In this document: positions 1 to 64,000 of the stretch, in pieces
Position numbering within the stretch: position 1 is the first letter of the stretch
Layout: each line of letters opens with the position of its first letter
NCBI GenBank assembly: GCA_964552475.1
Contig: CAZKFZ010000001.1
Span: forward strand, 35,347 to 99,346
Reading direction: 5' to 3'
Source: an uncultured Candidatus Saccharibacteria bacterium
Lineage (GTDB): Bacteria; Patescibacteriota; Saccharimonadia; CAILAD01; BJGX01
Length of the DNA stretch: 64,000 nucleotides
Position numbers and translations under genes: made by a program
Notes under the pieces: model-generated
Seen by the model: the letters and a program-made list of their open reading frames with translations, nothing else
Told to the model about the DNA's origin: nothing
Databases searched by the model: none

Positions 1-1044
1 GAGAATAAGACCAAATAGAGTAATAGTGTTTAGAGATATTCCAAATATATATAAAACACCTAGCGTCATGGTGAGTGTGCCTATCATACCAAGGGCCGCC
101 ACTATGCCAGCTCGCCAACTTATAAATAACATACAGACTAGCGCTACTATCAACAGCCCTTCTAACAGATTATCTTGCAAAAGATGAATTTGTTCTTTAA
201 TTGCGCTGGCTTGATCGGCGGCTACACTTCCGCTAATATCGCTAAACTCAGCCTGGCTATTTAGCTCGTCTAAGGCCGAACTTAGTTTTTCGTCAAACTT
301 AATTATATCGGTACCTTTAGGGTTTTTTATACCAATTATTACGCTACTTTCGGCTGGTGACAGTTCTGAATTTTGTCGAGTGGCTAAAAAATCAAAAGCT
401 TTTTGCTGTTTTACTTCTTGCCCAGTAAATGGATTGGTACCAACTTGAAAATTAGAGACCATCGTAGCAGTAGAGGGCGATATTTTGTTGTTTAATTTTG
501 CGACGTAGTTATTTGCTTGGGCCTCTAGTTGTTCAGGGTTAAGACTAGCGCTACGTACAGCCACCAAGGTGTCGTATTCGTTTAGAAATTTACTGGCATT
601 GATGGTTGTAAACTCTACCTTAGCTCCTTGAGGTAGGGAGTTATTTTTTTCTACTTGGTTTTTAATATCATTTGAGGCGGTATCGGCATTGGTACCATCG
701 GTGTATTGAACTACTATTGTAAAACCGTTATCTAAAGAAGTCGCGGTAGTTTTTTTTACCTTTGGGTTTTGTTTGGCCGTCTCTACAATTGGCTTAACTA
801 CCTCGCTATCAACCTTAGCTCTGTCGTTTACAAAATATGTGCCACTTACAGTACTAATTGGTACAGCCACGTCTGGAAAACCTTGACGTTGCATAAACTG
901 TAAATAACTAAGTAGCCCAAATATTACTATCACTACCCATACAACAGCGCTTATTCTAGGGTGGCGCACTGAGCGAAGCGATAGTTTTGCCAACCAGCCG
1001 GGCTTTTCACTTTTTAAATATTTATGATGGTTGGTGTTTTTCAT
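1..1044 (-). CDS. RND/MMPL-family efflux transporter permease, N-terminal part (5' partial, runs off the window)
   Basis: Reverse-strand frame is open from the ATG (rc of 1042-1044) to position 1. Translation MKNTNHHKYLKSEKPGWLAKLSLRSVRHPRISAVVWVVIVIFGLL...GVLYIFGISLNTITLFGLIL matches the AcrB-type N-terminus, TM1 and a TM-bundle motif (FGFSINTLTMFG-like). Absent from the ORF track because it reaches the edge. Confidence 0.7.
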   Translation of the reverse strand, partial: MKNTNHHKYLKSEKPGWLAKLSLRSVRHPRISAVVWVVIVIFGLLSYLQFMQRQGFPDVAVPISTVSGTYFVNDRAKVDSEVVKPIVETAKQNPKVKKTTATSLDNGFTIVVQYTDGTNADTASNDIKNQVEKNNSLPQGAKVEFTTINASKFLNEYDTLVAVRSASLNPEQLEAQANNYVAKLNNKISPSTATMVSNFQVGTNPFTGQEVKQQKAFDFLATRQNSELSPAESSVIIGIKNPKGTDIIKFDEKLSSALDELNSQAEFSDISGSVAADQASAIKEQIHLLQDNLLEGLLIVALVCMLFISWRAGIVAALGMIGTLTMTLGVLYIFGISLNTITLFGLIL

Positions 1045-1134
1045 AACTTAATAGTATTATCTCATAACGAGTAGCCAATCATAAAGCACAAGCAAGATGG
1101 ATGTTACAAGCAAATAATAGTACAATATATAAAT

Positions 1135-1527
1135 ATGAAGAAATTAAATAGTGTAAATCAACAAAAATTACTTATAGGCTTACTGATATTTAGTGGTTTA
1201 GCATCGGTAGCTGGTGGTATAGGTTTAATCACCGGCAAGGCGGGTGTGCCGAGCGTTTGGCTAGCATCTACGGGGTTTAATAGTTACTACTTTCCGGGCG
1301 TAATACTTATGGCAATAGTGGGTGGTAGCGCATTGCTCGCTGCAATAAGTTTATACAAAAAACAAGTTGGTGCAGGTATCGCTACGGTCTTGGCTGGTCT
1401 TATTATGTTAGTGTGGATAATTGGTGAGATAGCATCTATACGACACATTAATTTTTTACAGCTAGTATTTATTGTTATCGCTATCTCAATTATTGCTCTA
1501 GCACCGAGCGATAAAACAAAATCTTAA
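1135..1527 (+). CDS. small integral membrane protein (hypothetical)
   Basis: 130-aa ORF with about 4 hydrophobic helices and A-rich upstream context. Confidence 0.5.
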   Translation: MKKLNSVNQQKLLIGLLIFSGLASVAGGIGLITGKAGVPSVWLASTGFNSYYFPGVILMAIVGGSALLAAISLYKKQVGAGIATVLAGLIMLVWIIGEIASIRHINFLQLVFIVIAISIIALAPSDKTKS

Positions 1528-1534
1528 ATGTTAA

Positions 1535-1558
1535 AGCGCCCAGGGTTAGCTGGGCGCT
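1535..1558. terminator. GC-rich hairpin between convergent genes (putative bidirectional terminator)
   Basis: AGCGCCCAG-ggttag-CTGGGCGCT inverted repeat, 8 nt after the stop of the 1135-1527 gene and 20 nt before the stop of the minus-strand gene. The U-tract is weak. Confidence 0.45.
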
Positions 1559-1577
1559 TGGGTCTCAATCCTTTTAG

Positions 1578-2030
1578 TTAAAGAATTGGTTTGTGGGTGG
1601 GTGGTACCAACTCCGTGTTGGCCGCCTCCTCGTCGAGGTTTTGGGCGAGTTCTTCTAGTTCTTCTAGATCGTAGTTGGTGTATTTCTTCATTCTCGAAAT
1701 GATTAAACCCAACACCGAACAAACAAGCAGAGTGGTCGACATCACCAGTAAGATCACTCGCGGCAAGTTTGAAGGACTAGATACTTGATTGGTCCACCCA
1801 TAGGTGTCCACAATCACTTCGCTCTTGAAGTTGCTGTAGTAGTTGTTGCAATACCAAAGCACCGGGAAGATGAAAACTGCCAAGATCGCGTTGAAATTCC
1901 GCAATGAAGAGTGAAGCCGATCTAGCGACTCGTACTCAACTTCTTCAACTACTCGTAAGACCTTCTCATCGGTCCAATCGTTTGGAGTGTTCAACCTTTT
2001 CTCCTTATTGATAGGTGCGAACTGATACAT
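1578..2030 (-). CDS. hypothetical membrane protein
   Basis: 150-aa ORF with hydrophobic segments (FIFPVLWYC..., LLVMSTTLLVCSVLGLII). No recognisable motif. Confidence 0.5.
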   Translation of the reverse strand: MYQFAPINKEKRLNTPNDWTDEKVLRVVEEVEYESLDRLHSSLRNFNAILAVFIFPVLWYCNNYYSNFKSEVIVDTYGWTNQVSSPSNLPRVILLVMSTTLLVCSVLGLIISRMKKYTNYDLEELEELAQNLDEEAANTELVPPTHKPIL

Positions 2031-2082
2031 ATAATAGCATAAAAATACCTACTTTGTCAATAGGTTTTTAACTTCATTTAGT

Positions 2083-3138
2083 TTACAAACTATTTTTGAA
2101 AAAATTCACCAGTCGGCTATTTACTACTACTGCACTAACACTCAATTGGTGATCGTCACCTGGATAAGTGTAGTATTCTACTACCTTACCCGCAGCCTTT
2201 AGTGCGCTATCAAGACTCGCTGAAAAGCTTACCGGCACCGTGGTATCGCCAGTGGAGTGGTGTATTTGGCTTGGCCCAGTAATGCTACCCACATAGTTAA
2301 TAGCACTGACTGAGTTCCAAAAATCTGGGTTAGTTTTTGGAGTACCATATTGAGCCAGTAGTGCCTCTCGAGCTTGCTGAACAGTCGCTGGTAAATCGCT
2401 AGGCATTGGGCTGTTTGGCCAGTTGTATAATATGTCTTCTACACTACCCACTACACCGCTTAGGTAGGCAGTAGCTTTAATACTAGGGTTTACCACTGCT
2501 ACTCGCAAACTAGTATGCGCACCTAGGCTGTGCCCAAGTGTGCCCAAACGATTAGCATTAAGATTTAACACCGGGGTTTGAGCAATTGAGCTTATTAAAT
2601 TTAGATCGTCATAGGTATACACTGGTGAGAAGTGGCCGCCTTCTGGCACACCCTGACTACTACCATGGCCACGATAGTCTGGCTTTATTACTGCAATACC
2701 GTTACTAGTGAGCGCATTTGTTATACCACTATAGCTTCCGTCGTTAGTACGATACACGTTAGGGTTTATGTAGCCATGGTTAAGTATTACTATTGGCCAG
2801 CCACCAGCAGGAGCTGTGCCGTTTGGTGTAGTGAGTAGAGCGTATATTTTATAGCTATCAGACATGTACGATACTATGCTAGTGCTATTACCTAGTTGCT
2901 GTTCTACTACTATTGCACTACCCGGATAGCTACGAGCTTTTATGGCTTCAATCTGCAAGGGATTAAGTACTGGCGCGGGCGCAGGGTTGTTGGTTTGAGT
3001 ATTAGTGCTAGCTGGTGCCATAGCTTTTGGCGCCCGCCATCGCCAAACCAAAAACGCACTTAATAAAACAATAGCCACAAGCATTGCTGTTGCAATAGTG
3101 GTAGTCCAAAGCCTATTTTTTACCAAGAACTTTTGCAT
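2083..3138 (-). CDS. secreted alpha/beta-hydrolase fold esterase/peptidase
   Basis: 351 aa. N-terminal TM/signal (TTIATAMLVAIVLLSAFLVW). GHSLGAH nucleophile-elbow motif (GxSxG). Dienelactone-hydrolase/S9-like layout. Confidence 0.65.
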   Translation of the reverse strand: MQKFLVKNRLWTTTIATAMLVAIVLLSAFLVWRWRAPKAMAPASTNTQTNNPAPAPVLNPLQIEAIKARSYPGSAIVVEQQLGNSTSIVSYMSDSYKIYALLTTPNGTAPAGGWPIVILNHGYINPNVYRTNDGSYSGITNALTSNGIAVIKPDYRGHGSSQGVPEGGHFSPVYTYDDLNLISSIAQTPVLNLNANRLGTLGHSLGAHTSLRVAVVNPSIKATAYLSGVVGSVEDILYNWPNSPMPSDLPATVQQAREALLAQYGTPKTNPDFWNSVSAINYVGSITGPSQIHHSTGDTTVPVSFSASLDSALKAAGKVVEYYTYPGDDHQLSVSAVVVNSRLVNFFKNSL

Positions 3139-3199
3139 ATACCTTATTATAGCGCAAATATAAAAGCGACTAGTGCGAATGCGCTAGCCGCTTAAGTTA

Positions 3200-3499
3200 T
3201 TAGAACGAATCGAATGGATCCCAGCCACCACTTGGTTCTTTGGTAATGATCTCTTCGATCTGATTTTTAGCCCAAAGGGCCGGTGCACCGACCATGCTGG
3301 CACCAAAGAAGAGTAGTAACCAAGCGTACTCTTCAAACCATTGCTGTGCACCATCGACATTGTTATAGGCCCACAGGCCAATTCCAGCAACTACACCAAT
3401 CCAGAAGATCATTAGTAGAGAAAGACCAAGAATAGCTACACCATCACCCGTGGTTAGGGGTGGCCTAAGAGTGCTTTGTTCGCTTTTCGAGTCGGGCAA
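3200..3499 (-). CDS. small membrane protein (hypothetical)
   Basis: 99-aa ORF with two predicted TM helices. The overlapping 3184-3390 ORF is less protein-like. Confidence 0.45.
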   Translation of the reverse strand: MPDSKSEQSTLRPPLTTGDGVAILGLSLLMIFWIGVVAGIGLWAYNNVDGAQQWFEEYAWLLLFFGASMVGAPALWAKNQIEEIITKEPSGGWDPFDSF

Positions 3500-3635
3500 T
3501 TCTATGCTCCTTTTGGTACGTGGTTAGTTTTTTTACTAGACCTGCTGATGCATATATTATCATACTAAGTTATTTACGTCAATATTTAATAATGCTAGCA
3601 CTTACTTATTTCTCGTCTTAATAATTTTATTAAAG

Positions 3636-3666
3636 TAAAAAACCACGCAATGTTTAAAAATTGCGT
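3636..3666 (-). terminator. rho-independent terminator for the 3682-3933 gene
   Basis: Hairpin ACGCAAT-gtttaaaa-ATTGCGT followed on the minus strand by GGTTTTTTAC, 16 nt downstream of the stop. Confidence 0.55.
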
Positions 3667-3681
3667 AGTTTTAGTGTGGGT

Positions 3682-3933
3682 TTAATTTATCTTCTGCAAG
3701 AAGATACCGAATGCAATAAGAATAAGAGTTGGTAGCCAGAAAACACTATATAGAAAAATCTTCGCCAAGTATTTTGCTGTTAGCGCAGGAGGGTATAAGT
3801 GCGTAGGTATTTCTTCTTTTGAGCCAGCATATATTTTCTTTAGCCGTCTCACTTGTAGTGGACGACCTACGAGTATCCCAAAAAACATCCCGAGTGCACC
3901 AGCTATATAGACTGTAGCAACGAGCTCGAGCAT
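3682..3933 (-). CDS. small membrane protein (hypothetical)
   Basis: 83-aa ORF with two hydrophobic helices, followed by the terminator. Confidence 0.45.
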   Translation of the reverse strand: MLELVATVYIAGALGMFFGILVGRPLQVRRLKKIYAGSKEEIPTHLYPPALTAKYLAKIFLYSVFWLPTLILIAFGIFLQKIN

Positions 3934-4068
3934 TGTTAATTACCCCTGTTCTAGGTACACGGCCGGGTTTCATCCAGGCCGTCTTGTGCATATTATAATA
4001 CACTTTAAGTATTAAGTCAATATAATTAAATAACCCCAAGAAAGTTTATATTTCTTGGGGTGTAAGTG

Positions 4069-4584
4069 TTAGCTCACCGTGGTGAGATTATTTGTACCGT
4101 ACTGTTCGGCAGCTTTCTCGAGAGCTGTGAGCTCTCCCTTGAGTCGCTTCAACTCTTCGTTGCAACGGTTGATGTCGGTGACGTAGCCACCAAATGAAGC
4201 CCGATTTTTCTCGTAGGTACTACGTTTGATATGCACAGCCTTGATGGTGCTCGAAACAGTGTTTAGTTGTTGCAAAATACAAGCGGCGACCACTTGGCGC
4301 GAGTACTCGCCTAGACGAGTCATTAACTCGGGTCGCTCCTCAAACTGATCTACTAGCGCCAGTATGGCGTTAACTTCTACGTAGTGCTGAGTAGCTTGGC
4401 CTAGGCGAGCAACGGCTTGATCGATAGTACCTTCAAGTCTGTAGCTGCCCAGGTTGCGCAGTCGGTGGGCAATCACCATTAGGGTAATAACGATGGTAAC
4501 CACAGCTACCACAGCTAGGCTAGATAGTAGCGTTTCGGTACCTGTTAGGTCCATTCGCTTATCCTTTTCGTGTTGGGTGCTCAC
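4069..4584 (-). CDS. membrane-anchored coiled-coil protein (hypothetical)
   Basis: 171 aa. N-terminal TM (LLSSLAVVAVVTIVITLMVIA), the rest charged and helical. Confidence 0.5.
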   Translation of the reverse strand: MSTQHEKDKRMDLTGTETLLSSLAVVAVVTIVITLMVIAHRLRNLGSYRLEGTIDQAVARLGQATQHYVEVNAILALVDQFEERPELMTRLGEYSRQVVAACILQQLNTVSSTIKAVHIKRSTYEKNRASFGGYVTDINRCNEELKRLKGELTALEKAAEQYGTNNLTTVS

Positions 4585-4689
4585 TTTTGAACAGTCTGTT
4601 AGCTATTATACATAAATATGCCAAATAGTCAATGTAATTAAGTGCAGTCTGCTATAATAATACTTAAGATTAATTAAATAGGAGTAATT

Positions 4690-4899
4690 ATGGCAAAATC
4701 TACCAAAAATAAGGTAAAACAAAAAGCGTACGATGAAAGCACGATGGGCTTTGTGCTGTTTGTAGCTTGGTTTGGCGCCCTTTTTTACTTCGCCCATCAG
4801 GCTCAAGGCTTTGGTGGCTACATCCTAGCCTTTCTTAAGGCCTGTGTATGGCCAGCCTATCTTCTATATTACGCCTTACAAGCTTTAGGTGTAAGTTAG
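4690..4899 (+). CDS. small membrane protein (hypothetical)
   Basis: 69-aa ORF with GGAG RBS (aataggagtaattATG), two TM helices, and a terminator immediately downstream. Confidence 0.5.
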   Translation: MAKSTKNKVKQKAYDESTMGFVLFVAWFGALFYFAHQAQGFGGYILAFLKACVWPAYLLYYALQALGVS

Positions 4900-4900
4900 T

Positions 4901-4936
4901 AAAAAAGCCTATCTCATCTAAGAGATAGGCTTTTTT
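4901..4936. terminator. bidirectional rho-independent terminator
   Basis: AAAAAAGCCTATCTC-atctaa-GAGATAGGCTTTTTT. Perfect 11-bp stem flanked by an A-run and a T-run, between convergent genes. Confidence 0.75.
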
Positions 4937-4941
4937 GGTTT

Positions 4942-5307
4942 TTACCTACTCACTACTTCACCGGCGGCGGGCGCTCCAGCACAATTAGGCGAGTTGGGTA
5001 CAACTTCTAGGTTGGTTTCACTCCCGTAGACAATAATCACTCGTGTATTACCGTCACAAAAGATCTCAATATCACTGTAGTTGGTTGAGAAAGAAAAAAC
5101 CTCTGGGGTACCAGGCTCGGTAGGGTACAGTGGTTCGTCGTAGATCTCAGCATCTTGGTTTGGGTCTGGCACATCGCTCGTGGCATTGTTGCTGTTGGTG
5201 TTAGAACCAGAGTCGCTATCGCTACCACAAGCGGCCAGCGAGCCTATTAGTAGTACAGCGACAACTACACTCATTATTACAAATACAACACTTCGCCTGC
5301 TTGGCAT
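4942..5307 (-). CDS. lipoprotein (hypothetical)
   Basis: 121 aa. Signal peptide ending in lipobox LAAC|GSDSDSGS. Low-complexity S/D/N linker. Confidence 0.55.
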   Translation of the reverse strand: MPSRRSVVFVIMSVVVAVLLIGSLAACGSDSDSGSNTNSNNATSDVPDPNQDAEIYDEPLYPTEPGTPEVFSFSTNYSDIEIFCDGNTRVIIVYGSETNLEVVPNSPNCAGAPAAGEVVSR

Positions 5308-5433
5308 TGGTCTACTTTCTTCTATTAGGTTCTAAGTCGCTGTTATATTACTATAATATGTAGAGTATGTCAACAATAATACAAATTGCATTTCTGTAGA
5401 GTTATTAATGTATAAGTTGTAACATGGTAGTAA

Positions 5434-6303
5434 ATGACCAATACTACCAACCCCACCAAACAATCTAGTTCAAACCCGTCACAAACACCCACTACCAACC
5501 AAGATGGTAGCTACTCACATCCTTACAAAACTGTTTGTTTGCAAAAAGGTAGAAAAGTAAATCCCATAAGAGACGACATCAACGACGATGGTGGTGAGCC
5601 CCAAATACATCTCTTTTCGGCCGAAGATGCCTATGGCAAGTACGATATTCATAGGTACTATTTTACTTTTGAGCTACCCATTGCCAATCAACAGGTTTTT
5701 ATACGATCGCGTGCCTCTGGCAATCAATTTTTGCGTTTGCCTAGTCGGTCGCAAATATACAATGCCGAAGGCATTTTTGGCGACACCGCCGATCTGTACA
5801 TTGCCAAAGGCCAGCAAAACAACGCTCTCACTATTTTAGATCCCGACACCATGGCCGATATGCTCGAGCTACTTAAGACTTGCGATATAGAAATATATGG
5901 CCGTACTGTTTACATTGTCTACGGTGGTTTTAAAGAGAACGACCCTATAATGACAGAGGTAAAAAAGCTTGCGCAAGAGATGTATCGCGACGCCCAGAGG
6001 CGGCAAGATAAATCTAAGCCCTTGCCAGACGCCCACCTCGTAGAGAACCCACTCAAGTATTCTATTACCACAGCCGGCGGTACCAGCCCGGGCCGAATAG
6101 CCCAACTAGTTGCTATAATAGCCATTGGCTTTGTACTGGGGTTTTTCTTAAGAAAATATTTTGATCGTAGCACCTCTAAGCTAATTTTGCAGATTGTAGG
6201 TATAATATTTGGTATTACTATTATAATTATTGGCGAGAGGTTAGTTCGTCGCAGGCGCAACAAGTTAGATAGAGCTATCAAGCAAGACTTTAGCGATAAA
6301 TAG
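5434..6303 (+). CDS. hypothetical protein with C-terminal TM anchor
   Basis: 289-aa ORF. N-terminal T/S/N/P-rich region, C-terminal hydrophobic helix plus basic tail (RRRRNK). Confidence 0.5.
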   Translation: MTNTTNPTKQSSSNPSQTPTTNQDGSYSHPYKTVCLQKGRKVNPIRDDINDDGGEPQIHLFSAEDAYGKYDIHRYYFTFELPIANQQVFIRSRASGNQFLRLPSRSQIYNAEGIFGDTADLYIAKGQQNNALTILDPDTMADMLELLKTCDIEIYGRTVYIVYGGFKENDPIMTEVKKLAQEMYRDAQRRQDKSKPLPDAHLVENPLKYSITTAGGTSPGRIAQLVAIIAIGFVLGFFLRKYFDRSTSKLILQIVGIIFGITIIIIGERLVRRRRNKLDRAIKQDFSDK

Positions 6304-6364
6304 TCTTTTAAAAAGCACCTCTAATTGCTCTTGGTGCGTCTAGAAGAGTACAATAGGTAGTATT

Positions 6365-6712
6365 ATGGCAGAGATAAAAGATCTTCAAAAAGAAGTAGTT
6401 AAGTTTCGCGATGAGCGCGATTGGGCGCAATTTCATAACCCCAAAGATTCTGCAATTTCATTAGCGCTAGAGGCCGCCGAGGTACTCGAGCATTTTCAAT
6501 GGAAGAGTGCAGAGGAGATGCAGGCGCATGTAGAAATTAACAAGGTAGATGTGAGCGAAGAGCTAGCCGATGTTTTGTATTGGGTACTACTTATGTGTAA
6601 CGATTTAGATATTGATATATCTGAGGCTTTTATGGCTAAGCTCAAAAAGAATGCCAAGAAATACCCCATTGCTAAAGCAAAAGGAAATCATAAAAAATAT
6701 AGTGAGTTATAG
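6365..6712 (+). CDS. MazG-like nucleotide pyrophosphohydrolase (small all-alpha NTP-PPase)
   Basis: 115 aa. FRDERDWAQFHNPKD...EAAEVLEHFQWKS...ELADVLYWVLLMCNDLDIDI matches the MazG/YpjD-like core (EExxE/D acidic helices). Confidence 0.7.
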   Translation: MAEIKDLQKEVVKFRDERDWAQFHNPKDSAISLALEAAEVLEHFQWKSAEEMQAHVEINKVDVSEELADVLYWVLLMCNDLDIDISEAFMAKLKKNAKKYPIAKAKGNHKKYSEL

Positions 6713-6782
6713 CTGGCTCTATCTGTAGATCTGAAAAAGTGATATAATTGTGGCAAATTAAATCTGGAGCAAAGTATCAAGT

Positions 6783-9700
6783 ATGCCTGACAACTTACCC
6801 AAAATCAAAACTACGAAAGTAGTGTACCCGCAGATATATTCATATACTCTGCCTGAACATAAAGCCAATGAAGGCTCACAGAAGATAGGCTATACAGAAC
6901 GTAAAGATGTTGATGCTCGTATAAATGAACAAACTCACACTGCTGCAATTAAACTCAAGCCACAAAAGCTGTGGAGTGCACCATCTTTTTTTGCTGATAA
7001 TAAAAATGATTTCAACGACAAAACTTTTCATAAATTCTTAGTAAAAAATGGTGTAGAGAACAGGTTGGATTTGGGTAAGGAGTGGTTCTATTTTGATGGT
7101 ACGCCTGAGAAATCAAAAGAACTGTTTGATGCATTTCGTGAGCAAGGCTTTGCAGCTTTGCAAAATGTCGATAAAAAGATACCCTACTCTCTACGTACTG
7201 AGCAGCAAGCCGCAGTAACAATGGCAAAAAACTATTTTACAAAGCATAGTGGAGGTGAGGTATTATGGAATGCGAAGCCGAGATTTGGTAAAACTCTAGC
7301 TACGTACGATTTAGCCAAACAAATGCAAGCCAGAAAAGTATTGATTGTCACCAACCGACCTGCAATCGCTAACTCATGGCTGGATGATTTTGAGCAATTT
7401 GTCGAAGGTTATATGTTCATTTCTGAAACGTCTTCATTATCAAATCGCACCGCACTTACTAGAGAACAATTTGTCTCAACTTCTGTAGAGCTACCTCAAA
7501 TTACCTTTTTATCACTACAGGATATGAAAGGCTCAAGATATTTTGGTGGTGATTACGAAAAACTCGAGTGGGTTGCTGATCTCGAGTGGGATATGCTAGT
7601 GATCGATGAAGCCCATGAAGGGATCGATACAGAGCGTACTGACGCGGCCTTTGACATAGTCAAGCGAAAATATACACTGCATTTATCTGGCACGCCGTTT
7701 AAGGCTTTGGCAAATAATAAATTTCCTAAAGAAGCTATCTTTAATTGGACGTATCTTGATGAACAGAAAATCAAACAAGCAGAACTAGAAGAAAATGATA
7801 CGGGTGATCACACAGAACTACCAAACCTAAAGCTATATACATATAGAATTTCTGAGATGGTGGCGGATGAGGTGAATGAAGGAATAGAAATTGATAATGA
7901 AACACGTGATTTTGCATTTGATCTCAATGAATTTTTTGCTACTAAAGATCAGAAGTTTGTTCATGAAGAAGATGTACGGGAATTCTTAAAGAATCTTACT
8001 TCTAATACAAAATATCCTTTTTCAACCCCAGATCTACGTGAAGAACTACGCCATACATTTTGGTATGTTGGTAATAGAGTTGACTCAGTAAAAGCTCTTG
8101 AGCAGTTGTTAAAACAAGACGATATCCTTAAAGATTATAAGATAGTAGTAGCAGCCGGTGATGGTAAGTCATTTGAAGAAGAAGAAAATGACTTCTATGG
8201 CAACGAGAAATCGTTCGATAAAGTCAAGAAGGCTATTGCAGAAAACCCCAGAACCATTACTCTTTCTTGCGGTCAGCTCACAGCCGGTGTGACTATTAAA
8301 GAGTGGTCTGCCGTATTGATGCTTACCGATATAAAGACACCCGCTCAATATATGCAGGCAGCTTTTCGTGCTCAAAACCCACACAGATTTTATGAAGACG
8401 GTCAGCTAAAAGCAAAAGAATCTGCTTATCTATTTGACTTTGCACCAACAAGAGTATTGGAAATATACGACCAGTTTGCGAATGGATTGAATGGCAAAGC
8501 TGCTAATGGTGAAATAACAGAATCTGAACGCAAAGAAAATATCAAAGAGTTACTCAACTTTTTTCCTGTAATATCTGAAGATATAGATGGCAAGATGGTA
8601 GAGTTAGATGCAGAGAAGGTCCTTACATTCCCGAATGCACTAGCTGCAGCTGAAATCGTAAAAGCGCGCTTTATGACCAACTTGTTGTTCAATGACAATG
8701 TAAAAGGCGTATTTAGTTTTCCTAAAGAAGTAGAAGATATTCTCGACAAAATGCCAATAGAGAAAAACAAGCGTGCAGAAGTTGCTAAGAGTGTGCTAGA
8801 CCTTGATGATGCGCGTAAGTTTGAGCAGTCAAGAGAAGCCAAGATCAACGAAAACTCAGGTGTAATACTAGGCGAGAAGATATTCCGTTCGAATATCGAA
8901 CGAGTTGTAGACAACGCATTGAATGCCGAAACTACCGAAGAAATAATTGAAACATTGCCTGATAAGATTACCGAGCTAGCTGAGCCACTAATTGCAAAAT
9001 ACAAAGAAGTATACAAAGCAACAAACGCTGAGGTTGAAGAAATGAAAAAAGAAACAGATGAAAAGGTACGGCTAGTCGTTGCTGAATACGAAAGCTCTGA
9101 GATAAAAGACACGGCCAAGCTAAAAGAAAACCTTGCAAATGTAATTGAAAATGACCTGGTTATAGATAGAGTTGAACAAAAAGAAACAGAAGTAGTTGAG
9201 AAAGTTCAGAAGACAAAAGAAGAAGAAGTACGAGACCGTCTACGTTCGTTTACTCGCACTATACCAATGTTTATTATGGCGAACTCAACAAAAGAAACTA
9301 TCAACATAGATAATTTTGATGATCATATAGACGATAATGATTTTGAAGATCTTACCAATATCACTAAAGATGAGTTTTATAAGCTCAGAGATGGCTTTGA
9401 CTATGATGAGAATGGTGAACGCAAAACCTTTGGAGGGGTATTTGATCGCTACAAGTTCAATGCCTCAATAGCTGAGTTTGTAGCTGAGAAGCAAAAACGT
9501 GCTGACTACTTCAATACCCATGAGGATATATTCGAACTCATACCCAATCAGAAAAACAATCAGATATTTACACCTAGAAAAGTCGTGCAGATAATGATTA
9601 ACAGTTTAGAGAAAGAAAGCCCAGAACTTTTCGAAAGAACTGATAGTACTTTTATAGATCTATACATGAAGTCAGGTATGTATATTACTGAGATAGTCAA

Positions 9701-10997
9701 AAAGTTGTTTACCCATACTCGCAAGCACTATAATAGTGATACAGAGTGTTTAAAGCATATATTAGAAAATCAAGTATACGGTTTGGCACCCACCAAGGTG
9801 CTATATGATATTACCCAGTCGTATATATTTGGTTTCGATCAAAATAACAAAGTTAGTAACCACAATTTTGTTGAGCACGACTTACTGCCCGAGGCAAAAG
9901 ACGATACTGCAGCAAAGAAACTCGCACAATTATTTGGAAATGGAGGAAGTATGATGAAATTTGATGCCGTAGTGGGGAATCCACCGTATCAGGAAAATAG
10001 CGGAACAAGTGCCCGAGATGATGCTATATACAATTATTTTTACGACACTGCTGTACAGATAGCTGATAAATACTGCCTGATTTCGCCTGCACGCTTCTTA
10101 TTCAATGCCGGTAGTACCCCAAGACAATGGAATAAAAAAATGCTTAATGACACTCACTTGAAAATTATATCTTATGCGCACGACTCGTCAGCTGTTTTTC
10201 CTAATGTAGGTATTGCGGGTGGTGTAGTGATTATCTTTAGAGATGCTACTCAAGAATATGGAGCAATCGGTACATTTACAAGCTTTGATGAGCTAAATAG
10301 TATTGCGAGTAAAGTGAACACAGCCAGACAAGAAGCACTGACTAATATAATTTCAGGACGGGGTATATATAGGCTAACCCCGCAGCTGCATGAAGAACAC
10401 CCTGAAGTCAAAAATATGCAATCTGCTGGCCACAAAGACGATGTCGGGACGGGTGCATTTGATAAGTTTATCGGAATTATATTTTTTAAATCAAAACCGA
10501 ATGACGGAAAACATTACACACGCGTATACGGTAGGCTGGCCAATGAAAGAACTGATATGTGGATCAGGTCTGACTATATCAATAAACCATATGCAAATGA
10601 TAAGTATAGGGTCATTATTCCTAAAGCTTATGGTACTGGCATAACCGGAGTGGGTGTAACTGCAAGTTTGATTGGAAAACCTTTTGTTATTAAGCCTAAT
10701 GAAGCCTTTACAGAGATGTACATATCCATAGGCGATTTTGAGAGCGAACAAAGTGCTTTAAATGCTTTAAAATACGTAAAATCTAAGTTTGCGCGAGTGA
10801 TGCTAGCTGTCCTTAAGGTTACACAAGACAACACTAAAGAGAAATGGTCAAAAGTTCCACTCCAAGACTTCACATCGAACTCTGATATCGACTGGTCGAA
10901 ATCCATTCCAGAAATCGATCAGCAACTATATGCAAAGTATAAGTTATCAAAAGATGAAATAGAATTTATAGAGTCTCATGTTAAGCCCATGGTGTAG
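6783..10997 (+). CDS. single-polypeptide SNF2/DEAH-box helicase fused to Eco57I-type N6-adenine DNA methyltransferase (Type ISP-like restriction-modification or anti-restriction enzyme)
   Basis: 1404 aa. Helicase motifs: Walker A AKPRFGKT (motif I), VIDEAHEG (motif II DEAH), LHLSGTPF (motif III, SNF2/ResIII-like). A ~250-aa E/K-rich coiled-coil linker follows. MTase motifs: NQIFTPRKVV (motif X, FxxP) and VVGNPPYQ (motif IV NPPY, gamma-class N6-adenine). A ~250-aa C-terminal region could act as a target-recognition domain. The ~150-aa N-terminal domain has a possible GIY-YIG-like stretch (QIYSYTL...KIGYTERKDVDARINEQTH), unconfirmed. Confidence 0.8.
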   Translation: MPDNLPKIKTTKVVYPQIYSYTLPEHKANEGSQKIGYTERKDVDARINEQTHTAAIKLKPQKLWSAPSFFADNKNDFNDKTFHKFLVKNGVENRLDLGKEWFYFDGTPEKSKELFDAFREQGFAALQNVDKKIPYSLRTEQQAAVTMAKNYFTKHSGGEVLWNAKPRFGKTLATYDLAKQMQARKVLIVTNRPAIANSWLDDFEQFVEGYMFISETSSLSNRTALTREQFVSTSVELPQITFLSLQDMKGSRYFGGDYEKLEWVADLEWDMLVIDEAHEGIDTERTDAAFDIVKRKYTLHLSGTPFKALANNKFPKEAIFNWTYLDEQKIKQAELEENDTGDHTELPNLKLYTYRISEMVADEVNEGIEIDNETRDFAFDLNEFFATKDQKFVHEEDVREFLKNLTSNTKYPFSTPDLREELRHTFWYVGNRVDSVKALEQLLKQDDILKDYKIVVAAGDGKSFEEEENDFYGNEKSFDKVKKAIAENPRTITLSCGQLTAGVTIKEWSAVLMLTDIKTPAQYMQAAFRAQNPHRFYEDGQLKAKESAYLFDFAPTRVLEIYDQFANGLNGKAANGEITESERKENIKELLNFFPVISEDIDGKMVELDAEKVLTFPNALAAAEIVKARFMTNLLFNDNVKGVFSFPKEVEDILDKMPIEKNKRAEVAKSVLDLDDARKFEQSREAKINENSGVILGEKIFRSNIERVVDNALNAETTEEIIETLPDKITELAEPLIAKYKEVYKATNAEVEEMKKETDEKVRLVVAEYESSEIKDTAKLKENLANVIENDLVIDRVEQKETEVVEKVQKTKEEEVRDRLRSFTRTIPMFIMANSTKETINIDNFDDHIDDNDFEDLTNITKDEFYKLRDGFDYDENGERKTFGGVFDRYKFNASIAEFVAEKQKRADYFNTHEDIFELIPNQKNNQIFTPRKVVQIMINSLEKESPELFERTDSTFIDLYMKSGMYITEIVKKLFTHTRKHYNSDTECLKHILENQVYGLAPTKVLYDITQSYIFGFDQNNKVSNHNFVEHDLLPEAKDDTAAKKLAQLFGNGGSMMKFDAVVGNPPYQENSGTSARDDAIYNYFYDTAVQIADKYCLISPARFLFNAGSTPRQWNKKMLNDTHLKIISYAHDSSAVFPNVGIAGGVVIIFRDATQEYGAIGTFTSFDELNSIASKVNTARQEALTNIISGRGIYRLTPQLHEEHPEVKNMQSAGHKDDVGTGAFDKFIGIIFFKSKPNDGKHYTRVYGRLANERTDMWIRSDYINKPYANDKYRVIIPKAYGTGITGVGVTASLIGKPFVIKPNEAFTEMYISIGDFESEQSALNALKYVKSKFARVMLAVLKVTQDNTKEKWSKVPLQDFTSNSDIDWSKSIPEIDQQLYAKYKLSKDEIEFIESHVKPMV

Positions 10998-11000
10998 TTA

Positions 11001-11969
11001 GTGGTAGCCAAGCCTAGCATTGATATTTTTGAGAATTCTCTCCGCTCAAGAGGTAATTTACTAGATATATTACTTCTTGATCGTACTACTAAGAAAAATA
11101 TAATTTGGGCTACAGACTCATATAACAAAGCTCAAAAGAATAATAGTTTTTCACCGCGTAGGCAAATAAAACCAGAGCTTGTTACGGGCAAAGTTTATGG
11201 CCAACTTATACAACCAAGAGCTGCAAAACCACTATACGAGCAGCGTAAGCGTACCAAAGACAAAGCGGAGGTTTTCACACCATTACGTGTAGTAGACCAA
11301 ATGAACAAGCATATAGACTGGTCTAGTAGTTATCCACCAAACAAAGATAACTGGCAGGACTATGTGAAACAGCTAAAACTAGAGATAACATGTGGCGAAG
11401 CACCTTTTATGGTAGGAAGGTACAACCCAGATGCTCACACAGGTAAACTGATACAACTATACACTAAGACTGGCAAGCCAAACCGAGTAGGGTTTTTAGA
11501 TCGCAAGCTATACATAGTTTCAAAATATTGCAACAAGCATAGTCAGTGGGTACATTGGGCAAAAGAAGCATTTAAGGCAAGTTATGGATATGAGTGGCAG
11601 GGTGACAATATACTTATAGCTCGTGAGAATTTACTATATACATTTATAGATTTCTATGTAGATAAATTCAAACGTCGCCCATCGTTAAAATTACAAGAAG
11701 AGATTGCAGAGATAATAAGCTGGAATATATTTCAAATGGATGGGCTAAAATATGTAGTACCTATGAGCTGTAAACACATCAATAGAGTAATCCCCGGCGA
11801 GCTTACACTTTTTGGTGAGACACCAGACAGAGTAGAGAAAGACGAATGCGATGGATGTAAGTTACAAAAACCATACAAGCATAACGGTAAGTATGTAAAA
11901 ATAATGGATTGGGAGAAAAATACCACCATAAAGTTCGTTGATCTAATAACACAAAACGACGGCTTGTAA
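11001..11969 (+). CDS. hypothetical Cys-cluster protein translationally coupled to the helicase-MTase gene
   Basis: 322 aa. GTG start 3 nt after the upstream stop. Contains an AEVFTPLRVVDQM motif reminiscent of MTase motif X but no NPPY. C-terminal CKH...C-x2-C cluster (MSCKHIN...DECDGCK). Confidence 0.55.
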   Translation: MVAKPSIDIFENSLRSRGNLLDILLLDRTTKKNIIWATDSYNKAQKNNSFSPRRQIKPELVTGKVYGQLIQPRAAKPLYEQRKRTKDKAEVFTPLRVVDQMNKHIDWSSSYPPNKDNWQDYVKQLKLEITCGEAPFMVGRYNPDAHTGKLIQLYTKTGKPNRVGFLDRKLYIVSKYCNKHSQWVHWAKEAFKASYGYEWQGDNILIARENLLYTFIDFYVDKFKRRPSLKLQEEIAEIISWNIFQMDGLKYVVPMSCKHINRVIPGELTLFGETPDRVEKDECDGCKLQKPYKHNGKYVKIMDWEKNTTIKFVDLITQNDGL

Positions 11970-12052
11970 CCATCGTTTTGCTGGGAGGTGTAGCTTTTCT
12001 AGCGCTTTAGTACTGTCACTACCTAGCTCTCTATAAACCAGCTACTTTTCCA

Positions 12053-12277
12053 TTAACCTCTTGGTGGGAACGGGTCGTTACCGTAAGTCTCACGGTTTTC
12101 AATTGTACCATCTAATTTTTGAATAACTAATTCACTAGGTTGATTTTGTTTAGCAGTAAGTCTGCCTGTTTGCACAACTTTTATCTTTAGTGTATCCACG
12201 AAAAGTACCTTTTTATTATGTGTAAGCGCCCAGCTAGTTTTTGCTGGAGACACATAGTAGTATTTTCTCATCCACAC
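12053..12277 (-). CDS. hypothetical small protein
   Basis: 74-aa ORF, the only one in this gap, with no recognisable motif. The real start may be the second Met (MRKYYYV). Confidence 0.35.
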   Translation of the reverse strand: MWMRKYYYVSPAKTSWALTHNKKVLFVDTLKIKVVQTGRLTAKQNQPSELVIQKLDGTIENRETYGNDPFPPRG

Positions 12278-12531
12278 TCCTTTCTATTACAGAACAATGT
12301 TCACCCTCCCTGTAATTTACAAGGGTAGACTACGAAAGTCTAACGATATTATAGCAAAAATATACCGAACAATAAAATCATACACATCTTTAAATTTTAA
12401 GATCAGTTTTATGTAAATTGAATATAAAAATTACATAATCAACAGGGAATAGGTATAATATATTGTGTGGATATATAATATACAGAGTAATTTATATAAT
12501 TTAATATAAAGATTAAAAAAGGAATAAATAA

Positions 12532-12912
12532 ATGGCAAAGTATGTAGATGGGTTTGTACTAGTTGTGCCCAAAGGTAAAGAAACTGAGTACCAAGAAATG
12601 GCTAAAATGGGCAGAGACTCGTGGATGAAACACGGTGCTTTGCAATACTTTGAGTGCCGAGGTGACGACCTAGTACAACATGAGCAAGGCGACGAAAAAT
12701 CGCGAGATTTTAAAGAAATGGCTGGTGCGGGAGCCGACGAAAACGTATGGTTCTCTTTTATAGTTTTTAAATCTAAAGAGCATAGAGACGAAGTAAACAA
12801 AAAAGTAATGCAAGAGATGGGCGAGGAGTACAAAGACCAAACTGATTTTGAAATGCCCAACGACATGAAAAAAATGGCCTATGGCGGTTTTGAGGTTGTA
12901 GTAGAGGGTTAG
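12532..12912 (+). CDS. DUF1428 (YbaA-like) protein
   Basis: 126 aa. MAKYVDGFVLVVPKGKE...HGALQYFECRGDDL...KKMAYGGFEVVVEG matches the YbaA/DUF1428 fold end to end. AGGAA RBS. Confidence 0.8.
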   Translation: MAKYVDGFVLVVPKGKETEYQEMAKMGRDSWMKHGALQYFECRGDDLVQHEQGDEKSRDFKEMAGAGADENVWFSFIVFKSKEHRDEVNKKVMQEMGEEYKDQTDFEMPNDMKKMAYGGFEVVVEG

Positions 12913-12962
12913 TAAAAGAATCAATGATTGAATGTTCGTAGTATGTTTGGTATATTATATTT

Positions 12963-13790
12963 ATGAGCAACGAAACTAGCATAGCATTGTTTAATGACAA
13001 AGAAGTGCGCAAAACTCTGCATAAAAATGAGTGGTGGTTTTGTATTATTGACGTGGTAGAAATACTTACAGATTCTGTTGATGCTGGTGCATATTGGCGC
13101 AAACTTAAGCAAAGGCTTTTACAAGAGGGTGGCGACCAAACCGTGACAAATTGTCACAGTTTGAAAATGACAGCAAAAGACGGCAAACAACGCAACTTTG
13201 ATGCCATGAAGACAGAGGATATACTACGACTTATACAATCTATACCTTCACCCAAGGCCGAGCCGTTTAAGCGTTGGCTAGCACAAGTAGGTAGTGAGAG
13301 AATTGCTGAGATAGATAACCCCGAGCTTGCCACCGAACGTATGCGCAAGCTATATGAAGCCAAGGGGTACTCGAAAGGCTGGATAGATAAGCGTGTGCGA
13401 GGCATCAATGTACGAGACGAGCTAACAAGCGAATGGAAACAACGAGGCGTAAAAGAGGGCAGAGAGTACGCTATACTTACCAACGATATTTCAAAAGCAA
13501 CATTTGGTATGACAGCGACAGAATATAAAAAACATAAGAGCTTACAACTCGAGAATTTGCGTGATCATATGACAGATCTTGAGCTTATATTTACTATGCT
13601 TGGTGAAGCTGCCACTACAGAAATAGCGCGCAATAAAGATGCACAAGGTTTTTGGCAAAATAAAATGGCAGCTAATCAAGGCGGAAAGATAGCGGGTGAC
13701 GCGAGGGGCAAGCTAGAAAAAGAAAGTGGCAAAAGAGTTGTGAGTAAAGGTAACTACTTAGATAACAACGGCGCAAATAAACTCAAATAA
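12963..13790 (+). CDS. DinD/BRO-N-family protein (DNA-damage-inducible protein D-like)
   Basis: 275 aa. KRWLAQVGSERIAEIDNPELATERMRKLYEAKGYSKGWIDKRVRGI and the C-terminal ARNKDAQGFWQNKMAANQGGKIAGDARGKLEKESGKRVV resemble E. coli DinD and phage Bro-N/antirepressor proteins. Confidence 0.65.
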   Translation: MSNETSIALFNDKEVRKTLHKNEWWFCIIDVVEILTDSVDAGAYWRKLKQRLLQEGGDQTVTNCHSLKMTAKDGKQRNFDAMKTEDILRLIQSIPSPKAEPFKRWLAQVGSERIAEIDNPELATERMRKLYEAKGYSKGWIDKRVRGINVRDELTSEWKQRGVKEGREYAILTNDISKATFGMTATEYKKHKSLQLENLRDHMTDLELIFTMLGEAATTEIARNKDAQGFWQNKMAANQGGKIAGDARGKLEKESGKRVVSKGNYLDNNGANKLK

Positions 13791-13840
13791 CAAATTAGCA
13801 AAACGATACTTATCGCATTATTGATTGGTATAATAAAAAT

Positions 13841-14122
13841 ATGTCGTTTCAAGCCTACTTAGACAATATAGAAAAACAAACTGGCAAAACGCCGAATGAC
13901 TTTATTGCTATGGCCAAAACCAAAGGCTATGGTAAAGATACTAAGTCTAGCGAAATAATTGCTTGGCTTAAAGACGATTTTGGCTTGGGGCGTGGCCACG
14001 CCATGGCGCTAGTACATATAATAAAAAACGGTGCCAAAATAAGTGATAAACATGTGGGTTCGGCCGGTACTCATAGTGATGAAAGTGATACTCTACGGCT
14101 CGATGGCATTAAGAACCGATAG
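13841..14122 (+). CDS. DUF4287 domain protein
   Basis: 93 aa. MSFQAYLDNIEKQTGKTPNDF...IIAWLKDDFGLGRGHAMALVHII matches the DUF4287 signature. Confidence 0.7.
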   Translation: MSFQAYLDNIEKQTGKTPNDFIAMAKTKGYGKDTKSSEIIAWLKDDFGLGRGHAMALVHIIKNGAKISDKHVGSAGTHSDESDTLRLDGIKNR

Positions 14123-14143
14123 ACCTAGAACTATATTACAAAA

Positions 14144-14180
14144 AGAGCCCCGAGGTGAGTCGGGGACTCTCTCGGGGCTT
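14144..14180. terminator. GC-rich hairpin between convergent genes
   Basis: GAGCCCCGAG...CTCGGGGCT with a nested CCCCGAG/TCGGGG alternative. No clean U-tract. Confidence 0.35.
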
Positions 14181-14198
14181 GTGCGCCCATCTGGTGTA

Positions 14199-14621
14199 CT
14201 AGATACGAATAGAGAAATATGGCATGCCACCGGGTAGCATAGACCACATCTCCTTGGGAAGCTGGTAATGAACAAGGTCTAGCGCCACACCCATCACCAC
14301 TAGCTGTTCCATAATGGCATGCAAGCCAGTCCACAAGTTGCCGTGTCTATCGTTGCAGGCGTTGAGAAAGCTCCAGCCTCCACCACCGTTTTCGCGGAAC
14401 TCGTCGGGCAGTTCGGCCAGCAGAGCAGCAACTTCATCGCGATGACTCTCGAGGCGTTCGGGGTGAAGCCCGTAGTTGGCAACGATTCCCTCTACCATAA
14501 CGTGGTTGGAGGTATCCTCGCCGTCTTGGTAGAGACAGTCGAGAAAGATCTCTTCGACCTTCTTTGGGTTGAGCACCAAGGTATCGCTCACTTTGTATCC
14601 TTTCGCAGGTTTTTGGTACAC
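14199..14621 (-). CDS. hypothetical protein in a GC-rich patch
   Basis: 140-aa ORF with G/C-ending codons, unlike its neighbours. A similarly long ORF lies on the opposite strand (14319-14735). The minus frame was chosen because its translation is compositionally more protein-like. The strand is uncertain. Confidence 0.4.
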   Translation of the reverse strand: MYQKPAKGYKVSDTLVLNPKKVEEIFLDCLYQDGEDTSNHVMVEGIVANYGLHPERLESHRDEVAALLAELPDEFRENGGGGWSFLNACNDRHGNLWTGLHAIMEQLVVMGVALDLVHYQLPKEMWSMLPGGMPYFSIRI

Positions 14622-14789
14622 TCGGTTGAGACATGCGTTATTATACAGACTAGTATAGATTATGTCAAATATATTAGCTGGAGATGCAAAAATCTGCTAC
14701 ACACCCATACCACAAGGTGCAGTGCGTGTAGTTAGTTAATATAGTTAAACCAGGTGCTATAATATAAGTTATAAATAGGAGATCTCAAA

Positions 14790-15164
14790 ATGAAAATAGC
14801 CCAAAGTAATGTGGTGGCAAATGTAGCAGTAAAAGATATGGCCGAGAGCAAAAAGTTTTATGGTGAGACGTTGGGCCTCAAAGTAGACCAAGATGGCCCA
14901 GCTGGAGTAGCTTATAGCTGTGGAAGGGGCACATTGTTTGTATATGAGGCTCCAAGTGCTGGTAGTGGAGAGGCAACTTGTGCCACCTGGCAGGTAGAGG
15001 GTATAGAAGATGTAGTAAAAGAGCTGGCCGACAAAGGAGTGAAGTTTGAACACTACGAAATGCCCGGCGCACAGTGGCAAGGAGGTGTAGCGACTATGGG
15101 TAGTATGAAAGCTGCTTGGTTTAAAGACCCATCTGGCAATATTCTTGGTCTTTCAGAGATGTAG
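14790..15164 (+). CDS. VOC-family protein (glyoxalase/bleomycin-resistance fold)
   Basis: 124 aa. KKFYGETLGLKV...AWFKDPSGNILGL is typical of the glyoxalase I / VOC beta-alpha-beta-beta-beta module. GGAG RBS. Confidence 0.7.
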   Translation: MKIAQSNVVANVAVKDMAESKKFYGETLGLKVDQDGPAGVAYSCGRGTLFVYEAPSAGSGEATCATWQVEGIEDVVKELADKGVKFEHYEMPGAQWQGGVATMGSMKAAWFKDPSGNILGLSEM

Positions 15165-15181
15165 AAGGGTAACAAAAGATT

Positions 15182-15604
15182 ATGAACATGTTTAAACCTG
15201 TAAAGGCAAAAAATAGAGAAGAGTACATTAGCTCTTTAGTAGTGGAGAGAAAAGAAATAATTTTATCGCTAGATAAGCTTATTCAAAAGACCGTACCGGC
15301 CCTTAAGCCAAATTTTTTGTACAACATGCTGGGTTATGGTGAGTTTGACTATATTAATTACAAAAAAGATAAGATTAAATGGCCTATCATCGCTCTGGCT
15401 AGCCAAAAGAACTATGTGAGTTTGTACGTTTGTGCGTTGGTAGATGGAAAGTATTTGGCCGAAAAATACAAAGATGAGCTTGGCAAGGTAAGCGTAGGCA
15501 AGAGTTGTATAAAATTTAAGCGCCTTGCAGACCTTAATATCCATGTACTTAAAGAGCTATTAGTAGAAGCAGCTAAAAACCCGGGCTTAATAGTAAGTAA
15601 TTGA
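15182..15604 (+). CDS. DUF1801 (YdhG-like) domain protein
   Basis: 140 aa. EEYISSL...PALKPNFLYNMLGYGEF...YVSLYVC...IKFKRLADLNIHVLKELLVEA matches the YdhG/DUF1801 architecture. Confidence 0.65.
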   Translation: MNMFKPVKAKNREEYISSLVVERKEIILSLDKLIQKTVPALKPNFLYNMLGYGEFDYINYKKDKIKWPIIALASQKNYVSLYVCALVDGKYLAEKYKDELGKVSVGKSCIKFKRLADLNIHVLKELLVEAAKNPGLIVSN

Positions 15605-15895
15605 ATGTATAAATTTAGTACCAAAGTAAAAGTCTATCCAGGTGAGGCGGCTTGGTATTTTGCTACTCTACCAAAGAGTGTAGCTAGAGAGATAGACTTT
15701 AAACACGGCCACAGTAAGGCAGGCTTTGGCTCTTTACGCGTAAAGGTAAAAATAGGCACAACTAACTGGCAAACTTCAATTTTTACCGACACCAAAGCTA
15801 GTAGCTACATGTTGCCCTTAAAAGCTGAAGTGCGCAATGCAGAGAGTATAGAGGCAGGCGATACCGCGCAGATAGAGTTAGAAGTTTTAGTTTAG
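15605..15895 (+). CDS. DUF1905 domain protein
   Basis: 96 aa. MYKFSTKVKVYPGEAAWYFATLPKSVAREI matches the DUF1905 N-terminal signature. Start codon overlaps the upstream stop. Confidence 0.65.
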   Translation: MYKFSTKVKVYPGEAAWYFATLPKSVAREIDFKHGHSKAGFGSLRVKVKIGTTNWQTSIFTDTKASSYMLPLKAEVRNAESIEAGDTAQIELEVLV

Positions 15896-15896
15896 G

Positions 15897-16442
15897 TTAG
15901 TAAACTATTTTGAGCTGGCTGTTTGGCTCAATAACTGTAGTAAGGGCGTTGGGCGACTCTACACCATTAATATAAAAGCGCAATTGCTGTGCTGAGTTGG
16001 TACAAAAGGTTTGCTTGGTACCGGTAACTATACATTTGGTATCTACACTCATAGGTAGAGTAGTAAACAGATCACCCCAGGTAATGTTAGGTTTGGTAAC
16101 TACCACCTGTACCTGGCTAGAGCCTTCGGGCGGTATGTATACATCGGCCGATTTGTTGTGATAACGCGGGTCGGTAAATATGCGGGTTTCACCATTTATA
16201 ATAATTTGAAAAGTAGCTGTATATGGGGTAAATACCGGTACAGTCGTAGGTTGGCTATTGTTTTGGCTGGTGCTGGCTGGTGCAGTTGTTTTAGCTCTTG
16301 TGAGATACAAGTAGCCAGCAAGAACTATAATAATAGAAACAAAGATAGCAAAAGCTACTAAATACTTATTACTACGTCTTTTTTTTGCATTTTTCATACG
16401 GCTAGTATAGCAACAATTGGTAGTACATAAAACTATTGACAT
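15897..16442 (-). CDS. secreted/membrane-anchored hypothetical protein
   Basis: 181 aa. Basic N-terminus, one TM (LVAFAIFVSIIIVLAGYLYL), then a T/P/S-rich linker and a beta-rich C-terminal domain. Confidence 0.5.
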   Translation of the reverse strand: MSIVLCTTNCCYTSRMKNAKKRRSNKYLVAFAIFVSIIIVLAGYLYLTRAKTTAPASTSQNNSQPTTVPVFTPYTATFQIIINGETRIFTDPRYHNKSADVYIPPEGSSQVQVVVTKPNITWGDLFTTLPMSVDTKCIVTGTKQTFCTNSAQQLRFYINGVESPNALTTVIEPNSQLKIVY

Positions 16443-16464
16443 TTACGCTAGTTTGTGCTAGTAT
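16436..16464 (+). promoter_or_regulatory. sigma70-like promoter for the GC-rich gene at 16505
   Basis: TTGACA, 17 nt spacer, TAGTAT. A GAGAGA RBS sits 5 nt before the ATG at 16505. Confidence 0.5.
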
Positions 16465-16504
16465 AGTTAGGCTCAAGTAAATCTACTGAAAGAGAGATGA
16501 GCAC

Positions 16505-16921
16505 ATGAACATCGACATCAGTGATCTCGACCGTGCAGCCGTGTTGGCCGCGCTCTTCAATGGGGCACGGGCTCAGGGCCTCGGTTTCATCGCTCACCAG
16601 GACGGCGACATGACCGTCGAGCAGGCTCAGGCCATCCTCAACTCCGGTACGACCTACTTCGACTACCTGCAGGGTAGGGTGATGAAGGTCGACCTCTCCG
16701 GCGACTCGTTCGACCCCTGGGGCTACGACCGCGACAACGGCGAGGGCGCTGCCCACTCCGTCATCCGCTCGCTGCGGCAGACCGGCTCGGCCTCCAACGT
16801 GGAGACCAGGCATCTGCACCAGCACGGCATGGCCGCCGCAGCCGACGAGCTTCGGGAGCACTACGGCGACGATCTCGCCGACGAGCTGGTCGGCGCCCGC
16901 CGACCGGTCAGCGAAAGCTGA
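16505..16921 (+). CDS. hypothetical protein with high-GC (actinobacterial-like) codon usage
   Basis: 138-aa ORF with strong G/C third-position bias (atc gac ctc gcc ...), in sharp contrast to the ~40% GC neighbours. The translation is protein-like. The antisense ORF 16448-16960 is judged a high-GC artefact. Confidence 0.6.
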   Translation: MNIDISDLDRAAVLAALFNGARAQGLGFIAHQDGDMTVEQAQAILNSGTTYFDYLQGRVMKVDLSGDSFDPWGYDRDNGEGAAHSVIRSLRQTGSASNVETRHLHQHGMAAAADELREHYGDDLADELVGARRPVSES

Positions 16922-17095
16922 CAAAAAGGTTTGCCAGTTCCTTTCAAAAACTGGCTCCACCTAAGTGTTTAATGATATTAAATTGAAAATTTGGGTGGCA
17001 AAAGGTTCCTTGCTGAGTATTAATCTAATGCTAAGTAAGGAGCTTTTAGCAAATAAAAGCTTTGTACCTGTCCCCAAAAAAAAGGAAAATGCAAA

Positions 17096-17539
17096 ATGAG
17101 TCGACGCTCACTCATGCAGTTGTCGTTTGTGGTGTTTACTACCGCGCTCAGCGTGGCGTACTACCACATCTACATGTCGCTCGACACCTTGGCGCGTCAA
17201 GCGCTTATCGAGATGGGCGACACCACCTACTACCCGCCAGAGAATCAGCTCTGGGTAGCTACCAAGATCGTCGCAATCTCAGCTACCTTCGTGGGTGCTG
17301 GCATGGTGGCACTGATGTTTTTTGCCTACCTTCTCATTATGGCAATGTGCAACCAAGAGATCAACTCAGCCATTCGTGACTGCGAAGAACTTGGTGGCAC
17401 GCTCACCTCAGAACCCATTAAGGTGTGCCACTGGTACAGCTACGACTGGTCGCTAACCGGTGAGTTGCCCAGCGGCGAGGAGTACATTCGCTACAACGGC
17501 GACAACTTCTTCGAGGTTTTTCCGTTCGTACACCACTAG
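17096..17539 (+). CDS. hypothetical membrane protein (GC-rich)
   Basis: 147 aa. Three hydrophobic helices then a Cys-containing soluble tail. AGGAAA RBS. Elevated GC. Confidence 0.55.
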   Translation: MSRRSLMQLSFVVFTTALSVAYYHIYMSLDTLARQALIEMGDTTYYPPENQLWVATKIVAISATFVGAGMVALMFFAYLLIMAMCNQEINSAIRDCEELGGTLTSEPIKVCHWYSYDWSLTGELPSGEEYIRYNGDNFFEVFPFVHH

Positions 17540-17557
17540 GGCCAAGTAGGCCCGCAG

Positions 17558-17589
17558 GGCCCCAACAATTGTTGGGGCCCTTTACCTAT
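17558..17589. repeat. copy 1 of a 22-nt perfect palindrome plus conserved tail (terminator-like repeat element)
   Basis: GGCCCCAACAATTGTTGGGGCC followed by CTTTACCTAT. The same 32-nt element with one substitution recurs at 19803-19834. It can fold as a 9-bp stem, AATT loop and T-rich tail. Confidence 0.8.
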
Positions 17590-17597
17590 AAAACATC

Positions 17598-17626
17598 TTG
17601 CAAATTTATAAATTTACTAGTATAAT
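17598..17626 (+). promoter_or_regulatory. sigma70-like promoter for the flotillin-like gene
   Basis: TTGCAA, 17 nt spacer, TATAAT, about 45 nt upstream of the ATG at 17672. Confidence 0.55.
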
Positions 17627-17671
17627 ACTGCATCGGAATGTATTTCCTAAACGAAAGGTCCAACAAAGGAC

Positions 17672-19765
17672 ATGGTACCTTCCAATACATATGTACTAGG
17701 CGCATCTGAGGGACTCCCAATTGTGCCTATTGTGCTTGGAGTTGTTGCATTTATTGCGCTACTTATCGTGGCGCGATTTATCGTAAAGAGCTTCAATATG
17801 ATTGGCCCAGATGAGTTTGGGTTGGTAGAGAAGCGCCTGGGCAAGAAGTTGCCAGAGGGTCAGTTAATCGCTTTTAACGGCGAGGCCGGCTATCAGGCGG
17901 AGTTGCTTCAGCCAGGCTTACGCTTCAAGCTCTGGCCTCTGTATTGGGTCACTAAGTACCCTCTGGTGCAGGTTGCTGCCGGTGAGATTGGTCTTGTTGT
18001 GGCCCAGGCCGGTGGTGATTTACCCCCAGGCTTCAAGTCTGGTGTCTACAAAGACGAGTTTGGTCTTTTTGCCAACCTAGAAACGTTTATTCAGAACGGT
18101 GGACAGCGTGGCGTGCAGAGACAGGTTTTGCCTCCGGGTACAACCCAGCAGATGCACCCTATCGCATTCATTGTACGGACTCGGTCTGAGACTTTCGGCA
18201 CGGTTTTGTCGGAGTCGGCTGAGGAAGTGCTGAATAGAATTCCGCCCGAAAAATTGGTGCCGTTCACTATTGAACCCCAGGGTCATACCGACGTAGTGGG
18301 TGTGGTTACTACACTCGAAGGCGCTCCGGCCAAAGGCATCGCCAGTCGGCTTGGTAACTTCGACGATGTAGTAGAAGCTGAGGCAGCAGATACGGCGGCT
18401 AACACCATCATCACAACGGTGCTTGCGCCCAAAAACAACCTGCACAACAACTACCAGGATTTCCAGGCTTTTCTGGATGCTGGTGGGTGCATTGGCCTCC
18501 AGCACGATCCACTACTTTACGGGCAGTACATGCTAAACCCCTACCTGGTTTCAGTTGAGCTTCGCGAGATGCTCGTTGTGCGCCAGGGCGAGGTTGCTGT
18601 GGTTAAGGCCTACGTAGGCCTACCCACCGAAGATACGTCTGGCGAGGAGTTTAAGTTTGGCTCTATTGTAGAGCCAGGTCATCAGGGTATTTGGTCGGAG
18701 CCACTGCGCACCGGCAAGTACACCCTTAACCCACGCATTTACGAGGCCGAGATTGTACCGACCTCTATCCTTACACTCAACTGGGCCAATGCAACCAGCG
18801 AGGCTCACAACCTCGATGGTTCGTTGTCGTCGATTCACGCCAAGAGCAAGGAAGCGTTCGATTTTAGCATTGATCTGCAGGTGCAGATTCACGTGCCCGA
18901 CACTCGAGCACCCAAGGTTATTAGCATGGTTGGTACCATGCAGAACCTGGTTAATGAGGTTCTGCAGTCGGCGGTAGGCAACTACTTCCGTAATACACTG
19001 CAGTCTCTAGGCGCCGCTGAGTTCATTCAGAAGCGTGACGAAGTCCAGGCCCAGGCCGAGAACTACGTCATGGGTTACCTCTCGCGTTATGAGGTAGAGG
19101 TGCGCGGTGTTTACATCCAGGATGTGGTCTTCCCACCAGAGTTGGTAGAGGTGCTTACAACGCGAGAAATCGCAGCACAGCAGACTCAAACCTACCAGAG
19201 CCAGATGGTAGCCGAGCAGGCTCGAATTGACCTGGAGAACCAAAAGGGCGTGGCCGATGCCCAGGCCGATTTGGCAAGGGCTCGGGTTTCGGTGGATGTT
19301 AACGATGCCGAGGCTCAGGCTGCGGTTAAGCGTGCTGAAGGTGAGGCTGCGGTCGTGCGTCAACGCGGTCAGGCTGCTGCCGATGTTACAAAGCTGACAG
19401 GTGAGGCTGAGGCTGCTGCCACACAAGCTACTGGTTTGGCCGAGGCCAAGGCCACCGAGGCCAAGGGTCTCGCGGTCGCCAAGGGCTTCGATGCTCAGCA
19501 GCGGGCTATTGGCCGTCAGCAGACTGGTTTGGTTGCTGCACTCGAGCAGATTGGCAAGGGTGGAGTGGTACTCACTCCGCAGATTCAGGTTGGTGGTGAC
19601 TCAGTAGGCTCTGGTCTACTAAACACCCTAATGACCTTAGGTGTCGATAAGATGGTGAACGACAACGGCGAGGGTTCGCCCGAGCTGGAGGCCGTTGATG
19701 CGTCGTCCGATGCTGAAGCCTCGGCTGAGCCGAGCGATGAAGCACCGTCAACCAACGAAGACTAA
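17672..19765 (+). CDS. SPFH/band-7 flotillin-family protein
   Basis: 697 aa. N-terminal TM, SPFH core (KSFNMIGPDEFGLVEKRLGK...), long C-terminal A/E/Q-rich repeats (AEAQAAVKRAEGEAAVVRQRGQAAAD...) typical of flotillin. Acidic tail. Elevated GC. Confidence 0.75.
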   Translation: MVPSNTYVLGASEGLPIVPIVLGVVAFIALLIVARFIVKSFNMIGPDEFGLVEKRLGKKLPEGQLIAFNGEAGYQAELLQPGLRFKLWPLYWVTKYPLVQVAAGEIGLVVAQAGGDLPPGFKSGVYKDEFGLFANLETFIQNGGQRGVQRQVLPPGTTQQMHPIAFIVRTRSETFGTVLSESAEEVLNRIPPEKLVPFTIEPQGHTDVVGVVTTLEGAPAKGIASRLGNFDDVVEAEAADTAANTIITTVLAPKNNLHNNYQDFQAFLDAGGCIGLQHDPLLYGQYMLNPYLVSVELREMLVVRQGEVAVVKAYVGLPTEDTSGEEFKFGSIVEPGHQGIWSEPLRTGKYTLNPRIYEAEIVPTSILTLNWANATSEAHNLDGSLSSIHAKSKEAFDFSIDLQVQIHVPDTRAPKVISMVGTMQNLVNEVLQSAVGNYFRNTLQSLGAAEFIQKRDEVQAQAENYVMGYLSRYEVEVRGVYIQDVVFPPELVEVLTTREIAAQQTQTYQSQMVAEQARIDLENQKGVADAQADLARARVSVDVNDAEAQAAVKRAEGEAAVVRQRGQAAADVTKLTGEAEAAATQATGLAEAKATEAKGLAVAKGFDAQQRAIGRQQTGLVAALEQIGKGGVVLTPQIQVGGDSVGSGLLNTLMTLGVDKMVNDNGEGSPELEAVDASSDAEASAEPSDEAPSTNED

Positions 19766-19802
19766 TTCGTACCTAGTACATGTAGAATAAATTGTACCCA
19801 AA

Positions 19803-19834
19803 GGCCCCAACAATTGTTGGGGCCTTTTACCTAT
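19803..19834. repeat. copy 2 of the 22-nt perfect palindrome plus tail; also the likely terminator of the flotillin gene
   Basis: GGCCCCAACAATTGTTGGGGCC followed by TTTTACCTAT, 38 nt after the stop at 19765. Confidence 0.8.
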
Positions 19835-19972
19835 TTAAAATCCCAAAACACAAATATAACTATAATCTACTAGGTATAATGTAAGTTTTATAAAATCAAG
19901 ACTAAACTACCCTGGTCTATTTATAAGTAGTATAATATACATCAATACTAAAACAGTTAAGCTTTGTAAAAA

Positions 19973-20641
19973 ATGTATAATCTAATACCTAAAGAATTTC
20001 TAAGAATAATTTACTCGCAACACAGTAAAGAGTTGGGTAAAAATCTTGCTGGTATAGTGTTGTGCGGTAGTGCAGCCAACCATAGCCTAGATCGTGACTC
20101 CGATATAGACTATGTTGTGATAGTTAAAAATTTAGATAAAAATAGCTACAAAGTCTTGGCTGATTTACGGCTTGCACTAGAAAAGCAACTTGGTTTGCAG
20201 TGCAGTAATACTGTTGTTGAGTATCACTCTATTAGAGATTTAAAAAACAACTATATGTACTTAGACGGTAAAGCAGTACAAGCCTGTATTGACTCAAACG
20301 CACAAAATACTTTACTAAATAAGAGTTATGCCATACCTAAGCTAGATTCTAGTACGGTCCGAAAGTTTTCGGCTCTAGATTTTCATAAGCTAAAAGCTCT
20401 TACTATTAAACAACTAGTAAGAATGTCTAATCCAGCTAGCTACAGCGAGAGACGTAAAGTAATAAAATTAGCTTATATTTTATGTAAAGTTTATGCACAG
20501 GCTAGTACAACTACTCAAGAAAAAGAGTATATGGATAGCATTAGAGACTCACTAATGTCAATAAAAAACAATATTCGCAAATATAATGATAGTCAGCTTT
20601 TTGAGGTTATTGCTAGAATAATTTCTCTAAATCTTCACTAG
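19973..20641 (+). CDS. minimal nucleotidyltransferase (Pol-beta superfamily; KNTase/Lnu-like)
   Basis: 222 aa. LCGSAANHSLDRDSDIDYVVIV is the G[GS]-x(9-13)-D-x-[DE] nucleotidyltransferase signature. Helical C-terminal domain. Confidence 0.6.
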   Translation: MYNLIPKEFLRIIYSQHSKELGKNLAGIVLCGSAANHSLDRDSDIDYVVIVKNLDKNSYKVLADLRLALEKQLGLQCSNTVVEYHSIRDLKNNYMYLDGKAVQACIDSNAQNTLLNKSYAIPKLDSSTVRKFSALDFHKLKALTIKQLVRMSNPASYSERRKVIKLAYILCKVYAQASTTTQEKEYMDSIRDSLMSIKNNIRKYNDSQLFEVIARIISLNLH

Positions 20642-21698
20642 GCTCTATAAAAAATTTTAGTTTTTCCCATAATGACATTTGTGTATTTGCAAACAAATGA
20701 GAAAAAACAAGAGATAGTTTTTGGTCTTCAATACTCATCTTGCTTAGTATAAAAGTTGTAAGCAGGCGAAACGAAATCGCTAGACTGGCTTGATCTAAGT
20801 ATGTTTTATGGTTTGCAACACTTAGTTTATTTATGTAATACTCAACAAATTGCAAAACTAGTTCTTGCCTGCTTGAATCTATATTTACTTTAATATTATT
20901 ACTATATATAGAAAAACATTTTGGTTTGGTAGCTAGTTGTTGAGATGTTTCTTGGCTAGCCCATTTGGCATATTTTGGGCCAAAATAATTGCCGGCAAAT
21001 AAAGTATGCCATAAAAATGTAGCTATGTCGGTAGCAATATGATTAAACCCAGCACCCTCAAAATCAACTATCGCGCCGCTGGTAAAAATATTGCGCTCGT
21101 GTAAGTCTCCTTGAGAGGGAACACAAATACCCAAACTAAAATCCTGAACTCCAGTGGCGATGTTTGTAAAAAAATCCGACTCCAATTTGGTTTTATAATT
21201 GCCAATACTAGGTAGATAGTTATGAATATTGCTACTAAGTAAACTTTTTAACTCAGGCTTAAAAAGTCTAGGCAATCTATCTAAATAAAATAGCTGAGTA
21301 CCACCATTAGAGTTGGTTTTAGACCAATTGGTGTTGGCGATAGTAGCTAGCTCTTGCCACAGTGAACTTAAGTCTGGAGTTTGGCCTAGCGAGAGGGCAT
21401 CGCCAACAGTAGTGCTATTGGCGCCTACGTTTTGGTAGTGAATTTCTAAACCATCTTTGTTTATTGAGAGACGGTTTGGGATGTTTTTATAGTAATGGCT
21501 AATAAAATCGTAGCCATTTAGCTCTAAATTGAACTGCTTGGCAGAATCAAAACGTTTTGTCACCGTGGGCTGGTGACTGTTATTAAATTTGTTAGGCTTT
21601 ACACGAAGCATAATAAATAGTATAATATCGCATAATTTAACAATTATCAATATGGCTAAGACAATAATCGAAATTTCCGGTCCAGATTTTGTAGGCAA
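20613..21698 (-). CDS. APH/choline-kinase-family phosphotransferase
   Basis: Brenner motif GDLHERNIF (HGDLHxxN) and IVDFEGAGFNHIATDIA (DFE...D). The first Met gives 361 aa and overlaps the divergent kinase gene. The internal Met at 21611 (MLRVKP) gives 333 aa with no overlap and is the more likely start. Confidence 0.6.
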   Translation of the reverse strand: MPTKSGPEISIIVLAILIIVKLCDIILFIMLRVKPNKFNNSHQPTVTKRFDSAKQFNLELNGYDFISHYYKNIPNRLSINKDGLEIHYQNVGANSTTVGDALSLGQTPDLSSLWQELATIANTNWSKTNSNGGTQLFYLDRLPRLFKPELKSLLSSNIHNYLPSIGNYKTKLESDFFTNIATGVQDFSLGICVPSQGDLHERNIFTSGAIVDFEGAGFNHIATDIATFLWHTLFAGNYFGPKYAKWASQETSQQLATKPKCFSIYSNNIKVNIDSSRQELVLQFVEYYINKLSVANHKTYLDQASLAISFRLLTTFILSKMSIEDQKLSLVFSHLFANTQMSLWEKLKFFIEPSEDLEKLF

Positions 21699-22872
21699 AT
21701 CTACACAGGCCGAATTACTTACCTATGAGACCCAAGCTTTGCATGTACATAACTTCGGCTCTTTAGCTGGCTATTCTAAAAAAATGCCAGATAGTTTGAG
21801 CCCGCAAGAATTTTTTAAATGGTGGTTTGAAAAGAGTAGTTTTAATGAGCTTTGCAGTGCGCTAATAGATGCCTACAATAACAGGCTGGCTACCATAGAG
21901 AAAGCAGAAAATCTAGATATTGCAGTAGTAGAGAGAGGGCGAGATATGTTGCGAGCGCAACTAGTTGCAACCTTTTTAACCCGTGAAAACAAGAACACAA
22001 AAGACACAGTAGCACTAGAAAAAATTACCACAGCAGTTGAAAATAAGATCGCAAAATATATGGTAGATGTGCCTCGTGACAGTAGAGTAGAGATATTTTT
22101 AAAACCTTGCAAACCGTGGCAGAGTGAAATAGAGTGTTACCACAAAGTTTTACGATCGGCTCGTAGTGAAGGATCGAGTTTTAGCGGGAGCCAAAACAAG
22201 CTATATGCTAACTATCAAAAAAACTTAAGTACTGTTTTAGAGCTTCAAACAGAGAGTAATTCATCTATATTAGTTGATTGCCCGGCTGTTGATGTGCAAA
22301 ACGTTATTCGCGCACAAGTAAGGAAACATAATATACCACCGCTTTTTGCTAATAATCCGGTAATTGTTGGTTTGGCAGGCTTAAGCGAAACTGGCAAGGG
22401 CGCAGTAGCTCAGTTTTTGCAAGATAACTTTGCCTTTACCAGGCTTAAGATTGGTTTTTTTAACGAACACTCTCGCGACCATCAAAAAGCCTACGCCAAA
22501 CCATCAAAAACCGCGCTTACAATTACCCATTTTTTAGCAACCAATAGGCATATACAAAGAGCGACACTAGAGAGTTTGCACGGCACCGATATTAGCATAG
22601 CTCTTAAGCTAATATTAGGTGAACGTTGGGTGCCAACTCTACTGACGTCGCCAGATACTTTAAGAGTCCAGCGAAATAATAGCCAATTTACCAATACAGA
22701 CCCTACTAAGCTCAGACGTGATCAACAAAATAAAGACAAAACTAAGCTCAAGCAAGGATTGGCCGAGTATCAAGAGCATGCCGATATTGTAGTAGACAAC
22801 TCTGGTACAATAAAACAGACAGCTAACAAAATAGTAAAACATATAGGGCAAAAACGTGATAGAACCAAATAA
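21652..22872 (+). CDS. two-domain P-loop kinase (thymidylate-kinase-like N-terminal domain)
   Basis: IIEISGPDFVGKSTQAELL is a Walker A in Tmk-like context, with a VVERGRD lid-like segment. The second half has another Gly-rich loop (GLAGLSETGKGA). The ORF track starts at 21589; the start at 21652 (MAKTII) is preferred because it removes the overlap with the divergent gene. Confidence 0.5.
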   Translation: MAKTIIEISGPDFVGKSTQAELLTYETQALHVHNFGSLAGYSKKMPDSLSPQEFFKWWFEKSSFNELCSALIDAYNNRLATIEKAENLDIAVVERGRDMLRAQLVATFLTRENKNTKDTVALEKITTAVENKIAKYMVDVPRDSRVEIFLKPCKPWQSEIECYHKVLRSARSEGSSFSGSQNKLYANYQKNLSTVLELQTESNSSILVDCPAVDVQNVIRAQVRKHNIPPLFANNPVIVGLAGLSETGKGAVAQFLQDNFAFTRLKIGFFNEHSRDHQKAYAKPSKTALTITHFLATNRHIQRATLESLHGTDISIALKLILGERWVPTLLTSPDTLRVQRNNSQFTNTDPTKLRRDQQNKDKTKLKQGLAEYQEHADIVVDNSGTIKQTANKIVKHIGQKRDRTK

Positions 22873-23377
22873 CGAACCAAGAGAATTAGAATCGGGTGTT
22901 CAGCCACCTCCAGAGCCACTACTTAGATTGCAGGAAAAGTATGCCTTTATGCCCAGCCCTATTACTGAGAGACCCAAAAGATGCCGAGCGATTATATATA
23001 ATCAAACAGGTGATAAGGTTCTGGGTATAAATCGCGTCCGTCCTGGTAGAGACCCTTATGTGGTGTACCCTGGCGGCGGCTTAGAAGAATCAGACCAAAA
23101 AGCTGTTGATGGTATTTGGCGAGAGTTACAAGAAGAGCTTGGGATAAGTAGAGATGATATTATCCTAACTGGCTCAGTTATTGAGCTAGAAGGTGAGTTT
23201 TTTTACTTGGGCTATGAACGCCATAAAATAGTAAATCTAACTATTGGTGGTCCTGAGGCCGAGCGTGACACGGCGGTTTCGGGTAGTTATGAGCCAGCTT
23301 GGCACAACACCACCTCTCTAATAGTGGATAATATGTTTCCGTCTGAAATAAGCGAGAGAATTGAAGAAACTGCTTAA
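22856..23377 (+). CDS. Nudix hydrolase
   Basis: 173 aa. PGGGLEESDQKAVDGIWRELQEELGI is a complete Nudix box (Gx5Ex7REUxEExGU). Confidence 0.75.
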   Translation: MIEPNNEPRELESGVQPPPEPLLRLQEKYAFMPSPITERPKRCRAIIYNQTGDKVLGINRVRPGRDPYVVYPGGGLEESDQKAVDGIWRELQEELGISRDDIILTGSVIELEGEFFYLGYERHKIVNLTIGGPEAERDTAVSGSYEPAWHNTTSLIVDNMFPSEISERIEETA

Positions 23378-23387
23378 ATATAGCGTT

Positions 23388-23609
23388 TTATTCTACGGTA
23401 TCTTCAGATTCAACATGAGAAGATGATACGTGACTTTCGTCTTTAACCACATAAGCAACTATTAGTGCTAGTGGAAAGAAGAACAAACTAAAGACAAAGT
23501 ACCCCCAAAAACTGTGACCTTTACGACCAGCGACTCGGGCAGGCCAAAATGCAATAGCTATCCAAATAATACCGGCTATCACCCAATAAATTGCCTGAAA
23601 AAGACCCAT
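23388..23609 (-). CDS. small membrane protein (hypothetical)
   Basis: 73 aa with two TM helices. Confidence 0.45.
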   Translation of the reverse strand: MGLFQAIYWVIAGIIWIAIAFWPARVAGRKGHSFWGYFVFSLFFFPLALIVAYVVKDESHVSSSHVESEDTVE

Positions 23610-23701
23610 AATGTACTCCTAACCTATTAAATTATTACTACTATATTATACCATAAAGATATATCTACAACCTTAACACTCACTTAAACCAAAATTAAAA
23701 C

Positions 23702-23732
23702 AGCCTATCACCATCTATGAAGGTGATAGGCT
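23702..23732 (-). terminator. rho-independent terminator for the 23761-24228 gene
   Basis: AGCCTATCACC-atctatgaa-GGTGATAGGCT, perfect 11-bp stem. On the minus strand it is followed by GTTTTAATTTT. It shares its arm sequence with the 4901-4936 terminator. Confidence 0.6.
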
Positions 23733-23760
23733 TATTAAGTTTTAGTTAGCTTCCTTAAGC

Positions 23761-24228
23761 TTAGACGCGCTCTAGAAGGCTACAAACTCTCTCTTGTGAT
23801 GTCTGGTGCACTACACAGAGGCCGTAAAGAACCGAGACGAACGGGCGAGATACTGGGGTGTCAACCCTTAGCTTGTTGCCAGGGTTGAAATCGGTAAGTG
23901 GTCGCTCATAGCCATTGCCGTAGTTTGCGCGAATACGTTGTCTATAGCACTCGCTACCCACCATCTTCATAGTAGTTACCTGTACGCCATTTCGCACCCA
24001 GAATCGCACATTGGCTTGACAATACATTCCGCCATTATATACTCTGAACTTATAAAAAGGCGTATCGTAGGCGATCCTTTCCACGTGCTGGCCAGCCTGC
24101 ACTTCTGGTACAGACGACAAGCTTTCGTCTGCAGAGGTTTGTGCACTAGCCGACGGGCTAGGCAAGTTTGGTGCTAGTGTAAGCACCAGCGCCAAGGCTG
24201 TAAACAACAAAACACTCTTTGCTCGCAT
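23761..24228 (-). CDS. secreted hypothetical protein
   Basis: 155 aa. Signal peptide (LLFTALALVLTLAPNLPSPSASA), Cys-containing mature domain. Confidence 0.5.
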   Translation of the reverse strand: MRAKSVLLFTALALVLTLAPNLPSPSASAQTSADESLSSVPEVQAGQHVERIAYDTPFYKFRVYNGGMYCQANVRFWVRNGVQVTTMKMVGSECYRQRIRANYGNGYERPLTDFNPGNKLRVDTPVSRPFVSVLYGLCVVHQTSQERVCSLLERV

Positions 24229-24329
24229 TTCGTTACCTTTTTGGTAGGGGGCAATATTTTAGGTGCCACTTAACCCAGATATTTTAGCTTAAAACTCATT
24301 AATAGTCAAGTAAAATTCAAGCAAGTGGA

Positions 24330-24980
24330 TTAGCGCAAACTGCGCGACAACAATCGAGTAAGTAAAGGCATAGCAAAGAACAACATAAATGCTGCCTGAC
24401 CAATAAATATTGATCCCCCCACAACTAGTAGCGAGGTAACTACTGCGGCGGTGTTGCGGGCTTTGTTGTAGGCAATATCTTTATCGGTAAGGCTTTCGTC
24501 AAAACTAAAGTCGGTAGAGAGTGCATAGCGCCATTGCCAAGCACTCACAATCGTAATTAGTGCATAATTAATAGGCAGTAGCATTCTACCCAGCACCAAA
24601 CCACTGTAATTACCGGCTATGCTTGCTGTAAGAGGCATAAAAACTACCAACAGTAACCTGAAAGTATTAATAGCGACTAAGTGCATATCTACTTGTTTTA
24701 TTTTTTCAAACTGGCGCAAATGTACAGACCAGGCACTACCAAGCATTAAAAAACTCACCACAAAACTTACAAGCATTGTGGAGTTATTGGTAATGTTTTG
24801 CCAGAGCTGTGTGCTGGTGTTGGCGTTGCCAAATTCACCAAATTTGAGGCCCAAAACCAAGAGAGTCATAGCAATTGCAAATACACCGTCTGATAGTGCC
24901 TCTACTCTGCGTGTAGAATAAAATTGATTAGAGTTGGTGTCTTTTTTTACCATTAGTATTATTGTAACAATGTTTGGCAA
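24330..24980 (-). CDS. TMEM175/DUF1211-family membrane protein (putative K+ channel)
   Basis: 216 aa. RRVEALSDGVFAIAMTLLVLGLK matches the RxxxFSDGVFAIAxTLLV signature helix of the family, with 5-6 further TM segments. Confidence 0.65.
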   Translation of the reverse strand: MPNIVTIILMVKKDTNSNQFYSTRRVEALSDGVFAIAMTLLVLGLKFGEFGNANTSTQLWQNITNNSTMLVSFVVSFLMLGSAWSVHLRQFEKIKQVDMHLVAINTFRLLLVVFMPLTASIAGNYSGLVLGRMLLPINYALITIVSAWQWRYALSTDFSFDESLTDKDIAYNKARNTAAVVTSLLVVGGSIFIGQAAFMLFFAMPLLTRLLSRSLR

Positions 24981-25077
24981 TATTTGGCAGTATCACAGCA
25001 GGTACTTGCTAAAAGTGCATATTTATAGTATATTATTGTTGATTTTTTGATGCTTTCAAATTTGAAAGGTTTTAAAA

Positions 25078-25548
25078 GTGGACTATACCACAATATCAAG
25101 AAAAAGAACCTTACAGCAAAAGATGCGACGCATTCATTGGGGCATTAGCCGAGCCAAGAACAAAATTTTTGCAAACCTAAACGGATATTTTTGGATACCT
25201 TGTCCTATTTGTGGTACCCCTTTTGGTGGGCACGAATGGCAGAATGGTCAATCTATGAAACTCAAAGAAGGTAGCCAGACAAATCAGGGAATTTGCCCAC
25301 CATGTTCGTGGGAGTTGGGCGAAGAGTCTGCCCAGATTTGCGATGAGCTTGGGCACATGTTGGTGTCGTCTTGGAGCCCAGCCCAAAACCCAAGAGTTGA
25401 TGATGACGGCATTATGCATATTGTAATTGAATTTGATACGAGTAGAACGCCAGACCGAGTAATGTGTAGTCGTTGTTTTCGCTATTTTGACCCAGTTACC
25501 AATCAACCCTTACCTAGAAGTCTAAAAATCACTAGTTACAACAAGTAG
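25078..25548 (+). CDS. Cys-rich (zinc-ribbon-like) hypothetical protein
   Basis: 156 aa. CPICG...H, CPPCSWELGEE and CSRCFRY pairs. Terminator immediately downstream. Confidence 0.45.
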   Translation: MDYTTISRKRTLQQKMRRIHWGISRAKNKIFANLNGYFWIPCPICGTPFGGHEWQNGQSMKLKEGSQTNQGICPPCSWELGEESAQICDELGHMLVSSWSPAQNPRVDDDGIMHIVIEFDTSRTPDRVMCSRCFRYFDPVTNQPLPRSLKITSYNK

Positions 25549-25551
25549 CTT

Positions 25552-25580
25552 CAACCCCAGTTTGTCTGGGGTTTTTATTT
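25552..25580 (+). terminator. rho-independent terminator
   Basis: AACCCCAG-tttgt-CTGGGGTT followed by TTTATTTT, 4 nt after the stop. Confidence 0.7.
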
Positions 25581-25651
25581 TATTTATTCTTTTAAAAAGA
25601 GTATGATAGTACTTAAGTTTATATTAAAAGAATTAAAGATAGGTTTTAATT

Positions 25652-26155
25652 ATGGCAAAGAGAAAAAATAGTAACATTGGCAGTAAAATATCATCACTCG
25701 TACTACCTAGTATGTTTATATTGGCCTGGGTGTTTGCATTTAGTGGTATGTCGGCGCCAGGAGCAGTTTTGGGTGAGGGAGCGAATGTTAGTTATCTCAA
25801 GTGGATACTTTACTTTGCTGGCTGGGTGTTTTTGTTCTCTAGCATTATGCATTCGGTTTTTGCCAAGAAAATGGCTGCAAGTATTGGCTGGAAAACTAAT
25901 GGCTTTCAATACGAAATTGCTTTTGTAAGCCTAGGCTTGGCGCTTGGTTGTTTTTACGCTGTTTATTACGGGGTAGTAGAGGCTTGGGTAGCTATTAGTC
26001 TACCCGTAATATCATTCTTGTTTTTGGCTGGAGTTAATCACCTAATAGAAATTATTCGTAATAAAAACTATGCACCCAATAACACCCTAATACTAGTTTG
26101 GGATTTTGGTGTGCCACTCTCGCTAGTATTTTTATTACTATCGGTTGTTAAATAA
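25652..26155 (+). CDS. integral membrane protein (hypothetical)
   Basis: 167 aa, 5 TM helices. Its stop is 3 nt before the GTG of the next gene. Confidence 0.5.
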   Translation: MAKRKNSNIGSKISSLVLPSMFILAWVFAFSGMSAPGAVLGEGANVSYLKWILYFAGWVFLFSSIMHSVFAKKMAASIGWKTNGFQYEIAFVSLGLALGCFYAVYYGVVEAWVAISLPVISFLFLAGVNHLIEIIRNKNYAPNNTLILVWDFGVPLSLVFLLLSVVK

Positions 26156-26158
26156 TTT

Positions 26159-27154
26159 GTGGAACTTGTAGACGTACTAGATGAAAGTGGCAAGCCCACT
26201 GGCCAAAAAGCAACCATAGACGAGGTGTGTGACCAAGGTTATTGGCATAGCTCGGTTCACGCCATTATTATTACCAGCGATAATAAAATTGTGGCGCAAA
26301 AACGATCGCGTGAAATTATAATGAACCCCAATCTTATAGAATTATCAGCCGGAGGGGTAGTAAGCGCCGGTGAAAAGCCCGATCAAGCTATTAGGCGAGA
26401 AATAAAAGAGGAACTTGGTATCGATGTATTGGCTAGCGAAGTAATACCAATAAATATAAGAACCTATAATAAACACTACCCCAGACTCAATAAAACTGCT
26501 AAAACATTTTTACACACCTATGTAATAAAATTACAAAAACCAATTGCTCACACCCATTTACAGTCTAGTGAGTCAGCCCAGATTTACTTTTTGACGTTAC
26601 GAAATACTAAAAGACTAGTCAAACTCCATCGTTTAGTAAGAGTAGGTAGAGTTACGCCCTTTTATACCTATTGGAACTTCTCGTTAAATGAAGCCATTAA
26701 ATATATTCACCCAATTGTGCATTTTGTGTGTCGCGGTAATACTTTTAGAAGCCGTTTGGCAGAAGCTTATTTTAATAAAGTAAAAAGTGAGCGAATTAAG
26801 GTAATATCTAGTGGAATACAGGCTAGTGAAAACCAAAATGGGCACATAAGCTACTTGGGTAAATATATACTTAAAAAGCATCATTATAAAAACTACAAAA
26901 AAAGCTGGACCCAAACTACTCAAGCAAACATTGATGCCTCTACGATAGTTATTTTTGTCTCACCTACGGTATTTACTGACGCTCAAGATATGTTCGATTT
27001 GAGCGCCACGAAGTATCAAGTGTGGAGTATACCAGACGTACGCCAAGGTGAATACGCAAATAGCGAGGCCAAGGCAGAGGAAGTGTATAAGATGTTGGTT
27101 GGTAATATTAATAAACTAAAAGATCAAAGAGAGTTTAAGCATTTTCTACTATAA
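26159..27154 (+). CDS. fusion protein: N-terminal Nudix hydrolase plus C-terminal low-molecular-weight phosphotyrosine-phosphatase/ArsC-like domain
   Basis: 331 aa. Nudix box AGGVVSAGEKPDQAIRREIKEELGI. The C-terminal domain carries the P-loop VCRGNTFRSRLAEAYF (C-x5-R, LMW-PTP CxGNxCRS-like) and a downstream SIPDV acid-loop candidate. Confidence 0.65.
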   Translation: MELVDVLDESGKPTGQKATIDEVCDQGYWHSSVHAIIITSDNKIVAQKRSREIIMNPNLIELSAGGVVSAGEKPDQAIRREIKEELGIDVLASEVIPINIRTYNKHYPRLNKTAKTFLHTYVIKLQKPIAHTHLQSSESAQIYFLTLRNTKRLVKLHRLVRVGRVTPFYTYWNFSLNEAIKYIHPIVHFVCRGNTFRSRLAEAYFNKVKSERIKVISSGIQASENQNGHISYLGKYILKKHHYKNYKKSWTQTTQANIDASTIVIFVSPTVFTDAQDMFDLSATKYQVWSIPDVRQGEYANSEAKAEEVYKMLVGNINKLKDQREFKHFLL

Positions 27155-27183
27155 CTAGTAACTCAATAGTATTTTAATGACAC

Positions 27184-28809
27184 CTAGTATCTTATACTAC
27201 TGTATCTGATACCGCTTTCTTTTGGTGGTGTACTGGTGCTATCTACCACCATCCTACTGGCTACATTGTTAAAGACATCGTCAATGACAGCCCAATCCTT
27301 AACTTGACTGCGTGCTAAGTAAGCAATACCAGTTTTAGTACGTGTGCCGCTCCATTTGTTCTTTTTAAATAATATATTTTTTATCTCATACCCTGGCTCA
27401 AGAGTAGGGCGATCTTTTGCATACTTGTCGCCGAGAATAGCCAATTGCTGTACTTGCTCGTTTAGTATGAATGAATTATTTTCAATCCAGAAATTATTTG
27501 CTCTAAAAGACTGAGCCGTGTTGTCTGTGTATGAGTTACTTCGTATTTCAAGTACGGCATTTCTATTGTTACCACCTACAACCGTCATATTTGAGTTGTG
27601 TAGACGCACACTTCTTGCATCACCAACCGAGAAAAGAGCAACCTTTCTATATGATCCACTATCGTTGATATTTATATTATTAAACCCAATATCAACTGAG
27701 CGCTCACCAATATCAACCGGCCAAACTTCATTTAGATTACAACTTGAAGGATTTGCACAACCTTTTGGTATGTAACGTAAATTTATATTCTTAAATGAAC
27801 TTTGAGAAGAGGCCATTTTTATCTCTATAGCACGTCCGGTATACGTAGCATTAATATCAGAAAAAATATTTTTTACTAAGGCGTTCATGGCCATGGGTGT
27901 TACAATATTTTCAAAATCTACTTGCTTAACAAAACAGGCGTAACAAAGACTGCCACCTAGACCAGCCTCGCCACCACGAAAAGTGATACCACTTATTTCT
28001 ACCCACTGAGCAGCTTGCCATGGAATATCTTTACCCATAACATAGCTCCAGAATGGACTTCTTCCTTCTACTTTGCAAATCTGTGGGTTTGGAATAGCAT
28101 TAAGTGCTTTGTCGGCAAACTCTATTTTATTGCCATTAATAGCACGTATTTTATTAAACTGAACAAAGTCTGGTTGCTCGTAATCTCCTACTTTAAAACC
28201 TACCTCAGATCTGATACACGCTATCTCGCCAACAGCTAGCTTGCTAGCTTCATTGCTATTTTTTAGATTGAGTGATGTTGAATCTTTTGCCCAGCTAGTT
28301 TGGGCAACCGCTATATTGGTAAATACTTGATTTCTACCTTGTGCGTCGGTCGCATTTCGCTCATCAAATGCCCACGGGTGCGCTACCCCTAAAAGAATAT
28401 GGGTCATTTTATTTCGTCCATCTGGAGTATTAGGGGCAACATTTACAATAACAGATTGACCACGGGTACCTCTGAACTGCACAAACGACTTCATAATTAA
28501 TGGCCTTGTAATATTATAGGTACCTGGCGGCAATGTAAGTTCTTGGGAGCGGTTAGCGGCTGTGCCCGAGGCCGATACTGTGTCTATTGCTGTTTGTAAA
28601 GCCTCAGTATCGTCGGTAACACCGTTACCTACCGCCCCAAACTCCTTAACAGATCTCGGTGGAGCACTGGCGTTAGTTACAAAAAATACTAGAATGCCCA
28701 AAACAACAACAGTTCCTACTACAAACAAAATTTGCCAAGTCTTGAAACTAAAATTTCTTATAGTGGTTTTTTTATTGGTTCTCTTAGTTCTTTTTTTAGG
28801 CATAATCAC
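27184..28809 (-). CDS. secreted right-handed beta-helix protein (pectate-lyase-superfamily / tailspike-like glycosidase)
   Basis: 541 aa. Basic N-terminus plus TM/signal. VKEFGAVGNGVTDDTEALQTAIDT is the hallmark start of Pectate_lyase_3/GH28-like beta-helix domains. Confidence 0.65.
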   Translation of the reverse strand: MIMPKKRTKRTNKKTTIRNFSFKTWQILFVVGTVVVLGILVFFVTNASAPPRSVKEFGAVGNGVTDDTEALQTAIDTVSASGTAANRSQELTLPPGTYNITRPLIMKSFVQFRGTRGQSVIVNVAPNTPDGRNKMTHILLGVAHPWAFDERNATDAQGRNQVFTNIAVAQTSWAKDSTSLNLKNSNEASKLAVGEIACIRSEVGFKVGDYEQPDFVQFNKIRAINGNKIEFADKALNAIPNPQICKVEGRSPFWSYVMGKDIPWQAAQWVEISGITFRGGEAGLGGSLCYACFVKQVDFENIVTPMAMNALVKNIFSDINATYTGRAIEIKMASSQSSFKNINLRYIPKGCANPSSCNLNEVWPVDIGERSVDIGFNNININDSGSYRKVALFSVGDARSVRLHNSNMTVVGGNNRNAVLEIRSNSYTDNTAQSFRANNFWIENNSFILNEQVQQLAILGDKYAKDRPTLEPGYEIKNILFKKNKWSGTRTKTGIAYLARSQVKDWAVIDDVFNNVASRMVVDSTSTPPKESGIRYSSIRY

Positions 28810-28918
28810 TAGTTTAAGTGTTAGCGTTCTTAAACACTATTGTAGACCAATATATTCACAAGCACAAGTAGTATCGACAAAATAGGGTATAATAGAAGTA
28901 ATAAAAAAGGAGATATTT

Positions 28919-29173
28919 ATGGCCAATAAATCGCAGCGCACCGAAGAATTTAAGGTAAACGGTGAAGACCTACTTAAAAAAGTAAAAAATCTTATTGCCG
29001 AAGGAAATATTAGACGTATTACTATTCGCAACAAAGAAGGGAAAAGTATAGTAGAGCTTCCCCTTACAGTTGGTGTGGTAGGGGCAGTATTGGCGCCCCC
29101 ACTAGCTGCAGTAGGAGCTATTGCTGCTTTAGTAACAGAGTGCACAATTGTTGTGGAGAGAGAAGGTAAATAA
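28919..29173 (+). CDS. DUF4342 domain protein
   Basis: 84 aa. FKVNGEDLLKKVKNLIAEGNIRRITIRNKEGKSIVELPLTVGVVGAVLAPPLAAVGAIAALVTECTIVVER matches DUF4342 throughout. GGAG RBS. Confidence 0.7.
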   Translation: MANKSQRTEEFKVNGEDLLKKVKNLIAEGNIRRITIRNKEGKSIVELPLTVGVVGAVLAPPLAAVGAIAALVTECTIVVEREGK

Positions 29174-29184
29174 ATAAGTTTAGA

Positions 29185-29688
29185 ATGAAGCGGTCGGGGA
29201 AAAATACCAATTCGTCAAAAATCGTCGCTATATTTGTAGTGATTGTAATAATTTTTGCTATTTTTATTGCTTTGGCTATTGGTAGTTTTGTGTTGAGGTA
29301 CTACTCAAGCCCAGCTCTTAGAGATCAACAAAAAGTTACCACCGAAGTCGCTCTAGACATTGAGACCTATCCAGATTCCTATACTTCGTCGGGGTTGCCA
29401 CAATACCCAAATGCTAAACTTACTAATTTAAGCAAAAAAAACTCCACAGCAAAGGATGGTGTAAGTGTATTGCTATACTCTAATGATGCTCCGGCAGTTG
29501 TTGCCAAATATTATGACGAACAGCTAAAATCATTAGGTTGGAGTATGGCAGGATACACTAGTAAATACACAGACATGCCTTATTCACAAGAGTATAAAAA
29601 AGGCGATGAGTCGTTTATTGTCTTGGTTAACTCCTCAGACACTGGTGATTATAAAACTGCAATTTCAATAACCTGGAAAATATTCTAA
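29185..29688 (+). CDS. membrane-anchored hypothetical protein
   Basis: 167 aa. N-terminal TM, extracytoplasmic domain. Confidence 0.5.
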   Translation: MKRSGKNTNSSKIVAIFVVIVIIFAIFIALAIGSFVLRYYSSPALRDQQKVTTEVALDIETYPDSYTSSGLPQYPNAKLTNLSKKNSTAKDGVSVLLYSNDAPAVVAKYYDEQLKSLGWSMAGYTSKYTDMPYSQEYKKGDESFIVLVNSSDTGDYKTAISITWKIF

Positions 29689-29700
29689 TAAAAGGTAGTA

Positions 29701-30528
29701 ATGAGCTTATTTGGTAATTTTGGTGTTCAAACTATAAAGTGGTTGAAATCTATATTCAAGCCACGGCATTTACTTAACATTAAAATTATTGAAGGCCCTG
29801 GTGAGCCAATTGTTTTTTTACATGGCTTAGCGAGCAATATCGAGTTTTGGAATAATGTTGTAGAACCACTAAGAGGTCGGCACAAGATGGTGCTTGTAGA
29901 TTTGCTGGGTTTTGGTGCATCGCCTCGTCCTACCGATAGTGAATATACGGTAGATGATCATGTAGATGCTATTGTGCATACACTTAAAAAAGCGCACATA
30001 TGGCAAAGGTCTATAATAGTGTCGCATTCAATGGGAGGAATTATTGCAGCACGTTTCGCAGTTCGTTTTCCAGACAAAGTGAAAAATATGCTACTTTGCA
30101 GTATTCCAATTTATAAGCGATCTGAGCTTAACGATAAAAAACTTCTACAATGGCAGAGTACATCTGACGAGCTATACTTTAAAGCTTATAGAAAGTTACG
30201 AGCCAACCCAGACTGGGCCATTAAAGGCTCTGATATGCTGAAAAAACTAAATATTAAAGGTATGGATGTAACCACAGAAAGTTGGCCGGCTTTTCATGAG
30301 AGCCTACATAACACTATTGAGAAACAACGTACTAGTACTGATCTTGCAGGCCTTCACATCCCTATCAAAATTATTTACGGTAGATTTGACGTTTTGGTAG
30401 TGAGTCGTAATATTACAGCTTTGAGTAAAAACCACGCCAATATAACTGTTCGAAAAATTAATGCTGGCCACGAGCTAACACCAGGATTTAGTAAAATAAT
30501 TGTGGGTGAAATAGAAAAAATCATTTAA
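29701..30528 (+). CDS. alpha/beta hydrolase
   Basis: 275 aa. VFLHGL...VSHSMGG (GxSxG). C-terminal GHEL region typical of the fold. Confidence 0.7.
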   Translation: MSLFGNFGVQTIKWLKSIFKPRHLLNIKIIEGPGEPIVFLHGLASNIEFWNNVVEPLRGRHKMVLVDLLGFGASPRPTDSEYTVDDHVDAIVHTLKKAHIWQRSIIVSHSMGGIIAARFAVRFPDKVKNMLLCSIPIYKRSELNDKKLLQWQSTSDELYFKAYRKLRANPDWAIKGSDMLKKLNIKGMDVTTESWPAFHESLHNTIEKQRTSTDLAGLHIPIKIIYGRFDVLVVSRNITALSKNHANITVRKINAGHELTPGFSKIIVGEIEKII

Positions 30529-30542
30529 GCTATAATGTATAT

Positions 30543-32120
30543 ATGATTACACTAAGCAAATCTGAATATATAATGTATCTTAAGCATCCGGCGTGGTTGT
30601 GGCTAAAAAAACATGACAAAAAAATGTTGCCAGAAGTTGACGACAACCTACAGGCGCGTTTTGATGCCGGTAATTTGTTTGAAGAGTATGCCGAGAAACG
30701 TTTCAAAGATGTTTTACGAGTTGGTTTTAATGGCTATCAAGAATATTCGAGTATGCCCGAGCGTACCCAAAAGGCTCTCAAAGATGGCGCCAAAACACTA
30801 TCTCAAGGTAGATTTGAGGCTAATTTTGCTGGTGAGCAGATTACTTGTATTGTAGACATTGTTGAGTTGGTGGGGGATAAAACCTTCGATTTGTATGAGA
30901 TAAAATCTAGCACCAAAGTAAAGCCCGAACATATTGACGACCTGGCTTTTCAGGTAGTTGTGCTAGAGAGCGCCGGTTACAGCGTGAGAAATATTGGTGT
31001 AGTTTATTGCAATAACCAATATGTGCGTAGTGGCGCGCTAGATGAGCTCTCGCTGAGCGTAAAACAAGATGTAACTAGCAAGGTAGAACAAAAGCTTGAG
31101 TCTACCAAACGTAATATTGAGGCCGCACTAACGGTAGTTGGGGCTAGCGACATGCCAGACCCTACGCCTCGTCGCACCAAGATGGGGGCTATTAAAGACT
31201 GGTTAGAAATATATTTAGCCCTTAGACCCACTCAAGATAAATACTCTATTTACAATCTATGCTCGGCCGCGGCCGAACAATTGGGGCAACTAGAAGATTT
31301 GCATATTAGTAGTATTGCCGATATTCCAGATAATTTTGCTCTAAAACCCAAACAAAAAAGACAAGTAGAAGCTACCAAGCAAGCCAGCCCAATCGTAAAT
31401 ATTGCTAAAATTAAAAAATTTATAAATTCTTTGCAGTATCCATTGTACTTTTTAGACTACGAAACCCTCAGCTCTATCGTGCCGCCCTTTGATGGGCTCA
31501 AGCCGTTTGATCAACTACCCTTTCAGTACTCACTACACATTATACAAGAGCCAGGCGGCGATTTGTTGCACAAAGAGTTTTTGCATACACTCGCTACCAA
31601 CCCAGTACCAGAGCTGCTACAACAATTGCAAGCCGACATTGGTGAGTCTGGCACAGTTTTGGTATGGTGGGAGGGCTTTGAGAAGAGCTGTAATGAGCTA
31701 ATGGGTAAACTTATGCCCGAGCACCTTACTTTTTTAGAAGATGTTAATAGTCGAGTAATTGACTTAATGAAACCATTTAGTGAAGGTTACTATATAGATC
31801 GCGATTTTATGGGCTCGGCTAGTATCAAAAATGTTCTGCCAGTAATTGCGCCCGAACTAAGCTACAAAGACCTAGACATACAAGAGGGTGGCTCGGCCCA
31901 AAGACTATGGATGCAAGCCGTTTACGAAGATAAGTTCGACCAATCAGAGAAAGCAAAGCTAATGGAGAGCTTACGGCAGTATTGCGAGCTAGACACCTAC
32001 GCAATGGTACGAATTTTTGAGTTTTTAGTTGCCTTAGATGTTGGTGGTACTAAACCTAGAGGTGACTCTAGTGTAGGTCAAGTTACTAATCAAGATTTTG
32101 AACAACAACAGCTCTTTTAG
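30543..32120 (+). CDS. DUF2779-family protein (PD-(D/E)xK nuclease-like N-terminus plus C-terminal domain)
   Basis: 525 aa. LSKSEYIMYLKHPAWLWL start, DIVELVGDKTFDLYEIKSS (D...EIK nuclease-like motif), and C-terminal YPLYFLDYETLSSIVPPFDGLKPFDQLPFQYSLHI, all characteristic of DUF2779. Confidence 0.5.
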   Translation: MITLSKSEYIMYLKHPAWLWLKKHDKKMLPEVDDNLQARFDAGNLFEEYAEKRFKDVLRVGFNGYQEYSSMPERTQKALKDGAKTLSQGRFEANFAGEQITCIVDIVELVGDKTFDLYEIKSSTKVKPEHIDDLAFQVVVLESAGYSVRNIGVVYCNNQYVRSGALDELSLSVKQDVTSKVEQKLESTKRNIEAALTVVGASDMPDPTPRRTKMGAIKDWLEIYLALRPTQDKYSIYNLCSAAAEQLGQLEDLHISSIADIPDNFALKPKQKRQVEATKQASPIVNIAKIKKFINSLQYPLYFLDYETLSSIVPPFDGLKPFDQLPFQYSLHIIQEPGGDLLHKEFLHTLATNPVPELLQQLQADIGESGTVLVWWEGFEKSCNELMGKLMPEHLTFLEDVNSRVIDLMKPFSEGYYIDRDFMGSASIKNVLPVIAPELSYKDLDIQEGGSAQRLWMQAVYEDKFDQSEKAKLMESLRQYCELDTYAMVRIFEFLVALDVGGTKPRGDSSVGQVTNQDFEQQQLF

Positions 32121-32205
32121 TATTTAAAACACTACGTAAGCAAAATGAATTAAAACTATTGTAAACTTATGCGAGTTGTGACATAATAATAAGCAATTAG
32201 TAACG

Positions 32206-32240
32206 CAAGCGCGATATAATTGTCGCGCTGTTATTTTTTA
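32206..32240 (+). promoter_or_regulatory. palindromic element upstream of typA (terminator of the upstream gene, or operator overlapping a -10-like box)
   Basis: AGCGCG-atataattgt-CGCGCT followed by GTTATTTTTT. The loop contains a TATAAT. Confidence 0.35.
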
Positions 32241-32247
32241 GATTATT

Positions 32248-34074
32248 ATGAGTGACCAGACCCAAGACCCTCAAAAAATACGCAATATCGCCATTATTGC
32301 TCACGTAGACCATGGAAAAACCACCTTGGTAGATGGGTTATTAAAGCAATCGCAAACTTTTAGAGACAACCAAGCCGAAATGAGCCAAAGTCTCATAATG
32401 GACAGTGGCGACCAAGAGCGCGAGCGTGGCATTACTATTACTGCTAAAACTACTGCAGTGGTTCACGATCGCTATAGAATAAACATCATCGATACGCCTG
32501 GCCACGCTGATTTTAGTGGCGAGGTAGAACGTACCCTAAATATGGCCGACGGTTGTTTGCTAATAGTCGATGCCCAAGAAGGACCAATGCCACAAACCAA
32601 GTTTGTATTGCAAAAGGCTTTAGTGGGTAATCTTAAACCCATAGTAGTAATTAATAAAATAGATAAGCCAGGTAGTAGAGTAGCTGAGGTAGAAGAAGAG
32701 CTTGCCGACTTATTTCTAGAACTTGCCGTGCACGAAGATCAACTGCATTACCCTGTGTATTATGCTATAAGTCGTGAGGGTAAGGCTTGGCATGAGATCC
32801 CTAGTGACGTTAACACAGAGGCCAATTTAGATGTGTTATTTGATGCTATTGTAGAGCAGGTGCCAGCCCCAAAAGTAGAGTTAGATGGGCCTTTTCAAAT
32901 GCTTGTAACAGCACTGCGCTGGGATAACTTCAAAGGGAAATATGCTATTGGTAGAGTAAATAGGGGTAGCGTAAAGCCAGGTGAGGGAGTTGTGCTGTGT
33001 AAAAAAGACGGTTCGAAAACCAAAACTAGCATCGACAATGTATTTATAAGTAGAGGTCTTACCAGTGTAGAAGCCAAGGTCGCAATTGCTGGTGATATTG
33101 TACAGCTTACAGGTGTAGCCGATGCTCAAATTGGCGAAACTATTGCCGATATTAATAAACCCCAAGCTCTGCCAGTGCTAGAGGTAGAAGCCCCAACTCT
33201 CAAAATATATATAGGCCCCAACACTAGCCCTGTAAAAGGCACAGAAGGCGAGTTTACTACGTCACGCCAAATAGGCGATAGGCTACAAAAAGAACTCGAA
33301 ACCAATGTGGGCTTGCAAATAGAGCCAAGCGATATTGGGTATTTGGTGAGCGGTAGGGGCGAGCTGCACCTAAGCGTGCTTATTGAATCGCTAAGACGAG
33401 AAGGATTTGAGTTAGAGGTGGGTCGCCCGCAAGTGGTAACCAAACAAGAAGACGGCAAAACTATGGAGCCTGTAGAGGAGCTGATTATTGAAGTTCCGCC
33501 AGAAAATGTGGGTACAGTTCAAATGGAGTTGGGTACCCGTAGAGCCACACTAAAAGAACAATTTAGTAGCTCAAAAGGCGTATCAAAACTCGTGTACGAA
33601 CTACCTACTCGCGCGCTTCTTGGTCTGCGTAATGTACTAATGACTACCACTAAAGGTGCTGCGGTAATAAATAGTCTAATGATAGGTTACACCGAGCAGA
33701 CACCGGCACTCAAACAACTACGTAATGGTGCGCTTATATCTTTTGAGGCCGGTAGCGCCACAGCTTACTCACTACAAAAAGTAGAGGAGCGTGGTACATG
33801 TTTTGTAGAGCCAGGCCAAAAAGTCTATGCTGGGCAAATAATTGGTCTTAATAACCGCAGTGAAGATATGGAAATTAACATCTGTAAGGGTAAACAACTA
33901 ACCAATATGCGTACTAGCTCTAGTGACGGAGTGGTACAACTTATGCCAGCGGTAAAAATGAGCTTAGAGGAATGTATTGATTTTATAGAAGACGATGAAC
34001 TTTTAGAGGTCACACCAAAGTCGTTACGACTACGTAAGCGCGAACTCGACCCCAACAAGCGCAAACGCAAATAG
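32248..34074 (+). CDS. typA: translational GTPase TypA/BipA
   Basis: 608 aa. [20 protein letters not shown] (G1), DTPGHADF (G3), NKIDKP (G4). Collinear with BipA over its whole length. Confidence 0.9.
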
Positions 34075-34158
34075 TAATTATATATATTCTTATGCTTGAG
34101 TTTTACAGGAGTTTAGTTTAAAGTTGGTTTGTCTATATTAATTATCGGAAGGCTACCG

Positions 34159-34557
34159 ATGAGCAGTGACGACGTAGTAAAAGTTTGGGACAATACTGGT
34201 GGCGAGAGTCCAGACGAAAAACCACATAACTGGAGTCACGCAAAGACCCCTTGGCCAACTGGTCCATTTGACGGAATAGAGTACCTTTTTCCACCTGATG
34301 ACCCAAGGAGTAGGATACTTTTACGTGCAAAACAAAGAATGGACCTTGGCGATAAAGGTAGATGGGTGTTAGTAGAAGAGTTTGAAATTACTGCGATTCT
34401 GAATCTTAGGATTTGTCGTAGTTCTCATACATTTGCTCCAGCAGAATTAGATCTAACACATGACTTTACTGCATACTGTGTATTGCAAGCTGGTCACGCC
34501 GGTCATCATAGTAACGGCACTCTACGTTGGAGACCCCAACTGATTGTAGTCACTTAA
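34159..34557 (+). CDS. hypothetical protein
   Basis: The ORF track gives 34129-34557. The start at 34159 (MSSDDVV) is preferred because a GGAAGG RBS sits 6 nt upstream. No recognisable domain. Confidence 0.4.
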   Translation: MSSDDVVKVWDNTGGESPDEKPHNWSHAKTPWPTGPFDGIEYLFPPDDPRSRILLRAKQRMDLGDKGRWVLVEEFEITAILNLRICRSSHTFAPAELDLTHDFTAYCVLQAGHAGHHSNGTLRWRPQLIVVT

Positions 34558-34568
34558 GTTATAAACAG

Positions 34569-34595
34569 CTTACCACTTCGGTAGGCTCTTTTAAT
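34569..34595 (+). terminator. rho-independent terminator
   Basis: AGCTTACC-acttc-GGTAGGCT (one G-U pair) followed by CTTTT. Confidence 0.5.
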
Positions 34596-35757
34596 TGCCT
34601 ACAATGTAGAGTTCTTCTTCGGCGCGAGTTACTGCAGTGTAGAGCCAACGACGCCAGTCGTCGTCGCTCATTTGTGAAAATCTTTCTTCAAAAAGCAGCA
34701 CTCTTTGAGCCTGCGAGCCTTGAGCCTTGTGTACCGTAAGAGCATAACCAAAATCAAATAAGCCAATAAGGTCGGTTTTTTTACGCTTAGGCAAACGCGA
34801 CATGGTATTTAGTGCACCAAACTGCTCACGTGGTGCGTAGCCTTCAAACTTTGTTCCATCAAAATTGGCCTGCAGATACCACCATTGTTTTTTAATATCG
34901 TCATCGGCTTCGCCGATATATTTTATTACCCCAACTTGACCGTTACTAAGACCACTCTCGCGACTATTTCGCAAGCATACAATAGTGTCGCCAACCATAG
35001 GATTTGGCGACTCAAACTCTTTTAATTCTCTTATGTAGCTGTTGAGTTTTTGACGAGTATGATTGTAGCCACATAGCACTAAGCTGTCGTCGCCATGCCG
35101 GCGCAAAATCTCTTCTACAATCTCGCCAGTTTCACTATTCGATTTTTGTAATTTTTTAACTACTGGAGAGTAATTGGCTACCATTACCTCGCCATTTATA
35201 CGAGCATTGGTAGCAATCTTAATTATTGGGCTAGTGGCCGATTGTCTAAAGATTTGTTCTAAGCGAATTTGGGGCTCGGCCATAAGGTTGAAATCTGAGT
35301 TTATTGGGGGCAATTGTCCGTGATCACCAACAGCAAGTATAGGTATGCCAAAACTTAGCAAATCTTGCCATATGTCTTGGCCAATCATGCTGGCCTCATC
35401 AGCAATTATAAGGTCGTACTTAAGGCTTTCGCGCTTACGCCAACTAACAGGCTGATCTTTTTTAGAGTTTGAGTAATACATAAGCCCATGAATTGTAGAT
35501 ATAGAATCAACTCTTTTAGTAGCTTTTTGTGCTCGTAAGTGCTTTTTAAGTACCTGAGTAGCTTTACCAGTATAGGCAACAAAAGCCAAACGCATATCGG
35601 GCCGGTTCTTAGCGAGTATCTCGCGCAAAGCCGCAATAAGCGTGGTCTTGCCGGTACCAGCATAACCGCCTAGCGTTAAAAAGGGCTGGTCTTTTGATTT
35701 GAGCCAAGTGCCAATAGCACCCAAGGCCTCAGCTTGTTGAGTAGAAAGTTTTTGCAT
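34591..35757 (-). CDS. RecD/Pif1-like SF1 ATP-dependent DNA helicase
   Basis: 388 aa. Walker A GGYAGTGKTT, LIIADEASM (motif II) and C-terminal ALTVHKAQGSQAQRVLL (UvrD_C_2-like). Confidence 0.75.
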   Translation of the reverse strand: MQKLSTQQAEALGAIGTWLKSKDQPFLTLGGYAGTGKTTLIAALREILAKNRPDMRLAFVAYTGKATQVLKKHLRAQKATKRVDSISTIHGLMYYSNSKKDQPVSWRKRESLKYDLIIADEASMIGQDIWQDLLSFGIPILAVGDHGQLPPINSDFNLMAEPQIRLEQIFRQSATSPIIKIATNARINGEVMVANYSPVVKKLQKSNSETGEIVEEILRRHGDDSLVLCGYNHTRQKLNSYIRELKEFESPNPMVGDTIVCLRNSRESGLSNGQVGVIKYIGEADDDIKKQWWYLQANFDGTKFEGYAPREQFGALNTMSRLPKRKKTDLIGLFDFGYALTVHKAQGSQAQRVLLFEERFSQMSDDDWRRWLYTAVTRAEEELYIVGN

Positions 35758-35810
35758 TGAGTTTCTATTGTATCAGAAACTTTTAGATGCAGTTTGAAAT
35801 AATGTATATC

Positions 35811-36191
35811 CTAGTGTTGTTCGTGGGGGTCGGCCATGGCATCGGCTTTGGTGGCGTGAACGGTGCCGTCAGGGTGTTCGGGTGGTGAGTAAATAGTGTA
35901 GAGTTTGAGCTTGTCGTCGCCAGTATTTACAATATTGTGTTCTACGCCTGCCGGAATAATTACACAGCTACCATCTTCTAATACTGATTCCTCGCCGTTT
36001 AAGATAGCCTTAGCACTGCCTTTATCTACTCTTATAAACTGATCGTGCTCTGGGTGAGTTTCTAGGCCAATTTCTTCTCCTGCTTCTAGGCTCATCACCA
36101 CAAGTTGCATGTTTTTGGCGGTGTAAAGTACCTTGCGAAAATTGTCGTTTTCGAGAGTATCCTTTTCTATATTAGTTACAAATCCAGTCAT
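35811..36191 (-). CDS. cupin-domain protein
   Basis: 126 aa. GLETHPEHDQFIRVDKG...IIPAGVEHNIVN is a two-motif cupin signature. Confidence 0.7.
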   Translation of the reverse strand: MTGFVTNIEKDTLENDNFRKVLYTAKNMQLVVMSLEAGEEIGLETHPEHDQFIRVDKGSAKAILNGEESVLEDGSCVIIPAGVEHNIVNTGDDKLKLYTIYSPPEHPDGTVHATKADAMADPHEQH

Positions 36192-36285
36192 AATTGTACT
36201 CCTTATTTATCTATACTAATTATACCACAGCCTTGGTAATAGAACTTGTGCTACAATAACTAAATAAAACTAATGGAGGGTAATT

Positions 36286-37062
36286 ATGAGTGAATCTAAA
36301 ATTTCTTTTAGCAAACTTCGCAATCTCAATCTTGTTGCTGCAGGTTTGCATTTTGCCCAGGCTGGATTAATTCTGTACTTAAGCAAAAGTTTTACTTTGC
36401 CAGTAACGACTTCTTTTTTGCGATTTAATTATAATACTCAATCTTTAGAACCAGCTACAAAAACACTGTTTAATATCAACCTAGCATACTTGGTGGTGGC
36501 ATTTTTGTTTATGAGCGGCATTGCTCACCTAGTAATTACTACGGTTTGGCGCAAGGGCTATGAGGCCGATCTGGTAAAAGGTATTAACCGCGCCCGCTGG
36601 ATAGAATACAGCATTAGTGCCAGCACCATGATAGTGGCAATAGCCATGCTTACTGGTATATACGATATAGTAACGCTACTAGCGCTATTTGCACTAACAG
36701 CGGTAATGAACTTGTGTGGTCTAATAATGGAGGTACACAACCAGACTACCAAAAGAACCAACTGGTTGAGTTACTATGTTGGTTGTTTGGCCGGCATAGT
36801 GCCCTGGATAGGTATAGCGCTAACATTTTGGGCTTCGGCACAATTTAGTATTGGCGATGCCCAAATACCTACTTTTGTTTACTACATATTTGTTAGCTTG
36901 TTTATATTCTTTAACTGCTTTGCAATAAATATGGTGTTGCAATACAAAAAAATTGGTCCCTGGCGTGATTACTTATATGGAGAGAGGGTTTATATTATTC
37001 TTAGCTTAGTAGCCAAATCAGCCTTGGCTTGGCAAGTTTTTGCAGGTACGTTAAGACCATAA
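36286..37062 (+). CDS. heliorhodopsin (retinal-binding 7-TM photoreceptor, inverted topology)
   Basis: 258 aa, 7 hydrophobic helices. The stretches RWIEYSISASTMIVAIA, GCLAGIVPWIGI and GERVYIILSLVAKSALAWQVFAG (retinal Lys in TM7) match the conserved heliorhodopsin blocks as recalled from memory. GGAGGG RBS 7 nt upstream. Confidence 0.7.
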   Translation: MSESKISFSKLRNLNLVAAGLHFAQAGLILYLSKSFTLPVTTSFLRFNYNTQSLEPATKTLFNINLAYLVVAFLFMSGIAHLVITTVWRKGYEADLVKGINRARWIEYSISASTMIVAIAMLTGIYDIVTLLALFALTAVMNLCGLIMEVHNQTTKRTNWLSYYVGCLAGIVPWIGIALTFWASAQFSIGDAQIPTFVYYIFVSLFIFFNCFAINMVLQYKKIGPWRDYLYGERVYIILSLVAKSALAWQVFAGTLRP

Positions 37063-37120
37063 TATTTCATGCAAAATTTAATATAAATAAGAGACTATAC
37101 TTTGATATAATATAACTTCT

Positions 37121-38053
37121 ATGAGCGAAAAAACTAACAAAATTTATGACGTAATAATTATTGGCGCTGGCCCGGCTGGCTACACAGCAGCAATTTATGC
37201 TTCACGCGCTAATCTTGGTACGCTAATGATTGCTGGCGATACACCTGGTGGCCAACTGCTACTTACATCTGAGGTGGAGAACTTTCCTGGTTTTAAAGAC
37301 GGCATTATGGGCCCAGAGCTGATGGAGCAAATGAAGGCCCAGGCGCTACGATTTGGCACCGAATTTAGAGCCGACTTTGTAACCAAGATTGATTTAAAAG
37401 CTCAACCCAAAAAGATCTGGGTAGGCAATGATATGTATAGCGCCAAAACCGTTATTATATCAACTGGTGCAAGTGCTAACTGGCTGGGCCTAAAAAACGA
37501 ACAACGCCTAATGGGCAAGGGCATATCGGCCTGTGCTACTTGCGATGGTTTTTTCTTTACCGACAAGCACGTAGTAGTGGCTGGTGGTGGAGACAGTGCT
37601 ATGGAGGAAGCTCTCACATTAGCCAAATTTGCAAGTAAGGTAACTATTGTGCACCGCAGAGACGAATTTAGGGCGAGTAAGATTATGCAAGATCGTGTAA
37701 AAGAACACAAAAAAATTGATATTATTTGGAATGCTCAAGTAGTAGATGTGCTCGGCAAAGACTTTGTAGAGGGTGTAAGGCTCAAAGATACAGTAACTAG
37801 TAAAGAGCGCGACTTGGCTTGTGGCGGACTGTTTGTGGCTATTGGTCACACTCCAGCCACCAAGCTTTTTGATGGTGTACTAAATAGAGATGAAAAAGGC
37901 TATCTTACGCCCAAGGCTAATACTAGTACTGAAATACCTGGCGTATACGCTGCGGGTGATGTAGCTGACTCGCGCTATAGACAAGCAATTACCGCCGCTG
38001 GCGATGGTTGCCGTGCAGCACTAGAGGCCGAGCACTTTATTGCAAACCTTTAA
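37121..38053 (+). CDS. trxB: thioredoxin-disulfide reductase
   Basis: 310 aa. IIGAGPAGYTAAIYASRANL (FAD), redox-active CATCDG, GGGDSAMEEA (NADPH) and YAAGDVAD. Confidence 0.9.
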   Translation: MSEKTNKIYDVIIIGAGPAGYTAAIYASRANLGTLMIAGDTPGGQLLLTSEVENFPGFKDGIMGPELMEQMKAQALRFGTEFRADFVTKIDLKAQPKKIWVGNDMYSAKTVIISTGASANWLGLKNEQRLMGKGISACATCDGFFFTDKHVVVAGGGDSAMEEALTLAKFASKVTIVHRRDEFRASKIMQDRVKEHKKIDIIWNAQVVDVLGKDFVEGVRLKDTVTSKERDLACGGLFVAIGHTPATKLFDGVLNRDEKGYLTPKANTSTEIPGVYAAGDVADSRYRQAITAAGDGCRAALEAEHFIANL

Positions 38054-38091
38054 TTGCTTACTATTGTTGTAACAAAGTATAATATTATTAG

Positions 38092-38571
38092 ATGGCAGAT
38101 ATTGTTATAAAAAAAATACCAATTTTTCATAGTGGCAGACTATATTATCTTTTTGATCAAGCGCTTGAAAAAGATTTTGCCTATTTTTCACCCTCTTATC
38201 GTCAAAATGTGCGCCGTACCAATAATATTAATAAACTTAGGCTAGGTACTATTCATCCTTACAGGCTGTTTATGGGAGTGTATCAGAACAATGAATTAAA
38301 AGGCTATTCTATATCTGGAATTCAAAAAAGTAATATGAGAGCTTTTTTATATTGGCTCTATATAGTACCGGCACTAAGAAAAAAACAACTCGGTCAGTTA
38401 CTGCTGAGCGAAACAGAGAGGGGACTAAAAGCCAAGAAGGTTGACTCAATCGAACTAGTAACTCACAATCAACAGCTTTTCTATGAACGATCTGGCTATG
38501 ATATTAATAAAATTCTTACAGAGGTAGATACAGACGTAGACATGTATCTAATGTCTAAGGTGGGTATATGA
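38092..38571 (+). CDS. GNAT-family N-acetyltransferase (putative)
   Basis: 159 aa. LYIVPALRKKQLGQLLL (acetyl-CoA P-loop-like R/Q-x-x-G-x-G/A) and C-terminal YERSGY. Confidence 0.5.
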   Translation: MADIVIKKIPIFHSGRLYYLFDQALEKDFAYFSPSYRQNVRRTNNINKLRLGTIHPYRLFMGVYQNNELKGYSISGIQKSNMRAFLYWLYIVPALRKKQLGQLLLSETERGLKAKKVDSIELVTHNQQLFYERSGYDINKILTEVDTDVDMYLMSKVGI

Positions 38572-40025
38572 AAAAAGTGTCGCACAAAAGAACTACTCAC
38601 CAACATAAGAGTACCTCACACTTGGTTACTACAGCGCAAAAGCCTACTAAAAGCAAAATAAGTAAAAAATTTTATATAATTATTGCAGTAGAAATAGTTC
38701 TTATGATTGCTATTGCCGGTTTTCTTAGATGGCAAGCGTACAAGAACTCAAACAAAGTTATTTACTCGCCACCCGCCAAACAACTTGAATCTACCAAGCC
38801 TCCCAAAATTGACACAGGTAAGATAGTTTCTAGCGAACCTGCGCAAAACTTTACAGCCGCTCAAACACTAGAACGTATTAAGCAAACTAATCGTAATTTT
38901 GACTTACCAGTTACGCAAGGTCACACCAAACAAACCTACGTATATACCAGTTCTGATGGCATAGTAAATGACGTGCCAATTTATGCTAGAGTATATATTC
39001 CTTCAAATATAGGCACAAAAAAACTACCAGTTTTAGCGTTTGCACCAGGTACAATCGGTATTGGAGACGCTTGTGGAGGCAGTTTAGAGCAACCCGCTAA
39101 ACGCAACTGGGCAAATTATGATAGTTTGATGGCTGCCTATGCCAGCCAAGGCTATATGGTGGTTATTACCGATTACGAGGGCTTGCGTGACCCCAATAGA
39201 ATTCATCATTATATGGTGGGTGATATTGAAGGCAGAGCCGTATTAGATAGTATTCGCTCACTTGAAAATCTTGAGTTGTCAAAGAACAGTATCGATGAAA
39301 ATGTTGTATTTACTGGTGGTTATAGTCAAGGTGGACATGCTGCTTTTTGGGCCGACGCGATTGCCTCTAAATATGCACCAGACATCAAATTACGTGGTGC
39401 AATTGGTTTTGGCCCGGTGACTAGCGTAAACGAAACCCTTACCGATGCCATCACCAATAACGCCAATATAAACTGGTTTGGACCATTTGTACTCACAAGC
39501 TATCAAGATTGGTACAAGCGAGAGTATCCAGTAAATAGAATACTTTTGCCGCAGTGGACTAAGTCTCTTCAGACCGACGTGTCGCGCGAGTGTATTGACA
39601 CAGTTAACAGATATTGGCCAAATAATCTTGGCGTAAATAGATCGGCAAATATTTATACCCAAGAGTTTATATCTGCTGCCAAAACTGGAAATCTCGCCAG
39701 TAATAAAATATATGCTCAATTTATGGCCGACATGGAAAGTAACATTGTGGGCCCAATAAAAACTGATACACCCAAACTTATTAATCAAGGTATGCATGAT
39801 AACGTAGTATTGCCTCGCCAAAACCAAGCTGGCTATGCCAGATTATGTGCGGCAGGAAATACAACCAACCTTAAAGAGTACACTACCAGTAAGTATGCAA
39901 TACAAAGTTATAACCCCCAAGGGCTCGTTGATCATTACCAGACTATGAATGCGAGTTTTAGAGACACTCTTGTCTGGATGAGTGAGCGTATAAGCGGTGT
40001 TATTGTCTCTGGCTCTTGCAAATAA
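38568..40025 (+). CDS. secreted lipase-family alpha/beta hydrolase
   Basis: 485 aa. N-terminal TM/signal. GGYSQGGHAA (GxSxG). Size and layout resemble the secretory lipase (LIP) family. Start overlaps the upstream stop (ATGA). Confidence 0.6.
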   Translation: MKKVSHKRTTHQHKSTSHLVTTAQKPTKSKISKKFYIIIAVEIVLMIAIAGFLRWQAYKNSNKVIYSPPAKQLESTKPPKIDTGKIVSSEPAQNFTAAQTLERIKQTNRNFDLPVTQGHTKQTYVYTSSDGIVNDVPIYARVYIPSNIGTKKLPVLAFAPGTIGIGDACGGSLEQPAKRNWANYDSLMAAYASQGYMVVITDYEGLRDPNRIHHYMVGDIEGRAVLDSIRSLENLELSKNSIDENVVFTGGYSQGGHAAFWADAIASKYAPDIKLRGAIGFGPVTSVNETLTDAITNNANINWFGPFVLTSYQDWYKREYPVNRILLPQWTKSLQTDVSRECIDTVNRYWPNNLGVNRSANIYTQEFISAAKTGNLASNKIYAQFMADMESNIVGPIKTDTPKLINQGMHDNVVLPRQNQAGYARLCAAGNTTNLKEYTTSKYAIQSYNPQGLVDHYQTMNASFRDTLVWMSERISGVIVSGSCK

Positions 40026-40122
40026 GTAATATAGAAGCTCGTGCATTACATTACTTGAACAATTTTTAGACGTTTGCTATTATACTTAACTACAAAGTAT
40101 AGTACCTATAGAAAGAGATAAA

Positions 40123-40524
40123 ATGCGACTTAAGTCAAGGGTACAACTTACCCGTATGGTCAAAAGAGTTGTGTCGGAATATCGCATAGACAATACCAAT
40201 TTACCAATTGATGTGGCTACAGAAATTAAACGCCCCTCTCTTAAAAAAGAGTGGACATGGCATGCCTGGTACATACATCAAGATGATAAACCTAATGAAA
40301 ATGGTTTTTGGAAAAGAGCTTTTACACTACACATGTGTGTACGTGGAGGACTTATTCCTAATCCATTTTCTTGGGGCGAAAGTTCCGTAGGTGGAACTTG
40401 TAGGAGTGAAAAGGAAGCCAATATCCAATCAGCATATGCAAAGACTCTATTGCTCGAAGCTATTGCACCAATTCATGCTCTGAGCGTATATCACGAACTC
40501 AGCGAAGAGAGTGTAATGTCGTGA
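40123..40524 (+). CDS. hypothetical protein, paralog A of a tandem pair
   Basis: 133 aa. Shares VKRxV, TEIK, WxW and QSAYAxxL blocks with the next gene. Confidence 0.5.
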   Translation: MRLKSRVQLTRMVKRVVSEYRIDNTNLPIDVATEIKRPSLKKEWTWHAWYIHQDDKPNENGFWKRAFTLHMCVRGGLIPNPFSWGESSVGGTCRSEKEANIQSAYAKTLLLEAIAPIHALSVYHELSEESVMS

Positions 40525-40886
40525 ACTTCTATACAAAGTGGCGTCTGCATCGAGCTGTTAAACGAGCTGTAAAGACCTACAATATTTACTACAGTTACCC
40601 ACCACACAGTGTAAGAACTGAGATCAAAATAATTGGTAAAAGGTGGTGTTGGGAGACTAGGTTTATAGAAGATCCTAACAAACGGGGTAGTATGCGTGAG
40701 GTTTTTAGAACTATGTATGGGTATCACAGCTTAGGCTTGAGCCATAGCGGGGTGGTTGGTAACTCTGTAAGAAGTAAACAAAAGGCCCTTGTTCAATCTG
40801 CATATGCCGAAAAACTTATGAATATAGCTTTGTCGCAAGAATTACTACCCAAGGTAGCACAATATCGTTTTATTACCGATAGTTAA
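40521..40886 (+). CDS. hypothetical protein, paralog B of a tandem pair
   Basis: 121 aa. GTG start overlapping the upstream stop (GTGA). The same conserved blocks as paralog A. Confidence 0.5.
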   Translation: MNFYTKWRLHRAVKRAVKTYNIYYSYPPHSVRTEIKIIGKRWCWETRFIEDPNKRGSMREVFRTMYGYHSLGLSHSGVVGNSVRSKQKALVQSAYAEKLMNIALSQELLPKVAQYRFITDS

Positions 40887-40890
40887 AATA

Positions 40891-40918
40891 AAACCACCAT
40901 ATACTTGGTGGTTTTTTA
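40891..40918. terminator. bidirectional rho-independent terminator
   Basis: AAAACCACCA-tatact-TGGTGGTTTTTT between the convergent paralog-B and rplU genes. Confidence 0.75.
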
Positions 40919-40937
40919 CTTTTACGTTATTAGTATT

Positions 40938-41246
40938 TTAGGCCTTTATATCGGTAATAGTAATCGCTGAGTACTTTTGACGGTGGCCCGTTTTGGTACT
41001 TTGGCGTTTTTTGGCCTTGTAGTGCAAAATAACTTGTTTTTTACCTTTTACAATTTCATCAGCAACAGTAGCCTTAACTACTGCTCCCGACACTATTGGC
41101 TTACCAACTTTTACGTTTTCACCATCAATTAAAAGAAGCGGTTTAAACTCCACAGCAGGTTTATCGTTATGTAAAAGCTCTACCTCAAGGGTTTGGCCTT
41201 TTTCTACTAAGTATTGTTTTGATCCGGTTTCTATTACTGCTAACAT
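40938..41246 (-). CDS. rplU: 50S ribosomal protein L21
   Basis: 102 aa. MLAVIETGSKQYLVEKGQTLEVE...GHRQKYSAITITDI matches the L21 consensus (GGKQ, GHRQ). Confidence 0.85.
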   Translation of the reverse strand: MLAVIETGSKQYLVEKGQTLEVELLHNDKPAVEFKPLLLIDGENVKVGKPIVSGAVVKATVADEIVKGKKQVILHYKAKKRQSTKTGHRQKYSAITITDIKA

Positions 41247-41441
41247 GACTTTTTATAAATATCTACTTTAAGATCTTTCTTATCTATTACTAAGGCATTA
41301 TTTTAGCAAAATATAGTAAGTTTGTAAAGTATAAATCTAAAGATTAACCTGTTCGAAAGGTGTTCGTATTATTTGAAATAACTCTTAAACTTATGCTAAA
41401 ATTAACTTAACAATAATACTGCGAGGGAGGAAAAACAAAAA

Positions 41442-42212
41442 GTGGCGCATTGTATTGCAATTGCGAATCAAAAAGGAGGTGTTGGCAAAACCACAACCGC
41501 AATTAACCTAGCGGCCTATTTGGCAAAAATGGGTCGATCAACTCTCTTAATCGACCTCGATCCACAAGGAAACAGTAGTAGCGGGTTGGGCATAAATAAA
41601 GCTGAAGTGAGTCAAACTGTTTACGATGTACTTCGTGGAAGTGCAAACATTATGCAAAGTCTGGTAAAAACGCAGTACAGTGGCTTGAGTGTGTTACCTG
41701 CCAACTCAGATTTGGCAGCAGCCGAGATTGAACTTGCCGCTCGTCCCCATAGAGAATTTGTTTTAAAAACAGCCCTGCAAAGCCTTAATTTTGAATATAT
41801 TATTATTGATTGTCCGCCATCGCTTGGACTACTTACTATTAACGGCTTGGTAGCTGCTCAAATGCTAATTATACCCGCCCAGGCAGAATATTATGCTTTA
41901 GAAGGCCTTGGCCAGCTATTAAACACTGTAAAGAGAGTTCGTTCGGCTCTCAATCCTAGTTTGAAGTTATTGGGTGTTGTGGTAACAATGCACGATGGTC
42001 GCACTAGCCTTAGCTCGGCGGTTATGGCCGAACTAAACAAGCATTTTGGTAAGCTTTTATTTGACACCACTATACCACGCAATATACGATTAGCAGAAGC
42101 ACCATCGCATGGTAAACCCATTTATGCTTATGACCGTTTCTGTAGAGGTGCATTTGCTTATAAAAAACTTTCAAAGGAGGTGAGTCGTCGTGTCGAACAA
42201 CCCAACCAGTAA
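41442..42212 (+). CDS. parA: chromosome-partitioning ATPase ParA/Soj
   Basis: 256 aa. Deviant Walker A IANQKGGVGKTTTAINLAA, IIDCPPSLG. GTG start with GAGGGAGG RBS. Confidence 0.9.
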   Translation: MAHCIAIANQKGGVGKTTTAINLAAYLAKMGRSTLLIDLDPQGNSSSGLGINKAEVSQTVYDVLRGSANIMQSLVKTQYSGLSVLPANSDLAAAEIELAARPHREFVLKTALQSLNFEYIIIDCPPSLGLLTINGLVAAQMLIIPAQAEYYALEGLGQLLNTVKRVRSALNPSLKLLGVVVTMHDGRTSLSSAVMAELNKHFGKLLFDTTIPRNIRLAEAPSHGKPIYAYDRFCRGAFAYKKLSKEVSRRVEQPNQ

Positions 42213-43110
42213 CAGTCGTCTTGGTAAAGGCCTAGACTCACTTATACCTAGTCAAATTGGTGAAGTAGACGAATTTGCAGCACCTAGCTTACCCGAACAA
42301 GTTAGAGTAAGTAGCAAAACCGTTACCGAAGTACCGATTGAAAATATTGATGCTAATCCTTATCAACCACGCACCGAGTTTGAACAAGCAGAACTGCAGG
42401 AGCTGGCAGATAGTATTAAAGAACATGGCATTATTCAGCCTTTAATTGTAACCGCCGAGAACGACTGGAAATACAAGTTGGTCGCGGGTGAAAGGCGGTT
42501 AAGAGCTGCTAAAATCGCTGGCCTCACCCAGGTACCAGTTATTGTTCGTACCTATAACGAACAGCAACAACTAGAAGTTGCTCTTATCGAAAATGTGCAG
42601 AGATCCGATCTCAAACCTCTAGAAGAATCGGTGGCTTATCAAAAGCTTGTTGACCAGTTCAATATGACCCATGAGCAGATTGGTAAGGCGGTAGGTAAAG
42701 CAACTTCTACAATTACCAATATTATTCGCTTGCAAAATCTTACTCATAAAGCCAAGACTGCACTTAATGACGGAATAATCACCGAAGGGCATGCTAGAAC
42801 CCTACTATCTTTAACCGACCCCATTAAACAAGATCAGTTTTTGAACTATATAATTAAGCACAACCTCACCGTTAGGCATGCCGAGACACTAATTAGAGAA
42901 TTCAAGGGCGGGGTAGAAATAAAACGTAGCAAGGTAAAAGAAGCTGAGGCACCTCAGCGCAAACTCACCCAAGACTTAGGCAAATATCTAGGCACCAAGG
43001 TAAGTCTACACAAGACAGCCAAAGGTGGTAAATTACAAATAGAATACTATTCAGATGAAGAGTTGGCTAGAATATTCTCTCAAATCACTGGTTCTGAACC
43101 CAGTATTTAG
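42190..43110 (+). CDS. parB: chromosome-partitioning protein ParB/Spo0J
   Basis: 306 aa. GKGLDSLIP, NPYQPR, GERRLRAAKIAG ParB box. The HTH region overlaps the parA 3' end. Confidence 0.9.
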   Translation: MSNNPTSNSRLGKGLDSLIPSQIGEVDEFAAPSLPEQVRVSSKTVTEVPIENIDANPYQPRTEFEQAELQELADSIKEHGIIQPLIVTAENDWKYKLVAGERRLRAAKIAGLTQVPVIVRTYNEQQQLEVALIENVQRSDLKPLEESVAYQKLVDQFNMTHEQIGKAVGKATSTITNIIRLQNLTHKAKTALNDGIITEGHARTLLSLTDPIKQDQFLNYIIKHNLTVRHAETLIREFKGGVEIKRSKVKEAEAPQRKLTQDLGKYLGTKVSLHKTAKGGKLQIEYYSDEELARIFSQITGSEPSI

Positions 43111-43142
43111 TATTTAAAGTTGTCTTACAATTTAATTTTGGT

Positions 43143-43958
43143 TTAATAACTAGGGTCGGTCACTAGCTTGAGAGTATTGACAGGGAGTAGACGCAAACTG
43201 GCAAAACCAGTAATGTTACTTTGTGGTAATTGACCCCACTCACGTGAGTCAAAGCTTCCACCCGGGCTTCGATTGTCTCCCATTACAAATACCATGCCTG
43301 GTTCTACTATCTCGTCTATGTCACCTTGTGTAGTAAATTGGGGGTCTATATATGATTCTTTTAAAACCATTCCCTCGGGGTGTTCGGTGTTATAGATAGT
43401 TACCACACCATTTTTTAGCGTAACGCGCTCGCCCGGCAAGGCAATGGCGCGCTTAATAAAGAAAGTTTCGGGTGCTTTAGGATATCTAAAAACCAGTACA
43501 TCACCGCGTTTAATGTTTATTTCTTTTTGTCCGAAAAACTTACCAACATCATACATAGTTAGCGGAATTTTTGAGATTATTAAATAGTCATTATCGTGAA
43601 AACCAGGCTCCATACTGCTACCCGATACATAAAAAGCTTGAAATATAAAATTCTGAATAATTAATACTATTGCAATAGTAACACCTGCCCATATTAGTAG
43701 CTCCTTAATGATTGAGCGTTTTTTTTCTGGCTCTGGTTCTTCTAATTGATTGTTATTTGGCTCATGAAGGCTATTAATATCTTCATCGTAGCGCTCATTT
43801 TCTGTTACCATTATGTGGTTTTTAATGTGGTCGCTTGGCTCGTCTTCTTTTTCGGCACGTGGCTTAATAGGTACACCAAGTTGAATATTTTGTGGTTCAG
43901 TGTGGTGAGTCTGCTTTTCATCGCCATCAACATTAGGGGTTTGGTTTTTACTGTCCAT
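43143..43958 (-). CDS. lepB: signal peptidase I
   Basis: 271 aa. TM anchor, GSSMEPGF (Ser box), RGDVLVF, KRAIALPGE (Lys box) and GDNRSPGGSFDSREWG. Long acidic N-terminal extension. Confidence 0.85.
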   Translation of the reverse strand: MDSKNQTPNVDGDEKQTHHTEPQNIQLGVPIKPRAEKEDEPSDHIKNHIMVTENERYDEDINSLHEPNNNQLEEPEPEKKRSIIKELLIWAGVTIAIVLIIQNFIFQAFYVSGSSMEPGFHDNDYLIISKIPLTMYDVGKFFGQKEINIKRGDVLVFRYPKAPETFFIKRAIALPGERVTLKNGVVTIYNTEHPEGMVLKESYIDPQFTTQGDIDEIVEPGMVFVMGDNRSPGGSFDSREWGQLPQSNITGFASLRLLPVNTLKLVTDPSY

Positions 43959-44065
43959 TTATAGTATTATACGCAGATACAGACAATAAAGTCGAGTACA
44001 ATGTTTTTTGTTGTACATATCAATACGGTAATAACTAACATCATAATGGCCTTATATTAATAAAT

Positions 44066-45415
44066 ATGAAATTACAAAGAAAAAATAGTAAAGATGAGTC
44101 CGTTAAGAAAAAAAGAATCTGGTTAAGAGTAGTACTGGCTGTACTACTTGTTGGAGTGTTAGCAACGGGCGCGTATGCTTATCGTACCTACCAGACAATT
44201 AGTAAAGTAATACAAAAAAACACCGGTACTGTCGCGGAGGGTTTGAAAGCCGAAGATATAAAACCCGAAACTCTTAAAGGTGAGGGAGCTGGTAGAGTAA
44301 ATATTTTATTGATGGGTGTAGGTGATGTAGGGCATGAAGGTGAGCAACTTAGCGACACTCTAATAGTCGCAAGTTATGATCCCAAGACTCACGACGTTGC
44401 TATGCTCGGAATACCAAGAGACTTATACGTAAAAATTGGCAACAACGGATTCAGTAAAATAAACAATGCCAATGCTTTTGGCGAGCAAAACAAAAAAGGT
44501 GGTGGACCTGAGCTAGCTAAACAGACTGTCTCAGACGTCCTTGGCATACCTATTCATTACTACATTCGAACCGACTTTACGGCATTAAAACAAACTGTAG
44601 ATATGGTGGGTGGCGTAGATGTGGTAGTCAAAGAAAGCTTGGTTGATCCAGATTACCCCTGCAGTAAGAATGAAGGCATGGTTTGTGGATTTAGTTTACA
44701 AGCTGGACCCCAACATCTCAATGGTAGTGCAGCTCTTAAATATGCTCGATGTCGAAAGGGCAATTGTGGTGATGACTTTGGCCGTGCAAGCCGACAACAA
44801 GATGTTATTGTGGCGTTACGAGAAAAGGCCGAGAAGCAAAACATTCTAAAAAACCCAGCTAAAATCAACGAACTACTCGGTATAGTCGGTGAAAATGTCA
44901 GAACCGACCTGCAACTAAAAGAAATTGAAAGACTAGCACAAATTGCTCGCGAGGTAGATACTAGTAAAATAGTCACCCATGTTCTAGATAACACCACAAA
45001 TAATTTGGTAGTAACCGATACTATTGGAGGCGCTAGTGTGGTTGTGCCAAGTACTGGCGTGGGAAAATATGCCGCTATACAGACCTATGTAAGGAGTATA
45101 TTTATAGATGGATATATAAAACAAGAAGCCGCCTCTATACAAATCGCCAATGGTACACCTAATGAGTTAAAGGCAAAGCTAGCCTATGAGCTACTAAAAA
45201 GCTATAATTATAATGTAATAGGTATTGTTGCGGCACCGACGAGCACGGTAAAGAATACGCAAATTGTCGACAATACTGGTGGAAAAAAGCCCTACACGTT
45301 GCAGTATTTAGAGAAGCGACTGGGTGTTACTGCTACAGTTGTTGAGCCATTGAATGGCACGATTCCACCGGCCGATATTAGCGTAATAATTGGAGCAGAT
45401 TATCAAACTCAGTGA
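44066..45415 (+). CDS. LytR-CpsA-Psr (LCP) family cell-wall glycopolymer transferase
   Basis: 449 aa. TM anchor, VNILLMGVGDVGHEGEQLSDTLIVASYDP...LGIPRDLYVKI is the LCP core. C-terminal LytR_C-like domain. Confidence 0.8.
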   Translation: MKLQRKNSKDESVKKKRIWLRVVLAVLLVGVLATGAYAYRTYQTISKVIQKNTGTVAEGLKAEDIKPETLKGEGAGRVNILLMGVGDVGHEGEQLSDTLIVASYDPKTHDVAMLGIPRDLYVKIGNNGFSKINNANAFGEQNKKGGGPELAKQTVSDVLGIPIHYYIRTDFTALKQTVDMVGGVDVVVKESLVDPDYPCSKNEGMVCGFSLQAGPQHLNGSAALKYARCRKGNCGDDFGRASRQQDVIVALREKAEKQNILKNPAKINELLGIVGENVRTDLQLKEIERLAQIAREVDTSKIVTHVLDNTTNNLVVTDTIGGASVVVPSTGVGKYAAIQTYVRSIFIDGYIKQEAASIQIANGTPNELKAKLAYELLKSYNYNVIGIVAAPTSTVKNTQIVDNTGGKKPYTLQYLEKRLGVTATVVEPLNGTIPPADISVIIGADYQTQ

Positions 45416-46211
45416 TCAACTAAAACGAATAGAAGTTTTTACCCACGACCAACGACTTATTTTGGCCGCAGGTTCTGGCTTAACTATTTTGTCAATTGCC
45501 TTATTGTATTATTCTGCATACCCAATACTAATACTGCCCTTGGCGATTACCGTGAATTATTGGGTGTTAAGCAGAATATTAATTAGCCCTAAAAGGGCTC
45601 ATATACTAGCATCACTTATAAGGCCAAGCATGTGGTTACTTTTTTTGTATGGATACATATATACCATACATGTGATTTTCTTAATACCAATAGGCTGGTT
45701 TATACTGCTATGTATTTTGGTAGGTGTGGGCTATATGGGTCTACTTTTACAAGAGGTACGCAACAAACCAAATGTAATTTTTGTGAATATCTTGCACGTT
45801 GTACTACTCACTCTTGGTCTTAGCCTGGCTAGTCTTATGTTGGCATATTGGCACTGGCCGGTGGTACTTGTTATGTTGGGTGTATGGCTGAGTATGTTCT
45901 TCTTATCTCTTGCTTGGCTACTAAGTTTCACGAACAAACCCTATGTTATAGCAAGTGTGTGGTCGTTAATTGTGCTAGAAATATTTTGGATAACTACTCT
46001 TTGGATAAACCTATATCACATACCTCAGACCAACCTACTGCTTAGCCAGTCTTCTCTCGTTGTGGCCGCACTTGCGTATGGTTTTGGCGGTCTTTACTAC
46101 CATTTTAAAGAAAATACTTTACGAAGAAGTCTTCTTTTTGAATACATTAGTGTTACCGCAGTGGTGTTTATTGCCCTACTACTGCTTAGTAAGTGGGCGG
46201 TAGCCCTATAG
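45390..46211 (+). CDS. polytopic membrane protein (hypothetical)
   Basis: 273 aa, 7 or more TM helices. Overlaps the LCP 3' end. Confidence 0.5.
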   Translation: MEQIIKLSDQLKRIEVFTHDQRLILAAGSGLTILSIALLYYSAYPILILPLAITVNYWVLSRILISPKRAHILASLIRPSMWLLFLYGYIYTIHVIFLIPIGWFILLCILVGVGYMGLLLQEVRNKPNVIFVNILHVVLLTLGLSLASLMLAYWHWPVVLVMLGVWLSMFFLSLAWLLSFTNKPYVIASVWSLIVLEIFWITTLWINLYHIPQTNLLLSQSSLVVAALAYGFGGLYYHFKENTLRRSLLFEYISVTAVVFIALLLLSKWAVAL

Positions 46212-46266
46212 AATATAATGTATGACTTAAGGCAATTCTCAGATATTTTTTGTTATTATATGTAAT

Positions 46267-47418
46267 ATGTCACAAGAAAATAAGCAACATAACAACTCTC
46301 ATAGAAAAAACAGTATTATAAAATACGCAATTATTTTGGTGTTAGCATCTTTGTTATTTGGATTTGTTGGCGCTGCTGGTTTTAATTGGTGGGGCACTCA
46401 TCAACCCAATTCAAGATTTGGCACTTCACAGAGCAAGAACGTAGTTATAAGTGAACAAAACGCAACTATTAATGTTGCAAAAAAGGTAAGCCCAAGCGTA
46501 GTAAGTATCACTACCTCCACTATTGGTAGTGATGTGTTTGGTAGAAGTACTCAGGGTAAAGGGGCTGGTACCGGTATAGTAATATCGGCCGATGGATTAA
46601 TACTTACCAATAAGCACGTAGTGGAGAGTGGTAGTTCTTTCGTGATAGTAAGATATGATGGTCAAGAGTACTCAAAGGTAAAGCTTGTAGCTAAAGATCC
46701 TGTTAACGACATAGCATTTTTAAAAGTTGAAGGTGTAAGCGATTTAGTGCCGGCCGAGATCGGCGATAGCAGTAAGGTAGAGGTGGGGTCATTTGTAGTT
46801 GCAATTGGTAATGCCCTAGGTCAGTTTCAAAATACTGTTACAACCGGCGTTATTTCTGGCAAGTCGCGCCCTATTACAGCCGCCGATGGTGGTGGTACTG
46901 AAAGTCTTCAGAATCTATTCCAAACCGATGCAGCTATCAATCCTGGCAACTCTGGCGGACCACTTGTAAATGTAGAAGGCCAGGTAATTGGTATTAACAC
47001 GGCAGTAGCAGGTGAGGGCTCACAAAATATTGGCTTTGCCATACCAATAAATGAGGTTAAACGAGATATTTCGACAGTAGAGCAAAATGGCAAAATCGTG
47101 CGAGCTTTTGTAGGGGTTCGATATGTGGCTATCACACCTGAAATTGCCAAGGCCAATAATCTCGGCGTAGATTATGGCGCTTACATACAGGGTAGTCAAG
47201 GAGAGAGTGGCGTGCAAAGTGGGAGTCCGGCCGACAAAGCAGGCTTAAAAGATGACGACATTATTTTAAAAGTTGATGGTACAAAAATAGATGCTAGTAA
47301 TTCACTCTCAAGCTTGGTCAATCAGCATAACGTAGGTGATACCGTTACTCTTACAATCTATAGAGATGGTAAAGAAAGCCAAGTAAAAGTCACGTTGGCC
47401 GAAGCACCACAAAACTAG
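46267..47418 (+). CDS. htrA: HtrA/DegP-family serine protease with PDZ domain
   Basis: 383 aa. TM anchor, LTNKHVV (His), DIAFLKV (Asp), GNSGGPLVN (Ser), C-terminal PDZ. Confidence 0.85.
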   Translation: MSQENKQHNNSHRKNSIIKYAIILVLASLLFGFVGAAGFNWWGTHQPNSRFGTSQSKNVVISEQNATINVAKKVSPSVVSITTSTIGSDVFGRSTQGKGAGTGIVISADGLILTNKHVVESGSSFVIVRYDGQEYSKVKLVAKDPVNDIAFLKVEGVSDLVPAEIGDSSKVEVGSFVVAIGNALGQFQNTVTTGVISGKSRPITAADGGGTESLQNLFQTDAAINPGNSGGPLVNVEGQVIGINTAVAGEGSQNIGFAIPINEVKRDISTVEQNGKIVRAFVGVRYVAITPEIAKANNLGVDYGAYIQGSQGESGVQSGSPADKAGLKDDDIILKVDGTKIDASNSLSSLVNQHNVGDTVTLTIYRDGKESQVKVTLAEAPQN

Positions 47419-47430
47419 TATTATTTAGAA

Positions 47431-48252
47431 CTACAATTTTTTAAATCCTAAAATAAGATAGTCTTCTAAGGCAAGTCTCAACCCTATCTTTGAAGCAATT
47501 TCTTTTAATTTGTCGTGCTGCCAGGGGTCCGATTCGTGATATACAAGTGTACCCTTTTTTAAGTGTCCAGGAATCTGCATATAAAACTTTCTGTAGAGGT
47601 CTAGCCCATCTCCAGAGCCACCAAAGAGCGCTATAGATGGTTCTTTTTTTACCTCTGGCTTCATTTGTGGTAAAAAATCTTTAGAGACATAGGGTAGATT
47701 GGTAACAATAGTGTCGAATCTATCTTTAATATTTTCAAAAATATCACTTAACACAAATTCTATTTTATTGTCTTTACCTAGTATCTTTATGGCATTAGTC
47801 TTTGCAACATTTAGTGCATCGGCAGACACTTCGGTTGCGGTAATTTTAATATCGGGGCGGTGTTTGGCAATAGCAATTGCGATAGCACCAGAACCAGTAC
47901 CTATGTCTATTAGCTTAGATCTATTGGGTGCAAATTCTACAGCTTGTTCTACGATCAATTCGGTTTCTACTCTCGGTGCAAGCACTCTATTGTCTACATA
48001 GAAATCAATACCATAAAATTCTATTCTATTGGTAATATAACACACTGGTTCGCGTGCTAATCTGCGTGAAACATAATCGTTATAGGTAGATATTTCACCA
48101 TCTGATAGCTCTCTGTTGTTGTGGGCTATTAAATATTCGCGAGGTTGGTCAAGCACATGCGCGAGCAAAAGCTCGGCATCAAGGCGCGGTGAGGGTATTT
48201 TTTCAGATTTAAACTTACTCTCGGTATTTATAATAGCTTCTTGGATGATCAA
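47431..48252 (-). CDS. prmC: release-factor glutamine N5-methyltransferase PrmC/HemK
   Basis: 273 aa. DIGTGSGAIAIAIA (SAM motif I), IVTNLPYV (NPPY-type motif IV), directly downstream of prfA on the same strand. Confidence 0.8.
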   Translation of the reverse strand: MIIQEAIINTESKFKSEKIPSPRLDAELLLAHVLDQPREYLIAHNNRELSDGEISTYNDYVSRRLAREPVCYITNRIEFYGIDFYVDNRVLAPRVETELIVEQAVEFAPNRSKLIDIGTGSGAIAIAIAKHRPDIKITATEVSADALNVAKTNAIKILGKDNKIEFVLSDIFENIKDRFDTIVTNLPYVSKDFLPQMKPEVKKEPSIALFGGSGDGLDLYRKFYMQIPGHLKKGTLVYHESDPWQHDKLKEIASKIGLRLALEDYLILGFKKL

Positions 48253-48266
48253 ATTTTATTACTCAC

Positions 48267-49322
48267 TCAGTCTTTAAGGGCTTTATCTACAGCGGCACTA
48301 CGCAATGCTTCAAAAATAATATCAAGATCTCCATCAATTATTTTAGCCAAACCATGCGTAGTAAAAGATATTCTATGATCAGTTACTCGGTCTTGCGGGA
48401 AATTATAGGTACGAATTTTTTCAGACCTATCGCCGGTTCCTATTTGCATACGACGATTTTCCCCGAGTTGTTTGGCTTCTTCTTGCTGTTGTTGGTCTAG
48501 TAGACGAGAACGTAGTACACTCATGGCCTTTAATTTATTTTTTAGTTGTGACTTTTCATCTTGGCAAGTTGCTACAATTCCAGTAGGGATATGGGTAATA
48601 CGTACCGCGCTATCGGTGGTATTAACGCTTTGTCCGCCATGACCACCACTTCTAAAAACGTCTATACGTAAATCGGCTGGGTTTATTTCTATCTCAGACT
48701 CTTCGGCCTCAGGTAGTACAGCAACTGTAGCGGTACTAGTGTGTATACGACCAGCACTTTCGGTAGCTGGAATACGTTGCACTCTATGCACACCACTCTC
48801 GTATTTAAGTAACCCATAAGCTCTATCACCACTAATAAGTACTATTACTTCTTTGTAGCCACCACTACTACCAAGACTTTCGCTAAGTAATTCCACTTTA
48901 AGACCGTGAGTTTCACCATAACGTGTGTACATACGTAGCAACTCACCAGCAAACAGGCTAGATTCATCTCCCCCAGCACCTGCACGGATTTCTACAATTG
49001 CGTTTTTGTACTCATTAGGGTCGGTGGGCAATAAAGCTACCTTAGCTTCGGCAATTAAATTTTCTAGTTTTGGACCTAAGTCGCTCAACGTCTCTTCGGC
49101 CAAATCTTTCATTTCGGGCTCACTTAACATCTGTTTAGCTTCAGCAATATCATTTTGAGTCTTTTGAATTTGCAAAAATAGCTCTAATTTAGCTTTAATA
49201 TCGCGTTGTTTATTGACAATTGCTGAAGCTCTGGGGCTGGCATAGATGTCTGGTTTGGCGAGTTCTGCCTCGACTTCTTTAAGGCCTTCTTGTAGTTTGA
49301 TTATCTGATCTTTAGTTTCCAT
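48267..49322 (-). CDS. prfA: peptide chain release factor 1
   Basis: 351 aa. RIPATES (PxT codon-recognition tripeptide, RF1-type) and [24 protein letters not shown] (GGQ). Confidence 0.9.
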
Positions 49323-49387
49323 AGTTTAAATAAAAAACAACTGCTTATATTATACTCTATAGCAGTTATTTATTAAGAATATATTAG

Positions 49388-49741
49388 TTATTTGTCGGTA
49401 GTATTTTTATCTTTTAATGCTTCTTTGGTTGAAGTAGTATTTTGTTTACTAATTTGTTCGTCGGCTTTCAGCATAGCCTCAGCTTCGGCCTTGTTTAGGG
49501 CTTTTTGACCCTTTTTAGTAAGAGCGTCTTTTTTGGCGTTAGCGGCAGCTTGCTTAGCCTTAAACCTATCTACTCGCCCAGCGGTATCTACTAGTTTTTG
49601 CTTGCCGGTATAAAAGGGGTGGCAATTACTACAAACATCTACATGTATTTCAGAAACAGTACTGTTTGAATCAAAAGTAGTACCACAACCTGCACAGGTT
49701 ACTTTGGTTTTTACATAATCTGGATGAATTTTGGCTTTCAT
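49388..49741 (-). CDS. rpmE: 50S ribosomal protein L31 with a Lys/Ala-rich C-terminal extension
   Basis: MKAKIHPDY...CAGCG...[12 protein letters not shown]...GRVDRF is the L31 zinc-ribbon core. The ORF track starts at 49801, but the 49741 ATG gives the canonical N-terminus and avoids the upstream terminator hairpin. About 50 extra C-terminal residues are rich in K, A and E. Confidence 0.8.
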
Positions 49742-49781
49742 ATCTATAGAATAATAGCATATTGATAAGATAAAAACAAGT

Positions 49782-49836
49782 CTAAAATGAATAAACCCCA
49801 CCTTGTTTTAGTTACTTTACTAACAAGATGGGGTGG
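49782..49836 (-). terminator. terminator hairpin for the 49857-50567 gene
   Basis: CCCCACCTTGTT...AACAAGATGGGG long stem (one mismatch) with a U-rich run after it on the minus strand. Confidence 0.5.
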
Positions 49837-49856
49837 TGGGCCTTTAAGCTCCATTA

Positions 49857-50567
49857 CTATATTTCTATACCAGCTTCCGCAGCATACTGGTCGAAGTTGG
49901 GTGCAGATCGATAGTTCAATGGAATATCTTGTCCTGCACCAGACCGTATGCCTTCGATGAGCATATTGGCATATTCACGTGGTGTTATGGTATTGCTACC
50001 AATAATTCGGTCGAGGTACTCTGGGTGAGTTAGAGCTCTGGGATAGAAGTGACTGATAGCTAGGCTAAATAAGTCTCTATCAAGATCTCTGAACTTTTGT
50101 GAGTACTCGATGTACGCCACTGCATCTTGAACTGCCTCTGGTGCATCACGCGCCTCGGCGTATTCAATTGCAGGCGGGAACAAATATTTTGCTCCGTTTT
50201 CTTGCCCTGGCACTCCGTTCCACGTTCCATAAGTGTACTGGTACTTGCCCGTTGCCGATGAGCCTGGAGCGTCTGCCAACGGGTTGCCTCGACTTTCATT
50301 GTAAGCGATTACTTGTAGAAACCGCTCAACTTCGTTTACCGTAATCTCTGGTGCTTCAAACTCAGATGATGAGCCAGCTTCAGTATCTGTGGCTTCTTCA
50401 TTACTTTGAGTATCTATGCTTTGGCTTGGCAGGTACGGCTTGGGCCATATCCACGAAACAAGCATAGGAAAAATGCAAAAAAAGATAACTACACCCACTA
50501 CCTTTTTTAGGTAATATTCTTTGGTGTACGTATCTTTATTAATACCTCTTGCTATACTGCTAGTCAT
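49857..50567 (-). CDS. membrane-anchored transglycosylase-like (Rpf/SLT-related) protein, divergent
   Basis: 236 aa. TM anchor, then AYNESRGNP...GSSATGKYQYTYGTWNG, which resembles the catalytic-Glu region and GxxQ...TW block of Rpf/lysozyme-like transglycosylases. Native low-GC composition. Confidence 0.5.
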   Translation of the reverse strand: MTSSIARGINKDTYTKEYYLKKVVGVVIFFCIFPMLVSWIWPKPYLPSQSIDTQSNEEATDTEAGSSSEFEAPEITVNEVERFLQVIAYNESRGNPLADAPGSSATGKYQYTYGTWNGVPGQENGAKYLFPPAIEYAEARDAPEAVQDAVAYIEYSQKFRDLDRDLFSLAISHFYPRALTHPEYLDRIIGSNTITPREYANMLIEGIRSGAGQDIPLNYRSAPNFDQYAAEAGIEI

Positions 50568-50856
50568 CCGATTTCAGGTTGAGAGCTCGTAAGACGAAGT
50601 ACAACAGAAACAGGCCAGACAAACCAAGCCCAACACAGATCAACACTTGGTATGCAACGTGGTGATATTGTTGTACCTGGGTGTGATTTGCATGCGCAAA
50701 GATGTTAAACCACCTAATTGCGCATCCTGCGAAGAGCAGGCAAATTACCAAGAGATAGGCGGTGAGTTTGGTAAAAACAGTATGCGCAACATTGAGTGCA
50801 AACGTTTTACAGATCGTCGCCATGTTCTTATTGAGATCAACTCCTGGCTGAGCCAT
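50560..50856 (-). CDS. small membrane protein (hypothetical)
   Basis: 98 aa with two TM helices. 8-nt overlap with the downstream gene. Confidence 0.45.
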   Translation of the reverse strand: MAQPGVDLNKNMATICKTFALNVAHTVFTKLTAYLLVICLLFAGCAIRWFNIFAHANHTQVQQYHHVAYQVLICVGLGLSGLFLLYFVLRALNLKSDD

Positions 50857-50974
50857 TTTGTTCTCCTTTTGAGAAATGTATAGGGTGCTAGTTGATTATT
50901 ATGCTATAAAGCAAACAAATCTTGGTTATTTTAGCACTAAAAACAATAATAGTCAATAGTCGTATCAAGTTGGC

Positions 50975-53698
50975 TTGATAAGTTATCTTGTAAAAGAGTA
51001 CAATCATAAGCATATTATGAAAACAACTACATCACATGATGATTTTGATAAAAAAGCTAATTTGACAAATAAGTCGCATAGTGAAGATATTCAAGGTAGT
51101 GCATCTATCAAAAAATCGCATCACCATCTTCTTAAAGAGCACTCTAGACACAAAAAGCATCGAAATCGCCTGCTTATAGTGTTGTGTATATTACTAGCAA
51201 TACTTACAGTGGTGGCTATTTTAGCAGCCATAAGATTTTACAAAATAAGAACAGCCCGAAACGACGCTTCAAAATCTCTTCAAAATGCCGTCAATCTCAA
51301 CCAAGCCTCAAAAAGCGTTCAGGTAATACACTCAAAACTAGGCTTTATGCTAAGTTACAGCAAGCAAATTTTGTCCGCCAACGCTACAATATTGCAAAAT
51401 GACGAAAAGACAGTAATAGTAACTGGCGACGATCTCAGTAAGTCTGACGACTACTCTATAGTAAATATCTATCCAAATAGCGCCGAACAAACCACTTTTC
51501 TAGATAGCCAAAGCATTAAAGTTACCGAACTTCAATTTTCTACCAATAACAGGAAAAACTTTTTTGATCTACGCAAAGAACAATTTGGTAACTTGAGCGA
51601 TCTAGACTTAACTATAAAGCATTTTGCACCGAAGGCAGACGACAAAACAACTGTAGAGCTTACTAAGCAAGAAGACGTAACTATCGCCGGCACAAACTAT
51701 AAAAAATTAACCTACAATATTACAAATACAGAATTTATTACCACAACAAATACCACTGTTCAGTATATAACGGTCCAAAATAGCCGGCCCTATGTAATAA
51801 GTATCAAAAATACCAACTTAGCCGATAGCGCACAATTGGCGAATCTCGAGGCAGTTCTTGAGACTGTTCAATACTCAAAGCCAGACAGTGATGCCAAATT
51901 TGTGAACCTTAGCCTACCTGGCGATATTGCTCTGGCTGCTAACACTGATACCACCAGTTCGCATTCAGAAATGCAACACCATAGTACTACTAACATTGTT
52001 TCGTCACAAACTACCAAAACTATCACCGACTTGGTGAATGAGACTGCGTTAAGAGTAGTAGCCAAAAACCAACCCGCCGTTGTGCGTATAGGTTCAATTA
52101 TCTGTATGAATTTTAGTATATTGTCGCCCAACAAACAGGTTGGGTTTAGTGCTTCTGATGCTTGTAATGCTGTGGCTGGTAGTGGTGCGATTGTTTCGAG
52201 CGATGGGTATATAAGCACTAACGGTCATGTCGTAACCGATATTCCAGCAAGGGTATTACAAACCTATCTAGTTTTGTCGTCTAATGCCAAGAACTTTGAA
52301 CCTTTAAAAAACTACCTAAAGTATCTTGTGAGCGCAAATATTATGAGTGCCAGCCAAGTAGATGCCTTGGTGACTGCACTTGCCAAGAATGACCCAACGG
52401 CGTCAGAAAAAATACTACAATCTACACTACTAATACCACCGGCAAATTTTCAAGTTACAAAAACCACCAGTCAATTTGGTGTACAGTTAAGTAACGAGCC
52501 TTTAAAAGTTACAATTAATGGTAGTAATCTTAGTTTTATAAATACCAGCACAAATGTTGTGGCGAAGCTAATTGGAGAAGATTTTGATGAAAGTTCTTTG
52601 CAACAAGAAGTGGCCGATCTAAGTAATTCTACCAGTTCTGACGTTGCACTACTAAAAATTGAAGGCAATAATTTTCCAGTTGCCAATCTAGGAACTATTG
52701 ATGAACTAAAAACTGCCAGCATTGTTACGGCTATGGGGTTTCCTGGATTTGTAGATGGCGGACTAACTACCAAGCAAACCACCACTATTCCTTCGGCTAC
52801 GCAAGGTAGGGTAGAAAACATTATTTTTGATTCGAAGACTAAACAGCGTAAAATTATCGAAACTACCGTACCAATAGCCGAGGGTAATTCTGGTGGACCT
52901 GGTTTTGCTGAGTCGGGGAATATTGTTGGCTTAGCTACGTATGCATTGCCATCTTCAGACCTAGAATCTGGTGTAAGTAAATTTTCCTCTGGCGGAATAC
53001 TGCGCGATATAGCTGATTTTAAGGCATTGCTTAGCAAAAAGAATATTACCTTAAATACCACTAGCCCAACCTCACAGTCATGGTTTGCTGGCATAGATGC
53101 TTTTGCGCAAGCTCATTATTCTAAAGCGTCACAGTATTTTGCCGAATCTCAAAAACAATATCCTGCAAACTATTTAGCAGCAGGTCTAATCTCTACAGCC
53201 AATTCAAAAGTTGCAGCCGGACAAGATTTACAAGAGACATCAAACACCACCATTTACTTGGTACTCGGTATAATTGTGGTGCTTATTGTGGCAATTATTG
53301 TTGTGGTAGTTGCTATTATGCATCATCATAAAAAAGCTAAGTTTATCGCGAATACTCTACCGCCCACAAACGATAGTGCTGCAGTTTCGCAGGCCATGAC
53401 AGGTGCAACACAAAATACTGCTAGCCCGAATAATTTACCCACTCAAACAACTACTGGATTAGATCCTATGGGTAGCGACAAGACCGTTACATTTGCTCCC
53501 TCAGCTAGCCTACAAACTCAGCAACCACAGCCTCCACAAGCGCCTACTACTCCACCATTACCATCTAATGAGCAATCTCTACATCCACAGCAATCTCAAC
53601 AAGAACTCCAGCAGCAAAATTCGCCTATCAATATTCCGCCGGATCCTCCAAACAGCGCCAAACCTAACGACCCAAAGCCCAACCAACTAGATAACTAG
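50975..53698 (+). CDS. two-TM membrane-anchored trypsin-like (S1) serine protease with a Pro/Gln-rich C-terminal tail
   Basis: 907 aa. TM1 (LLIVLCILLAILTVVAILAAI). Full triad in context: STNGHVV (His), SDVALLKI (Asp), AEGNSGGPGF (Ser). TM2 (IYLVLGIIVVLIVAIIVVVVAI). C-terminal tail PQPPQAPTTPPLP...QQ. Confidence 0.7.
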   Translation: MISYLVKEYNHKHIMKTTTSHDDFDKKANLTNKSHSEDIQGSASIKKSHHHLLKEHSRHKKHRNRLLIVLCILLAILTVVAILAAIRFYKIRTARNDASKSLQNAVNLNQASKSVQVIHSKLGFMLSYSKQILSANATILQNDEKTVIVTGDDLSKSDDYSIVNIYPNSAEQTTFLDSQSIKVTELQFSTNNRKNFFDLRKEQFGNLSDLDLTIKHFAPKADDKTTVELTKQEDVTIAGTNYKKLTYNITNTEFITTTNTTVQYITVQNSRPYVISIKNTNLADSAQLANLEAVLETVQYSKPDSDAKFVNLSLPGDIALAANTDTTSSHSEMQHHSTTNIVSSQTTKTITDLVNETALRVVAKNQPAVVRIGSIICMNFSILSPNKQVGFSASDACNAVAGSGAIVSSDGYISTNGHVVTDIPARVLQTYLVLSSNAKNFEPLKNYLKYLVSANIMSASQVDALVTALAKNDPTASEKILQSTLLIPPANFQVTKTTSQFGVQLSNEPLKVTINGSNLSFINTSTNVVAKLIGEDFDESSLQQEVADLSNSTSSDVALLKIEGNNFPVANLGTIDELKTASIVTAMGFPGFVDGGLTTKQTTTIPSATQGRVENIIFDSKTKQRKIIETTVPIAEGNSGGPGFAESGNIVGLATYALPSSDLESGVSKFSSGGILRDIADFKALLSKKNITLNTTSPTSQSWFAGIDAFAQAHYSKASQYFAESQKQYPANYLAAGLISTANSKVAAGQDLQETSNTTIYLVLGIIVVLIVAIIVVVVAIMHHHKKAKFIANTLPPTNDSAAVSQAMTGATQNTASPNNLPTQTTTGLDPMGSDKTVTFAPSASLQTQQPQPPQAPTTPPLPSNEQSLHPQQSQQELQQQNSPINIPPDPPNSAKPNDPKPNQLDN

Positions 53699-53699
53699 C

Positions 53700-54086
53700 T
53701 TATTTGGCAGCTTCGGGTTTTCCGATTTTGGCTTGTAAAACTACCGCACGAGTTTCACCGAGATCATCGGTTACCTGTGTGGCATTGGTCTCTTTGTAAT
53801 GGCTAATGAGATAGTGACTAAGTATTTCTTGTAGGTCTTTTAGCTTAAGCCGTTCGTCATCGAGATCAGCGCTAACTTTCTGGTAATCTTTGTCGTCTAA
53901 AAGAGCTTTTTTGGCTGCCAATCGCTTCTCGCTAAGCGCTTTTATCTCTTCGGCTAATTGCTTGTATTCATCGTTTTGCTCGGTTACGTCTTTTAGCTGT
54001 TCTCTCAAGGTCTTTACCTTGTTTTGAGTATCTCGTATTTCTGGCATTAAGTGATGTATAGCTTCGAGTGGCGTTCGGTCTTCCAT
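53700..54086 (-). CDS. coiled-coil hypothetical protein
   Basis: 128 aa, highly charged with heptad-like repeats. Confidence 0.45.
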   Translation of the reverse strand: MEDRTPLEAIHHLMPEIRDTQNKVKTLREQLKDVTEQNDEYKQLAEEIKALSEKRLAAKKALLDDKDYQKVSADLDDERLKLKDLQEILSHYLISHYKETNATQVTDDLGETRAVVLQAKIGKPEAAK

Positions 54087-54165
54087 GTTTGTATTCCTAT
54101 TGTTAATTTATATAAGTTTTGATTTTATCAAAATAGAACTCGATTATAACAAACTTATGCTACAC

Positions 54166-54194
54166 TTGCCAAAAGTATATAATAATGCTACAAT
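54166..54194 (+). promoter_or_regulatory. sigma70-like promoter
   Basis: TTGCCA, 17 nt spacer, TACAAT. GAGG RBS before the ATG at 54226. Confidence 0.5.
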
Positions 54195-54225
54195 ATGTCG
54201 AGTGCCCTTAGATCAGAGGTAAAAA

Positions 54226-54657
54226 ATGACAAAGGCGTACCCTGATGGATACCTTAACCCAACAGATATAGAAGTTTACTATGAAATGAATTCTGAACTC
54301 TATGATGCGATAATGGATGCTTTGAAGAATATGCCCGATGGCGTAATTTCGGCTTGGGACCTAGTTCATAGAAGTGAAGTGTATACAAAGTACGGTGAAA
54401 GGTCGGTTATTGCTCTTATGTCTTTGGAATCGCTCGGTCTTCTTCGATCAGTGATTAAGAAAAGGGCAATACGCCAGGATCGTTGGCGGCAATTTAAAAA
54501 CTGGAAGACAATCCAGAACGCACTTGCTTTTTTTAAAGCAATCTTGCCACACAGGCTAAAGGATAGCTCTGACCTTATTGGTTACCAAGTTACCCGAAAA
54601 GGCATAGATTTAATACAGATTCGTTATGTAGAAGGTAAATTCCCACCGAATCATTGA
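54226..54657 (+). CDS. hypothetical protein
   Basis: 143-aa ORF with promoter and RBS. No recognisable motif. Confidence 0.5.
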   Translation: MTKAYPDGYLNPTDIEVYYEMNSELYDAIMDALKNMPDGVISAWDLVHRSEVYTKYGERSVIALMSLESLGLLRSVIKKRAIRQDRWRQFKNWKTIQNALAFFKAILPHRLKDSSDLIGYQVTRKGIDLIQIRYVEGKFPPNH

Positions 54658-54772
54658 AAGCACACCACTCCCCTGATAAATTCAGGGGAGTTATTTATAC
54701 AACCCAACATTGCGTCAATTGACTCTGTATTGGTGTGTGAGATACGATAAGTGATATAAGTGGAGCAAACAT

Positions 54773-55606
54773 ATGACAATGCCCATAGATCTAGTTCTTG
54801 TTCGTCACGGTCAAAGTGAAGGCAATGTTGCAGTTAAGACTGCTGAGTCTGGTGATAATCGTCATTTTACTGAGGAGTATCGCAGAAGACACAATTCGGT
54901 TTTGCGATTGTCGGACAAAGGCATTGCGCAAGCTAAATCTGCTGGCGATTTTATAAAACAGCATGTAGGTGACATGTTTGATAGACAATACATGTCGCAC
55001 TACTTGCGTGCTCAAGAGACAGCTCTACATTTAAATTTGCCCAATGAGCGCTGGCGAGAAGATATATTTATTCGCGAAAGGAGTTGGGGTGATTTCGATA
55101 GCATACCAGCCGATGAGCGCGAACAGGTTAGTGTACGCGCGGCAATCGAAAAAGATACCAATCCATTTTATTGGCGACCACCCAATGGCGAATCTATTGC
55201 CGATGTTGCTCAGAGACTAAAATCAACCATTATAGACACCCTGCACCGAGAATGCAGCGATATGCGGGTGGTTATGGTTTGTCATGGCGAAATAATGTGG
55301 GCATTTAGATTTTTACTTGAGGGTATGACGGTTGGATATTATCACAAAACTGAAGCTAGCCGCGACCCCAAAAATCGAATGCGTAATTGCCAGGTGTTGT
55401 GGTATACGCGTCGTGATAGTAGTGCTAGAGTAACACCTAAGTTTCAAAGTGTTACTATGGTGTGCCCGTGGGATTACGACCCCAAAACTTTTAAAGATCA
55501 GCTAACACTAGATATTAATTACGAACATGGTCGAGGCAACGTATCTACTGCACAGATTAGTAAATTACTCAATGATCATCCTAGAATAATTAATGACCAA
55601 ATTTGA
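54773..55606 (+). CDS. histidine-phosphatase (phosphoglycerate-mutase-like) family protein
   Basis: 277 aa. LVLVRHGQSEGN (RHG motif), downstream His in VCHGEIMWAF. Confidence 0.75.
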   Translation: MTMPIDLVLVRHGQSEGNVAVKTAESGDNRHFTEEYRRRHNSVLRLSDKGIAQAKSAGDFIKQHVGDMFDRQYMSHYLRAQETALHLNLPNERWREDIFIRERSWGDFDSIPADEREQVSVRAAIEKDTNPFYWRPPNGESIADVAQRLKSTIIDTLHRECSDMRVVMVCHGEIMWAFRFLLEGMTVGYYHKTEASRDPKNRMRNCQVLWYTRRDSSARVTPKFQSVTMVCPWDYDPKTFKDQLTLDINYEHGRGNVSTAQISKLLNDHPRIINDQI

Positions 55607-55690
55607 TATTGTATTTGCAATTACATAAATAATACAGTATAATATCTTAATAGATTTTGTACCTGTTAATTAAGAGAAAAGAGGACATAA

Positions 55691-56020
55691 GTGGCTACTA
55701 TTAGAGATAGTTGCCAAGCCTGTGGCGAAGTCGAATTTACATCTGATGATATTCAGGTAAAAATTGAAAATCAGGATGGTTCAGGCAGTTACATATTTGT
55801 TTGTCCTAGGTGCCAAGAGTTAGTTATTAAGTCGGCCAATTCTAAGACCATCGACCTGCTTATGGCGAGTGGAGTAGAGGAAGTAGATATTCCACTAGAG
55901 TTTTTAGAACCAAAAGACGGTTTGCCAGTCTGCCATGACGATCTCATTGATTTTCATGATCATTTAGACCATCTGCCCACTAATTGGATCGATGAGCTTG
56001 TACCACATCATACCGAATAA
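55691..56020 (+). CDS. zinc-ribbon hypothetical protein
   Basis: 109 aa. CQACGE...CPRCQE Cys pairs. Acidic, His-rich C-terminus. Confidence 0.45.
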   Translation: MATIRDSCQACGEVEFTSDDIQVKIENQDGSGSYIFVCPRCQELVIKSANSKTIDLLMASGVEEVDIPLEFLEPKDGLPVCHDDLIDFHDHLDHLPTNWIDELVPHHTE

Positions 56021-56063
56021 ATATCCCGAGCAAATAATGCTCGGGATTTTAATATTGAACCAA

Positions 56064-56762
56064 TTAAATTCTCACCTGTGCATTGTGGGCAATTTGCACA
56101 ACAGTCTCAATATCGTCGGTGATTGTATACAGACTAGTATCTTCGGGGTCTATAGCCATAAGGTCTGGCGAGAGCATTTGGGTTTGGTGCAAGCCAATAT
56201 CGATTGGCTCCCAAAACTTAGCGCCCACACAAACGATAGGTACGGTATGAATCTTGTGGTTTTGTACTAGAGACAAGATCTCATAAAATTCATTGAGCGT
56301 GCCATATCCACCGGGAAAAAATATATACAAACGAGCTGCAAAAGCCATAACTACCTTACGAGTGAAAAAGTAATGAAAAGGTAGCGCTACGGTTTGGTAA
56401 GGGTTCGACTTTTGTTCTTTGGGCAATTCAATGTTTAGTCCTATAGAATGTCCGCCCGCCTCTTTTGCGCCGCGATTAGCGGCTTCCATTATGCCGGGGC
56501 CACCACCAGTGAGAACAGTATAATCTAACTCTTTTACTAGTCTATAAGCAATCTTTCGCGCCTTAATGTATTCTGGGTGATTCTCCTTTACTCGAGCTGA
56601 GCCAAATATTGTAACTTTTTTTGGATAGCGCTGAACAATATTTAGGCCCTGGCTAATTTCTTCATTAATAAGACAGACTTTTTCACTAGTTTCGTCGTTG
56701 GTTTTGCTATCGCAACTAGTCATTATTTCTTCGAGGGTATGGGGTTTGAAGGCATTGTCCAT
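56064..56762 (-). CDS. LOG-family (TIGR00730) Rossmann-fold nucleotide-binding protein
   Basis: 232 aa. VTIFGSARV, TGGGPGIMEAANRGA, PGGYGTLNEF (PGGxGTxxE). Confidence 0.8.
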   Translation of the reverse strand: MDNAFKPHTLEEIMTSCDSKTNDETSEKVCLINEEISQGLNIVQRYPKKVTIFGSARVKENHPEYIKARKIAYRLVKELDYTVLTGGGPGIMEAANRGAKEAGGHSIGLNIELPKEQKSNPYQTVALPFHYFFTRKVVMAFAARLYIFFPGGYGTLNEFYEILSLVQNHKIHTVPIVCVGAKFWEPIDIGLHQTQMLSPDLMAIDPEDTSLYTITDDIETVVQIAHNAQVRI

Positions 56763-56898
56763 GTTTAAATATTATATTGCTTACGGTATAAAAAATCTAG
56801 TCAAACCTCTCAATGTCTAGACACTTTTACCTTGACTATAGCACTAAATTGTAGTAATATTACGTCAGTTCGCCCAATCAGGCGATAGAGATAGTACT

Positions 56899-57711
56899 TT
56901 GAAAAAACCGAAAGGCGAAAAAGTGCCTACCAACAAATTAATTCGCGGTGAGGTTTTTAGAGGATCTACAGACGAGTGCTTTAAGGCATTTGTGAATAGA
57001 TTTGATAAGCCTCGCGAACAAAAGCTGTTTGCTCAGCTAATTAATGTTAGCTACCACTCTACATTAAGAGTATGGATTCGTAATGGTTTCAACACTCAGG
57101 GTGAGATTCTGTTGCGTGTTCGCGTAGTGCTAGAGCTATTTGGCTACAATTGTACGGAATGGGAAGATCTTGCCGACGAAGACAGAATAATTGCCTATGC
57201 AGTTGGTCTTGGTGTGTGTAGTGCTGCAGATGCTAGTGAGGCTCTAGCCTATGCTAGAACTAAGCAGTATCTAAGGTACATCCTACAAAGAACTGGACGC
57301 ACCAAAGACAAGGACGAGTTGGCTAAAGTATATGCTGAGATTGTCTTTTCAACAACTCAGCTACACATCGCCGAGTTTTGGGATAATGATGTAAAACAAA
57401 GCCCGGTGCTCTATAGAGCTAAGCCAGTTGCAACTAATGACGAATCAACTCTTATCGTATCTGCCCCAGACGAGACAACTCTATCTGTAGCAGAAGTTGA
57501 GAATGTCTTTGTTGCTTCGGTACAGGCTCTTTTACCTCTGGCTCGCTACTTCAATAGCGACGCGGTGAGCGAAGAGCAGCGTCGAGGCTTAAGAAAACGC
57601 GTAGGTTACGACGGTATTAGCGAGCTTAGTAGCTTGTTTGATTCACTCAGTAACGAACAAAGTCGTCGCAAGATTCGTGCCAACAGGAGCGAAGAGAGGA
57701 TTGTACGCTGA
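56899..57711 (+). CDS. HTH (XRE-like) domain protein, translationally coupled to a GHKL ATPase
   Basis: 270 aa. QKLFAQLINVSYHSTLRVWIRNG looks like a helix-turn-helix. TTGACT, 17 nt spacer, TAATAT promoter-like element at 56832-56860. Stop overlaps the next start (TGATG). Confidence 0.5.
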   Translation: MKKPKGEKVPTNKLIRGEVFRGSTDECFKAFVNRFDKPREQKLFAQLINVSYHSTLRVWIRNGFNTQGEILLRVRVVLELFGYNCTEWEDLADEDRIIAYAVGLGVCSAADASEALAYARTKQYLRYILQRTGRTKDKDELAKVYAEIVFSTTQLHIAEFWDNDVKQSPVLYRAKPVATNDESTLIVSAPDETTLSVAEVENVFVASVQALLPLARYFNSDAVSEEQRRGLRKRVGYDGISELSSLFDSLSNEQSRRKIRANRSEERIVR

Positions 57712-59378
57712 TGGCTAAACTCAAACCTCACGTAGGAGCGGCCATTATGGCCGCGGCCGAAACTTACCCATACGTATTTGCGGTTATCCTAGAGGCTATC
57801 CAGAACGCCATGGATGCCGATGCTCAGAACGTTTGGGTAGATATCAATCGTAAGAAGCGTGAAGTTCGCGTTTACGACGATGGCGTAGGTGTTACCAAAG
57901 AGAAGTTCGATATTGCTTTGCAAACCGTTGGACGAAGCATTAAGGGTGAGCAAGTAGATGCCTATGGTCAATTTGGCCGCGGCTTGGTGGCTCCTTTGGG
58001 CAAGTGTGATTACTTCACATTTACTTCTAATGGTCTGGAGTGGACCTTTGTTACCGAAGACATCGAAAACTCGGCTGACGAAGTGGATGTTCCCGAAAAA
58101 GAAGTAGAGATTGTTTTTTCTAAGAGTCAACAAAAACGTCAAAAACACCCAGTAAACCCCAATTGGCGTACCCGCATGGTGATGTATGGTGTCACCAAAG
58201 ACCGCAAGACGTCGGAGTTTGATGTGAACAAGTTGGCTGCTACCGCGGTTACCAACTTCCGCACCAAGATGCTTCGAAACGAAACAGTCTTGCGCTTTAC
58301 CGTACAACCCCTGAAGGGCCCAGAATACACCTTTACAACGGTGGCTGAGCCTTATAGTGGCACTAAGCTTGATCCGTTCGTTTTCGAGCCGAGGCGAGAC
58401 AAATTGGTAGAGATCAAGCTGTTCTTGGCACTTCATATTGAAGGTAAGTATAGCGGTAGTGTTTCTACTGGTACCCTGGCTACACCTTACCGCGTACCAT
58501 TTGAGACTCTCTTAAAAAACCAAAGAAGCCTTACAGATCTACTAGACGACGAGATCGTTCAGGCGCTTTGTTCGGGAATTTTTGAAGGAGAGTTGCTTAG
58601 CAACACTCTTACTTTGAGCCCCGAGCGAGTAAGCTATGAAGACAACGATGGTTTTGTAGAGTTCTGTATGGCACTAGAGAACTGGTATGAGCATACTGGT
58701 AGGGAATACTACCAAGAGGCTCTTAGCCGAGAAGACTCTGAAAGATTTGAAAAAAATGCCGAAAAAGCTTTAGATGCTCTCAACAAGCTTTTTGAAGACC
58801 CATCTATGAGAATGTATGCTGATCTCGTTGGTCGGTTTCCTGCCGATCTCCCTGGTACAGGGGCGCAAGGCCCCGACCCAACCGGTGACGACGAAGAAAC
58901 TGATGTGCCTGCCAGCAAAACACCTAGCCCAAAGAAGACCGGTGAGGGTGGTAGCCCTGGTGGCGGAAACGGTACTGGAGGCGACAACCCAACACCTGGC
59001 GGTGGGGGTGGTGGTAAAAATGGAGGAAATGGTCGAACCACCGATGGTGGCGAAACAAAGGTTCCGGATCCATCTGGTAAGGAGCGTAAAACCGTCAAGG
59101 CGAAGTCGTTTGGCTTGCGCCTAGGTGAAACTCAACACCTAAGTGGACCTTGGCAACTAGATTTACGAGTTGGTGTTTTGTGGATTAACACCAAGCACCC
59201 CTTGTACTTACAGTGCGCCGACTACAGTCGAAACCCCGACCTTTGTATTCGTCGCTATCAACAGCACGTGGCCATTCAGGCTCTTAGCCTGCATTGTTCA
59301 CCTGAAGAATCACAAAAGCACGCAGCCGAGGTGCTCGACACCGAGCTTGCTGCCTTTGTTATCTTGCTAACTCAGTAG
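57711..59378 (+). CDS. MORC/MutL-like GHKL (Bergerat-fold) ATPase, HATPase_c_3-type
   Basis: 555 aa. N-box ILEAIQNAMDA, G1 VYDDGVGVT, G2 YGQFGRGLVAPLGKCDYFTFTS. C-terminal Gly-rich low-complexity segment (GEGGSPGGGNGTGGDNPTPGGGGGGKNGGNG). No MutL endonuclease motif. Confidence 0.7.
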   Translation: MAKLKPHVGAAIMAAAETYPYVFAVILEAIQNAMDADAQNVWVDINRKKREVRVYDDGVGVTKEKFDIALQTVGRSIKGEQVDAYGQFGRGLVAPLGKCDYFTFTSNGLEWTFVTEDIENSADEVDVPEKEVEIVFSKSQQKRQKHPVNPNWRTRMVMYGVTKDRKTSEFDVNKLAATAVTNFRTKMLRNETVLRFTVQPLKGPEYTFTTVAEPYSGTKLDPFVFEPRRDKLVEIKLFLALHIEGKYSGSVSTGTLATPYRVPFETLLKNQRSLTDLLDDEIVQALCSGIFEGELLSNTLTLSPERVSYEDNDGFVEFCMALENWYEHTGREYYQEALSREDSERFEKNAEKALDALNKLFEDPSMRMYADLVGRFPADLPGTGAQGPDPTGDDEETDVPASKTPSPKKTGEGGSPGGGNGTGGDNPTPGGGGGGKNGGNGRTTDGGETKVPDPSGKERKTVKAKSFGLRLGETQHLSGPWQLDLRVGVLWINTKHPLYLQCADYSRNPDLCIRRYQQHVAIQALSLHCSPEESQKHAAEVLDTELAAFVILLTQ

Positions 59379-59388
59379 TTAATACACA

Positions 59389-59418
59389 AGCCCCTAGGAC
59401 ATTATTCTAGGGGCTTTT
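59389..59418 (+). terminator. rho-independent terminator
   Basis: AGCCCCTAG-gacattatt-CTAGGGGCT followed by TTTT, 11 nt after the stop. Confidence 0.7.
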
Positions 59419-59430
59419 ACTTATGTGGCA

Positions 59431-59459
59431 TTGACATACACCAATTTTGTTGCTACAAT
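59431..59459 (+). promoter_or_regulatory. consensus sigma70 promoter
   Basis: TTGACA, 17 nt spacer, TACAAT, 43 nt upstream of the 59502 start. Confidence 0.6.
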
Positions 59460-59501
59460 CTCAAAGACCATTTTGTCGGGTGAATTGCCCGCAGAACAAA
59501 G

Positions 59502-60167
59502 GTGGATCTTTTGACAGATAAGAAGAAAACTAGACTTCACAACGAAGATGAGTGGATTAAGATACTTAACAAGGTCTTAAGGGCCCTACAAGCCATGCCG
59601 GGCGATGAGTCTGGTAACCGAGTATTTACCCTCAGAGAACTCCTAGAGCCACTTGATCTATATGGCCACAGAGCTACTATTTCGCGCCATCTTAGCTATA
59701 TGCGAGTGATGGTAAAGGGCGATAAGCAGCCTACTGGCAGATATTTATGGCACGTAGACATGACCAAGAAGCGCATTACCGCTAACGATCTTCGAAATGC
59801 ACGCGAGCGTCACACCAAGAGAATCTATGCAACTCAAAACATCAAGCCAAAAACTAGAGCGCCTAAGAAGCCGGTAAAGACACAGTCGAGTCCGGGAGTG
59901 GTTGATGCAACTGCAAAGTCAGAAGGTGTTGAACCAGCAGAAGACGCAAATGATGGTTTTCCAAACCTTGTGGCTTTGGCATCTGAGCTTCAGGCTAAGG
60001 TAGACGAAATCGTAAGCAGGCTCCGCGCTTTGAATGCTGAGATTGTAGCAGAAGAGAGGTCCCTTGCTGCCAAGCGTACGCTTTACGCAGAGCTGGAGTC
60101 GGAATATATTCCGCTCAGCGAAGCTGTTCGGAATGCTACAGCTAGCTTAATGAAAGCTAGCTCGTAA
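59502..60167 (+). CDS. hypothetical protein (basic N-terminal region, coiled-coil C-terminus)
   Basis: 221 aa. GTG start at 59502, or TTG at 59511. Own promoter and terminator. Confidence 0.5.
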   Translation: MDLLTDKKKTRLHNEDEWIKILNKVLRALQAMPGDESGNRVFTLRELLEPLDLYGHRATISRHLSYMRVMVKGDKQPTGRYLWHVDMTKKRITANDLRNARERHTKRIYATQNIKPKTRAPKKPVKTQSSPGVVDATAKSEGVEPAEDANDGFPNLVALASELQAKVDEIVSRLRALNAEIVAEERSLAAKRTLYAELESEYIPLSEAVRNATASLMKASS

Positions 60168-60174
60168 ACCCCGC

Positions 60175-60201
60175 AAAACCCCTACTACCGTAGGGGTTTT
60201 T
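60175..60201 (+). terminator. rho-independent terminator
   Basis: AACCCCTAC-tacc-GTAGGGGTT followed by TTT. Confidence 0.7.
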
Positions 60202-60250
60202 ACTTTGCCAAAAACACTACATATAGCATTAAAAACTTGTGCTTTAGCTA

Positions 60251-60280
60251 TTTACAAGCTTATTTGCAAAGGCGTATAAT
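60251..60280 (+). promoter_or_regulatory. sigma70-like promoter for the small ORF
   Basis: TTTACA, 18 nt spacer, TATAAT. Confidence 0.5.
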
Positions 60281-60344
60281 CATAAGCACGAACATGTTTA
60301 GTAAGTAGCTAAACATTAAATAAAACAAAAGGAGGGTTATTTAA

Positions 60345-60443
60345 GTGCCAGAAACGAACAAGATCAACGATGAAGAGTGGGATAAACCCATGGTTTGCCC
60401 GATAAACCCAGAAGAATTGGCCGAATGTGAGGTTTGCCAGTAG
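60345..60443 (+). CDS. 32-aa Cys-containing small protein (not in the ORF track)
   Basis: GGAGG RBS 9 nt before the GTG. Translation VPETNKINDEEWDKPMVCPINPEELAECEVCQ (C-x9-C-x2-C). Own promoter upstream and a terminator 55 nt downstream. Confidence 0.45.
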   Translation: MPETNKINDEEWDKPMVCPINPEELAECEVCQ

Positions 60444-60497
60444 CTTCTAAAGTTAAGAAAAGCGCATTACATTGAATTTATACTAAAAAGAGATAGT

Positions 60498-60525
60498 AAA
60501 AAAGACCAGTTATCTGGTCTTTTTT
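60498..60525. terminator. bidirectional rho-independent terminator
   Basis: AAAAAGACCAG-ttat-CTGGTCTTTTTT. Confidence 0.7.
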
Positions 60526-60537
60526 AGTAGATAAAAT

Positions 60538-60576
60538 AAAAATACCCAATTCTATTTAGAATAGGGTATTGTTTTT
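60538..60576. terminator. hairpin terminator for the minus-strand pyrE-like gene
   Basis: ATACCCAATTCTA/TAGAATAGGGTAT imperfect inverted repeat flanked by A- and T-runs, immediately downstream of the 60583 stop. Confidence 0.45.
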
Positions 60577-60582
60577 ATTCAC

Positions 60583-61317
60583 TTAAAGGAGCTCTACAAA
60601 ACCACCAGGATAGTTGGGGTTGTCTAGTCGCCACGCTTGGCCCTTGCCAAGAGCTGGGTCAACAACCATAGGTGTATGCGATTCACATAGCGGGCATTCA
60701 CCGGCATCAAATTGTTGCATGTTGATATTAACTACGGCGTAAAGATACGGTACGCCCAAGTCTTCTGCAGTAACGCCGCCACGACTCACAAAGCAGACCA
60801 CACCAATTACGTTACCGCCAGCTTGGCGAACACATTCAATTACCTCTAGTGTGCTAGTACCAGAATTGAGTACATCTTCAACCACCAGTACACTTTTACC
60901 ATCGCAAGCCTTAGCAAAACCGGTGCGTTCTAAGGCAAAAGTGCCATCAGATAGCTTGTCGGCAAAAACGTGCAAAACTTGGTCAGGAAAAGACCCGGGT
61001 CGCGTGCCCATATCGGCATTTTTATAGGCTATTCGCTCATTGTATTTATCGGCAACCATCAAACCAAAGCTAATTGCGCCCACCGCTGGGTCGGCAACAA
61101 CATCTGGAATGTAATGTCTGGTGTCGCCAATGGCGCGTACCATCTTGGTTGCGATAGTCGCAATAGCTACAGGTTGGTACAATACAGGGTCAACATTGAT
61201 ATAGGCATGTCCATGCTTGCCAGACTTATATACAAAATGTTTACCCTCAAATACTAAACAACCAAAGTTGCTTAGCATATCTTGAGTTTGTTGTGATAAT
61301 GCGCCTCGGCTAGACAT
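60583..61317 (-). CDS. pyrE: orotate phosphoribosyltransferase-like type I PRTase
   Basis: 244 aa. VLVVEDVLNSGTS (PRPP-binding motif). N-terminal FEGKHFVYKSGKHGHAYIN is similar to the OPRTase N-terminus. Adjacent to pyrF. C-terminal extension with CPLC. Confidence 0.65.
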   Translation of the reverse strand: MSSRGALSQQTQDMLSNFGCLVFEGKHFVYKSGKHGHAYINVDPVLYQPVAIATIATKMVRAIGDTRHYIPDVVADPAVGAISFGLMVADKYNERIAYKNADMGTRPGSFPDQVLHVFADKLSDGTFALERTGFAKACDGKSVLVVEDVLNSGTSTLEVIECVRQAGGNVIGVVCFVSRGGVTAEDLGVPYLYAVVNINMQQFDAGECPLCESHTPMVVDPALGKGQAWRLDNPNYPGGFVELL

Positions 61318-61319
61318 TC

Positions 61320-62186
61320 TTATGGTCTCCGTTCGTTGAGGTGGAACTGAATTTGCTGAGTAAGTTTGTAAGTCTCAGCCCTAGCGACTTCAGCAAAATC
61401 CTTACCACTACTGGCAAAAATAATACCCCTACTAGAGTTAATTACAAATCCTCCCTCATCTGTAGCTGCATTAAGCACCGAAGCTTTTAATTCGCCACCT
61501 TGGGCACCAACGCCTGGTATAAGCAGAGGAGTAGTAGGAGCATACAATCTGACTTCGGCAATCTCTTGAGGAGTGGTAGCACCGGTCACTAGACCGCAGT
61601 TGTGGTTCGTATTCCAAGATGTCTCTACTCTATATGCCACCTCGGTAAACACTCTAACGCCCCGGGCATTGTCCATACCACTTAGCTCTAAGTCTTGAAA
61701 CTCATCTGCACCATCGTTACTAGTGCGACAAAGTACAAAGATTAGTTTATCAGGATTGTCCAAGAAGGGCTGATTAGCCACTAGTCCCATGTAGCTGTGA
61801 ATTGTAAGAGCATCGGCCCCACAAAACTCAAAAGCGAACTGAACATAGCCCAAGTTCGTATTGCCAATATCGCCAAACTTGGCATCGAGAATTACTACTA
61901 CATCTGGGAATCTTGCATGTATATATGCAATAGTTTCTCTAAGAGCCTCAAGCCCGTCGGGGTTGTACAGATAGAAAGCAAGGTTGAGCTTAAAAGCTGC
62001 AGCCATGTTACCATTAGCATCGCTAATTTGTTGATTGAACTCAACTTGCTCGTCTGCACCCACTGGCCATGGATTCCTATTAGCAATATGATCAGGCAGT
62101 TTAGAAATATCGCTATCTAAACCAACACATACAAACTTGCCTTCAGCCCATTTGGCCTTTAGCTTATCTAATGCTGTTGTCACCAA
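61320..62186 (-). CDS. pyrF: orotidine-5'-phosphate decarboxylase (type 2, long form)
   Basis: 288 aa. FVCVGLDSD, ILDAKFGDIGNT (catalytic Lys), PGVGAQGG. Confidence 0.75.
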   Translation of the reverse strand: MVTTALDKLKAKWAEGKFVCVGLDSDISKLPDHIANRNPWPVGADEQVEFNQQISDANGNMAAAFKLNLAFYLYNPDGLEALRETIAYIHARFPDVVVILDAKFGDIGNTNLGYVQFAFEFCGADALTIHSYMGLVANQPFLDNPDKLIFVLCRTSNDGADEFQDLELSGMDNARGVRVFTEVAYRVETSWNTNHNCGLVTGATTPQEIAEVRLYAPTTPLLIPGVGAQGGELKASVLNAATDEGGFVINSSRGIIFASSGKDFAEVARAETYKLTQQIQFHLNERRP

Positions 62187-62309
62187 TTAGCCTTTCGTTT
62201 GAAGGTACGGATAAATCTTGTATATTGTTACAACTATAGGCTTAAACATCAAGCATGAGCTTAATGGTGTCTTGAATAATAATAGCCGAGGTGCTACATT
62301 AGAGCTGTT

Positions 62310-62786
62310 TTGTACGTAAAAAAAGCGGAGAGTGTTGTGTCTGATTGTACCGAGGTAATTGCCAAGGCCCGAGAGCGAAGTTTGGCTGTAGTGTTAGAAA
62401 AAGACGACTTGGGCCACGAAATGCGCGACAAGTGGGCTATTGCTCGCTCTAGGCTAGGCCTAAGTGATCCAATAGGTGTTCGAGACTTTCAAGCGGAAAT
62501 TACAGCATCTTTTAAGCCCTACATAGGGCAAAGGTGTACTGTTCGACATCCTAATCCTTCTAAGCCTAGCCATACCAACTATTCCACCATGGGCTGGTTG
62601 TGGCGAGTAGAATTTGTAGGCAACGTACCTGGAGAGGCAGCCTACTTAGTTGTGGCTACTAGCATTCGCGAGCTACCCAATTACAAAACTAAGGCGCTAG
62701 CAGTGGCGCGTATTGCATTTTCTACCATTACTGCAGTAGAGTTTGATCTCTCAGATTGGTGGCTAGATTTCGACTATCGGCTCTAG
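62310..62786 (+). CDS. hypothetical protein
   Basis: The ORF track starts at TTG 62310. GTG at 62337 (VSDCTEV) with a GGAGAG RBS 5 nt upstream is the more likely start. Confidence 0.45.
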   Translation: MYVKKAESVVSDCTEVIAKARERSLAVVLEKDDLGHEMRDKWAIARSRLGLSDPIGVRDFQAEITASFKPYIGQRCTVRHPNPSKPSHTNYSTMGWLWRVEFVGNVPGEAAYLVVATSIRELPNYKTKALAVARIAFSTITAVEFDLSDWWLDFDYRL

Positions 62787-62827
62787 GTGTAACAACCTAG
62801 AGCTTTTTATATACAAAAAGCCCCCGT

Positions 62828-62856
62828 TTATAGGGAGCTTTTTGCTTTTGTTTTAG
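62828..62856. terminator. imperfect hairpin with T-run between convergent genes
   Basis: AGCCCCC-gtttat-AGGGAGCT followed by TTTTT. Confidence 0.35.
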
Positions 62857-62878
62857 CTTATCTGTTTAGAACAGCTGC

Positions 62879-63484
62879 TTATAACAATCCAAGCTTACGC
62901 GCACAGGCAGGCCATGGAGACCAACCGCGAGCGGCTTGAGTGGCACGAGCCTTGGCATCTTGCACCTCTGGAGGAGCAAGGTCAGGGCGGGCATAGCCAC
63001 CGTAGTTACCCCAGGTACGCATATCGTACTGGTAGGCACCATAGTAACCGTTACCGGTGTTTTTGTTATAGTCACCACCAGCTTCACAGTATCGTAACTG
63101 AGCAAAAGCGTCGTCACCACCGATAACCAGTTTAGCCTTAGCTGGAGCAGCACTTACGCGCGCAACAGTAGCAGCTTGGTTGGCAGCAGCTTGAGCTTCT
63201 GCAGCTTTTTGGGCTTCAGCAGCTTTGGCAGCTTGAGCGGCCTTAAGAGGAGCAACGACATCAGTGTCGAATGATCCCTTATTGGCTTTTAGCTCAAGAG
63301 CACCAGGAGCTTTTGTGTTAATTGTCAATGTGTAGTTACTTGGTACAACAGTTGTGGCTTCGGCAGCCTTAGCTGTTTCGGTGAGTGGTACTTGTACCGT
63401 GGCAATCACCTGTTGTGCAATCATTGCGATAGCAATGGCTGCTTGGGGTATTAGGCGCATAGTTGTTGAATACGTCGATCTCAA
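62879..63484 (-). CDS. resuscitation-promoting-factor (Rpf) family muralytic transglycosylase, membrane-anchored
   Basis: 201 aa. TM anchor, Ala-rich linker (AAQAAKAAEAQKAAEAQAAANQAA), C-terminal LRYCEAGGDYNKNTGNGYYGAYQYDMRTWGNYGG...GWSPWPACARKLGL, a near-consensus Rpf domain (CESGG...NTGNGYYGGLQF..TW...GW..WP.C..KLGL). Locally GC-enriched, partly from Ala codons. Confidence 0.8.
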   Translation of the reverse strand: MRSTYSTTMRLIPQAAIAIAMIAQQVIATVQVPLTETAKAAEATTVVPSNYTLTINTKAPGALELKANKGSFDTDVVAPLKAAQAAKAAEAQKAAEAQAAANQAATVARVSAAPAKAKLVIGGDDAFAQLRYCEAGGDYNKNTGNGYYGAYQYDMRTWGNYGGYARPDLAPPEVQDAKARATQAARGWSPWPACARKLGLL

Positions 63485-63817
63485 TAAATTGAGAGTGGCG
63501 GTTCAGCTGACGCGTCGTACTCCTTTCGATTAATGTTATTTCAACTGTCCTGTACAGGGTCTTAAATAAGGCCCATCTACAGAACGACCGCTAGTATACC
63601 AAACATAAGCACTTTTGTCAATAGTTATTTTGTGAATTATACGTATCTACAGGTTAGATATTAAGTACCATTTATGCTTGACAGACTAAAATAGCCTTAA
63701 AATCACATAAATAACAAATACTGGTAATATGTTATAATTGGGTTATCTAATCGCACCTATAGATATAAGGAGAACGTCCTTGCTATACAATGAGACCAAC
63801 TCAAACGTGGTGGAGTT

Positions 63818-64000
63818 ATGGAAGATACTCTAAAAACCATCCATACCTCTGGGGGTAGATTGCCAGCTACTGCTGAGATTCTTGCTCTAGATACAGAAGA
63901 CTCAATAAAACTAAAGCTTATTAAGTCTAAACGGGTATTTTGGATTGCTTTTACTGCGCAGATCGTAATTCTTATTATCATAACTTCAGTGTCTATTTCT
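63818..64000 (+). CDS. hypothetical membrane protein, 5' part (3' partial at window edge)
   Basis: GGTGGAG RBS then ATG. MEDTLKTIHTSGGRLPATAEILALDTEDSIKLKLIKSKRVFWIAFTAQIVILIIITSVSIS, open to the end of the window. Confidence 0.4.
   Translation, partial: MEDTLKTIHTSGGRLPATAEILALDTEDSIKLKLIKSKRVFWIAFTAQIVILIIITSVSIS

What the first reader, a model, noticed from the sequence alone, without database searches (positions are those of the whole stretch)
56899..60167. HTH protein coupled to a MORC/MutL-like GHKL ATPase, plus a third independently promoted gene
The 555-aa protein has textbook Bergerat-fold motifs (ExxxNAxDA, DxGxG, GxFGxG-LxxxL...S) of the HATPase_c_3/MORC type, but no MutL endonuclease or dimerisation motifs. 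It ends in a Gly-rich low-complexity region. Its start overlaps the stop of a 270-aa protein with an XRE-like HTH (TGATG coupling). Prokaryotic MORC-like GHKL ATPases have been described next to restriction-modification and other conflict systems. A two-gene HTH plus GHKL unit followed by a gene with a consensus TTGACA-17-TACAAT promoter could be a compact defence or DNA-surveillance module.
Basis: partly seen in the sequence, partly recalled or inferred. Interest (0 to 1): 0.65.

Follow-up and report, generated by a model that had tools for sequence, protein, structure and literature searches.

The report
Dispensable HTH–GHKL ATPase cassette in Patescibacteria
A tiny-genome Saccharibacteria bacterium carries a self-contained three-gene cassette (a DNA-binding helix-turn-helix protein, a MutL/MORC-like ATPase of a previously undescribed family, and a coiled-coil protein) that close relatives have cleanly lost; its core gene pair recurs across this bacterial radiation, and its role (foreign-DNA control or gene regulation) is still unproven.

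Summary
The three ORFs, the Bergerat motifs, the TGATG coupling and the TTGACA-17-TACAAT promoter are all real. One detail is wrong: the Gly-rich stretch is an internal linker, followed by a conserved 105-aa C-terminal domain.

A (XRE-type HTH) and B (GHKL ATPase) form a tightly coupled pair in 34 of 34 loci that retain upstream DNA. B's family has at least 381 clusters at 50% identity, apparently all Patescibacteria. Only its first ~110 residues match any Pfam model. B is not MORC (signature motif absent), MutL, HtpG, GyrB or Shedu/paraMORC3.

C occurs only in one Saccharibacteria subclade. An unannotated 32-aa gene after C gave an empty-site test. Contigs with the identical peptide and synteny either carry A-B-C (8) or lack exactly that 3.3–3.5 kb block (9). 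Flanking-gene and B divergence agree (r = 0.88), and empty sites nest inside occupied clades, so the cassette is inherited vertically and repeatedly lost. dN/dS is 0.07–0.15, against 0.016 for the neighbour.

Flanking genes are housekeeping, with no recurrent defence partner and no nuclease. My best reading is an HTH-guided, ATP-driven DNA clamp with an accessory role. A defence function is possible but not shown.

The parts
56832..56860 (+). Promoter-like site for the A-B operon (TTGACT-17-TAATAT)
   Evidence: The -35 and -10 positions are conserved in L010 and L002. By analogy with L134 and L136, it lies inside the block that is missing at empty sites.
56899..57711 (+). Gene A: XRE/Cro-C1-type HTH protein with a conserved C-terminal Arg-containing module (R228, R232 and R256 invariant). 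The likely true start is GTG at 56923 (262 aa).
   Evidence: It lies directly upstream of B in 34 of 34 informative loci. dN/dS is 0.14.
57711..58115 (+). Gene B, residues 1-135: GHKL (Bergerat) ATP-binding domain with all catalytic motifs intact
   Evidence: Pfam HATPase_c_3 at 46.6 bits, hit by 46 of 46 members. E28, N32, G58, G60 and G91 are 100% conserved and D56 is 99%. pLDDT is 84-95.
58158..58832 (+). Gene B, residues ~150-374: second (transducer-like) domain plus a long helix. W152/R153, SGxFEGE (288-294) and R/K306 (100%) are conserved.
58851..59057 (+). Gene B, residues ~381-449: disordered Gly/Pro-rich linker.
   Evidence: pLDDT is 26-33. A linker of 33-72 residues is present in all 148 members, but only 10 of 148 have more than 25% Gly.
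59058..59378 (+). Gene B, residues ~450-555: conserved C-terminal domain (5 strands plus 3 helices) of unknown fold family. N493 and H496 are near-invariant.
59388..59416 (+). Intrinsic-terminator-like hairpin ending the A-B transcript
   Evidence: It is conserved with compensatory changes in L010. L002 has a different hairpin plus T-run at the same place.
59431..59459 (+). Promoter of gene C (TTGACA-17-TACAAT, TG-extended)
   Evidence: Matches 11 of 12 consensus positions. Conserved in L010 and L002 (TTGACA-17-TATATT).
59502..60167 (+). Gene C: conserved ~100-aa N-terminal domain of unknown family, a basic Lys/Pro-rich linker and a C-terminal coiled coil. The likely start is TTG at 59511. It is specific to one subclade.
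   Evidence: only coiled-coil Pfam hits, ZapB in 5 of 9 members; N-domain has no homolog. Found in 8 of 37 loci. Co-deleted with A-B. dN/dS is 0.09-0.14.
60176..60201 (+). Terminator hairpin of gene C, the right end of the cassette
   Evidence: AAACCCCTAC..GTAGGGGTTTTT is conserved in the window, L010 and L002. In L134 and L136 homology to empty sites resumes 55-60 nt after C's stop codon. The boundary in the window itself is inferred by analogy.

Best explanation
The locus is a self-contained accessory cassette. Its conserved core is a translationally coupled two-gene operon.

Shown: B is a catalytically intact GHKL ATPase. It has a second, transducer-like domain, a long helix, a flexible 33-72-residue linker and a small conserved C-terminal domain. 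This tripartite layout resembles MutL (ATPase module, disordered linker, C-terminal domain). A is an XRE-type helix-turn-helix protein with its own conserved C-terminal module.

Inferred mechanism: B dimerises and uses ATP binding and hydrolysis to close and open as a clamp, as MutL, MORC, SMCHD1 and type II topoisomerase ATPase modules do. A binds B and supplies DNA sequence specificity, either as a loader or adaptor or as a repressor whose action B modulates. In one Saccharibacteria subclade a separately transcribed coiled-coil protein, C, was added to the cassette.

Because no nuclease or other effector domain is present, the output is most likely ATP-dependent trapping, compaction or silencing of DNA, not cleavage. 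The cassette is dispensable, evolves faster than its neighbours and is repeatedly lost. That fits an accessory, conflict-type or niche-specific role, such as control of foreign DNA or conditional gene silencing. It does not fit a core housekeeping function.
For: - ATPase competence: Bergerat motifs are 97-100% conserved in 148 members, and HATPase_c_3 is hit by 46 of 46 members.
- MutL-like layout: a disordered linker (pLDDT below 35) followed by a folded C-terminal domain.
- Obligate pairing with the HTH protein: 34 of 34 informative loci across Patescibacteria, with stop/start overlaps of 1-4 nt or gaps of 53 nt or less. A and B distances co-vary, r = 0.77.
- The HTH in A.
- Cassette behaviour: 8 occupied sites against 9 empty sites with the identical sORF peptide and the same synteny. 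The indels of 3.47 and 3.26 kb span A's promoter to C's terminator.
- Vertical inheritance with at least 2 independent clean losses: LOG and B distances correlate at r = 0.88, and empty L140 and L141 nest within occupied clades.
- Functional but fast-evolving: dN/dS is 0.07-0.15 against 0.016 for the flanking LOG gene.
- One decayed copy: L039 keeps only B profile positions 208-556 and has no A.
Against: - Nothing here shows DNA binding by B, an A-B physical interaction, or dimerisation. These are inferred from family-level analogy and gene coupling.
- The second domain has no Pfam S5/DNA_mis_repair hit.
- The C-terminal domain has no recognisable relative, so its role in dimerisation is a guess.
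- There is no defence-gene enrichment in the flanks and no match to full-length PADLOC models.
- An HTH upstream gene could be no more than an autoregulator of the operon.
Confidence: 0.45

Rival explanations
1. Anti-phage or anti-plasmid defence system. A senses or targets invader DNA, or de-represses the operon on infection. B is the ATP-driven effector or regulator that blocks invader replication. This overlaps with the best explanation on biochemistry but commits to immunity as the biological role.
For: - Accessory presence/absence polymorphism with repeated loss, and non-synonymous evolution faster than in a housekeeping neighbour.
- GHKL-domain similarity to defence-associated HATPase_c_3 proteins: Tiamat TmtA E = 1e-8, BbrUII/HgiDII restriction enzyme 1.6e-8, MzaB 2e-3.
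- A validated precedent in which a GHKL domain plus clamp-like middle domain controls a defence effector: VcSduA/paraMORC3 (PMC12137116).
- Sporadic distribution across several Patescibacteria lineages.
Against: - No nuclease, TIR, HEPN, DUF4263 or other effector domain.
- PADLOC hits cover only ~80-130 N-terminal residues of models that are 600-1650 positions long.
- The 124 flanking genes are housekeeping, with no recurrent restriction-modification, helicase or nuclease partner.
- Inheritance is vertical, not by frequent lateral transfer (r = 0.88).
- No plasmid or phage-record homologs.
Confidence: 0.25
2. Lineage-specific transcriptional or nucleoid regulator of the bacterium's own genes, for example host-interaction or stress genes. 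A is a repressor or activator, and B is an ATP-dependent co-regulator or remodeller that sets A's activity. C is an extra nucleoid-associated factor.
For: - The HTH partner is obligatory.
- The chromosomal position is stable and vertically inherited among housekeeping genes.
- The genes are under purifying selection.
- C has a basic linker and coiled coil, like small nucleoid or division-associated proteins, though only generic coiled-coil hits such as ZapB and YabA were found.
Against: - The cassette is dispensable in close relatives (LOG 91-97% identical) that keep all neighbouring genes.
- No target genes are known.
- No conserved operator was identified beyond the promoter.
Confidence: 0.2
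3. Remnant or domesticated module of a mobile element, or an addiction-type selfish cassette. It persists by its own means, and its precise presence/absence reflects excision or insertion and not simple deletion.
For: - The boundaries are clean and similar in two independent pairs, running from A's promoter to C's terminator.
- A 7-nt GCAAATT flanks the cassette in L134, with a single GCGAATT at the empty site in L141.
- One A-B pair lies on a 354-kb contig filed as viral in IMG/VR (L042).
Against: - There is no recombinase, transposase or integrase in or next to the cassette, and no tRNA.
- No flanking repeat in the L136/L140 pair or in the window.
- B's phylogeny is congruent with that of the flanking LOG gene.
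- L042 shows no phage structural hallmark genes within 20 kb.
Confidence: 0.07
4. Non-DNA function: an Hsp90-like chaperone or a GHKL protein kinase or anti-sigma-type switch, with A as its client or substrate.
Against: - NCBIfam HtpG models score 13-23 bits against cutoffs of 371-455.
- No HSP90 middle or C-terminal domains were found in Pfam.
- The best sequence and structure matches are MutL and PMS.
- The obligatory HTH partner points to DNA.
Confidence: 0.03

Closest known systems
MutL / MLH-PMS N-terminal ATPase with flexible linker and C-terminal domain
   Different: The sequence match covers only ATP motifs I-II. TIGR00585 scores 31 bits against a cutoff of 180. There is no MutL_C or DNA_mis_repair Pfam domain, no endonuclease motif (0 of 154), and the C-terminal domain is unrelated in fold. 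B is paired with an HTH gene and is not in a mismatch-repair context.
Prokaryotic MORC and paraMORC1-5 ATPases (Iyer, Abhiman & Aravind 2008, PMC2292703)
   Same: HATPase_c_3-type GHKL domain with intact motifs, followed by a second domain and family-specific C-terminal extensions. Distribution is sporadic and accessory.
   Different: The MORC signature GhXhhpXXRhl is absent. There are no SF-II helicase, methylase or endonuclease neighbours. The C-terminal domain is not a RE-fold, TIR or HxH domain. B is restricted to Patescibacteria and has an obligatory XRE-HTH partner.
VcSduA / type I-D Shedu (paraMORC3), a validated anti-phage GHKL-nuclease (PMC12137116)
   Same: Similar size. An N-terminal GHKL ATPase and a clamp-like middle domain are proposed to control a C-terminal module.
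   Different: VcSduA's effector is a DUF4263 PD-(D/E)xK nuclease. B has no DUF4263 or Shedu hit in Pfam or PADLOC. VcSduA is a single-gene system without an HTH partner.
Eukaryotic MORC2 / SMCHD1 DNA-compacting GHKL silencers
   Different: There is no sequence-level family membership, no CW, hinge or UBL domains, and the partner is a bacterial XRE-type HTH. The analogy is an inference and was not tested.
XRE/Cro-C1 repressors (P22 C2, lambda cI-like)
   Same: A's residues ~40-85 match the HTH of P22 C2 (E = 0.0011) and the XRE protein 3op9 (E = 0.005). Members hit HTH_3, HTH_31, HTH_26 and Phage_CI_repr.
   Different: A is about 260 aa. It has an N-terminal GxTxEC motif, a second helical region and a conserved C-terminal module (PLA..SD.F..E.R..LR..G.D..F.LSN.L..LCSE.AR) that has no known homolog.

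Membership tests
GHKL (Bergerat-fold) ATPase superfamily | Motifs I-IV (ExxxNxxD, DxGxG, GxxGxG, and so on) and the Bergerat fold | tested here: met
MORC family (Iyer et al. 2008) | MORC-specific GhXhhpXXRhl motif in the S5-fold domain | tested here: not met
   A regular-expression search over 154 family members found 1 match, at residue 63 inside the GHKL domain, which is a chance hit. The motif definition comes from PMC2292703.
MORC family (Iyer et al. 2008) | S5-fold second domain supplying a conserved basic residue | tested here: inconclusive
paraMORC1-5 / restriction-modification-associated GHKL | Conserved operon with SF-II helicase, endonuclease and/or DNA methylase | tested here: not met
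   The Pfam and PADLOC census of 124 flanking genes in 37 loci found no recurrent helicase, nuclease or methylase. The only constant neighbour is the HTH gene A.
paraMORC3 / type I-D Shedu (VcSduA) | C-terminal DUF4263 PD-(D/E)xK nuclease domain | tested here: not met
MutL | Score above the curated family cutoff, a MutL_C dimerisation domain and the endonuclease motif DQHA(X)2E(X)4E | tested here: not met
   TIGR00585 scores 31.3 bits against a cutoff of 180, and the other MutL models score 14-30 bits against 391-937. No MutL_C in Pfam. D[QM]HA is present in 0 of 154 members. The C-terminal domain's fold is unrelated.
HtpG/Hsp90 | Score above the curated cutoff, and Hsp90 middle and C-terminal domains | tested here: not met
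   NF003555 scores 13.2 bits against 371, and NF010683 scores 22.8 against 455. No HSP90 Pfam hit.
GyrB/ParE/Topo VI-B | TOPRIM or transducer domains, and sequence-level membership | tested here: not met
XRE/Cro-C1 HTH (protein A) | Helix-turn-helix of the lambda-repressor-like type | tested here: met
   The family profile hits P22 C2 at E = 0.0011 and 3op9 at E = 0.005. Members hit HTH_3 (7e-6), HTH_17, HTH_23, HTH_31, HTH_26 and Phage_CI_repr. The window protein on its own scores below Pfam thresholds.
Known anti-phage defence systems (PADLOC-DB v2) | Full-length match to a system protein, with the system's other genes adjacent | tested here: not met
   The only hits are partial: TmtA (E = 1e-8, 78 of 1486 positions), type II restriction enzyme, and, in NCBIfam, MzaB. 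A and C have no hits.
Defence-island / accessory variable-region behaviour | Presence/absence polymorphism among close relatives | tested here: met
   8 occupied, 9 empty and 3 other sites with the identical flanking sORF peptide. Junctions were mapped.
Defence-island / accessory variable-region behaviour | Co-localisation with other defence genes or mobile-element genes | tested here: not met
   There are no integrase or tRNA genes. The alternative content in L126, L127 and L129 is unresolved.

The most novel reading that the evidence does not exclude
The A-B pair is a new, nuclease-free type of prokaryotic genome-surveillance system confined to the Patescibacteria. A sequence-specific XRE adaptor loads a MutL/MORC-like GHKL clamp onto target DNA (invading DNA, or specific chromosomal regions), and the clamp silences or immobilises it by ATP-dependent entrapment or compaction. 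This would be a bacterial functional counterpart of MORC/SMCHD1 silencing, with a novel C-terminal domain and, in one clade, a coiled-coil accessory subunit.
Probability: 0.25. Interest if true: 0.7.

Novelty: new variant of a known kind. Interest (0 to 1): 0.52.

Why it matters
Patescibacteria (CPR) make up a large share of bacterial diversity and have tiny genomes. They rarely carry CRISPR, and their defence and gene-regulation repertoires are poorly known. This finding adds a protein family with at least 381 clusters at 50% identity. About 80% of its length matches no Pfam model. It is always paired with a dedicated HTH protein and forms a clean, naturally occurring presence/absence polymorphism.

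If it proves to be an HTH-guided DNA clamp used for silencing or immunity, it would add a nuclease-free mechanism to the prokaryotic repertoire. It would also offer a minimal bacterial model for MORC/SMCHD1-type GHKL silencers. If it is only a niche regulator, it is still a useful marker of accessory-genome dynamics in Saccharibacteria. The natural occupied and empty strains provide a ready-made comparison for experiments.

Tried and rejected
1. **Word-indexed homolog searches** for B, with a single sequence and with a profile, returned only 7 clusters, and for A only 4. This badly understates the family. I suspect the Gly-rich linker swamped the candidate list for B. The exhaustive HMMER search found 381 clusters at E <= 1e-30.
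3. **An empty-site test through the flanking PRTase gene** in metagenome contigs failed. All hits were 37% identical or less, and none carried LOG, A, B or C.
4. **Target-site duplication.** GCAAATT flanks the cassette in L134, but nothing comparable is seen in the L136/L140 pair or in the window, so I make no claim.
5. **The ORF-poor stretches in L126** looked like possible rRNA genes, but Rfam found nothing.
6. **A hidden C homolog downstream of B in other lineages** was not found, even at E <= 10.
7. **A winged-helix assignment for C's N-domain** has no support from PDB or Pfam and remains a guess from the sequence pattern.
8. **Lateral transfer inferred from mixed taxon labels in the B tree** was set aside. 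Labels on the automated MAGs look unreliable: 'Gammaproteobacteria' MAGs share synteny with Parcubacteria MAGs.
9. **Compositional signature of foreign origin.** GC is 0.46-0.55 in the cassette and 0.44-0.49 in the adjacent pyrE/pyrF genes, so this is not diagnostic.
10. **Other searches that led nowhere.** The viral fold library gave only generic GHKL hits with TM-scores of 0.36 or less. Phage DNA and plasmid protein searches were empty. Literature searches found no description of this family.


Full report
**1. The observation**

- A is 56899-57711 (270 aa from a TTG start).
- B is 57711-59378 (555 aa).
- C is 59502-60167 (221 aa from a GTG start).

A's TGA stop and B's ATG share one base, giving TGATG at 57709-57713. 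B carries ExxxNAxDA (E28..N32..D35A36), DxGxG (D56, G58, G60) and GxFGxG (G86, G89, G91). It passes Pfam HATPase_c_3 at 46.6 bits against a cutoff of 25.

After B there is a 12-bp-stem hairpin with a T-run at 59388-59416. It is followed by TTGACA-17-TACAAT with a TG extension at 59431-59459, the best promoter-like site in the 5-kb scan.

Three corrections are needed.
- The Gly-rich segment is not the end of B. It is an internal disordered linker (residues ~381-449, pLDDT 26-33). A conserved, confidently folded domain follows at residues ~450-555.
- The NCBI protein for A is 262 aa (P0154), which implies a GTG start at 56923.
- An in-frame TTG at 59511 lies 5 nt after AGGTGG and matches the N-termini of homologs better than the GTG at 59502.

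**2. What the proteins are**

*Protein A.* The window protein scores nothing in Pfam on its own. A 33-member family profile hits the HTH of the P22 C2 repressor (E = 0.0011) and the XRE-family structure 3op9 (E = 0.005). Individual members hit HTH_3, HTH_17, HTH_23, HTH_31, HTH_26 and Phage_CI_repr. Beyond the HTH, A has a near-invariant N-terminal GxTxEC motif. It also has a conserved C-terminal module with three invariant arginines, R228, R232 and R256. That module has no detectable homolog.

*Protein B.* Only residues ~24-109 match any Pfam model. All 46 diverse members hit HATPase_c_3 and nothing else that is meaningful.
- An AlphaFold2 model (mean pLDDT 72.8, folded parts 75-95) shows a GHKL domain, a beta-rich second domain, a 47-residue helix, the linker and the C-terminal domain.
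- By sequence, MutL is closest (E = 2.7e-7), but only over ATP motifs I-II.
- Curated family models fail by wide margins. MutL scores 31 bits against 180, HtpG 13-23 against 371-455, and the BbrUII restriction enzyme 34 against 550.
- The MORC signature GhXhhpXXRhl, as defined in PMC2292703, is absent. So are the MutL endonuclease motif and any HExxH in the C-terminal domain.
- Across 148 members the catalytic residues are 97-100% conserved. So are positions outside the GHKL domain: W152 (96%), G293 (100%), R/K306 (100%), W325 (99%), N493 (100%) and H496 (93%). A linker of 33-72 residues is universal, but only 10 of 148 are Gly-rich.

*Protein C.* It has a conserved ~100-residue N-terminal domain with no PDB or Pfam homolog. 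A basic Lys/Pro-rich linker and a coiled-coil tail follow, and the tail gives only generic coiled-coil hits.

**3. Family size and distribution**

The word-indexed search found only 7 clusters. The exhaustive HMMER search with the family profile found 2069 proteins at E <= 1e-3 and 381 representatives of 50%-identity clusters at E <= 1e-30. The top 150 are all about 540-600 aa and match over their full length.

A scan of one genome per species, using a single strict peptide pattern, returned 32 loci. All are MAGs. They are labelled Saccharibacteria, Parcubacteria/Paceibacterota, Taylor-, Magasanikii-, Sungii- and Kaiserbacteria, or simply 'Patescibacteria'. Five are labelled Gammaproteobacteria or Bdellovibrionales. 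Three of those five share flanking synteny with Parcubacteria MAGs, so their labels are probably wrong.

L010, a Saccharibacteria MAG, is 94% identical to the window's B. I found no description of the family in the literature.

**4. What travels with B**

HMM searches of all ORFs in 37 loci found an A homolog directly upstream of B on the same strand in 34 of them. The stop-to-start distance is either a 1-4 nt overlap or a gap of 53 nt or less. Of the three exceptions, two are cut by contig ends. The third, L039, is a decayed B fragment covering profile positions 208-556 with no A. A and B distances co-vary at r = 0.77.

C occurs in only 8 of the 37 loci, all in the subclade that includes the window. 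No hidden C homolog exists elsewhere, even at E <= 10. The terminator after B and the separate C promoter are conserved in L010 and L002.

**5. Context**

A Pfam census of 124 genes flanking the module (two on each side) gave housekeeping functions:
- arginyl-tRNA synthetase
- P-type cation ATPase
- LOG
- OMP decarboxylase
- SMC
- GyrA
- MreB
- RNase R
- MraW
- Lon
- YmdB

No helicase, nuclease or methylase recurs. The same set scanned against PADLOC gave only sporadic hits, at most 3 of 124 per model. Many of these models are of generic ATPase, SMC, Lon or radical-SAM types, which can plausibly cross-match housekeeping genes. I did not trace these hits to individual loci.

The window has no tRNA, integrase or flanking direct repeat near the module. 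No phage or plasmid record carries a homolog. One full A-B pair sits on a 354-kb contig that IMG/VR files as viral (L042). Its 20-kb neighbourhood shows radical-SAM enzymes, ThyX, dUTPase, a sulfatase and glycosyl- and methyltransferases, but no phage structural hallmarks. Its nature is therefore undecided.

**6. The empty-site test**

The 415-bp 'gap' after C contains an unannotated, strongly conserved small gene. It runs in this order:
- C's terminator
- a TTTACA-18-TATAAT promoter (60251-60280)
- an AAAGGAGGG Shine-Dalgarno
- a GTG start
- a 32-aa ORF (60345-60443, MPETNKINDEEWDKPMVCPINPEELAECEVCQ)
- its own terminator

The same peptide follows C in every locus of the subclade that has enough DNA. 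Exact-sequence look-ups of two variants of the peptide returned 20 loci.
- Eight loci read LOG - A - B - C - sORF.
- Nine have LOG followed directly by the sORF, with no A, B or C. The HMMs confirm this.
- Three have unrelated, ORF-poor DNA with a DinG-like helicase upstream of the sORF. This state is unresolved, and Rfam finds nothing there.

In the closest empty/occupied pairs, homology breaks 20-29 nt beyond the LOG start codon. It resumes 55-60 nt after C's stop codon. So a block of 3.47 kb (L134 against L141) or 3.26 kb (L136 against L140) is present or absent as one piece. The block comprises A's promoter, A, B, C and C's terminator.

LOG and B distance matrices are congruent at r = 0.88. 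Empty sites nest within occupied clades: L140's LOG is 97% identical to that of occupied L136/L139/L143, and L141's is 91% identical to that of L134/L135/L138. The simplest history is presence in the ancestor of this Saccharibacteria clade, vertical descent, and at least two independent, recent, clean losses.

All three genes are under purifying selection. dN/dS is 0.14 for A, 0.07-0.11 for B and 0.09-0.14 for C. That is 4-9 times more relaxed than the flanking LOG gene at 0.016. B is 37-58% identical where LOG is 61-71%.

**7. Interpretation**

Shown:
- B is a catalytically competent GHKL ATPase of a new family, with a MutL-like tripartite layout.
- It is always coupled to an XRE-type HTH protein.
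- In one clade it is joined by a coiled-coil protein.
- The unit is dispensable and repeatedly lost.
- It does not sit in defence islands and carries no recognisable nuclease or other effector.

Inferred, from what is established for MutL, MORC, SMCHD1 and the type II topoisomerase ATPase modules: B works as an ATP-operated dimeric clamp, and A supplies DNA targeting. The accessory, faster-evolving and loss-prone behaviour suits a conflict-type or niche-specific role.

I give about 0.45 to the clamp-plus-adaptor mechanism with an accessory DNA-directed role. The remaining confidence is split over more specific or different readings:

| Reading | Confidence |
|---|---|
| Dedicated anti-phage or anti-plasmid defence | 0.25 |
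| Regulation of the bacterium's own genes or nucleoid | 0.20 |
| Selfish or mobile-element remnant | 0.07 |
| Chaperone or kinase-type function | 0.03 |

**8. Comparison with known systems, and novelty**

B works most like MutL/MORC-class GHKL ATPases, but it fails every membership test I could run for MORC, paraMORC, MutL, HtpG, GyrB and Shedu type I-D. The closest validated defence comparator is VcSduA (paraMORC3). It shares the GHKL-plus-clamp front end but ends in a DUF4263 nuclease, which B lacks.

I classify the finding as a new variant of a known kind: a new GHKL family with a new partner and new domains. Interest is moderate at 0.52. The family is large, unannotated and specific to an under-studied radiation, and the natural presence/absence polymorphism makes its function testable. 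Against that, there is no evidence yet of an unusual mechanism.

Noticed in passing
window 60251-60529 (+); sORF 60345-60443: An unannotated, strongly conserved small gene with its own promoter (TTTACA-18-TATAAT), a strong Shine-Dalgarno (AAAGGAGGG), a GTG start and a terminator. It encodes a 32-aa acidic peptide, MPETNKINDEEWDKPMVCPINPEELAECEVCQ, with a near-invariant C-terminal CP(I/L)(D/N)PxxLxEC(E/Q)xCQ motif containing three Cys. It is found on dozens of Saccharibacteria contigs, with or without the A-B-C cassette. Its function is unknown; it might be a metal-binding mini-protein or a peptide precursor.
   Followed up: partly
L126, L127, L129 (about 8 kb upstream of the sORF): A third state of the site. 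Instead of LOG, with or without A-B-C, the sORF is preceded by unrelated DNA of higher GC (0.48 against 0.42). It holds a 625-aa DEAD_2/Helicase_C_2 (DinG/XPD-like) helicase and two ORF-poor stretches of about 2.9 and 1.8 kb with no Rfam match. It could be a rearrangement, foreign DNA or a decayed region.
   Followed up: partly
L013:6809-7174, L022:5449-5736, L024:6882-7238, L026:1633-1908 (+); L031:6487-6759 (-): A family of small (90-121 aa) proteins sharing the motif KGQVVxLxxLQxFxKGWRA. It lies immediately upstream of gene A in five non-Saccharibacteria-subclade loci. It may be an additional lineage-specific component of the A-B operon. It was not annotated.
   Followed up: no
L042 (IMGVR_UViG_3300013121_000020, 354 kb); A 9271-9984, B 9986-11635: A complete A-B pair on a contig that IMG/VR classifies as viral. 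The neighbours are radical-SAM enzymes, ThyX, dUTPase, a sulfatase, glycosyl- and methyltransferases and a 1004-aa beta-helix protein. No phage structural genes lie within 20 kb. It is either a huge phage or a misfiled CPR genome fragment.
   Followed up: partly
L039:8019-9155: A truncated B homolog covering only profile positions 208-556, with no GHKL domain and no A gene upstream, in a 353-kb Saccharibacteria contig. It is an example of decay of the module.
   Followed up: partly
window 56405-56430 and 59481-59506: A 26-nt inverted match, 85% complementary, between the coding region of the LOG gene (minus strand) and the 5' UTR and Shine-Dalgarno region of gene C. The two mRNAs would therefore share a similar sense sequence, TGAATTGCCC..AGAACAAA.GT.GA. 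It is probably chance. It was not tested for significance or conservation.
   Followed up: no
L017, L023, L032, L033, L022: MAGs labelled 'uncultured Gammaproteobacteria' or 'Bdellovibrionales' carry the module. Three of them share flanking synteny (ArgRS, P-type ATPase) with Parcubacteria MAGs L029 and L040 and have low GC (0.36-0.40). This suggests mislabelled taxonomy or co-binned epibiont contigs.
   Followed up: partly
window 16000-20000: A segment with GC of 0.50-0.52 in a window that averages about 0.40. It is not rRNA: Rfam found no family and ARAGORN found no tRNA anywhere in the 64 kb. It includes a 697-aa ORF at 17672-19765. It was not examined.
   Followed up: no
window 55691-56020 (+) and 56023-56047: A 109-aa Cys-rich protein (CxxC...CxxC, with weak DUF6510 and phrog_2834 hits) just upstream of LOG, followed by a perfect bidirectional terminator hairpin that it shares with the convergent LOG gene.
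   Followed up: no
L141:1665-1850, L134:7640-7830: In the P0158-type clade, the region between LOG (or C) and the sORF holds a conserved TTGACA-17-TACACT promoter followed about 130 nt later by a GC-rich hairpin terminator (GGTGGGCC..GGCCCAC). This is a possible small RNA or micro-ORF unit, and it is absent from the window's clade.
   Followed up: no

Follow-up and report, generated by a model that had tools for sequence, protein, structure and literature searches.

Ribonucleotide reductase (RNR) provides the sole de novo supply of DNA precursors, and the re-reduction of its active site is a classic problem. Class I enzymes and also some class II enzymes have a flexible C-terminal tail with a cysteine pair; NrdD uses no cysteine tail. 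Phages commonly carry RNR accessory redox genes. The cysteine pair of the class I tail, which belongs to the α subunit NrdA or NrdE (C754/C759 in E. coli, C695/C698 in B. subtilis), goes into the active site after each turnover and re-reduces the disulfide there; thioredoxin or glutaredoxin in turn reduces the pair (PMC11903788, PMC4078304, PMC9669993). Thioredoxin, glutaredoxin and NrdH, including the phage-encoded forms, are small redox proteins that feed RNR. Their genes frequently share the regulation or the location of nrd genes, and phages often carry them.

A reducing module made as a separate polypeptide is known from the class II RNR of P. aeruginosa. The enzyme is split, and reductive dithiol exchange is the task of NrdJb, a separate subunit (PMC4520616, PMC5704485). 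In the same literature the split is called a unique case for a free-living organism. NrdJb, a folded domain rich in cysteine, binds zinc by four cysteines and has a redox pair in addition. Its gene directly follows nrdJa in an operon controlled by NrdR boxes, and the arrangement has been reported only from a few gamma-Proteobacteria.

The peptide described here is encoded in a 64,000-nucleotide stretch of Saccharibacteria DNA, referred to as the window. It resembles the class I α tail in its motif, which is that of Patescibacteria NrdA, in a cysteine pair one residue from the C-terminus, in its likely flexibility and as an expected substrate of thioredoxin. It differs from that tail in being a separate 32-aa product made from a promoter of its own, by a gene that in Saccharibacteria is not beside any nrd gene, and in an extra acidic N-terminal segment. 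The likeness to NrdJa and NrdJb is that of a C-terminal electron-transfer module on a polypeptide of its own, presumably for dithiol exchange. Unlike NrdJb, the peptide has three cysteines, does not have the make-up of a zinc finger, derives from class Ia and occurs widely among Patescibacteria and phages. Thioredoxin, glutaredoxin and NrdH have the thioredoxin fold and act on the tail, whereas the peptide, with no fold of its own, would be the tail itself, one step further. The literature searched held no description of a separately encoded class I RNR tail. Such a tail would be a split RNR electron-shuttle module and is not categorically new, since the chemistry and the class II precedent are both known.

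The peptide gene, its signals and its surroundings

An earlier note on this DNA had proposed a complete small expression unit for an acidic Cys-x9-C-x2-C peptide, closed by a strong bidirectional terminator. This description is borne out. The ORF, the TTTACA-18-TATAAT promoter, the GGAGG ribosome binding site (RBS) and the terminator were all found (Table 1), and all are kept in about 20 Saccharibacteria relatives. The product, of about 3.6 kDa, carries 9 acidic residues against 2 basic ones (net charge -7) and no histidine. Its cysteines are spaced C-x9-C-x2-C, and the chain ends C28-x2-C31-Q32-stop. An in-frame stop directly 5' of the ORF, together with its own promoter, RBS and terminator, makes the gene a stand-alone unit. 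An exact look-up of the peptide in protein records returned no entry.

Table 1. Positions of the peptide gene, its signals and neighbouring features in the window
Feature	Position	Strand	Remarks
Thioredoxin reductase gene	37121-38053		in window
LOG/TIGR00730-family gene	56064-56762		
NrdR-box-like palindrome ACACTACATATAGCAT	60214-60229	+	ends 21 nt 5' of the -35
Sigma-70-type promoter TTTACA-18-TATAAT	-35 60251-60256, -10 60275-60280	+	11/12 vs consensus
5' leader hairpin	60294-60316	+	leader -10.8 kcal/mol, z = -3.7
RBS GGAGG	60331-60335	+	9 nt 5' of GTG, direct reading of sequence
Peptide CDS	60345-60443 including stop	+	GTG start, 32 codons, TAG stop; product MPETNKINDEEWDKPMVCPINPEELAECEVCQ
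Conserved tail core of the peptide, WDKPMVCPINPEELAECEVCQ; C18, C28, C31	within 60345-60443	+	homology to NrdA C-termini
Intrinsic terminator hairpin, A-run on one flank, T-run on the other	60497-60526	unstranded	13 pairs, -18.3 kcal/mol, z = -7.4 vs shuffles
Separate hairpin of the convergent pyrE-like gene	60541-60570		

Promoter-like matches are common by chance in this DNA (6 observed in 2 kb vs 3.5 expected) and are not significant alone. The peptide promoter is convincing only because its signals recur in relatives: about 20 other genomes share the -35, the -10, CATAAGCAC right after the -10 and the AAAGGAGGGT RBS 5' of their homologous ORF. The AAAGGAGGGT RBS is kept in all chromosomal homologues, and so are the -35, the -10, CATAAGCAC and a terminator 3' of the ORF. 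The terminator of the window has an A-run on one flank and a T-run on the opposite one, and could thus act in both directions. The leader hairpin is kept in the closest relatives and is missing from relatives with short leaders. An Rfam scan of the region gave sub-threshold matches only, all of them at the terminator.

The 32-codon ORF is a real protein-coding gene under strong purifying selection. Comparison of synonymous and nonsynonymous changes, which the earlier note had called for, was clearly positive: among ten 32-aa chromosomal copies dN/dS is 0.01-0.13 and dN 0.01-0.12, with synonymous sites saturated. L003, whose pyrE-like protein is 75% identical to that of the window, encodes an identical peptide although its DNA carries synonymous changes. 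In L007 (pyrE-like protein 57% identical) 29 of 32 residues are identical, the start is ATG and the gene has been called. Relatives were found with a degenerate DNA pattern for WDKPMVCP, which occurs in 15 Saccharibacteria genomes, always in a stand-alone ORF ending C-E-(A/V)-C-Q-stop. A 16th match, in Celeribacter, sits inside a large ORF and was discarded as a chance match. A scan of genome contigs with the pyrE-like protein gave no match. The ORF is short, starts with GTG and was missed by gene callers in the source genome, as would be expected of a spurious frame lying over a non-coding RNA or a leader. The substitution pattern already refutes this; in addition, many relatives' copies start with ATG, the gene is called in other assemblies and Rfam offers nothing above threshold, so that the chance of a spurious ORF is negligible.

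A gene of the LOG/TIGR00730 family is found about 200-250 bp from the peptide gene in most genomes; the peptide gene is transcribed away from it, and an Rpf-like gene or pyrE/pyrF comes next after the peptide gene. In the window, L003 and L007, LOG and the peptide gene are separated by an inserted cluster of three genes, for proteins of 270 aa, 555 aa (a GHKL-type ATPase) and 221 aa. At this place other genomes have different insertions. The cluster was considered as a functional partner and rejected, because it is a variable insertion absent from most genomes, where LOG is directly beside the peptide gene.

The known NrdR regulon has two 16-bp boxes 15-16 bp apart, both of which are needed in vitro (PMC13584703). 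The palindrome upstream of the peptide promoter agrees with ACACWATATATWGTGT at 13 of 16 positions and at 6/6 of the highly conserved ones (C4, A6, A8, T9, T11 and G13; positions per PMC13584703). No other site in the window combines at least 13/16 matches with all six key positions; NrdR-box matches as such are not significant alone, 2 having been found in 64 kb vs 1.5 expected. A box of at least 12/16 is located 20-32 nt 5' of the -35 in 17 of 21 non-redundant related loci, as against 0.9% of background segments. Genomes without the inserted island have a further box that starts 31-33 nt upstream of the start of the first; this gives the canonical 15-16 bp linker, and the box-pair score is at least 22 in 11/20 loci vs about 1% of background. 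In the window an inserted gene has its terminator at the distal position, so that a single box is retained there. Similar boxes precede a split nrdA (L058, described below). No nrdR gene was found in the window or in the related sequence examined. Taken as sequence motifs, these boxes make a link of the peptide promoter to NrdR suggestive.

No RNR gene was found in the window or in about 45 related Saccharibacteria loci. The RNR of the source genome was not found, so the partner of the peptide is one that we infer. Mammal-associated Saccharibacteria are reported to have the class III enzyme NrdD and environmental ones an AdoCbl-dependent class II RNR (PMC7427843), so the partner may not be class Ia. 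The window contains a thioredoxin reductase gene; no thioredoxin gene was found in it or in the related sequence examined.

The peptide family and the tail of NrdA

Searches of Pfam, NCBIfam and PDB sequences with the window peptide gave no match. A profile made from Saccharibacteria peptides only (A1; 15 sequences, the alignment headed by a 51-aa member) detected about 110 protein clusters of 29-77 aa, without a Pfam domain and all named 'hypothetical'. A wider profile (A2; 103 sequences) was scored against 1.84 billion representative proteins and matched 71 representatives at E<=1e-3. The match is at the extreme C-terminus in all but one, a eukaryotic C2H2 repeat protein that is a false positive. 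Apart from this protein, the longer matches of the library-wide search are seven NrdA C-terminal fragments with the YYLHMKPRHTAEQST catalytic-domain end and a methyltransferase-like fusion, the family member P0367. Two entries are not stand-alone members: a 784-aa primase/helicase listed in a 32-aa cluster, which is without the motif and looks like a database artefact, and P0153, which is really an NrdA end on a contig with an inverted duplication.

The family comprises at least 160 protein clusters of 28-89 aa (median 36). Its invariant core is CP(I/V)DP-x5-C-x2-C-Q, followed by the stop codon. The spacer from DP to C-x2-C has five residues in 160/160 small members. The chain ends one residue after the last cysteine in 155 of these 160, this residue being Q in 149, and 95% of the 160 have a net negative charge. 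In the family alignment C18, P19, C28 and C31 are invariant and I20, D21, P22, L25, E29 and Q32 nearly so, while the N-terminus varies freely. The window peptide has N at position 21, where almost all members have D. Its AlphaFold model (pLDDT 75, pTM 0.21) is mostly coil with a short helix at 22-27 and is not informative.

Judged from sequence, the conserved core of the peptide is the C-terminal redox tail of the class Ia RNR α subunit, NrdA, of Patescibacteria. Both contain KP-x-V-C-P-(I/V)-D-P-x5-C-x2-C-Q, with N for D in the window peptide. The comparison was made with the 120 closest NrdA proteins, all from Patescibacteria. C-x2-C plus one residue forms the end of 116 of them; the three-cysteine motif is found in 99, and 17 have a two-cysteine variant, GP-x-DPGT-x-NIC-x-GCE. 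In an alignment of 97 NrdA proteins D-P and both cysteines are invariant. Profile A1, made without any NrdA, matches 92 of the 120, each match ending at the C-terminus, and matches none of 240 reversed or shuffled decoys. An AlphaFold model of a full NrdA leaves the fused tail disordered. The model thus gives no support for docking; a disordered tail is consistent with a flexible shuttle.

One locus, L042, has both forms. Its NrdA, of 916 aa, ends ...KVCPIDPAERAQCDSCQ; the C-terminus before the stop is also given as ...KHSPKVCPIDPAERAQCDSCQ, the same motif as the peptide core. Between nrdA and nrdB on L042 lies the gene of P0137, a distant 39-aa family member, and the fused tail and the free copy are identical at 15 of 17 positions. 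The window peptide has the cysteine pair near the C-terminus and the homology to bona fide NrdA tails, and it is not a covalent part of an RNR α chain. As the product of a stand-alone ORF with an upstream stop and its own promoter, RBS and terminator, it is classed as a free-standing derivative of the tail rather than as a tail.

Split nrdA operons and phage copies

The tail motif was found at 120 loci in a metagenome scan. At 53 of them it is a fused NrdA tail, with nrdB nearly always next. Thirty are free ORFs of the Saccharibacteria type, 18 of them adjoining LOG, Rpf-like or pyrE genes; 24 are other free ORFs and 8 are free ORFs adjoining nrd genes. The remaining 5 adjoin nrdB at contig edges, where fused and split arrangements are not distinguishable.

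At six loci (L053, L076, L106, L075, L058 and L165) nrdA has no tail and ends ...KVNKAE...GFSFASVK-stop soon after the catalytic domain. The complete genes of this kind (L053 and L058) encode 796-797 aa. A spacer with an RBS follows, and then a separate ORF of 58-70 aa ending ACP(I/V)DPAERALCEGCQ-stop. The nrdB gene begins 28-45 nt 3' of the tail ORF at five of these loci; at L058 the distance is about 0.75 kb. Tail-less NrdA is independently on record as called proteins, on contigs of up to 519 kb. As a test of the prediction, three apparently tail-less NrdA proteins among the 120 were examined for a nearby tail ORF. Two of the three loci, L167 and L168, have none within 3 kb. At L166 a 42-aa ORF with a second type of tail (...MPVDPGELNICLSCE) lies between a tail-less nrdA and nrdB. 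Thus L166 and the six loci have the arrangement of a split RNR, a catalytic subunit without the module and a neighbour that supplies it. Counted over the peptide ORFs embedded in nrdA-containing operons, a tail-less nrdA accompanies 7 of 8, L042 being the exception. The thioredoxin reductase of the split-operon lineage is 52% identical to that of the window, which is uninformative.

The peptide also occurs in phages. IMG/VR viral contigs gave 11 matches, all stand-alone, in open frames of 26-55 aa. Copies were found in phage-like modules at L012, L020, L027, L030, L050, L123, L141, L154 and L159, among tail protein, holin or endolysin, terminase, HNH and recombinase genes. The peptide ORF of L154 lies directly 5' of a phage nrdB and overlaps its start. 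Two Saccharibacteria assemblies have a chromosomal and a phage-type copy. A tblastn search against GenBank phages gave no match. The phage-borne copies fit the carriage of RNR accessory redox genes by phages.

Proposed function of the free tail

The peptide is probably a trans-acting electron-shuttle tail of RNR that is reduced by thioredoxin. This and the other statements on function are inferences from homology, gene order and operator motifs. Electrons would pass from NADPH by way of thioredoxin reductase, as encoded in the window, and thioredoxin to the C28/C31 dithiol, and from there to the RNR active-site disulfide. The free peptide would enter the active site as a tethered tail does and reduce the catalytic disulfide there. 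Its gene, with its own strong promoter and RBS, may be under NrdR control. The Saccharibacteria copy, unlinked to nrd genes, would do the same job as the tails of the split operons, and its partner RNR would have no tail of its own. Loss of the tether means loss of its high local concentration; this would fit the near-consensus promoter and the strong RBS, if strong expression offsets the lost tethering. It is conceivable, and is put forward more tentatively, that in Saccharibacteria the tail has been fully released as an abundant, diffusing, obligatory third component of RNR, expressed from an NrdR-controlled locus away from nrd genes. The RNR that it serves might be of another class, and the phage copies would boost or take over dNTP synthesis.

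The counterpoint to a tail acting in trans is L042, where an intact fused tail is accompanied by a free copy, and an attempt to add a class II cysteine-rich domain in trans in vitro failed (PMC5704485). Other points against it are the N at position 21 of the window peptide, where all 97 aligned NrdA proteins have D, the missing tail ORF at L167 and L168, the RNR classes reported for Saccharibacteria and the single NrdR-like box of the window. The two forms at L042 might instead be read as a tail and its mimic. Such a mimic would regulate or inhibit RNR by competing with the enzyme's own tail or with the substrate for the pocket, or by titrating thioredoxin. It would damp dNTP synthesis, and phage copies, most of which are not beside RNR genes, would shut down or re-route the host RNR. 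Inhibition of this type is established for yeast Sml1, which blocks the R1 C-terminal tail, as cited in PMC8403727. Sml1 is likewise small and largely unstructured and acts at the site used by the tail; the likeness is one of description, and Sml1 is an inhibitor without a CxxC shuttle. The mimic is nevertheless unlikely. The pairing of free peptides with tail-less nrdA in seven of the eight operons points to replacement and not to competition, and neither the three cysteines nor their place at the C-terminus varies, which is expected of a functional redox shuttle. In addition, an NrdR-type operator would co-repress the peptide with RNR, which is odd for an inhibitor.

About equally improbable is that the peptide arose from the RNR tail and now serves another target, as a general, thioredoxin-dependent dithiol carrier for a different enzyme or as a three-cysteine ligand of zinc or an Fe-S cluster, possibly in a dimer. 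No Saccharibacteria locus has nrd linkage, and the conserved neighbour is LOG, a nucleotide-metabolism family. The first cysteine is invariant in the free peptides and dispensable in some fused tails, one member is a methyltransferase-like fusion, and the tails of class II RNRs include a zinc finger (PMC5704485). Against this, the window peptide offers no fourth ligand and no predicted compact fold, so that the two knuckles of a zinc ribbon, with four ligands between them, are not present; domain and structure libraries give no match; and the NrdR-like operator, like the split operons, links the family to RNR. The metal-binding mini-protein suggested in the earlier note is thus disfavoured, there being only three cysteines, of which related NrdA tails keep only C-x2-C, and a mostly coil model. 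Its other suggestion, a precursor peptide, can be read as the precursor of a modified peptide (RiPP), with the variable N-terminus as leader and the invariant cysteine-containing end as core. This is the layout of PqqA and MftA, which are also short; they are always beside their maturases, and none is beside the peptide gene. The modifying enzymes that the note had proposed to look for were sought by Pfam scans of the neighbours and by synteny. No radical SAM, YcaO or lanthionine synthetase gene, and no protease or exporter gene, lies near the peptide gene in the window or the roughly 45 related loci, where only LOG, Rpf-like and pyrE/pyrF genes recur as neighbours, besides variable insertions. 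An enzyme of 850-1000 aa naturally ends in this core, and peptide genes sit within nrdAB operons. A RiPP precursor is therefore very unlikely.

A role as a trans-acting RNR tail, if true, would mean that nature uses a separate reducing tail of 30-70 residues, and would show that tethering is dispensable. The free tail would then be a minimal, chemically synthesisable probe of recognition between tail and active site and between tail and thioredoxin. Patescibacteria make up a large part of bacterial diversity, and their RNR systems, with those of their phages, would gain a component so far unannotated; at least 160 clusters of 'hypothetical' mini-proteins that are often missed by gene callers would gain an identity. 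The phage copies suggest a new kind of phage auxiliary gene. The enzyme that makes DNA precursors in these tiny bacteria, and in their phages, may thus employ a detachable electron shuttle.

Upstream region and other genes of the window

In relatives of the window genome, NrdR-box-like sites are seen in pairs upstream of the peptide promoter. In the window a single box-like palindrome lies at that location, and the terminator of an inserted gene encoding a 221-aa protein seems to have taken the place of the second box; therefore the regulation of the peptide gene may differ in this genome. The peptide mRNA has a hairpin in its 5' leader; this hairpin is kept in the closest relatives and absent from relatives with short leaders.

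The inserted gene is the third of a cluster whose insertion separates the LOG gene from that of the peptide. The first encodes a 270-aa protein, and neither this product nor the 221-aa protein has a Pfam match. The second encodes a HATPase_c_3/GHKL ATPase of 555 aa, for which PADLOC gave weak matches to TmtA and type II REase. The cluster, a candidate mobile or defence module, is also present in the Saccharibacteria relatives L003 and L007 and is missing from most relatives. Because other genomes (L014, L015 and L016) carry different inserts at this site, the LOG/peptide intergenic region appears to be a hot-spot for insertions.

Elsewhere in the window, a heliorhodopsin gene adjoins a thioredoxin reductase gene; no canonical thioredoxin (WCGPC) was seen across the whole window. 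A 1404-aa protein combines helicase and methylase domains, i.e., it is a fused restriction-modification-like enzyme.

Positions of features in the window
Feature	Window position	Remark
1404-aa protein	6783-10997	ResIII/SNF2 helicase and Eco57I-type methylase domains
Heliorhodopsin gene	36286-37062	directly 5' of thioredoxin reductase gene
Thioredoxin reductase gene	37121-38053	directly 3' of heliorhodopsin gene
Three-gene cluster	56899-60167	between LOG gene and peptide gene
Terminator of 221-aa gene	60176-60201	
NrdR-box-like palindrome	60214-60229	upstream of peptide promoter
Hairpin	60294-60316	5' leader of peptide mRNA

Variant members and probable artefacts

A few family members lack a stop after the terminal Q (L012:2992-3198 and the proteins P0051, P0078, P0079, P0091 and P0158) and run on for 13-36 extra residues. 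The run-on may stem from sequencing errors or from decay of the copies, or it may mark a genuine extended variant. In P0367, a 212-aa methyltransferase-like protein ending in ...NVVCPIDPSELAQCDSCQ, the tail motif is joined to a non-RNR enzyme.

P0153 (77 aa) is not a separate protein but the NrdA C-terminus of L029, a contig in which the nrdA 3' end and nrdB are present twice in inverted orientation (L029:1-3466), probably an assembly artefact. At 90% identity, the cluster containing the 32-aa peptide also lists P0280, a 784-aa putative primase/helicase. P0280 lacks the motif, and its membership looks like a database artefact.

Very short and longer family members

Some members have only about 20-26 aa and form a subtype with the pattern M..(D/E)..V(D/G)G(Y/V)ACP(I/V)DPAEAA.CEGCQ, which occurs at L048, L050, L067, L086, L100, L105 and L159 and at the viral loci L031, L038 and L041. 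A scan of the neighbouring genes at L048, L050 and L159 places this subtype on phage-like contigs with a GC content of 45-56%, where collagen-like, M23 peptidase or Sipho_Gp37 genes are its neighbours. The hosts may lie outside Patescibacteria.

Longer members of 58 aa (L043, L044, L140, L148, L156) begin with a helix-like N-terminal motif, (E/D)(K/R)LAQ(I/V)AAA, that also occurs in the split tails encoded in operons, the separate tail ORFs found between nrdA and nrdB. In the two annotated neighbourhoods (L043, L044) they lie away from nrd genes, and the adjacent genes encode a ZIP transporter, superoxide dismutase and CHAP proteins. That such split-tail-like proteins adjoin non-nrd genes suggests that the tail gene has been relocated repeatedly.

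Follow-up and report, generated by a model that had tools for sequence, protein, structure and literature searches.

The window (the whole stretch of 64,000 nucleotides analyzed here) carries two transglycosylase-like genes on its minus strand, and their features, together with the signals around the first of them, are collected in Table 1. The open reading frame picked out in an earlier reading of the letters alone (the sequence-only reading) is present at 62879-63484, along with the peptide strings quoted from it, as an ORF of 201 aa when counted from TTG. The actual start of this Rpf-like gene, however, is probably the ATG at 63460, which yields a protein of 193 aa beginning MRLIPQ; we prefer this start because homologs are mostly 182-195 aa long, cover 96% of the query and begin with MR, and the TTG at 63484, which served as the start for the ORF finder, adds 8 aa to it. 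Residue numbers below count from the ATG at 63460 unless TTG numbering is stated.

Table 1 Features of the Rpf-like gene and of the second transglycosylase-like gene, in window coordinates
Feature	Position	Strand	Details
Rpf-like CDS (probable start)	62879-63460	-	193 aa from ATG 63460; stop codon 62879-62881
N-terminal export signal (predicted)	63365-63460	-	residues 1-32; N-termini of 51 homologs
Family-specific N-terminal module	63209-63349	-	residues 38-84; conserved alignment columns
Ala/Gln/Lys/Glu-rich spacer	63155-63271	-	residues 64-102; one long helix in AF2 model
Rpf-type transglycosylase-like catalytic domain (PF06737)	62882-63124	-	residues 113-193
Cys125-Glu126 codons (CEAGG)	63083-63088	-	read from the sequence; aligned to RpfB
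Cys186 codon (WPAC motif)	62903-62905	-	read from the sequence; aligned to RpfB WPVC
Sigma-70-like promoter (candidate)	63593-63621	-	TTGACA-17 nt-(TG)TATACT; 11/12 consensus positions
Intrinsic-terminator-like hairpin and T-run	62821-62836	-	43 nt past the stop codon
Second transglycosylase-like gene	49857-50567	-	236 aa; invariant Glu91; separate family

The first 32 residues of the protein open with MR, followed by a hydrophobic stretch some 13 residues long, a conserved proline (Pro25) and an A-x-A motif (A-K-A followed by A). They probably form a cleavable Sec signal peptide, with a signal-anchor as the alternative: the short hydrophobic stretch, the conserved proline and the A-x-A motif favor cleavage over a 20-residue transmembrane anchor, and the N-terminal helix in the AF2 model spans only residues 4-16. 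The sequence-only reading had described a membrane-anchored protein with an Ala-rich spacer, and both the export signal and a helical spacer are borne out, but the anchor is unproven, the features looking more like those of a cleavable Sec signal.

Between signal and catalytic domain lies a module with the pattern NYxLxxNT...LE...FDxxVxAPLKAAQ, in which F64 and P71 are invariant in the alignment of 51 homologs, and to which a Pfam scan gave no match (residues 38-84). When a profile of the module was compared with 1.84 billion representative proteins it matched 40, nearly all of them about 80-220 aa long with the module at around residues 40-86, and this shared length and position indicate that the module is confined to the short Rpf-like family. 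No fusion of the module to other enzymes was found among these matches; the very long proteins among them match its Asn/Thr-rich first half only, as repeats, and look spurious. The AF2 model, built from the 51-sequence alignment and of low confidence (mean pLDDT only 59), has a beta-hairpin at residues 43-59, a long helix at 64-102 and a helical region over 118-189. Block pLDDT is 67-79 over residues 61-90, which take in most of the spacer, and the length of the spacer differs between homologs.

The catalytic domain and a distant homolog in the window

PF06737 is the only family that Pfam recognizes in the protein (E = 4.8e-18, 66 bits vs. a gathering threshold of 27; residues 127-194 in TTG numbering), with no match to G5, DUF348 or LysM. 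The solved domains of RpfB, RpfC and RpfE from M. tuberculosis also match it, with E-values from 1.8e-16 to 5.7e-9, the best match being RpfB (1XSF), and the alignment to RpfB reaches some 20 aa past the N-terminal edge of the domain, short of any recognizable G5. In this alignment the CEAGG of the Rpf-like protein falls on the CEAGG of RpfB and its WPAC on WPVC. An alignment check for an inactive catalytic Glu, which the sequence-only reading had called for, found the codons of Glu126 (GAA, 63083-63085), Cys125 (63086-63088) and Cys186 (62903-62905) all intact, and Cys125, Glu126 and Cys186 are invariant across 51 homologs. Glu126 is thus the predicted catalytic acid, Cys125 and Cys186 are predicted to pair in a disulfide, and the sequence homology to solved Rpf structures leads us to infer a lysozyme-like fold for the domain.

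The assignment to an Rpf-type muralytic domain made in the sequence-only reading therefore stands, but its description as near-consensus Rpf was overstated. Two motif subtypes of PF06737 can be told apart in the alignment, a classical "GG[LV]QF...EQI" subtype that is RpfB-like, and an "AYQ[FY]...VQD" subtype to which the Rpf-like protein belongs, together with proteins of Frankia, Mycobacteriales and Acidimicrobiia. The scores against NCBIfam equivalogs are also well short of their cut-offs (52.8 vs. 180 bits for NF046106, Rpf, and 53.2 vs. 200 bits for NF046107, RpfC). The protein belongs in the PF06737 family but does not count as an Rpf or RpfC equivalog.

Compared with M. tuberculosis RpfB (PDB 1XSF, 3EO5, 4KL7, 5E27), RpfC and RpfE, the window protein has in common the homologous PF06737 domain, taken to be lysozyme-like, and with RpfB in particular the motifs CEAGG, NTGNGYYG and TW and the second cysteine in WPxC; both it (by prediction) and the M. 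tuberculosis proteins are exported. It differs in reading "AYQY...VQDAKA" where RpfB has "GGVQF...EQIAVA", in lacking DUF348 and G5, and in belonging to an organism that is not actinobacterial.

The second gene had been noted in the sequence-only reading as a much more divergent transglycosylase-like gene, and this too is upheld. Against PF06737 it reaches E = 0.0065, below the Pfam threshold, while hhalign of its family against the Rpf-like family gives a probability of 94% (E = 1.1e-7) over an alignment that spans the catalytic Glu and the GKYQY..TW and APE.VQDA motifs. This profile comparison confirms the second gene as a distant homolog of the Rpf-like family, and its Glu91 is invariant in a set of 26 homologous sequences. 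Most of its 25 homologs are 355-413 aa long and end in a CHAP, Peptidase_C39_2 or M23 domain, that is, they are built like bifunctional wall hydrolases (transglycosylase-like plus CHAP/C39/M23), whereas the copy in the window, like a relative 78% identical to it, ends at 236 aa and has no peptidase domain. We take the bifunctional architecture of these homologs to resemble that of Gram-positive conjugation/T4SS hydrolases such as CwlT and TcpG.

Distribution and origin of the short Rpf-like family

We collected 654 homologs of the Rpf-like protein, the best 120 of which are full-length or nearly so, most of those listed covering 96% of the query; the few that carry a name are labeled Saccharibacteria, Parcubacteria or "bacterium". 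The closest genome match is a contig of an uncultured Candidatus Saccharibacteria (L001; 90% identity), in agreement with the earlier remark that the genome does not look actinobacterial and with the overall GC content of the window (0.41). As a domain-only protein search returned short proteins (<140 aa), almost none of them with a taxon name, labeled genome loci were used for phylogeny. Among 70 such loci, all full-length matches come from Saccharibacteria, Saccharimonadia or Patescibacteria, bar one complete genome labeled "bacterium", and full-length orthologs with identities down to 41% are found across Saccharimonadia. Members of this family, the window protein included, are about 185-195 aa long and combine an N-terminal signal, the FDxxVxAP module, an Ala-rich helix and a C-terminal "AYQY...VQDAKA...GWSPWPAC" domain; the family seems limited to Saccharibacteria and related Patescibacteria. 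NCBI already labels its members "transglycosylase family protein".

The short family is one of at least three PF06737 domain clades in Saccharibacteria, the others consisting of proteins of about 380-410 aa (L029, L040, L045-52) and of classical-type proteins of about 217-227 aa (L036, L058, L069, L070). A protein similar to the longer type is SEML1_0667 of Ca. Southlakia epibionticum ML1, for which Wang et al. (2023, Cell; PMC10633639) give, in their Table S2, G5, PF06737 and two PF03990 matches, a structural match to RpfB (5e27) and KEGG K21688, and which is the sole PF06737 match of the S. epibionticum genome in that table. Table S1 of the same paper (PMC10633639) lists it as a core family that is not Patescibacteria-enriched and as non-essential by Tn-seq at 3/3 time points. 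SEML1_0667 and the window protein are both Saccharibacterial proteins with a PF06737 domain, but the former, with 392 aa and an RpfB-like layout (two PF03990/G5-linked-ubiquitin-like matches, G5, PF06737), resembles the clade of about 400 aa and not the short family of the 193-aa window protein. Since the single PF06737 match listed for S. epibionticum is RpfB-like, this organism appears to be without the short family. The family is therefore not shared by all Saccharibacteria and cannot be a division enzyme on which the entire phylum depends. Full-text searches of the literature found no main-text discussion of Rpf-type enzymes or peptidoglycan hydrolases in Saccharibacteria or Patescibacteria, only the supplementary-table entry; the presence of PF06737 in the phylum is thus already on record, and the short family itself is uncharacterized.

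The GC content of the Rpf-like gene is 0.51, compared with 0.41 for the window, a local enrichment that the sequence-only reading had rightly seen and had linked to a host-derived origin. Resolved by codon position, the values are 0.62 (GC1), 0.54 (GC2) and 0.371 (GC3), vs. window means of 0.52, 0.38 and 0.385 +/- 0.09, respectively. The extra GC at the first and second positions is explained by a protein rich in Ala and Gly, and with GC3 at its native level the raised GC of the gene is no sign of foreign origin. Short-family orthologs in other Saccharibacteria have GC3 values of 0.35-0.66 that roughly track the GC of their own genomes; those of actinobacterial PF06737 genes range from 0.62 to 0.98 and are mostly above 0.8. 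Elsewhere in the window, the segment 16448-19765 (GC3 0.58-0.72) is a genuine compositional island.

Phylogeny points the same way on the claim of host origin. In a neighbor-joining tree (200 bootstraps) of 69 taxon-labeled domains, drawn from all labeled loci together with RpfB, the Rpf-like domain sits in a clade of 14 sequences with 94% bootstrap support that consists exclusively of Saccharibacteria/Patescibacteria. A phylogenetic check on the claim had been set beforehand, and given this placement inside a clade of the same lineage, along with the native GC3, the orthologs whose GC3 roughly follows their genomes and the core-gene context described below, the claim is not supported. The actinobacterial sequences in the tree had been fetched by two 8-mers of the query (YQYDMRTW and GWSPWPAC), which biases them toward the closest actinobacterial relatives, and they fall outside the clade despite this bias. 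Domain identity to the window protein is 73-100% inside the clade vs. 61-66% for the closest labeled non-CPR domains, which belong to actinobacterial "AYQF/VQD" proteins (e.g. Actinophytocola oryzae, Frankia, Parafrankia, Mycobacteriales MAGs); these are of the same motif subtype, but have other N- and C-terminal extensions and a GC3 of 0.8-0.98. When 24 unlabeled short proteins were added, support for the enlarged clade fell to 42%, with no labeled non-CPR sequence inside it. Support for the deep nodes of the domain tree is below 50%, so the tree is as compatible with a gene transfer long ago between Actinobacteria and Saccharibacteria as with none.

The neighborhood of the gene consists of core genes. 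The order Rpf - pyrF (OMP decarboxylase) - phosphoribosyltransferase - ... - LOG-like is kept in L001, where pyrF is recognized by Pfam, and in a second locus (L002). Relatives that are more distant have an ABC exporter, rpsB-tsf-frr, relA/spoT or typA near their Rpf-like gene. No phage or mobile-element genes were found beside it, whether in the window or in L001 and L002.

Phages do carry the domain. PF06737 occurs in 54 records of GenBank phages, often within tape-measure proteins, and 51 of these are Mycobacterium, Rhodococcus or Streptomyces phages, the other 3 being named only "Bacteriophage"; their domains are 42-50% identical to that of the window among the 15 matches listed, and all 54 stay below 60%. 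In addition, three phage-like metagenomic contigs (L072, L075, L076; GC 0.43-0.49) with HNH endonucleases, amidase endolysins, CHAP or holin carry Rpf-like domains that are 62-74% identical to that of the window and fall beside the Saccharibacterial clade. A match to PHROG 29757 ("transglycosylase") has E = 8e-11. The domain family is common to actinophages and the window protein, but the actinophage domains sit inside tail tape-measure proteins or within other genes of the phage, whereas the window gene is chromosomal and has a predicted signal peptide.

Set against these data, the idea that the gene came recently, by horizontal transfer, from an actinobacterial host or actinophage is highly improbable: the raw GC and a domain typical of Actinobacteria and their phages would be in line with such an event, but the native GC3, the CPR-only clade, the full-length orthologs across Saccharimonadia, the syntenic core genes and the lower identities of actinobacterial (at most 66%) and phage domains all speak against it. 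We find it equally hard to believe that the gene is what is left of a lysis gene or tail-associated gene of a prophage, as the phage-like contigs and the PHROG match might suggest, since there are no flanking phage genes and the architecture of signal peptide plus family module is conserved on chromosomes of divergent genomes. Judged by composition, phylogeny and synteny, the Rpf-like gene is an old, conserved and probably vertically inherited gene of the Saccharibacteria lineage, and no recent theft from an actinobacterial host.

Expression, selection and possible function

The Rpf-like gene is bracketed by a candidate promoter and a terminator-like hairpin, which suggests that it is a monocistronic unit. 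A consensus scan of the region returned 3 promoter sites vs. 1.7 expected by chance, which makes for weak evidence, and a transcript from the candidate promoter would begin with a leader of about 125 nt. Actinobacterial rpf genes can carry c-di-AMP riboswitches. For the window gene we reject a riboswitch or structured leader, as an Rfam scan of 63380-63760 gave chance matches only and the fold of the leader has z = -1.1. The coding sequence is under purifying selection, with dN/dS values, against seven orthologs, of 0-0.15 in the catalytic domain and 0.14-0.49 in the N-terminal part.

We consider it moderately likely that the gene belongs to the short family by vertical descent and that its product is a Sec-exported peptidoglycan glycosidase acting mainly in the remodeling of the cell's own wall. 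The gene would form a transcription unit by itself, with a promoter and a terminator of its own, and the protein would then be exported via its N-terminal Sec signal, with the helical region holding or spacing the catalytic domain. Glu126 of the CEAGG motif, in a fold pinned by the Cys125-Cys186 disulfide, would cut peptidoglycan at its beta-1,4 glycosidic bonds, and the own wall, of Gram-positive type, would thereby be remodeled for growth, for septation or to make room for envelope-spanning machines, in parallel with Rpf proteins in Actinobacteria. This role on the own wall is favored by the slow, housekeeping-like evolution of the gene, by its core-gene context and by analogy.

A secreted enzyme at the interface of episymbiont and host could equally act on the wall of the host. 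Cultivated Saccharibacteria are epibionts growing on Actinobacteria (PMC10633639), and a host-directed effector would cut the peptidoglycan of the actinobacterial host at the attachment site and so open the wall to pili, to secretion systems or to the uptake of nutrients. Such a role would fit a protein that is predicted to be exported, whose catalytic site is intact, and whose domain type is otherwise mainly actinobacterial, with the closest labeled actinobacterial domains 63-66% identical, and hence plausibly suited to that wall chemistry. We nevertheless regard it as rather unlikely: Pfam recognizes no host-wall-binding domain (LysM, G5) in the protein, no pilus or secretion genes are linked to the gene within the window, and the catalytic domain evolves slowly, unlike typical host-interaction effectors. 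SEML1_0667, as listed in Table S1 of PMC10633639, is moreover non-essential in co-culture with the host, though this RpfB-like protein is a different paralog.

A wider version of the same idea, in which the protein is a host-interaction tool of environmental Saccharibacteria that either opens host peptidoglycan or frees stimulating muropeptides, with the N-terminal module as a targeting element, strikes us as doubtful. More doubtful still, and in our judgment very unlikely, is a growth or "resuscitation" signal, whereby the secreted enzyme would free muropeptides that rouse dormant actinobacterial hosts or stimulate them. Its only grounds are that the catalytic domain is homologous to those of Rpf proteins and that Saccharibacteria are known to associate with Actinobacteria, and it sits poorly with a protein of a different sequence subtype that falls short of the Rpf and RpfC equivalogs (53 bits vs. 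cut-offs of 180 and 200). The preferred reading remains that of a glycosidase directed mainly at the wall of the cell that makes it.

The results here amount to one more member of a known enzyme family, and nothing beyond that. Rpf-type domains are firmly established in Saccharibacteria, where they come in three or more architectures, and are no marker of recent gene theft from actinobacterial hosts. The short Rpf-like family could help reveal how ultrasmall epibionts build, divide or breach walls of the Gram-positive type.

Compositional and gene-order variation across the window

Across the window, the segment at 16448-19765 is a true compositional island, with a GC content of 0.50-0.55 and a GC3 of 0.58-0.72 compared with a window mean GC3 of 0.385. 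This island, which encodes a flotillin-like protein and includes an unassigned ORF (16505-16921), makes a far stronger case for recent horizontal transfer than the Rpf-like gene does.

We also examined a segment of three genes at 56899-60167 with elevated GC (0.45-0.49), flanked by a LOG-like gene and the phosphoribosyltransferase. Because the same flanking genes lie only ~440 bp apart in L001, a close relative and uncultured Candidatus Saccharibacteria contig, this segment looks like an insertion at a variable hotspot. Its middle gene encodes a GHKL/HATPase_c_3 ATPase head and gives weak matches to MutL, a BbrUII/HgiDII-type restriction enzyme and MzaB, which suggests a defence or mobile island.

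Closer to the Rpf-like gene, the 158-aa ORF has a strong terminator-like hairpin at its end (62779-62804). It has zero Pfam or NCBIfam matches and no relative by tblastn in L001 or L002 (a second relative that keeps the local gene order). In both relatives pyrF immediately adjoins the Rpf-like gene, and the ORF may be a lineage-specific insertion. Searches for RNA genes across the 64-kb window (1-64000) found none, with 0 Rfam matches at gathering thresholds and 0 tRNAs from ARAGORN.

Features of the window and of related phage-like contigs (window positions unless a contig is named)
Feature	Position	Strand	Length (aa)	Remarks
ORF	16505-16921			inside island 16448-19765
Hydrophobic ORF, likely membrane	17096-17539		147	inside island 16448-19765
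SPFH/Band-7 (flotillin-like) protein	17672-19765		697	Pfam E=5.7e-20
Hydrophobic ORF, likely small membrane protein	50560-50856		98	overlaps 49857-50567
Protein with hydrophobic segments and trypsin-like protease domain	50975-53698		907	neighbour of 49857-50567
Middle gene of 56899-60167	57711-59378			GHKL/HATPase_c_3 ATPase head
OMP-decarboxylase-like (pyrF) and adjoining phosphoribosyltransferase	60583-62186	-		phosphoribosyltransferase possibly pyrE-like
ORF	62310-62786	+	158	between pyrF and Rpf-like gene
Small Rpf-like gene	L072 5001-5357			phage-like metagenomic contig
Small Rpf-like gene	L075 2601-2963			phage-like metagenomic contig
Small Rpf-like gene	L076 1776-2177			phage-like metagenomic contig

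Relatives of the Rpf-like domain and the second transglycosylase-like gene

The Rpf-like domains of the three phage-like contigs share 62-74% identity with the window domain, nearer to it than any labelled actinobacterial sequence or isolated-phage domain. The contigs have a GC of 0.43-0.49, and their gene content spans HNH endonucleases, a TROVE/Ro-like protein, Amidase_2 endolysins, and CHAP or a holin. They may be phages of Saccharibacteria or of other mid-GC hosts.

In the family to which the second transglycosylase-like gene (49857-50567, minus strand) belongs, a CHAP, C39 or M23 peptidase domain normally sits at the C-terminus; the window copy is shortened. Together with the small hydrophobic ORF and the protease-domain protein beside it, this gene may form a wall-remodelling cluster. 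In a collection of 5.8 billion proteins, its product has a 100%-identical entry on a 205-kb contig (P0234), and the best match to the Rpf-like protein (62879-63484) is just 90% identical.

The pyrF-phosphoribosyltransferase pair

Both L001 and L002 keep the pyrF-phosphoribosyltransferase pair. Saccharibacteria are generally described as unable to make nucleotides de novo. The two genes may represent an orotate-to-UMP salvage step.
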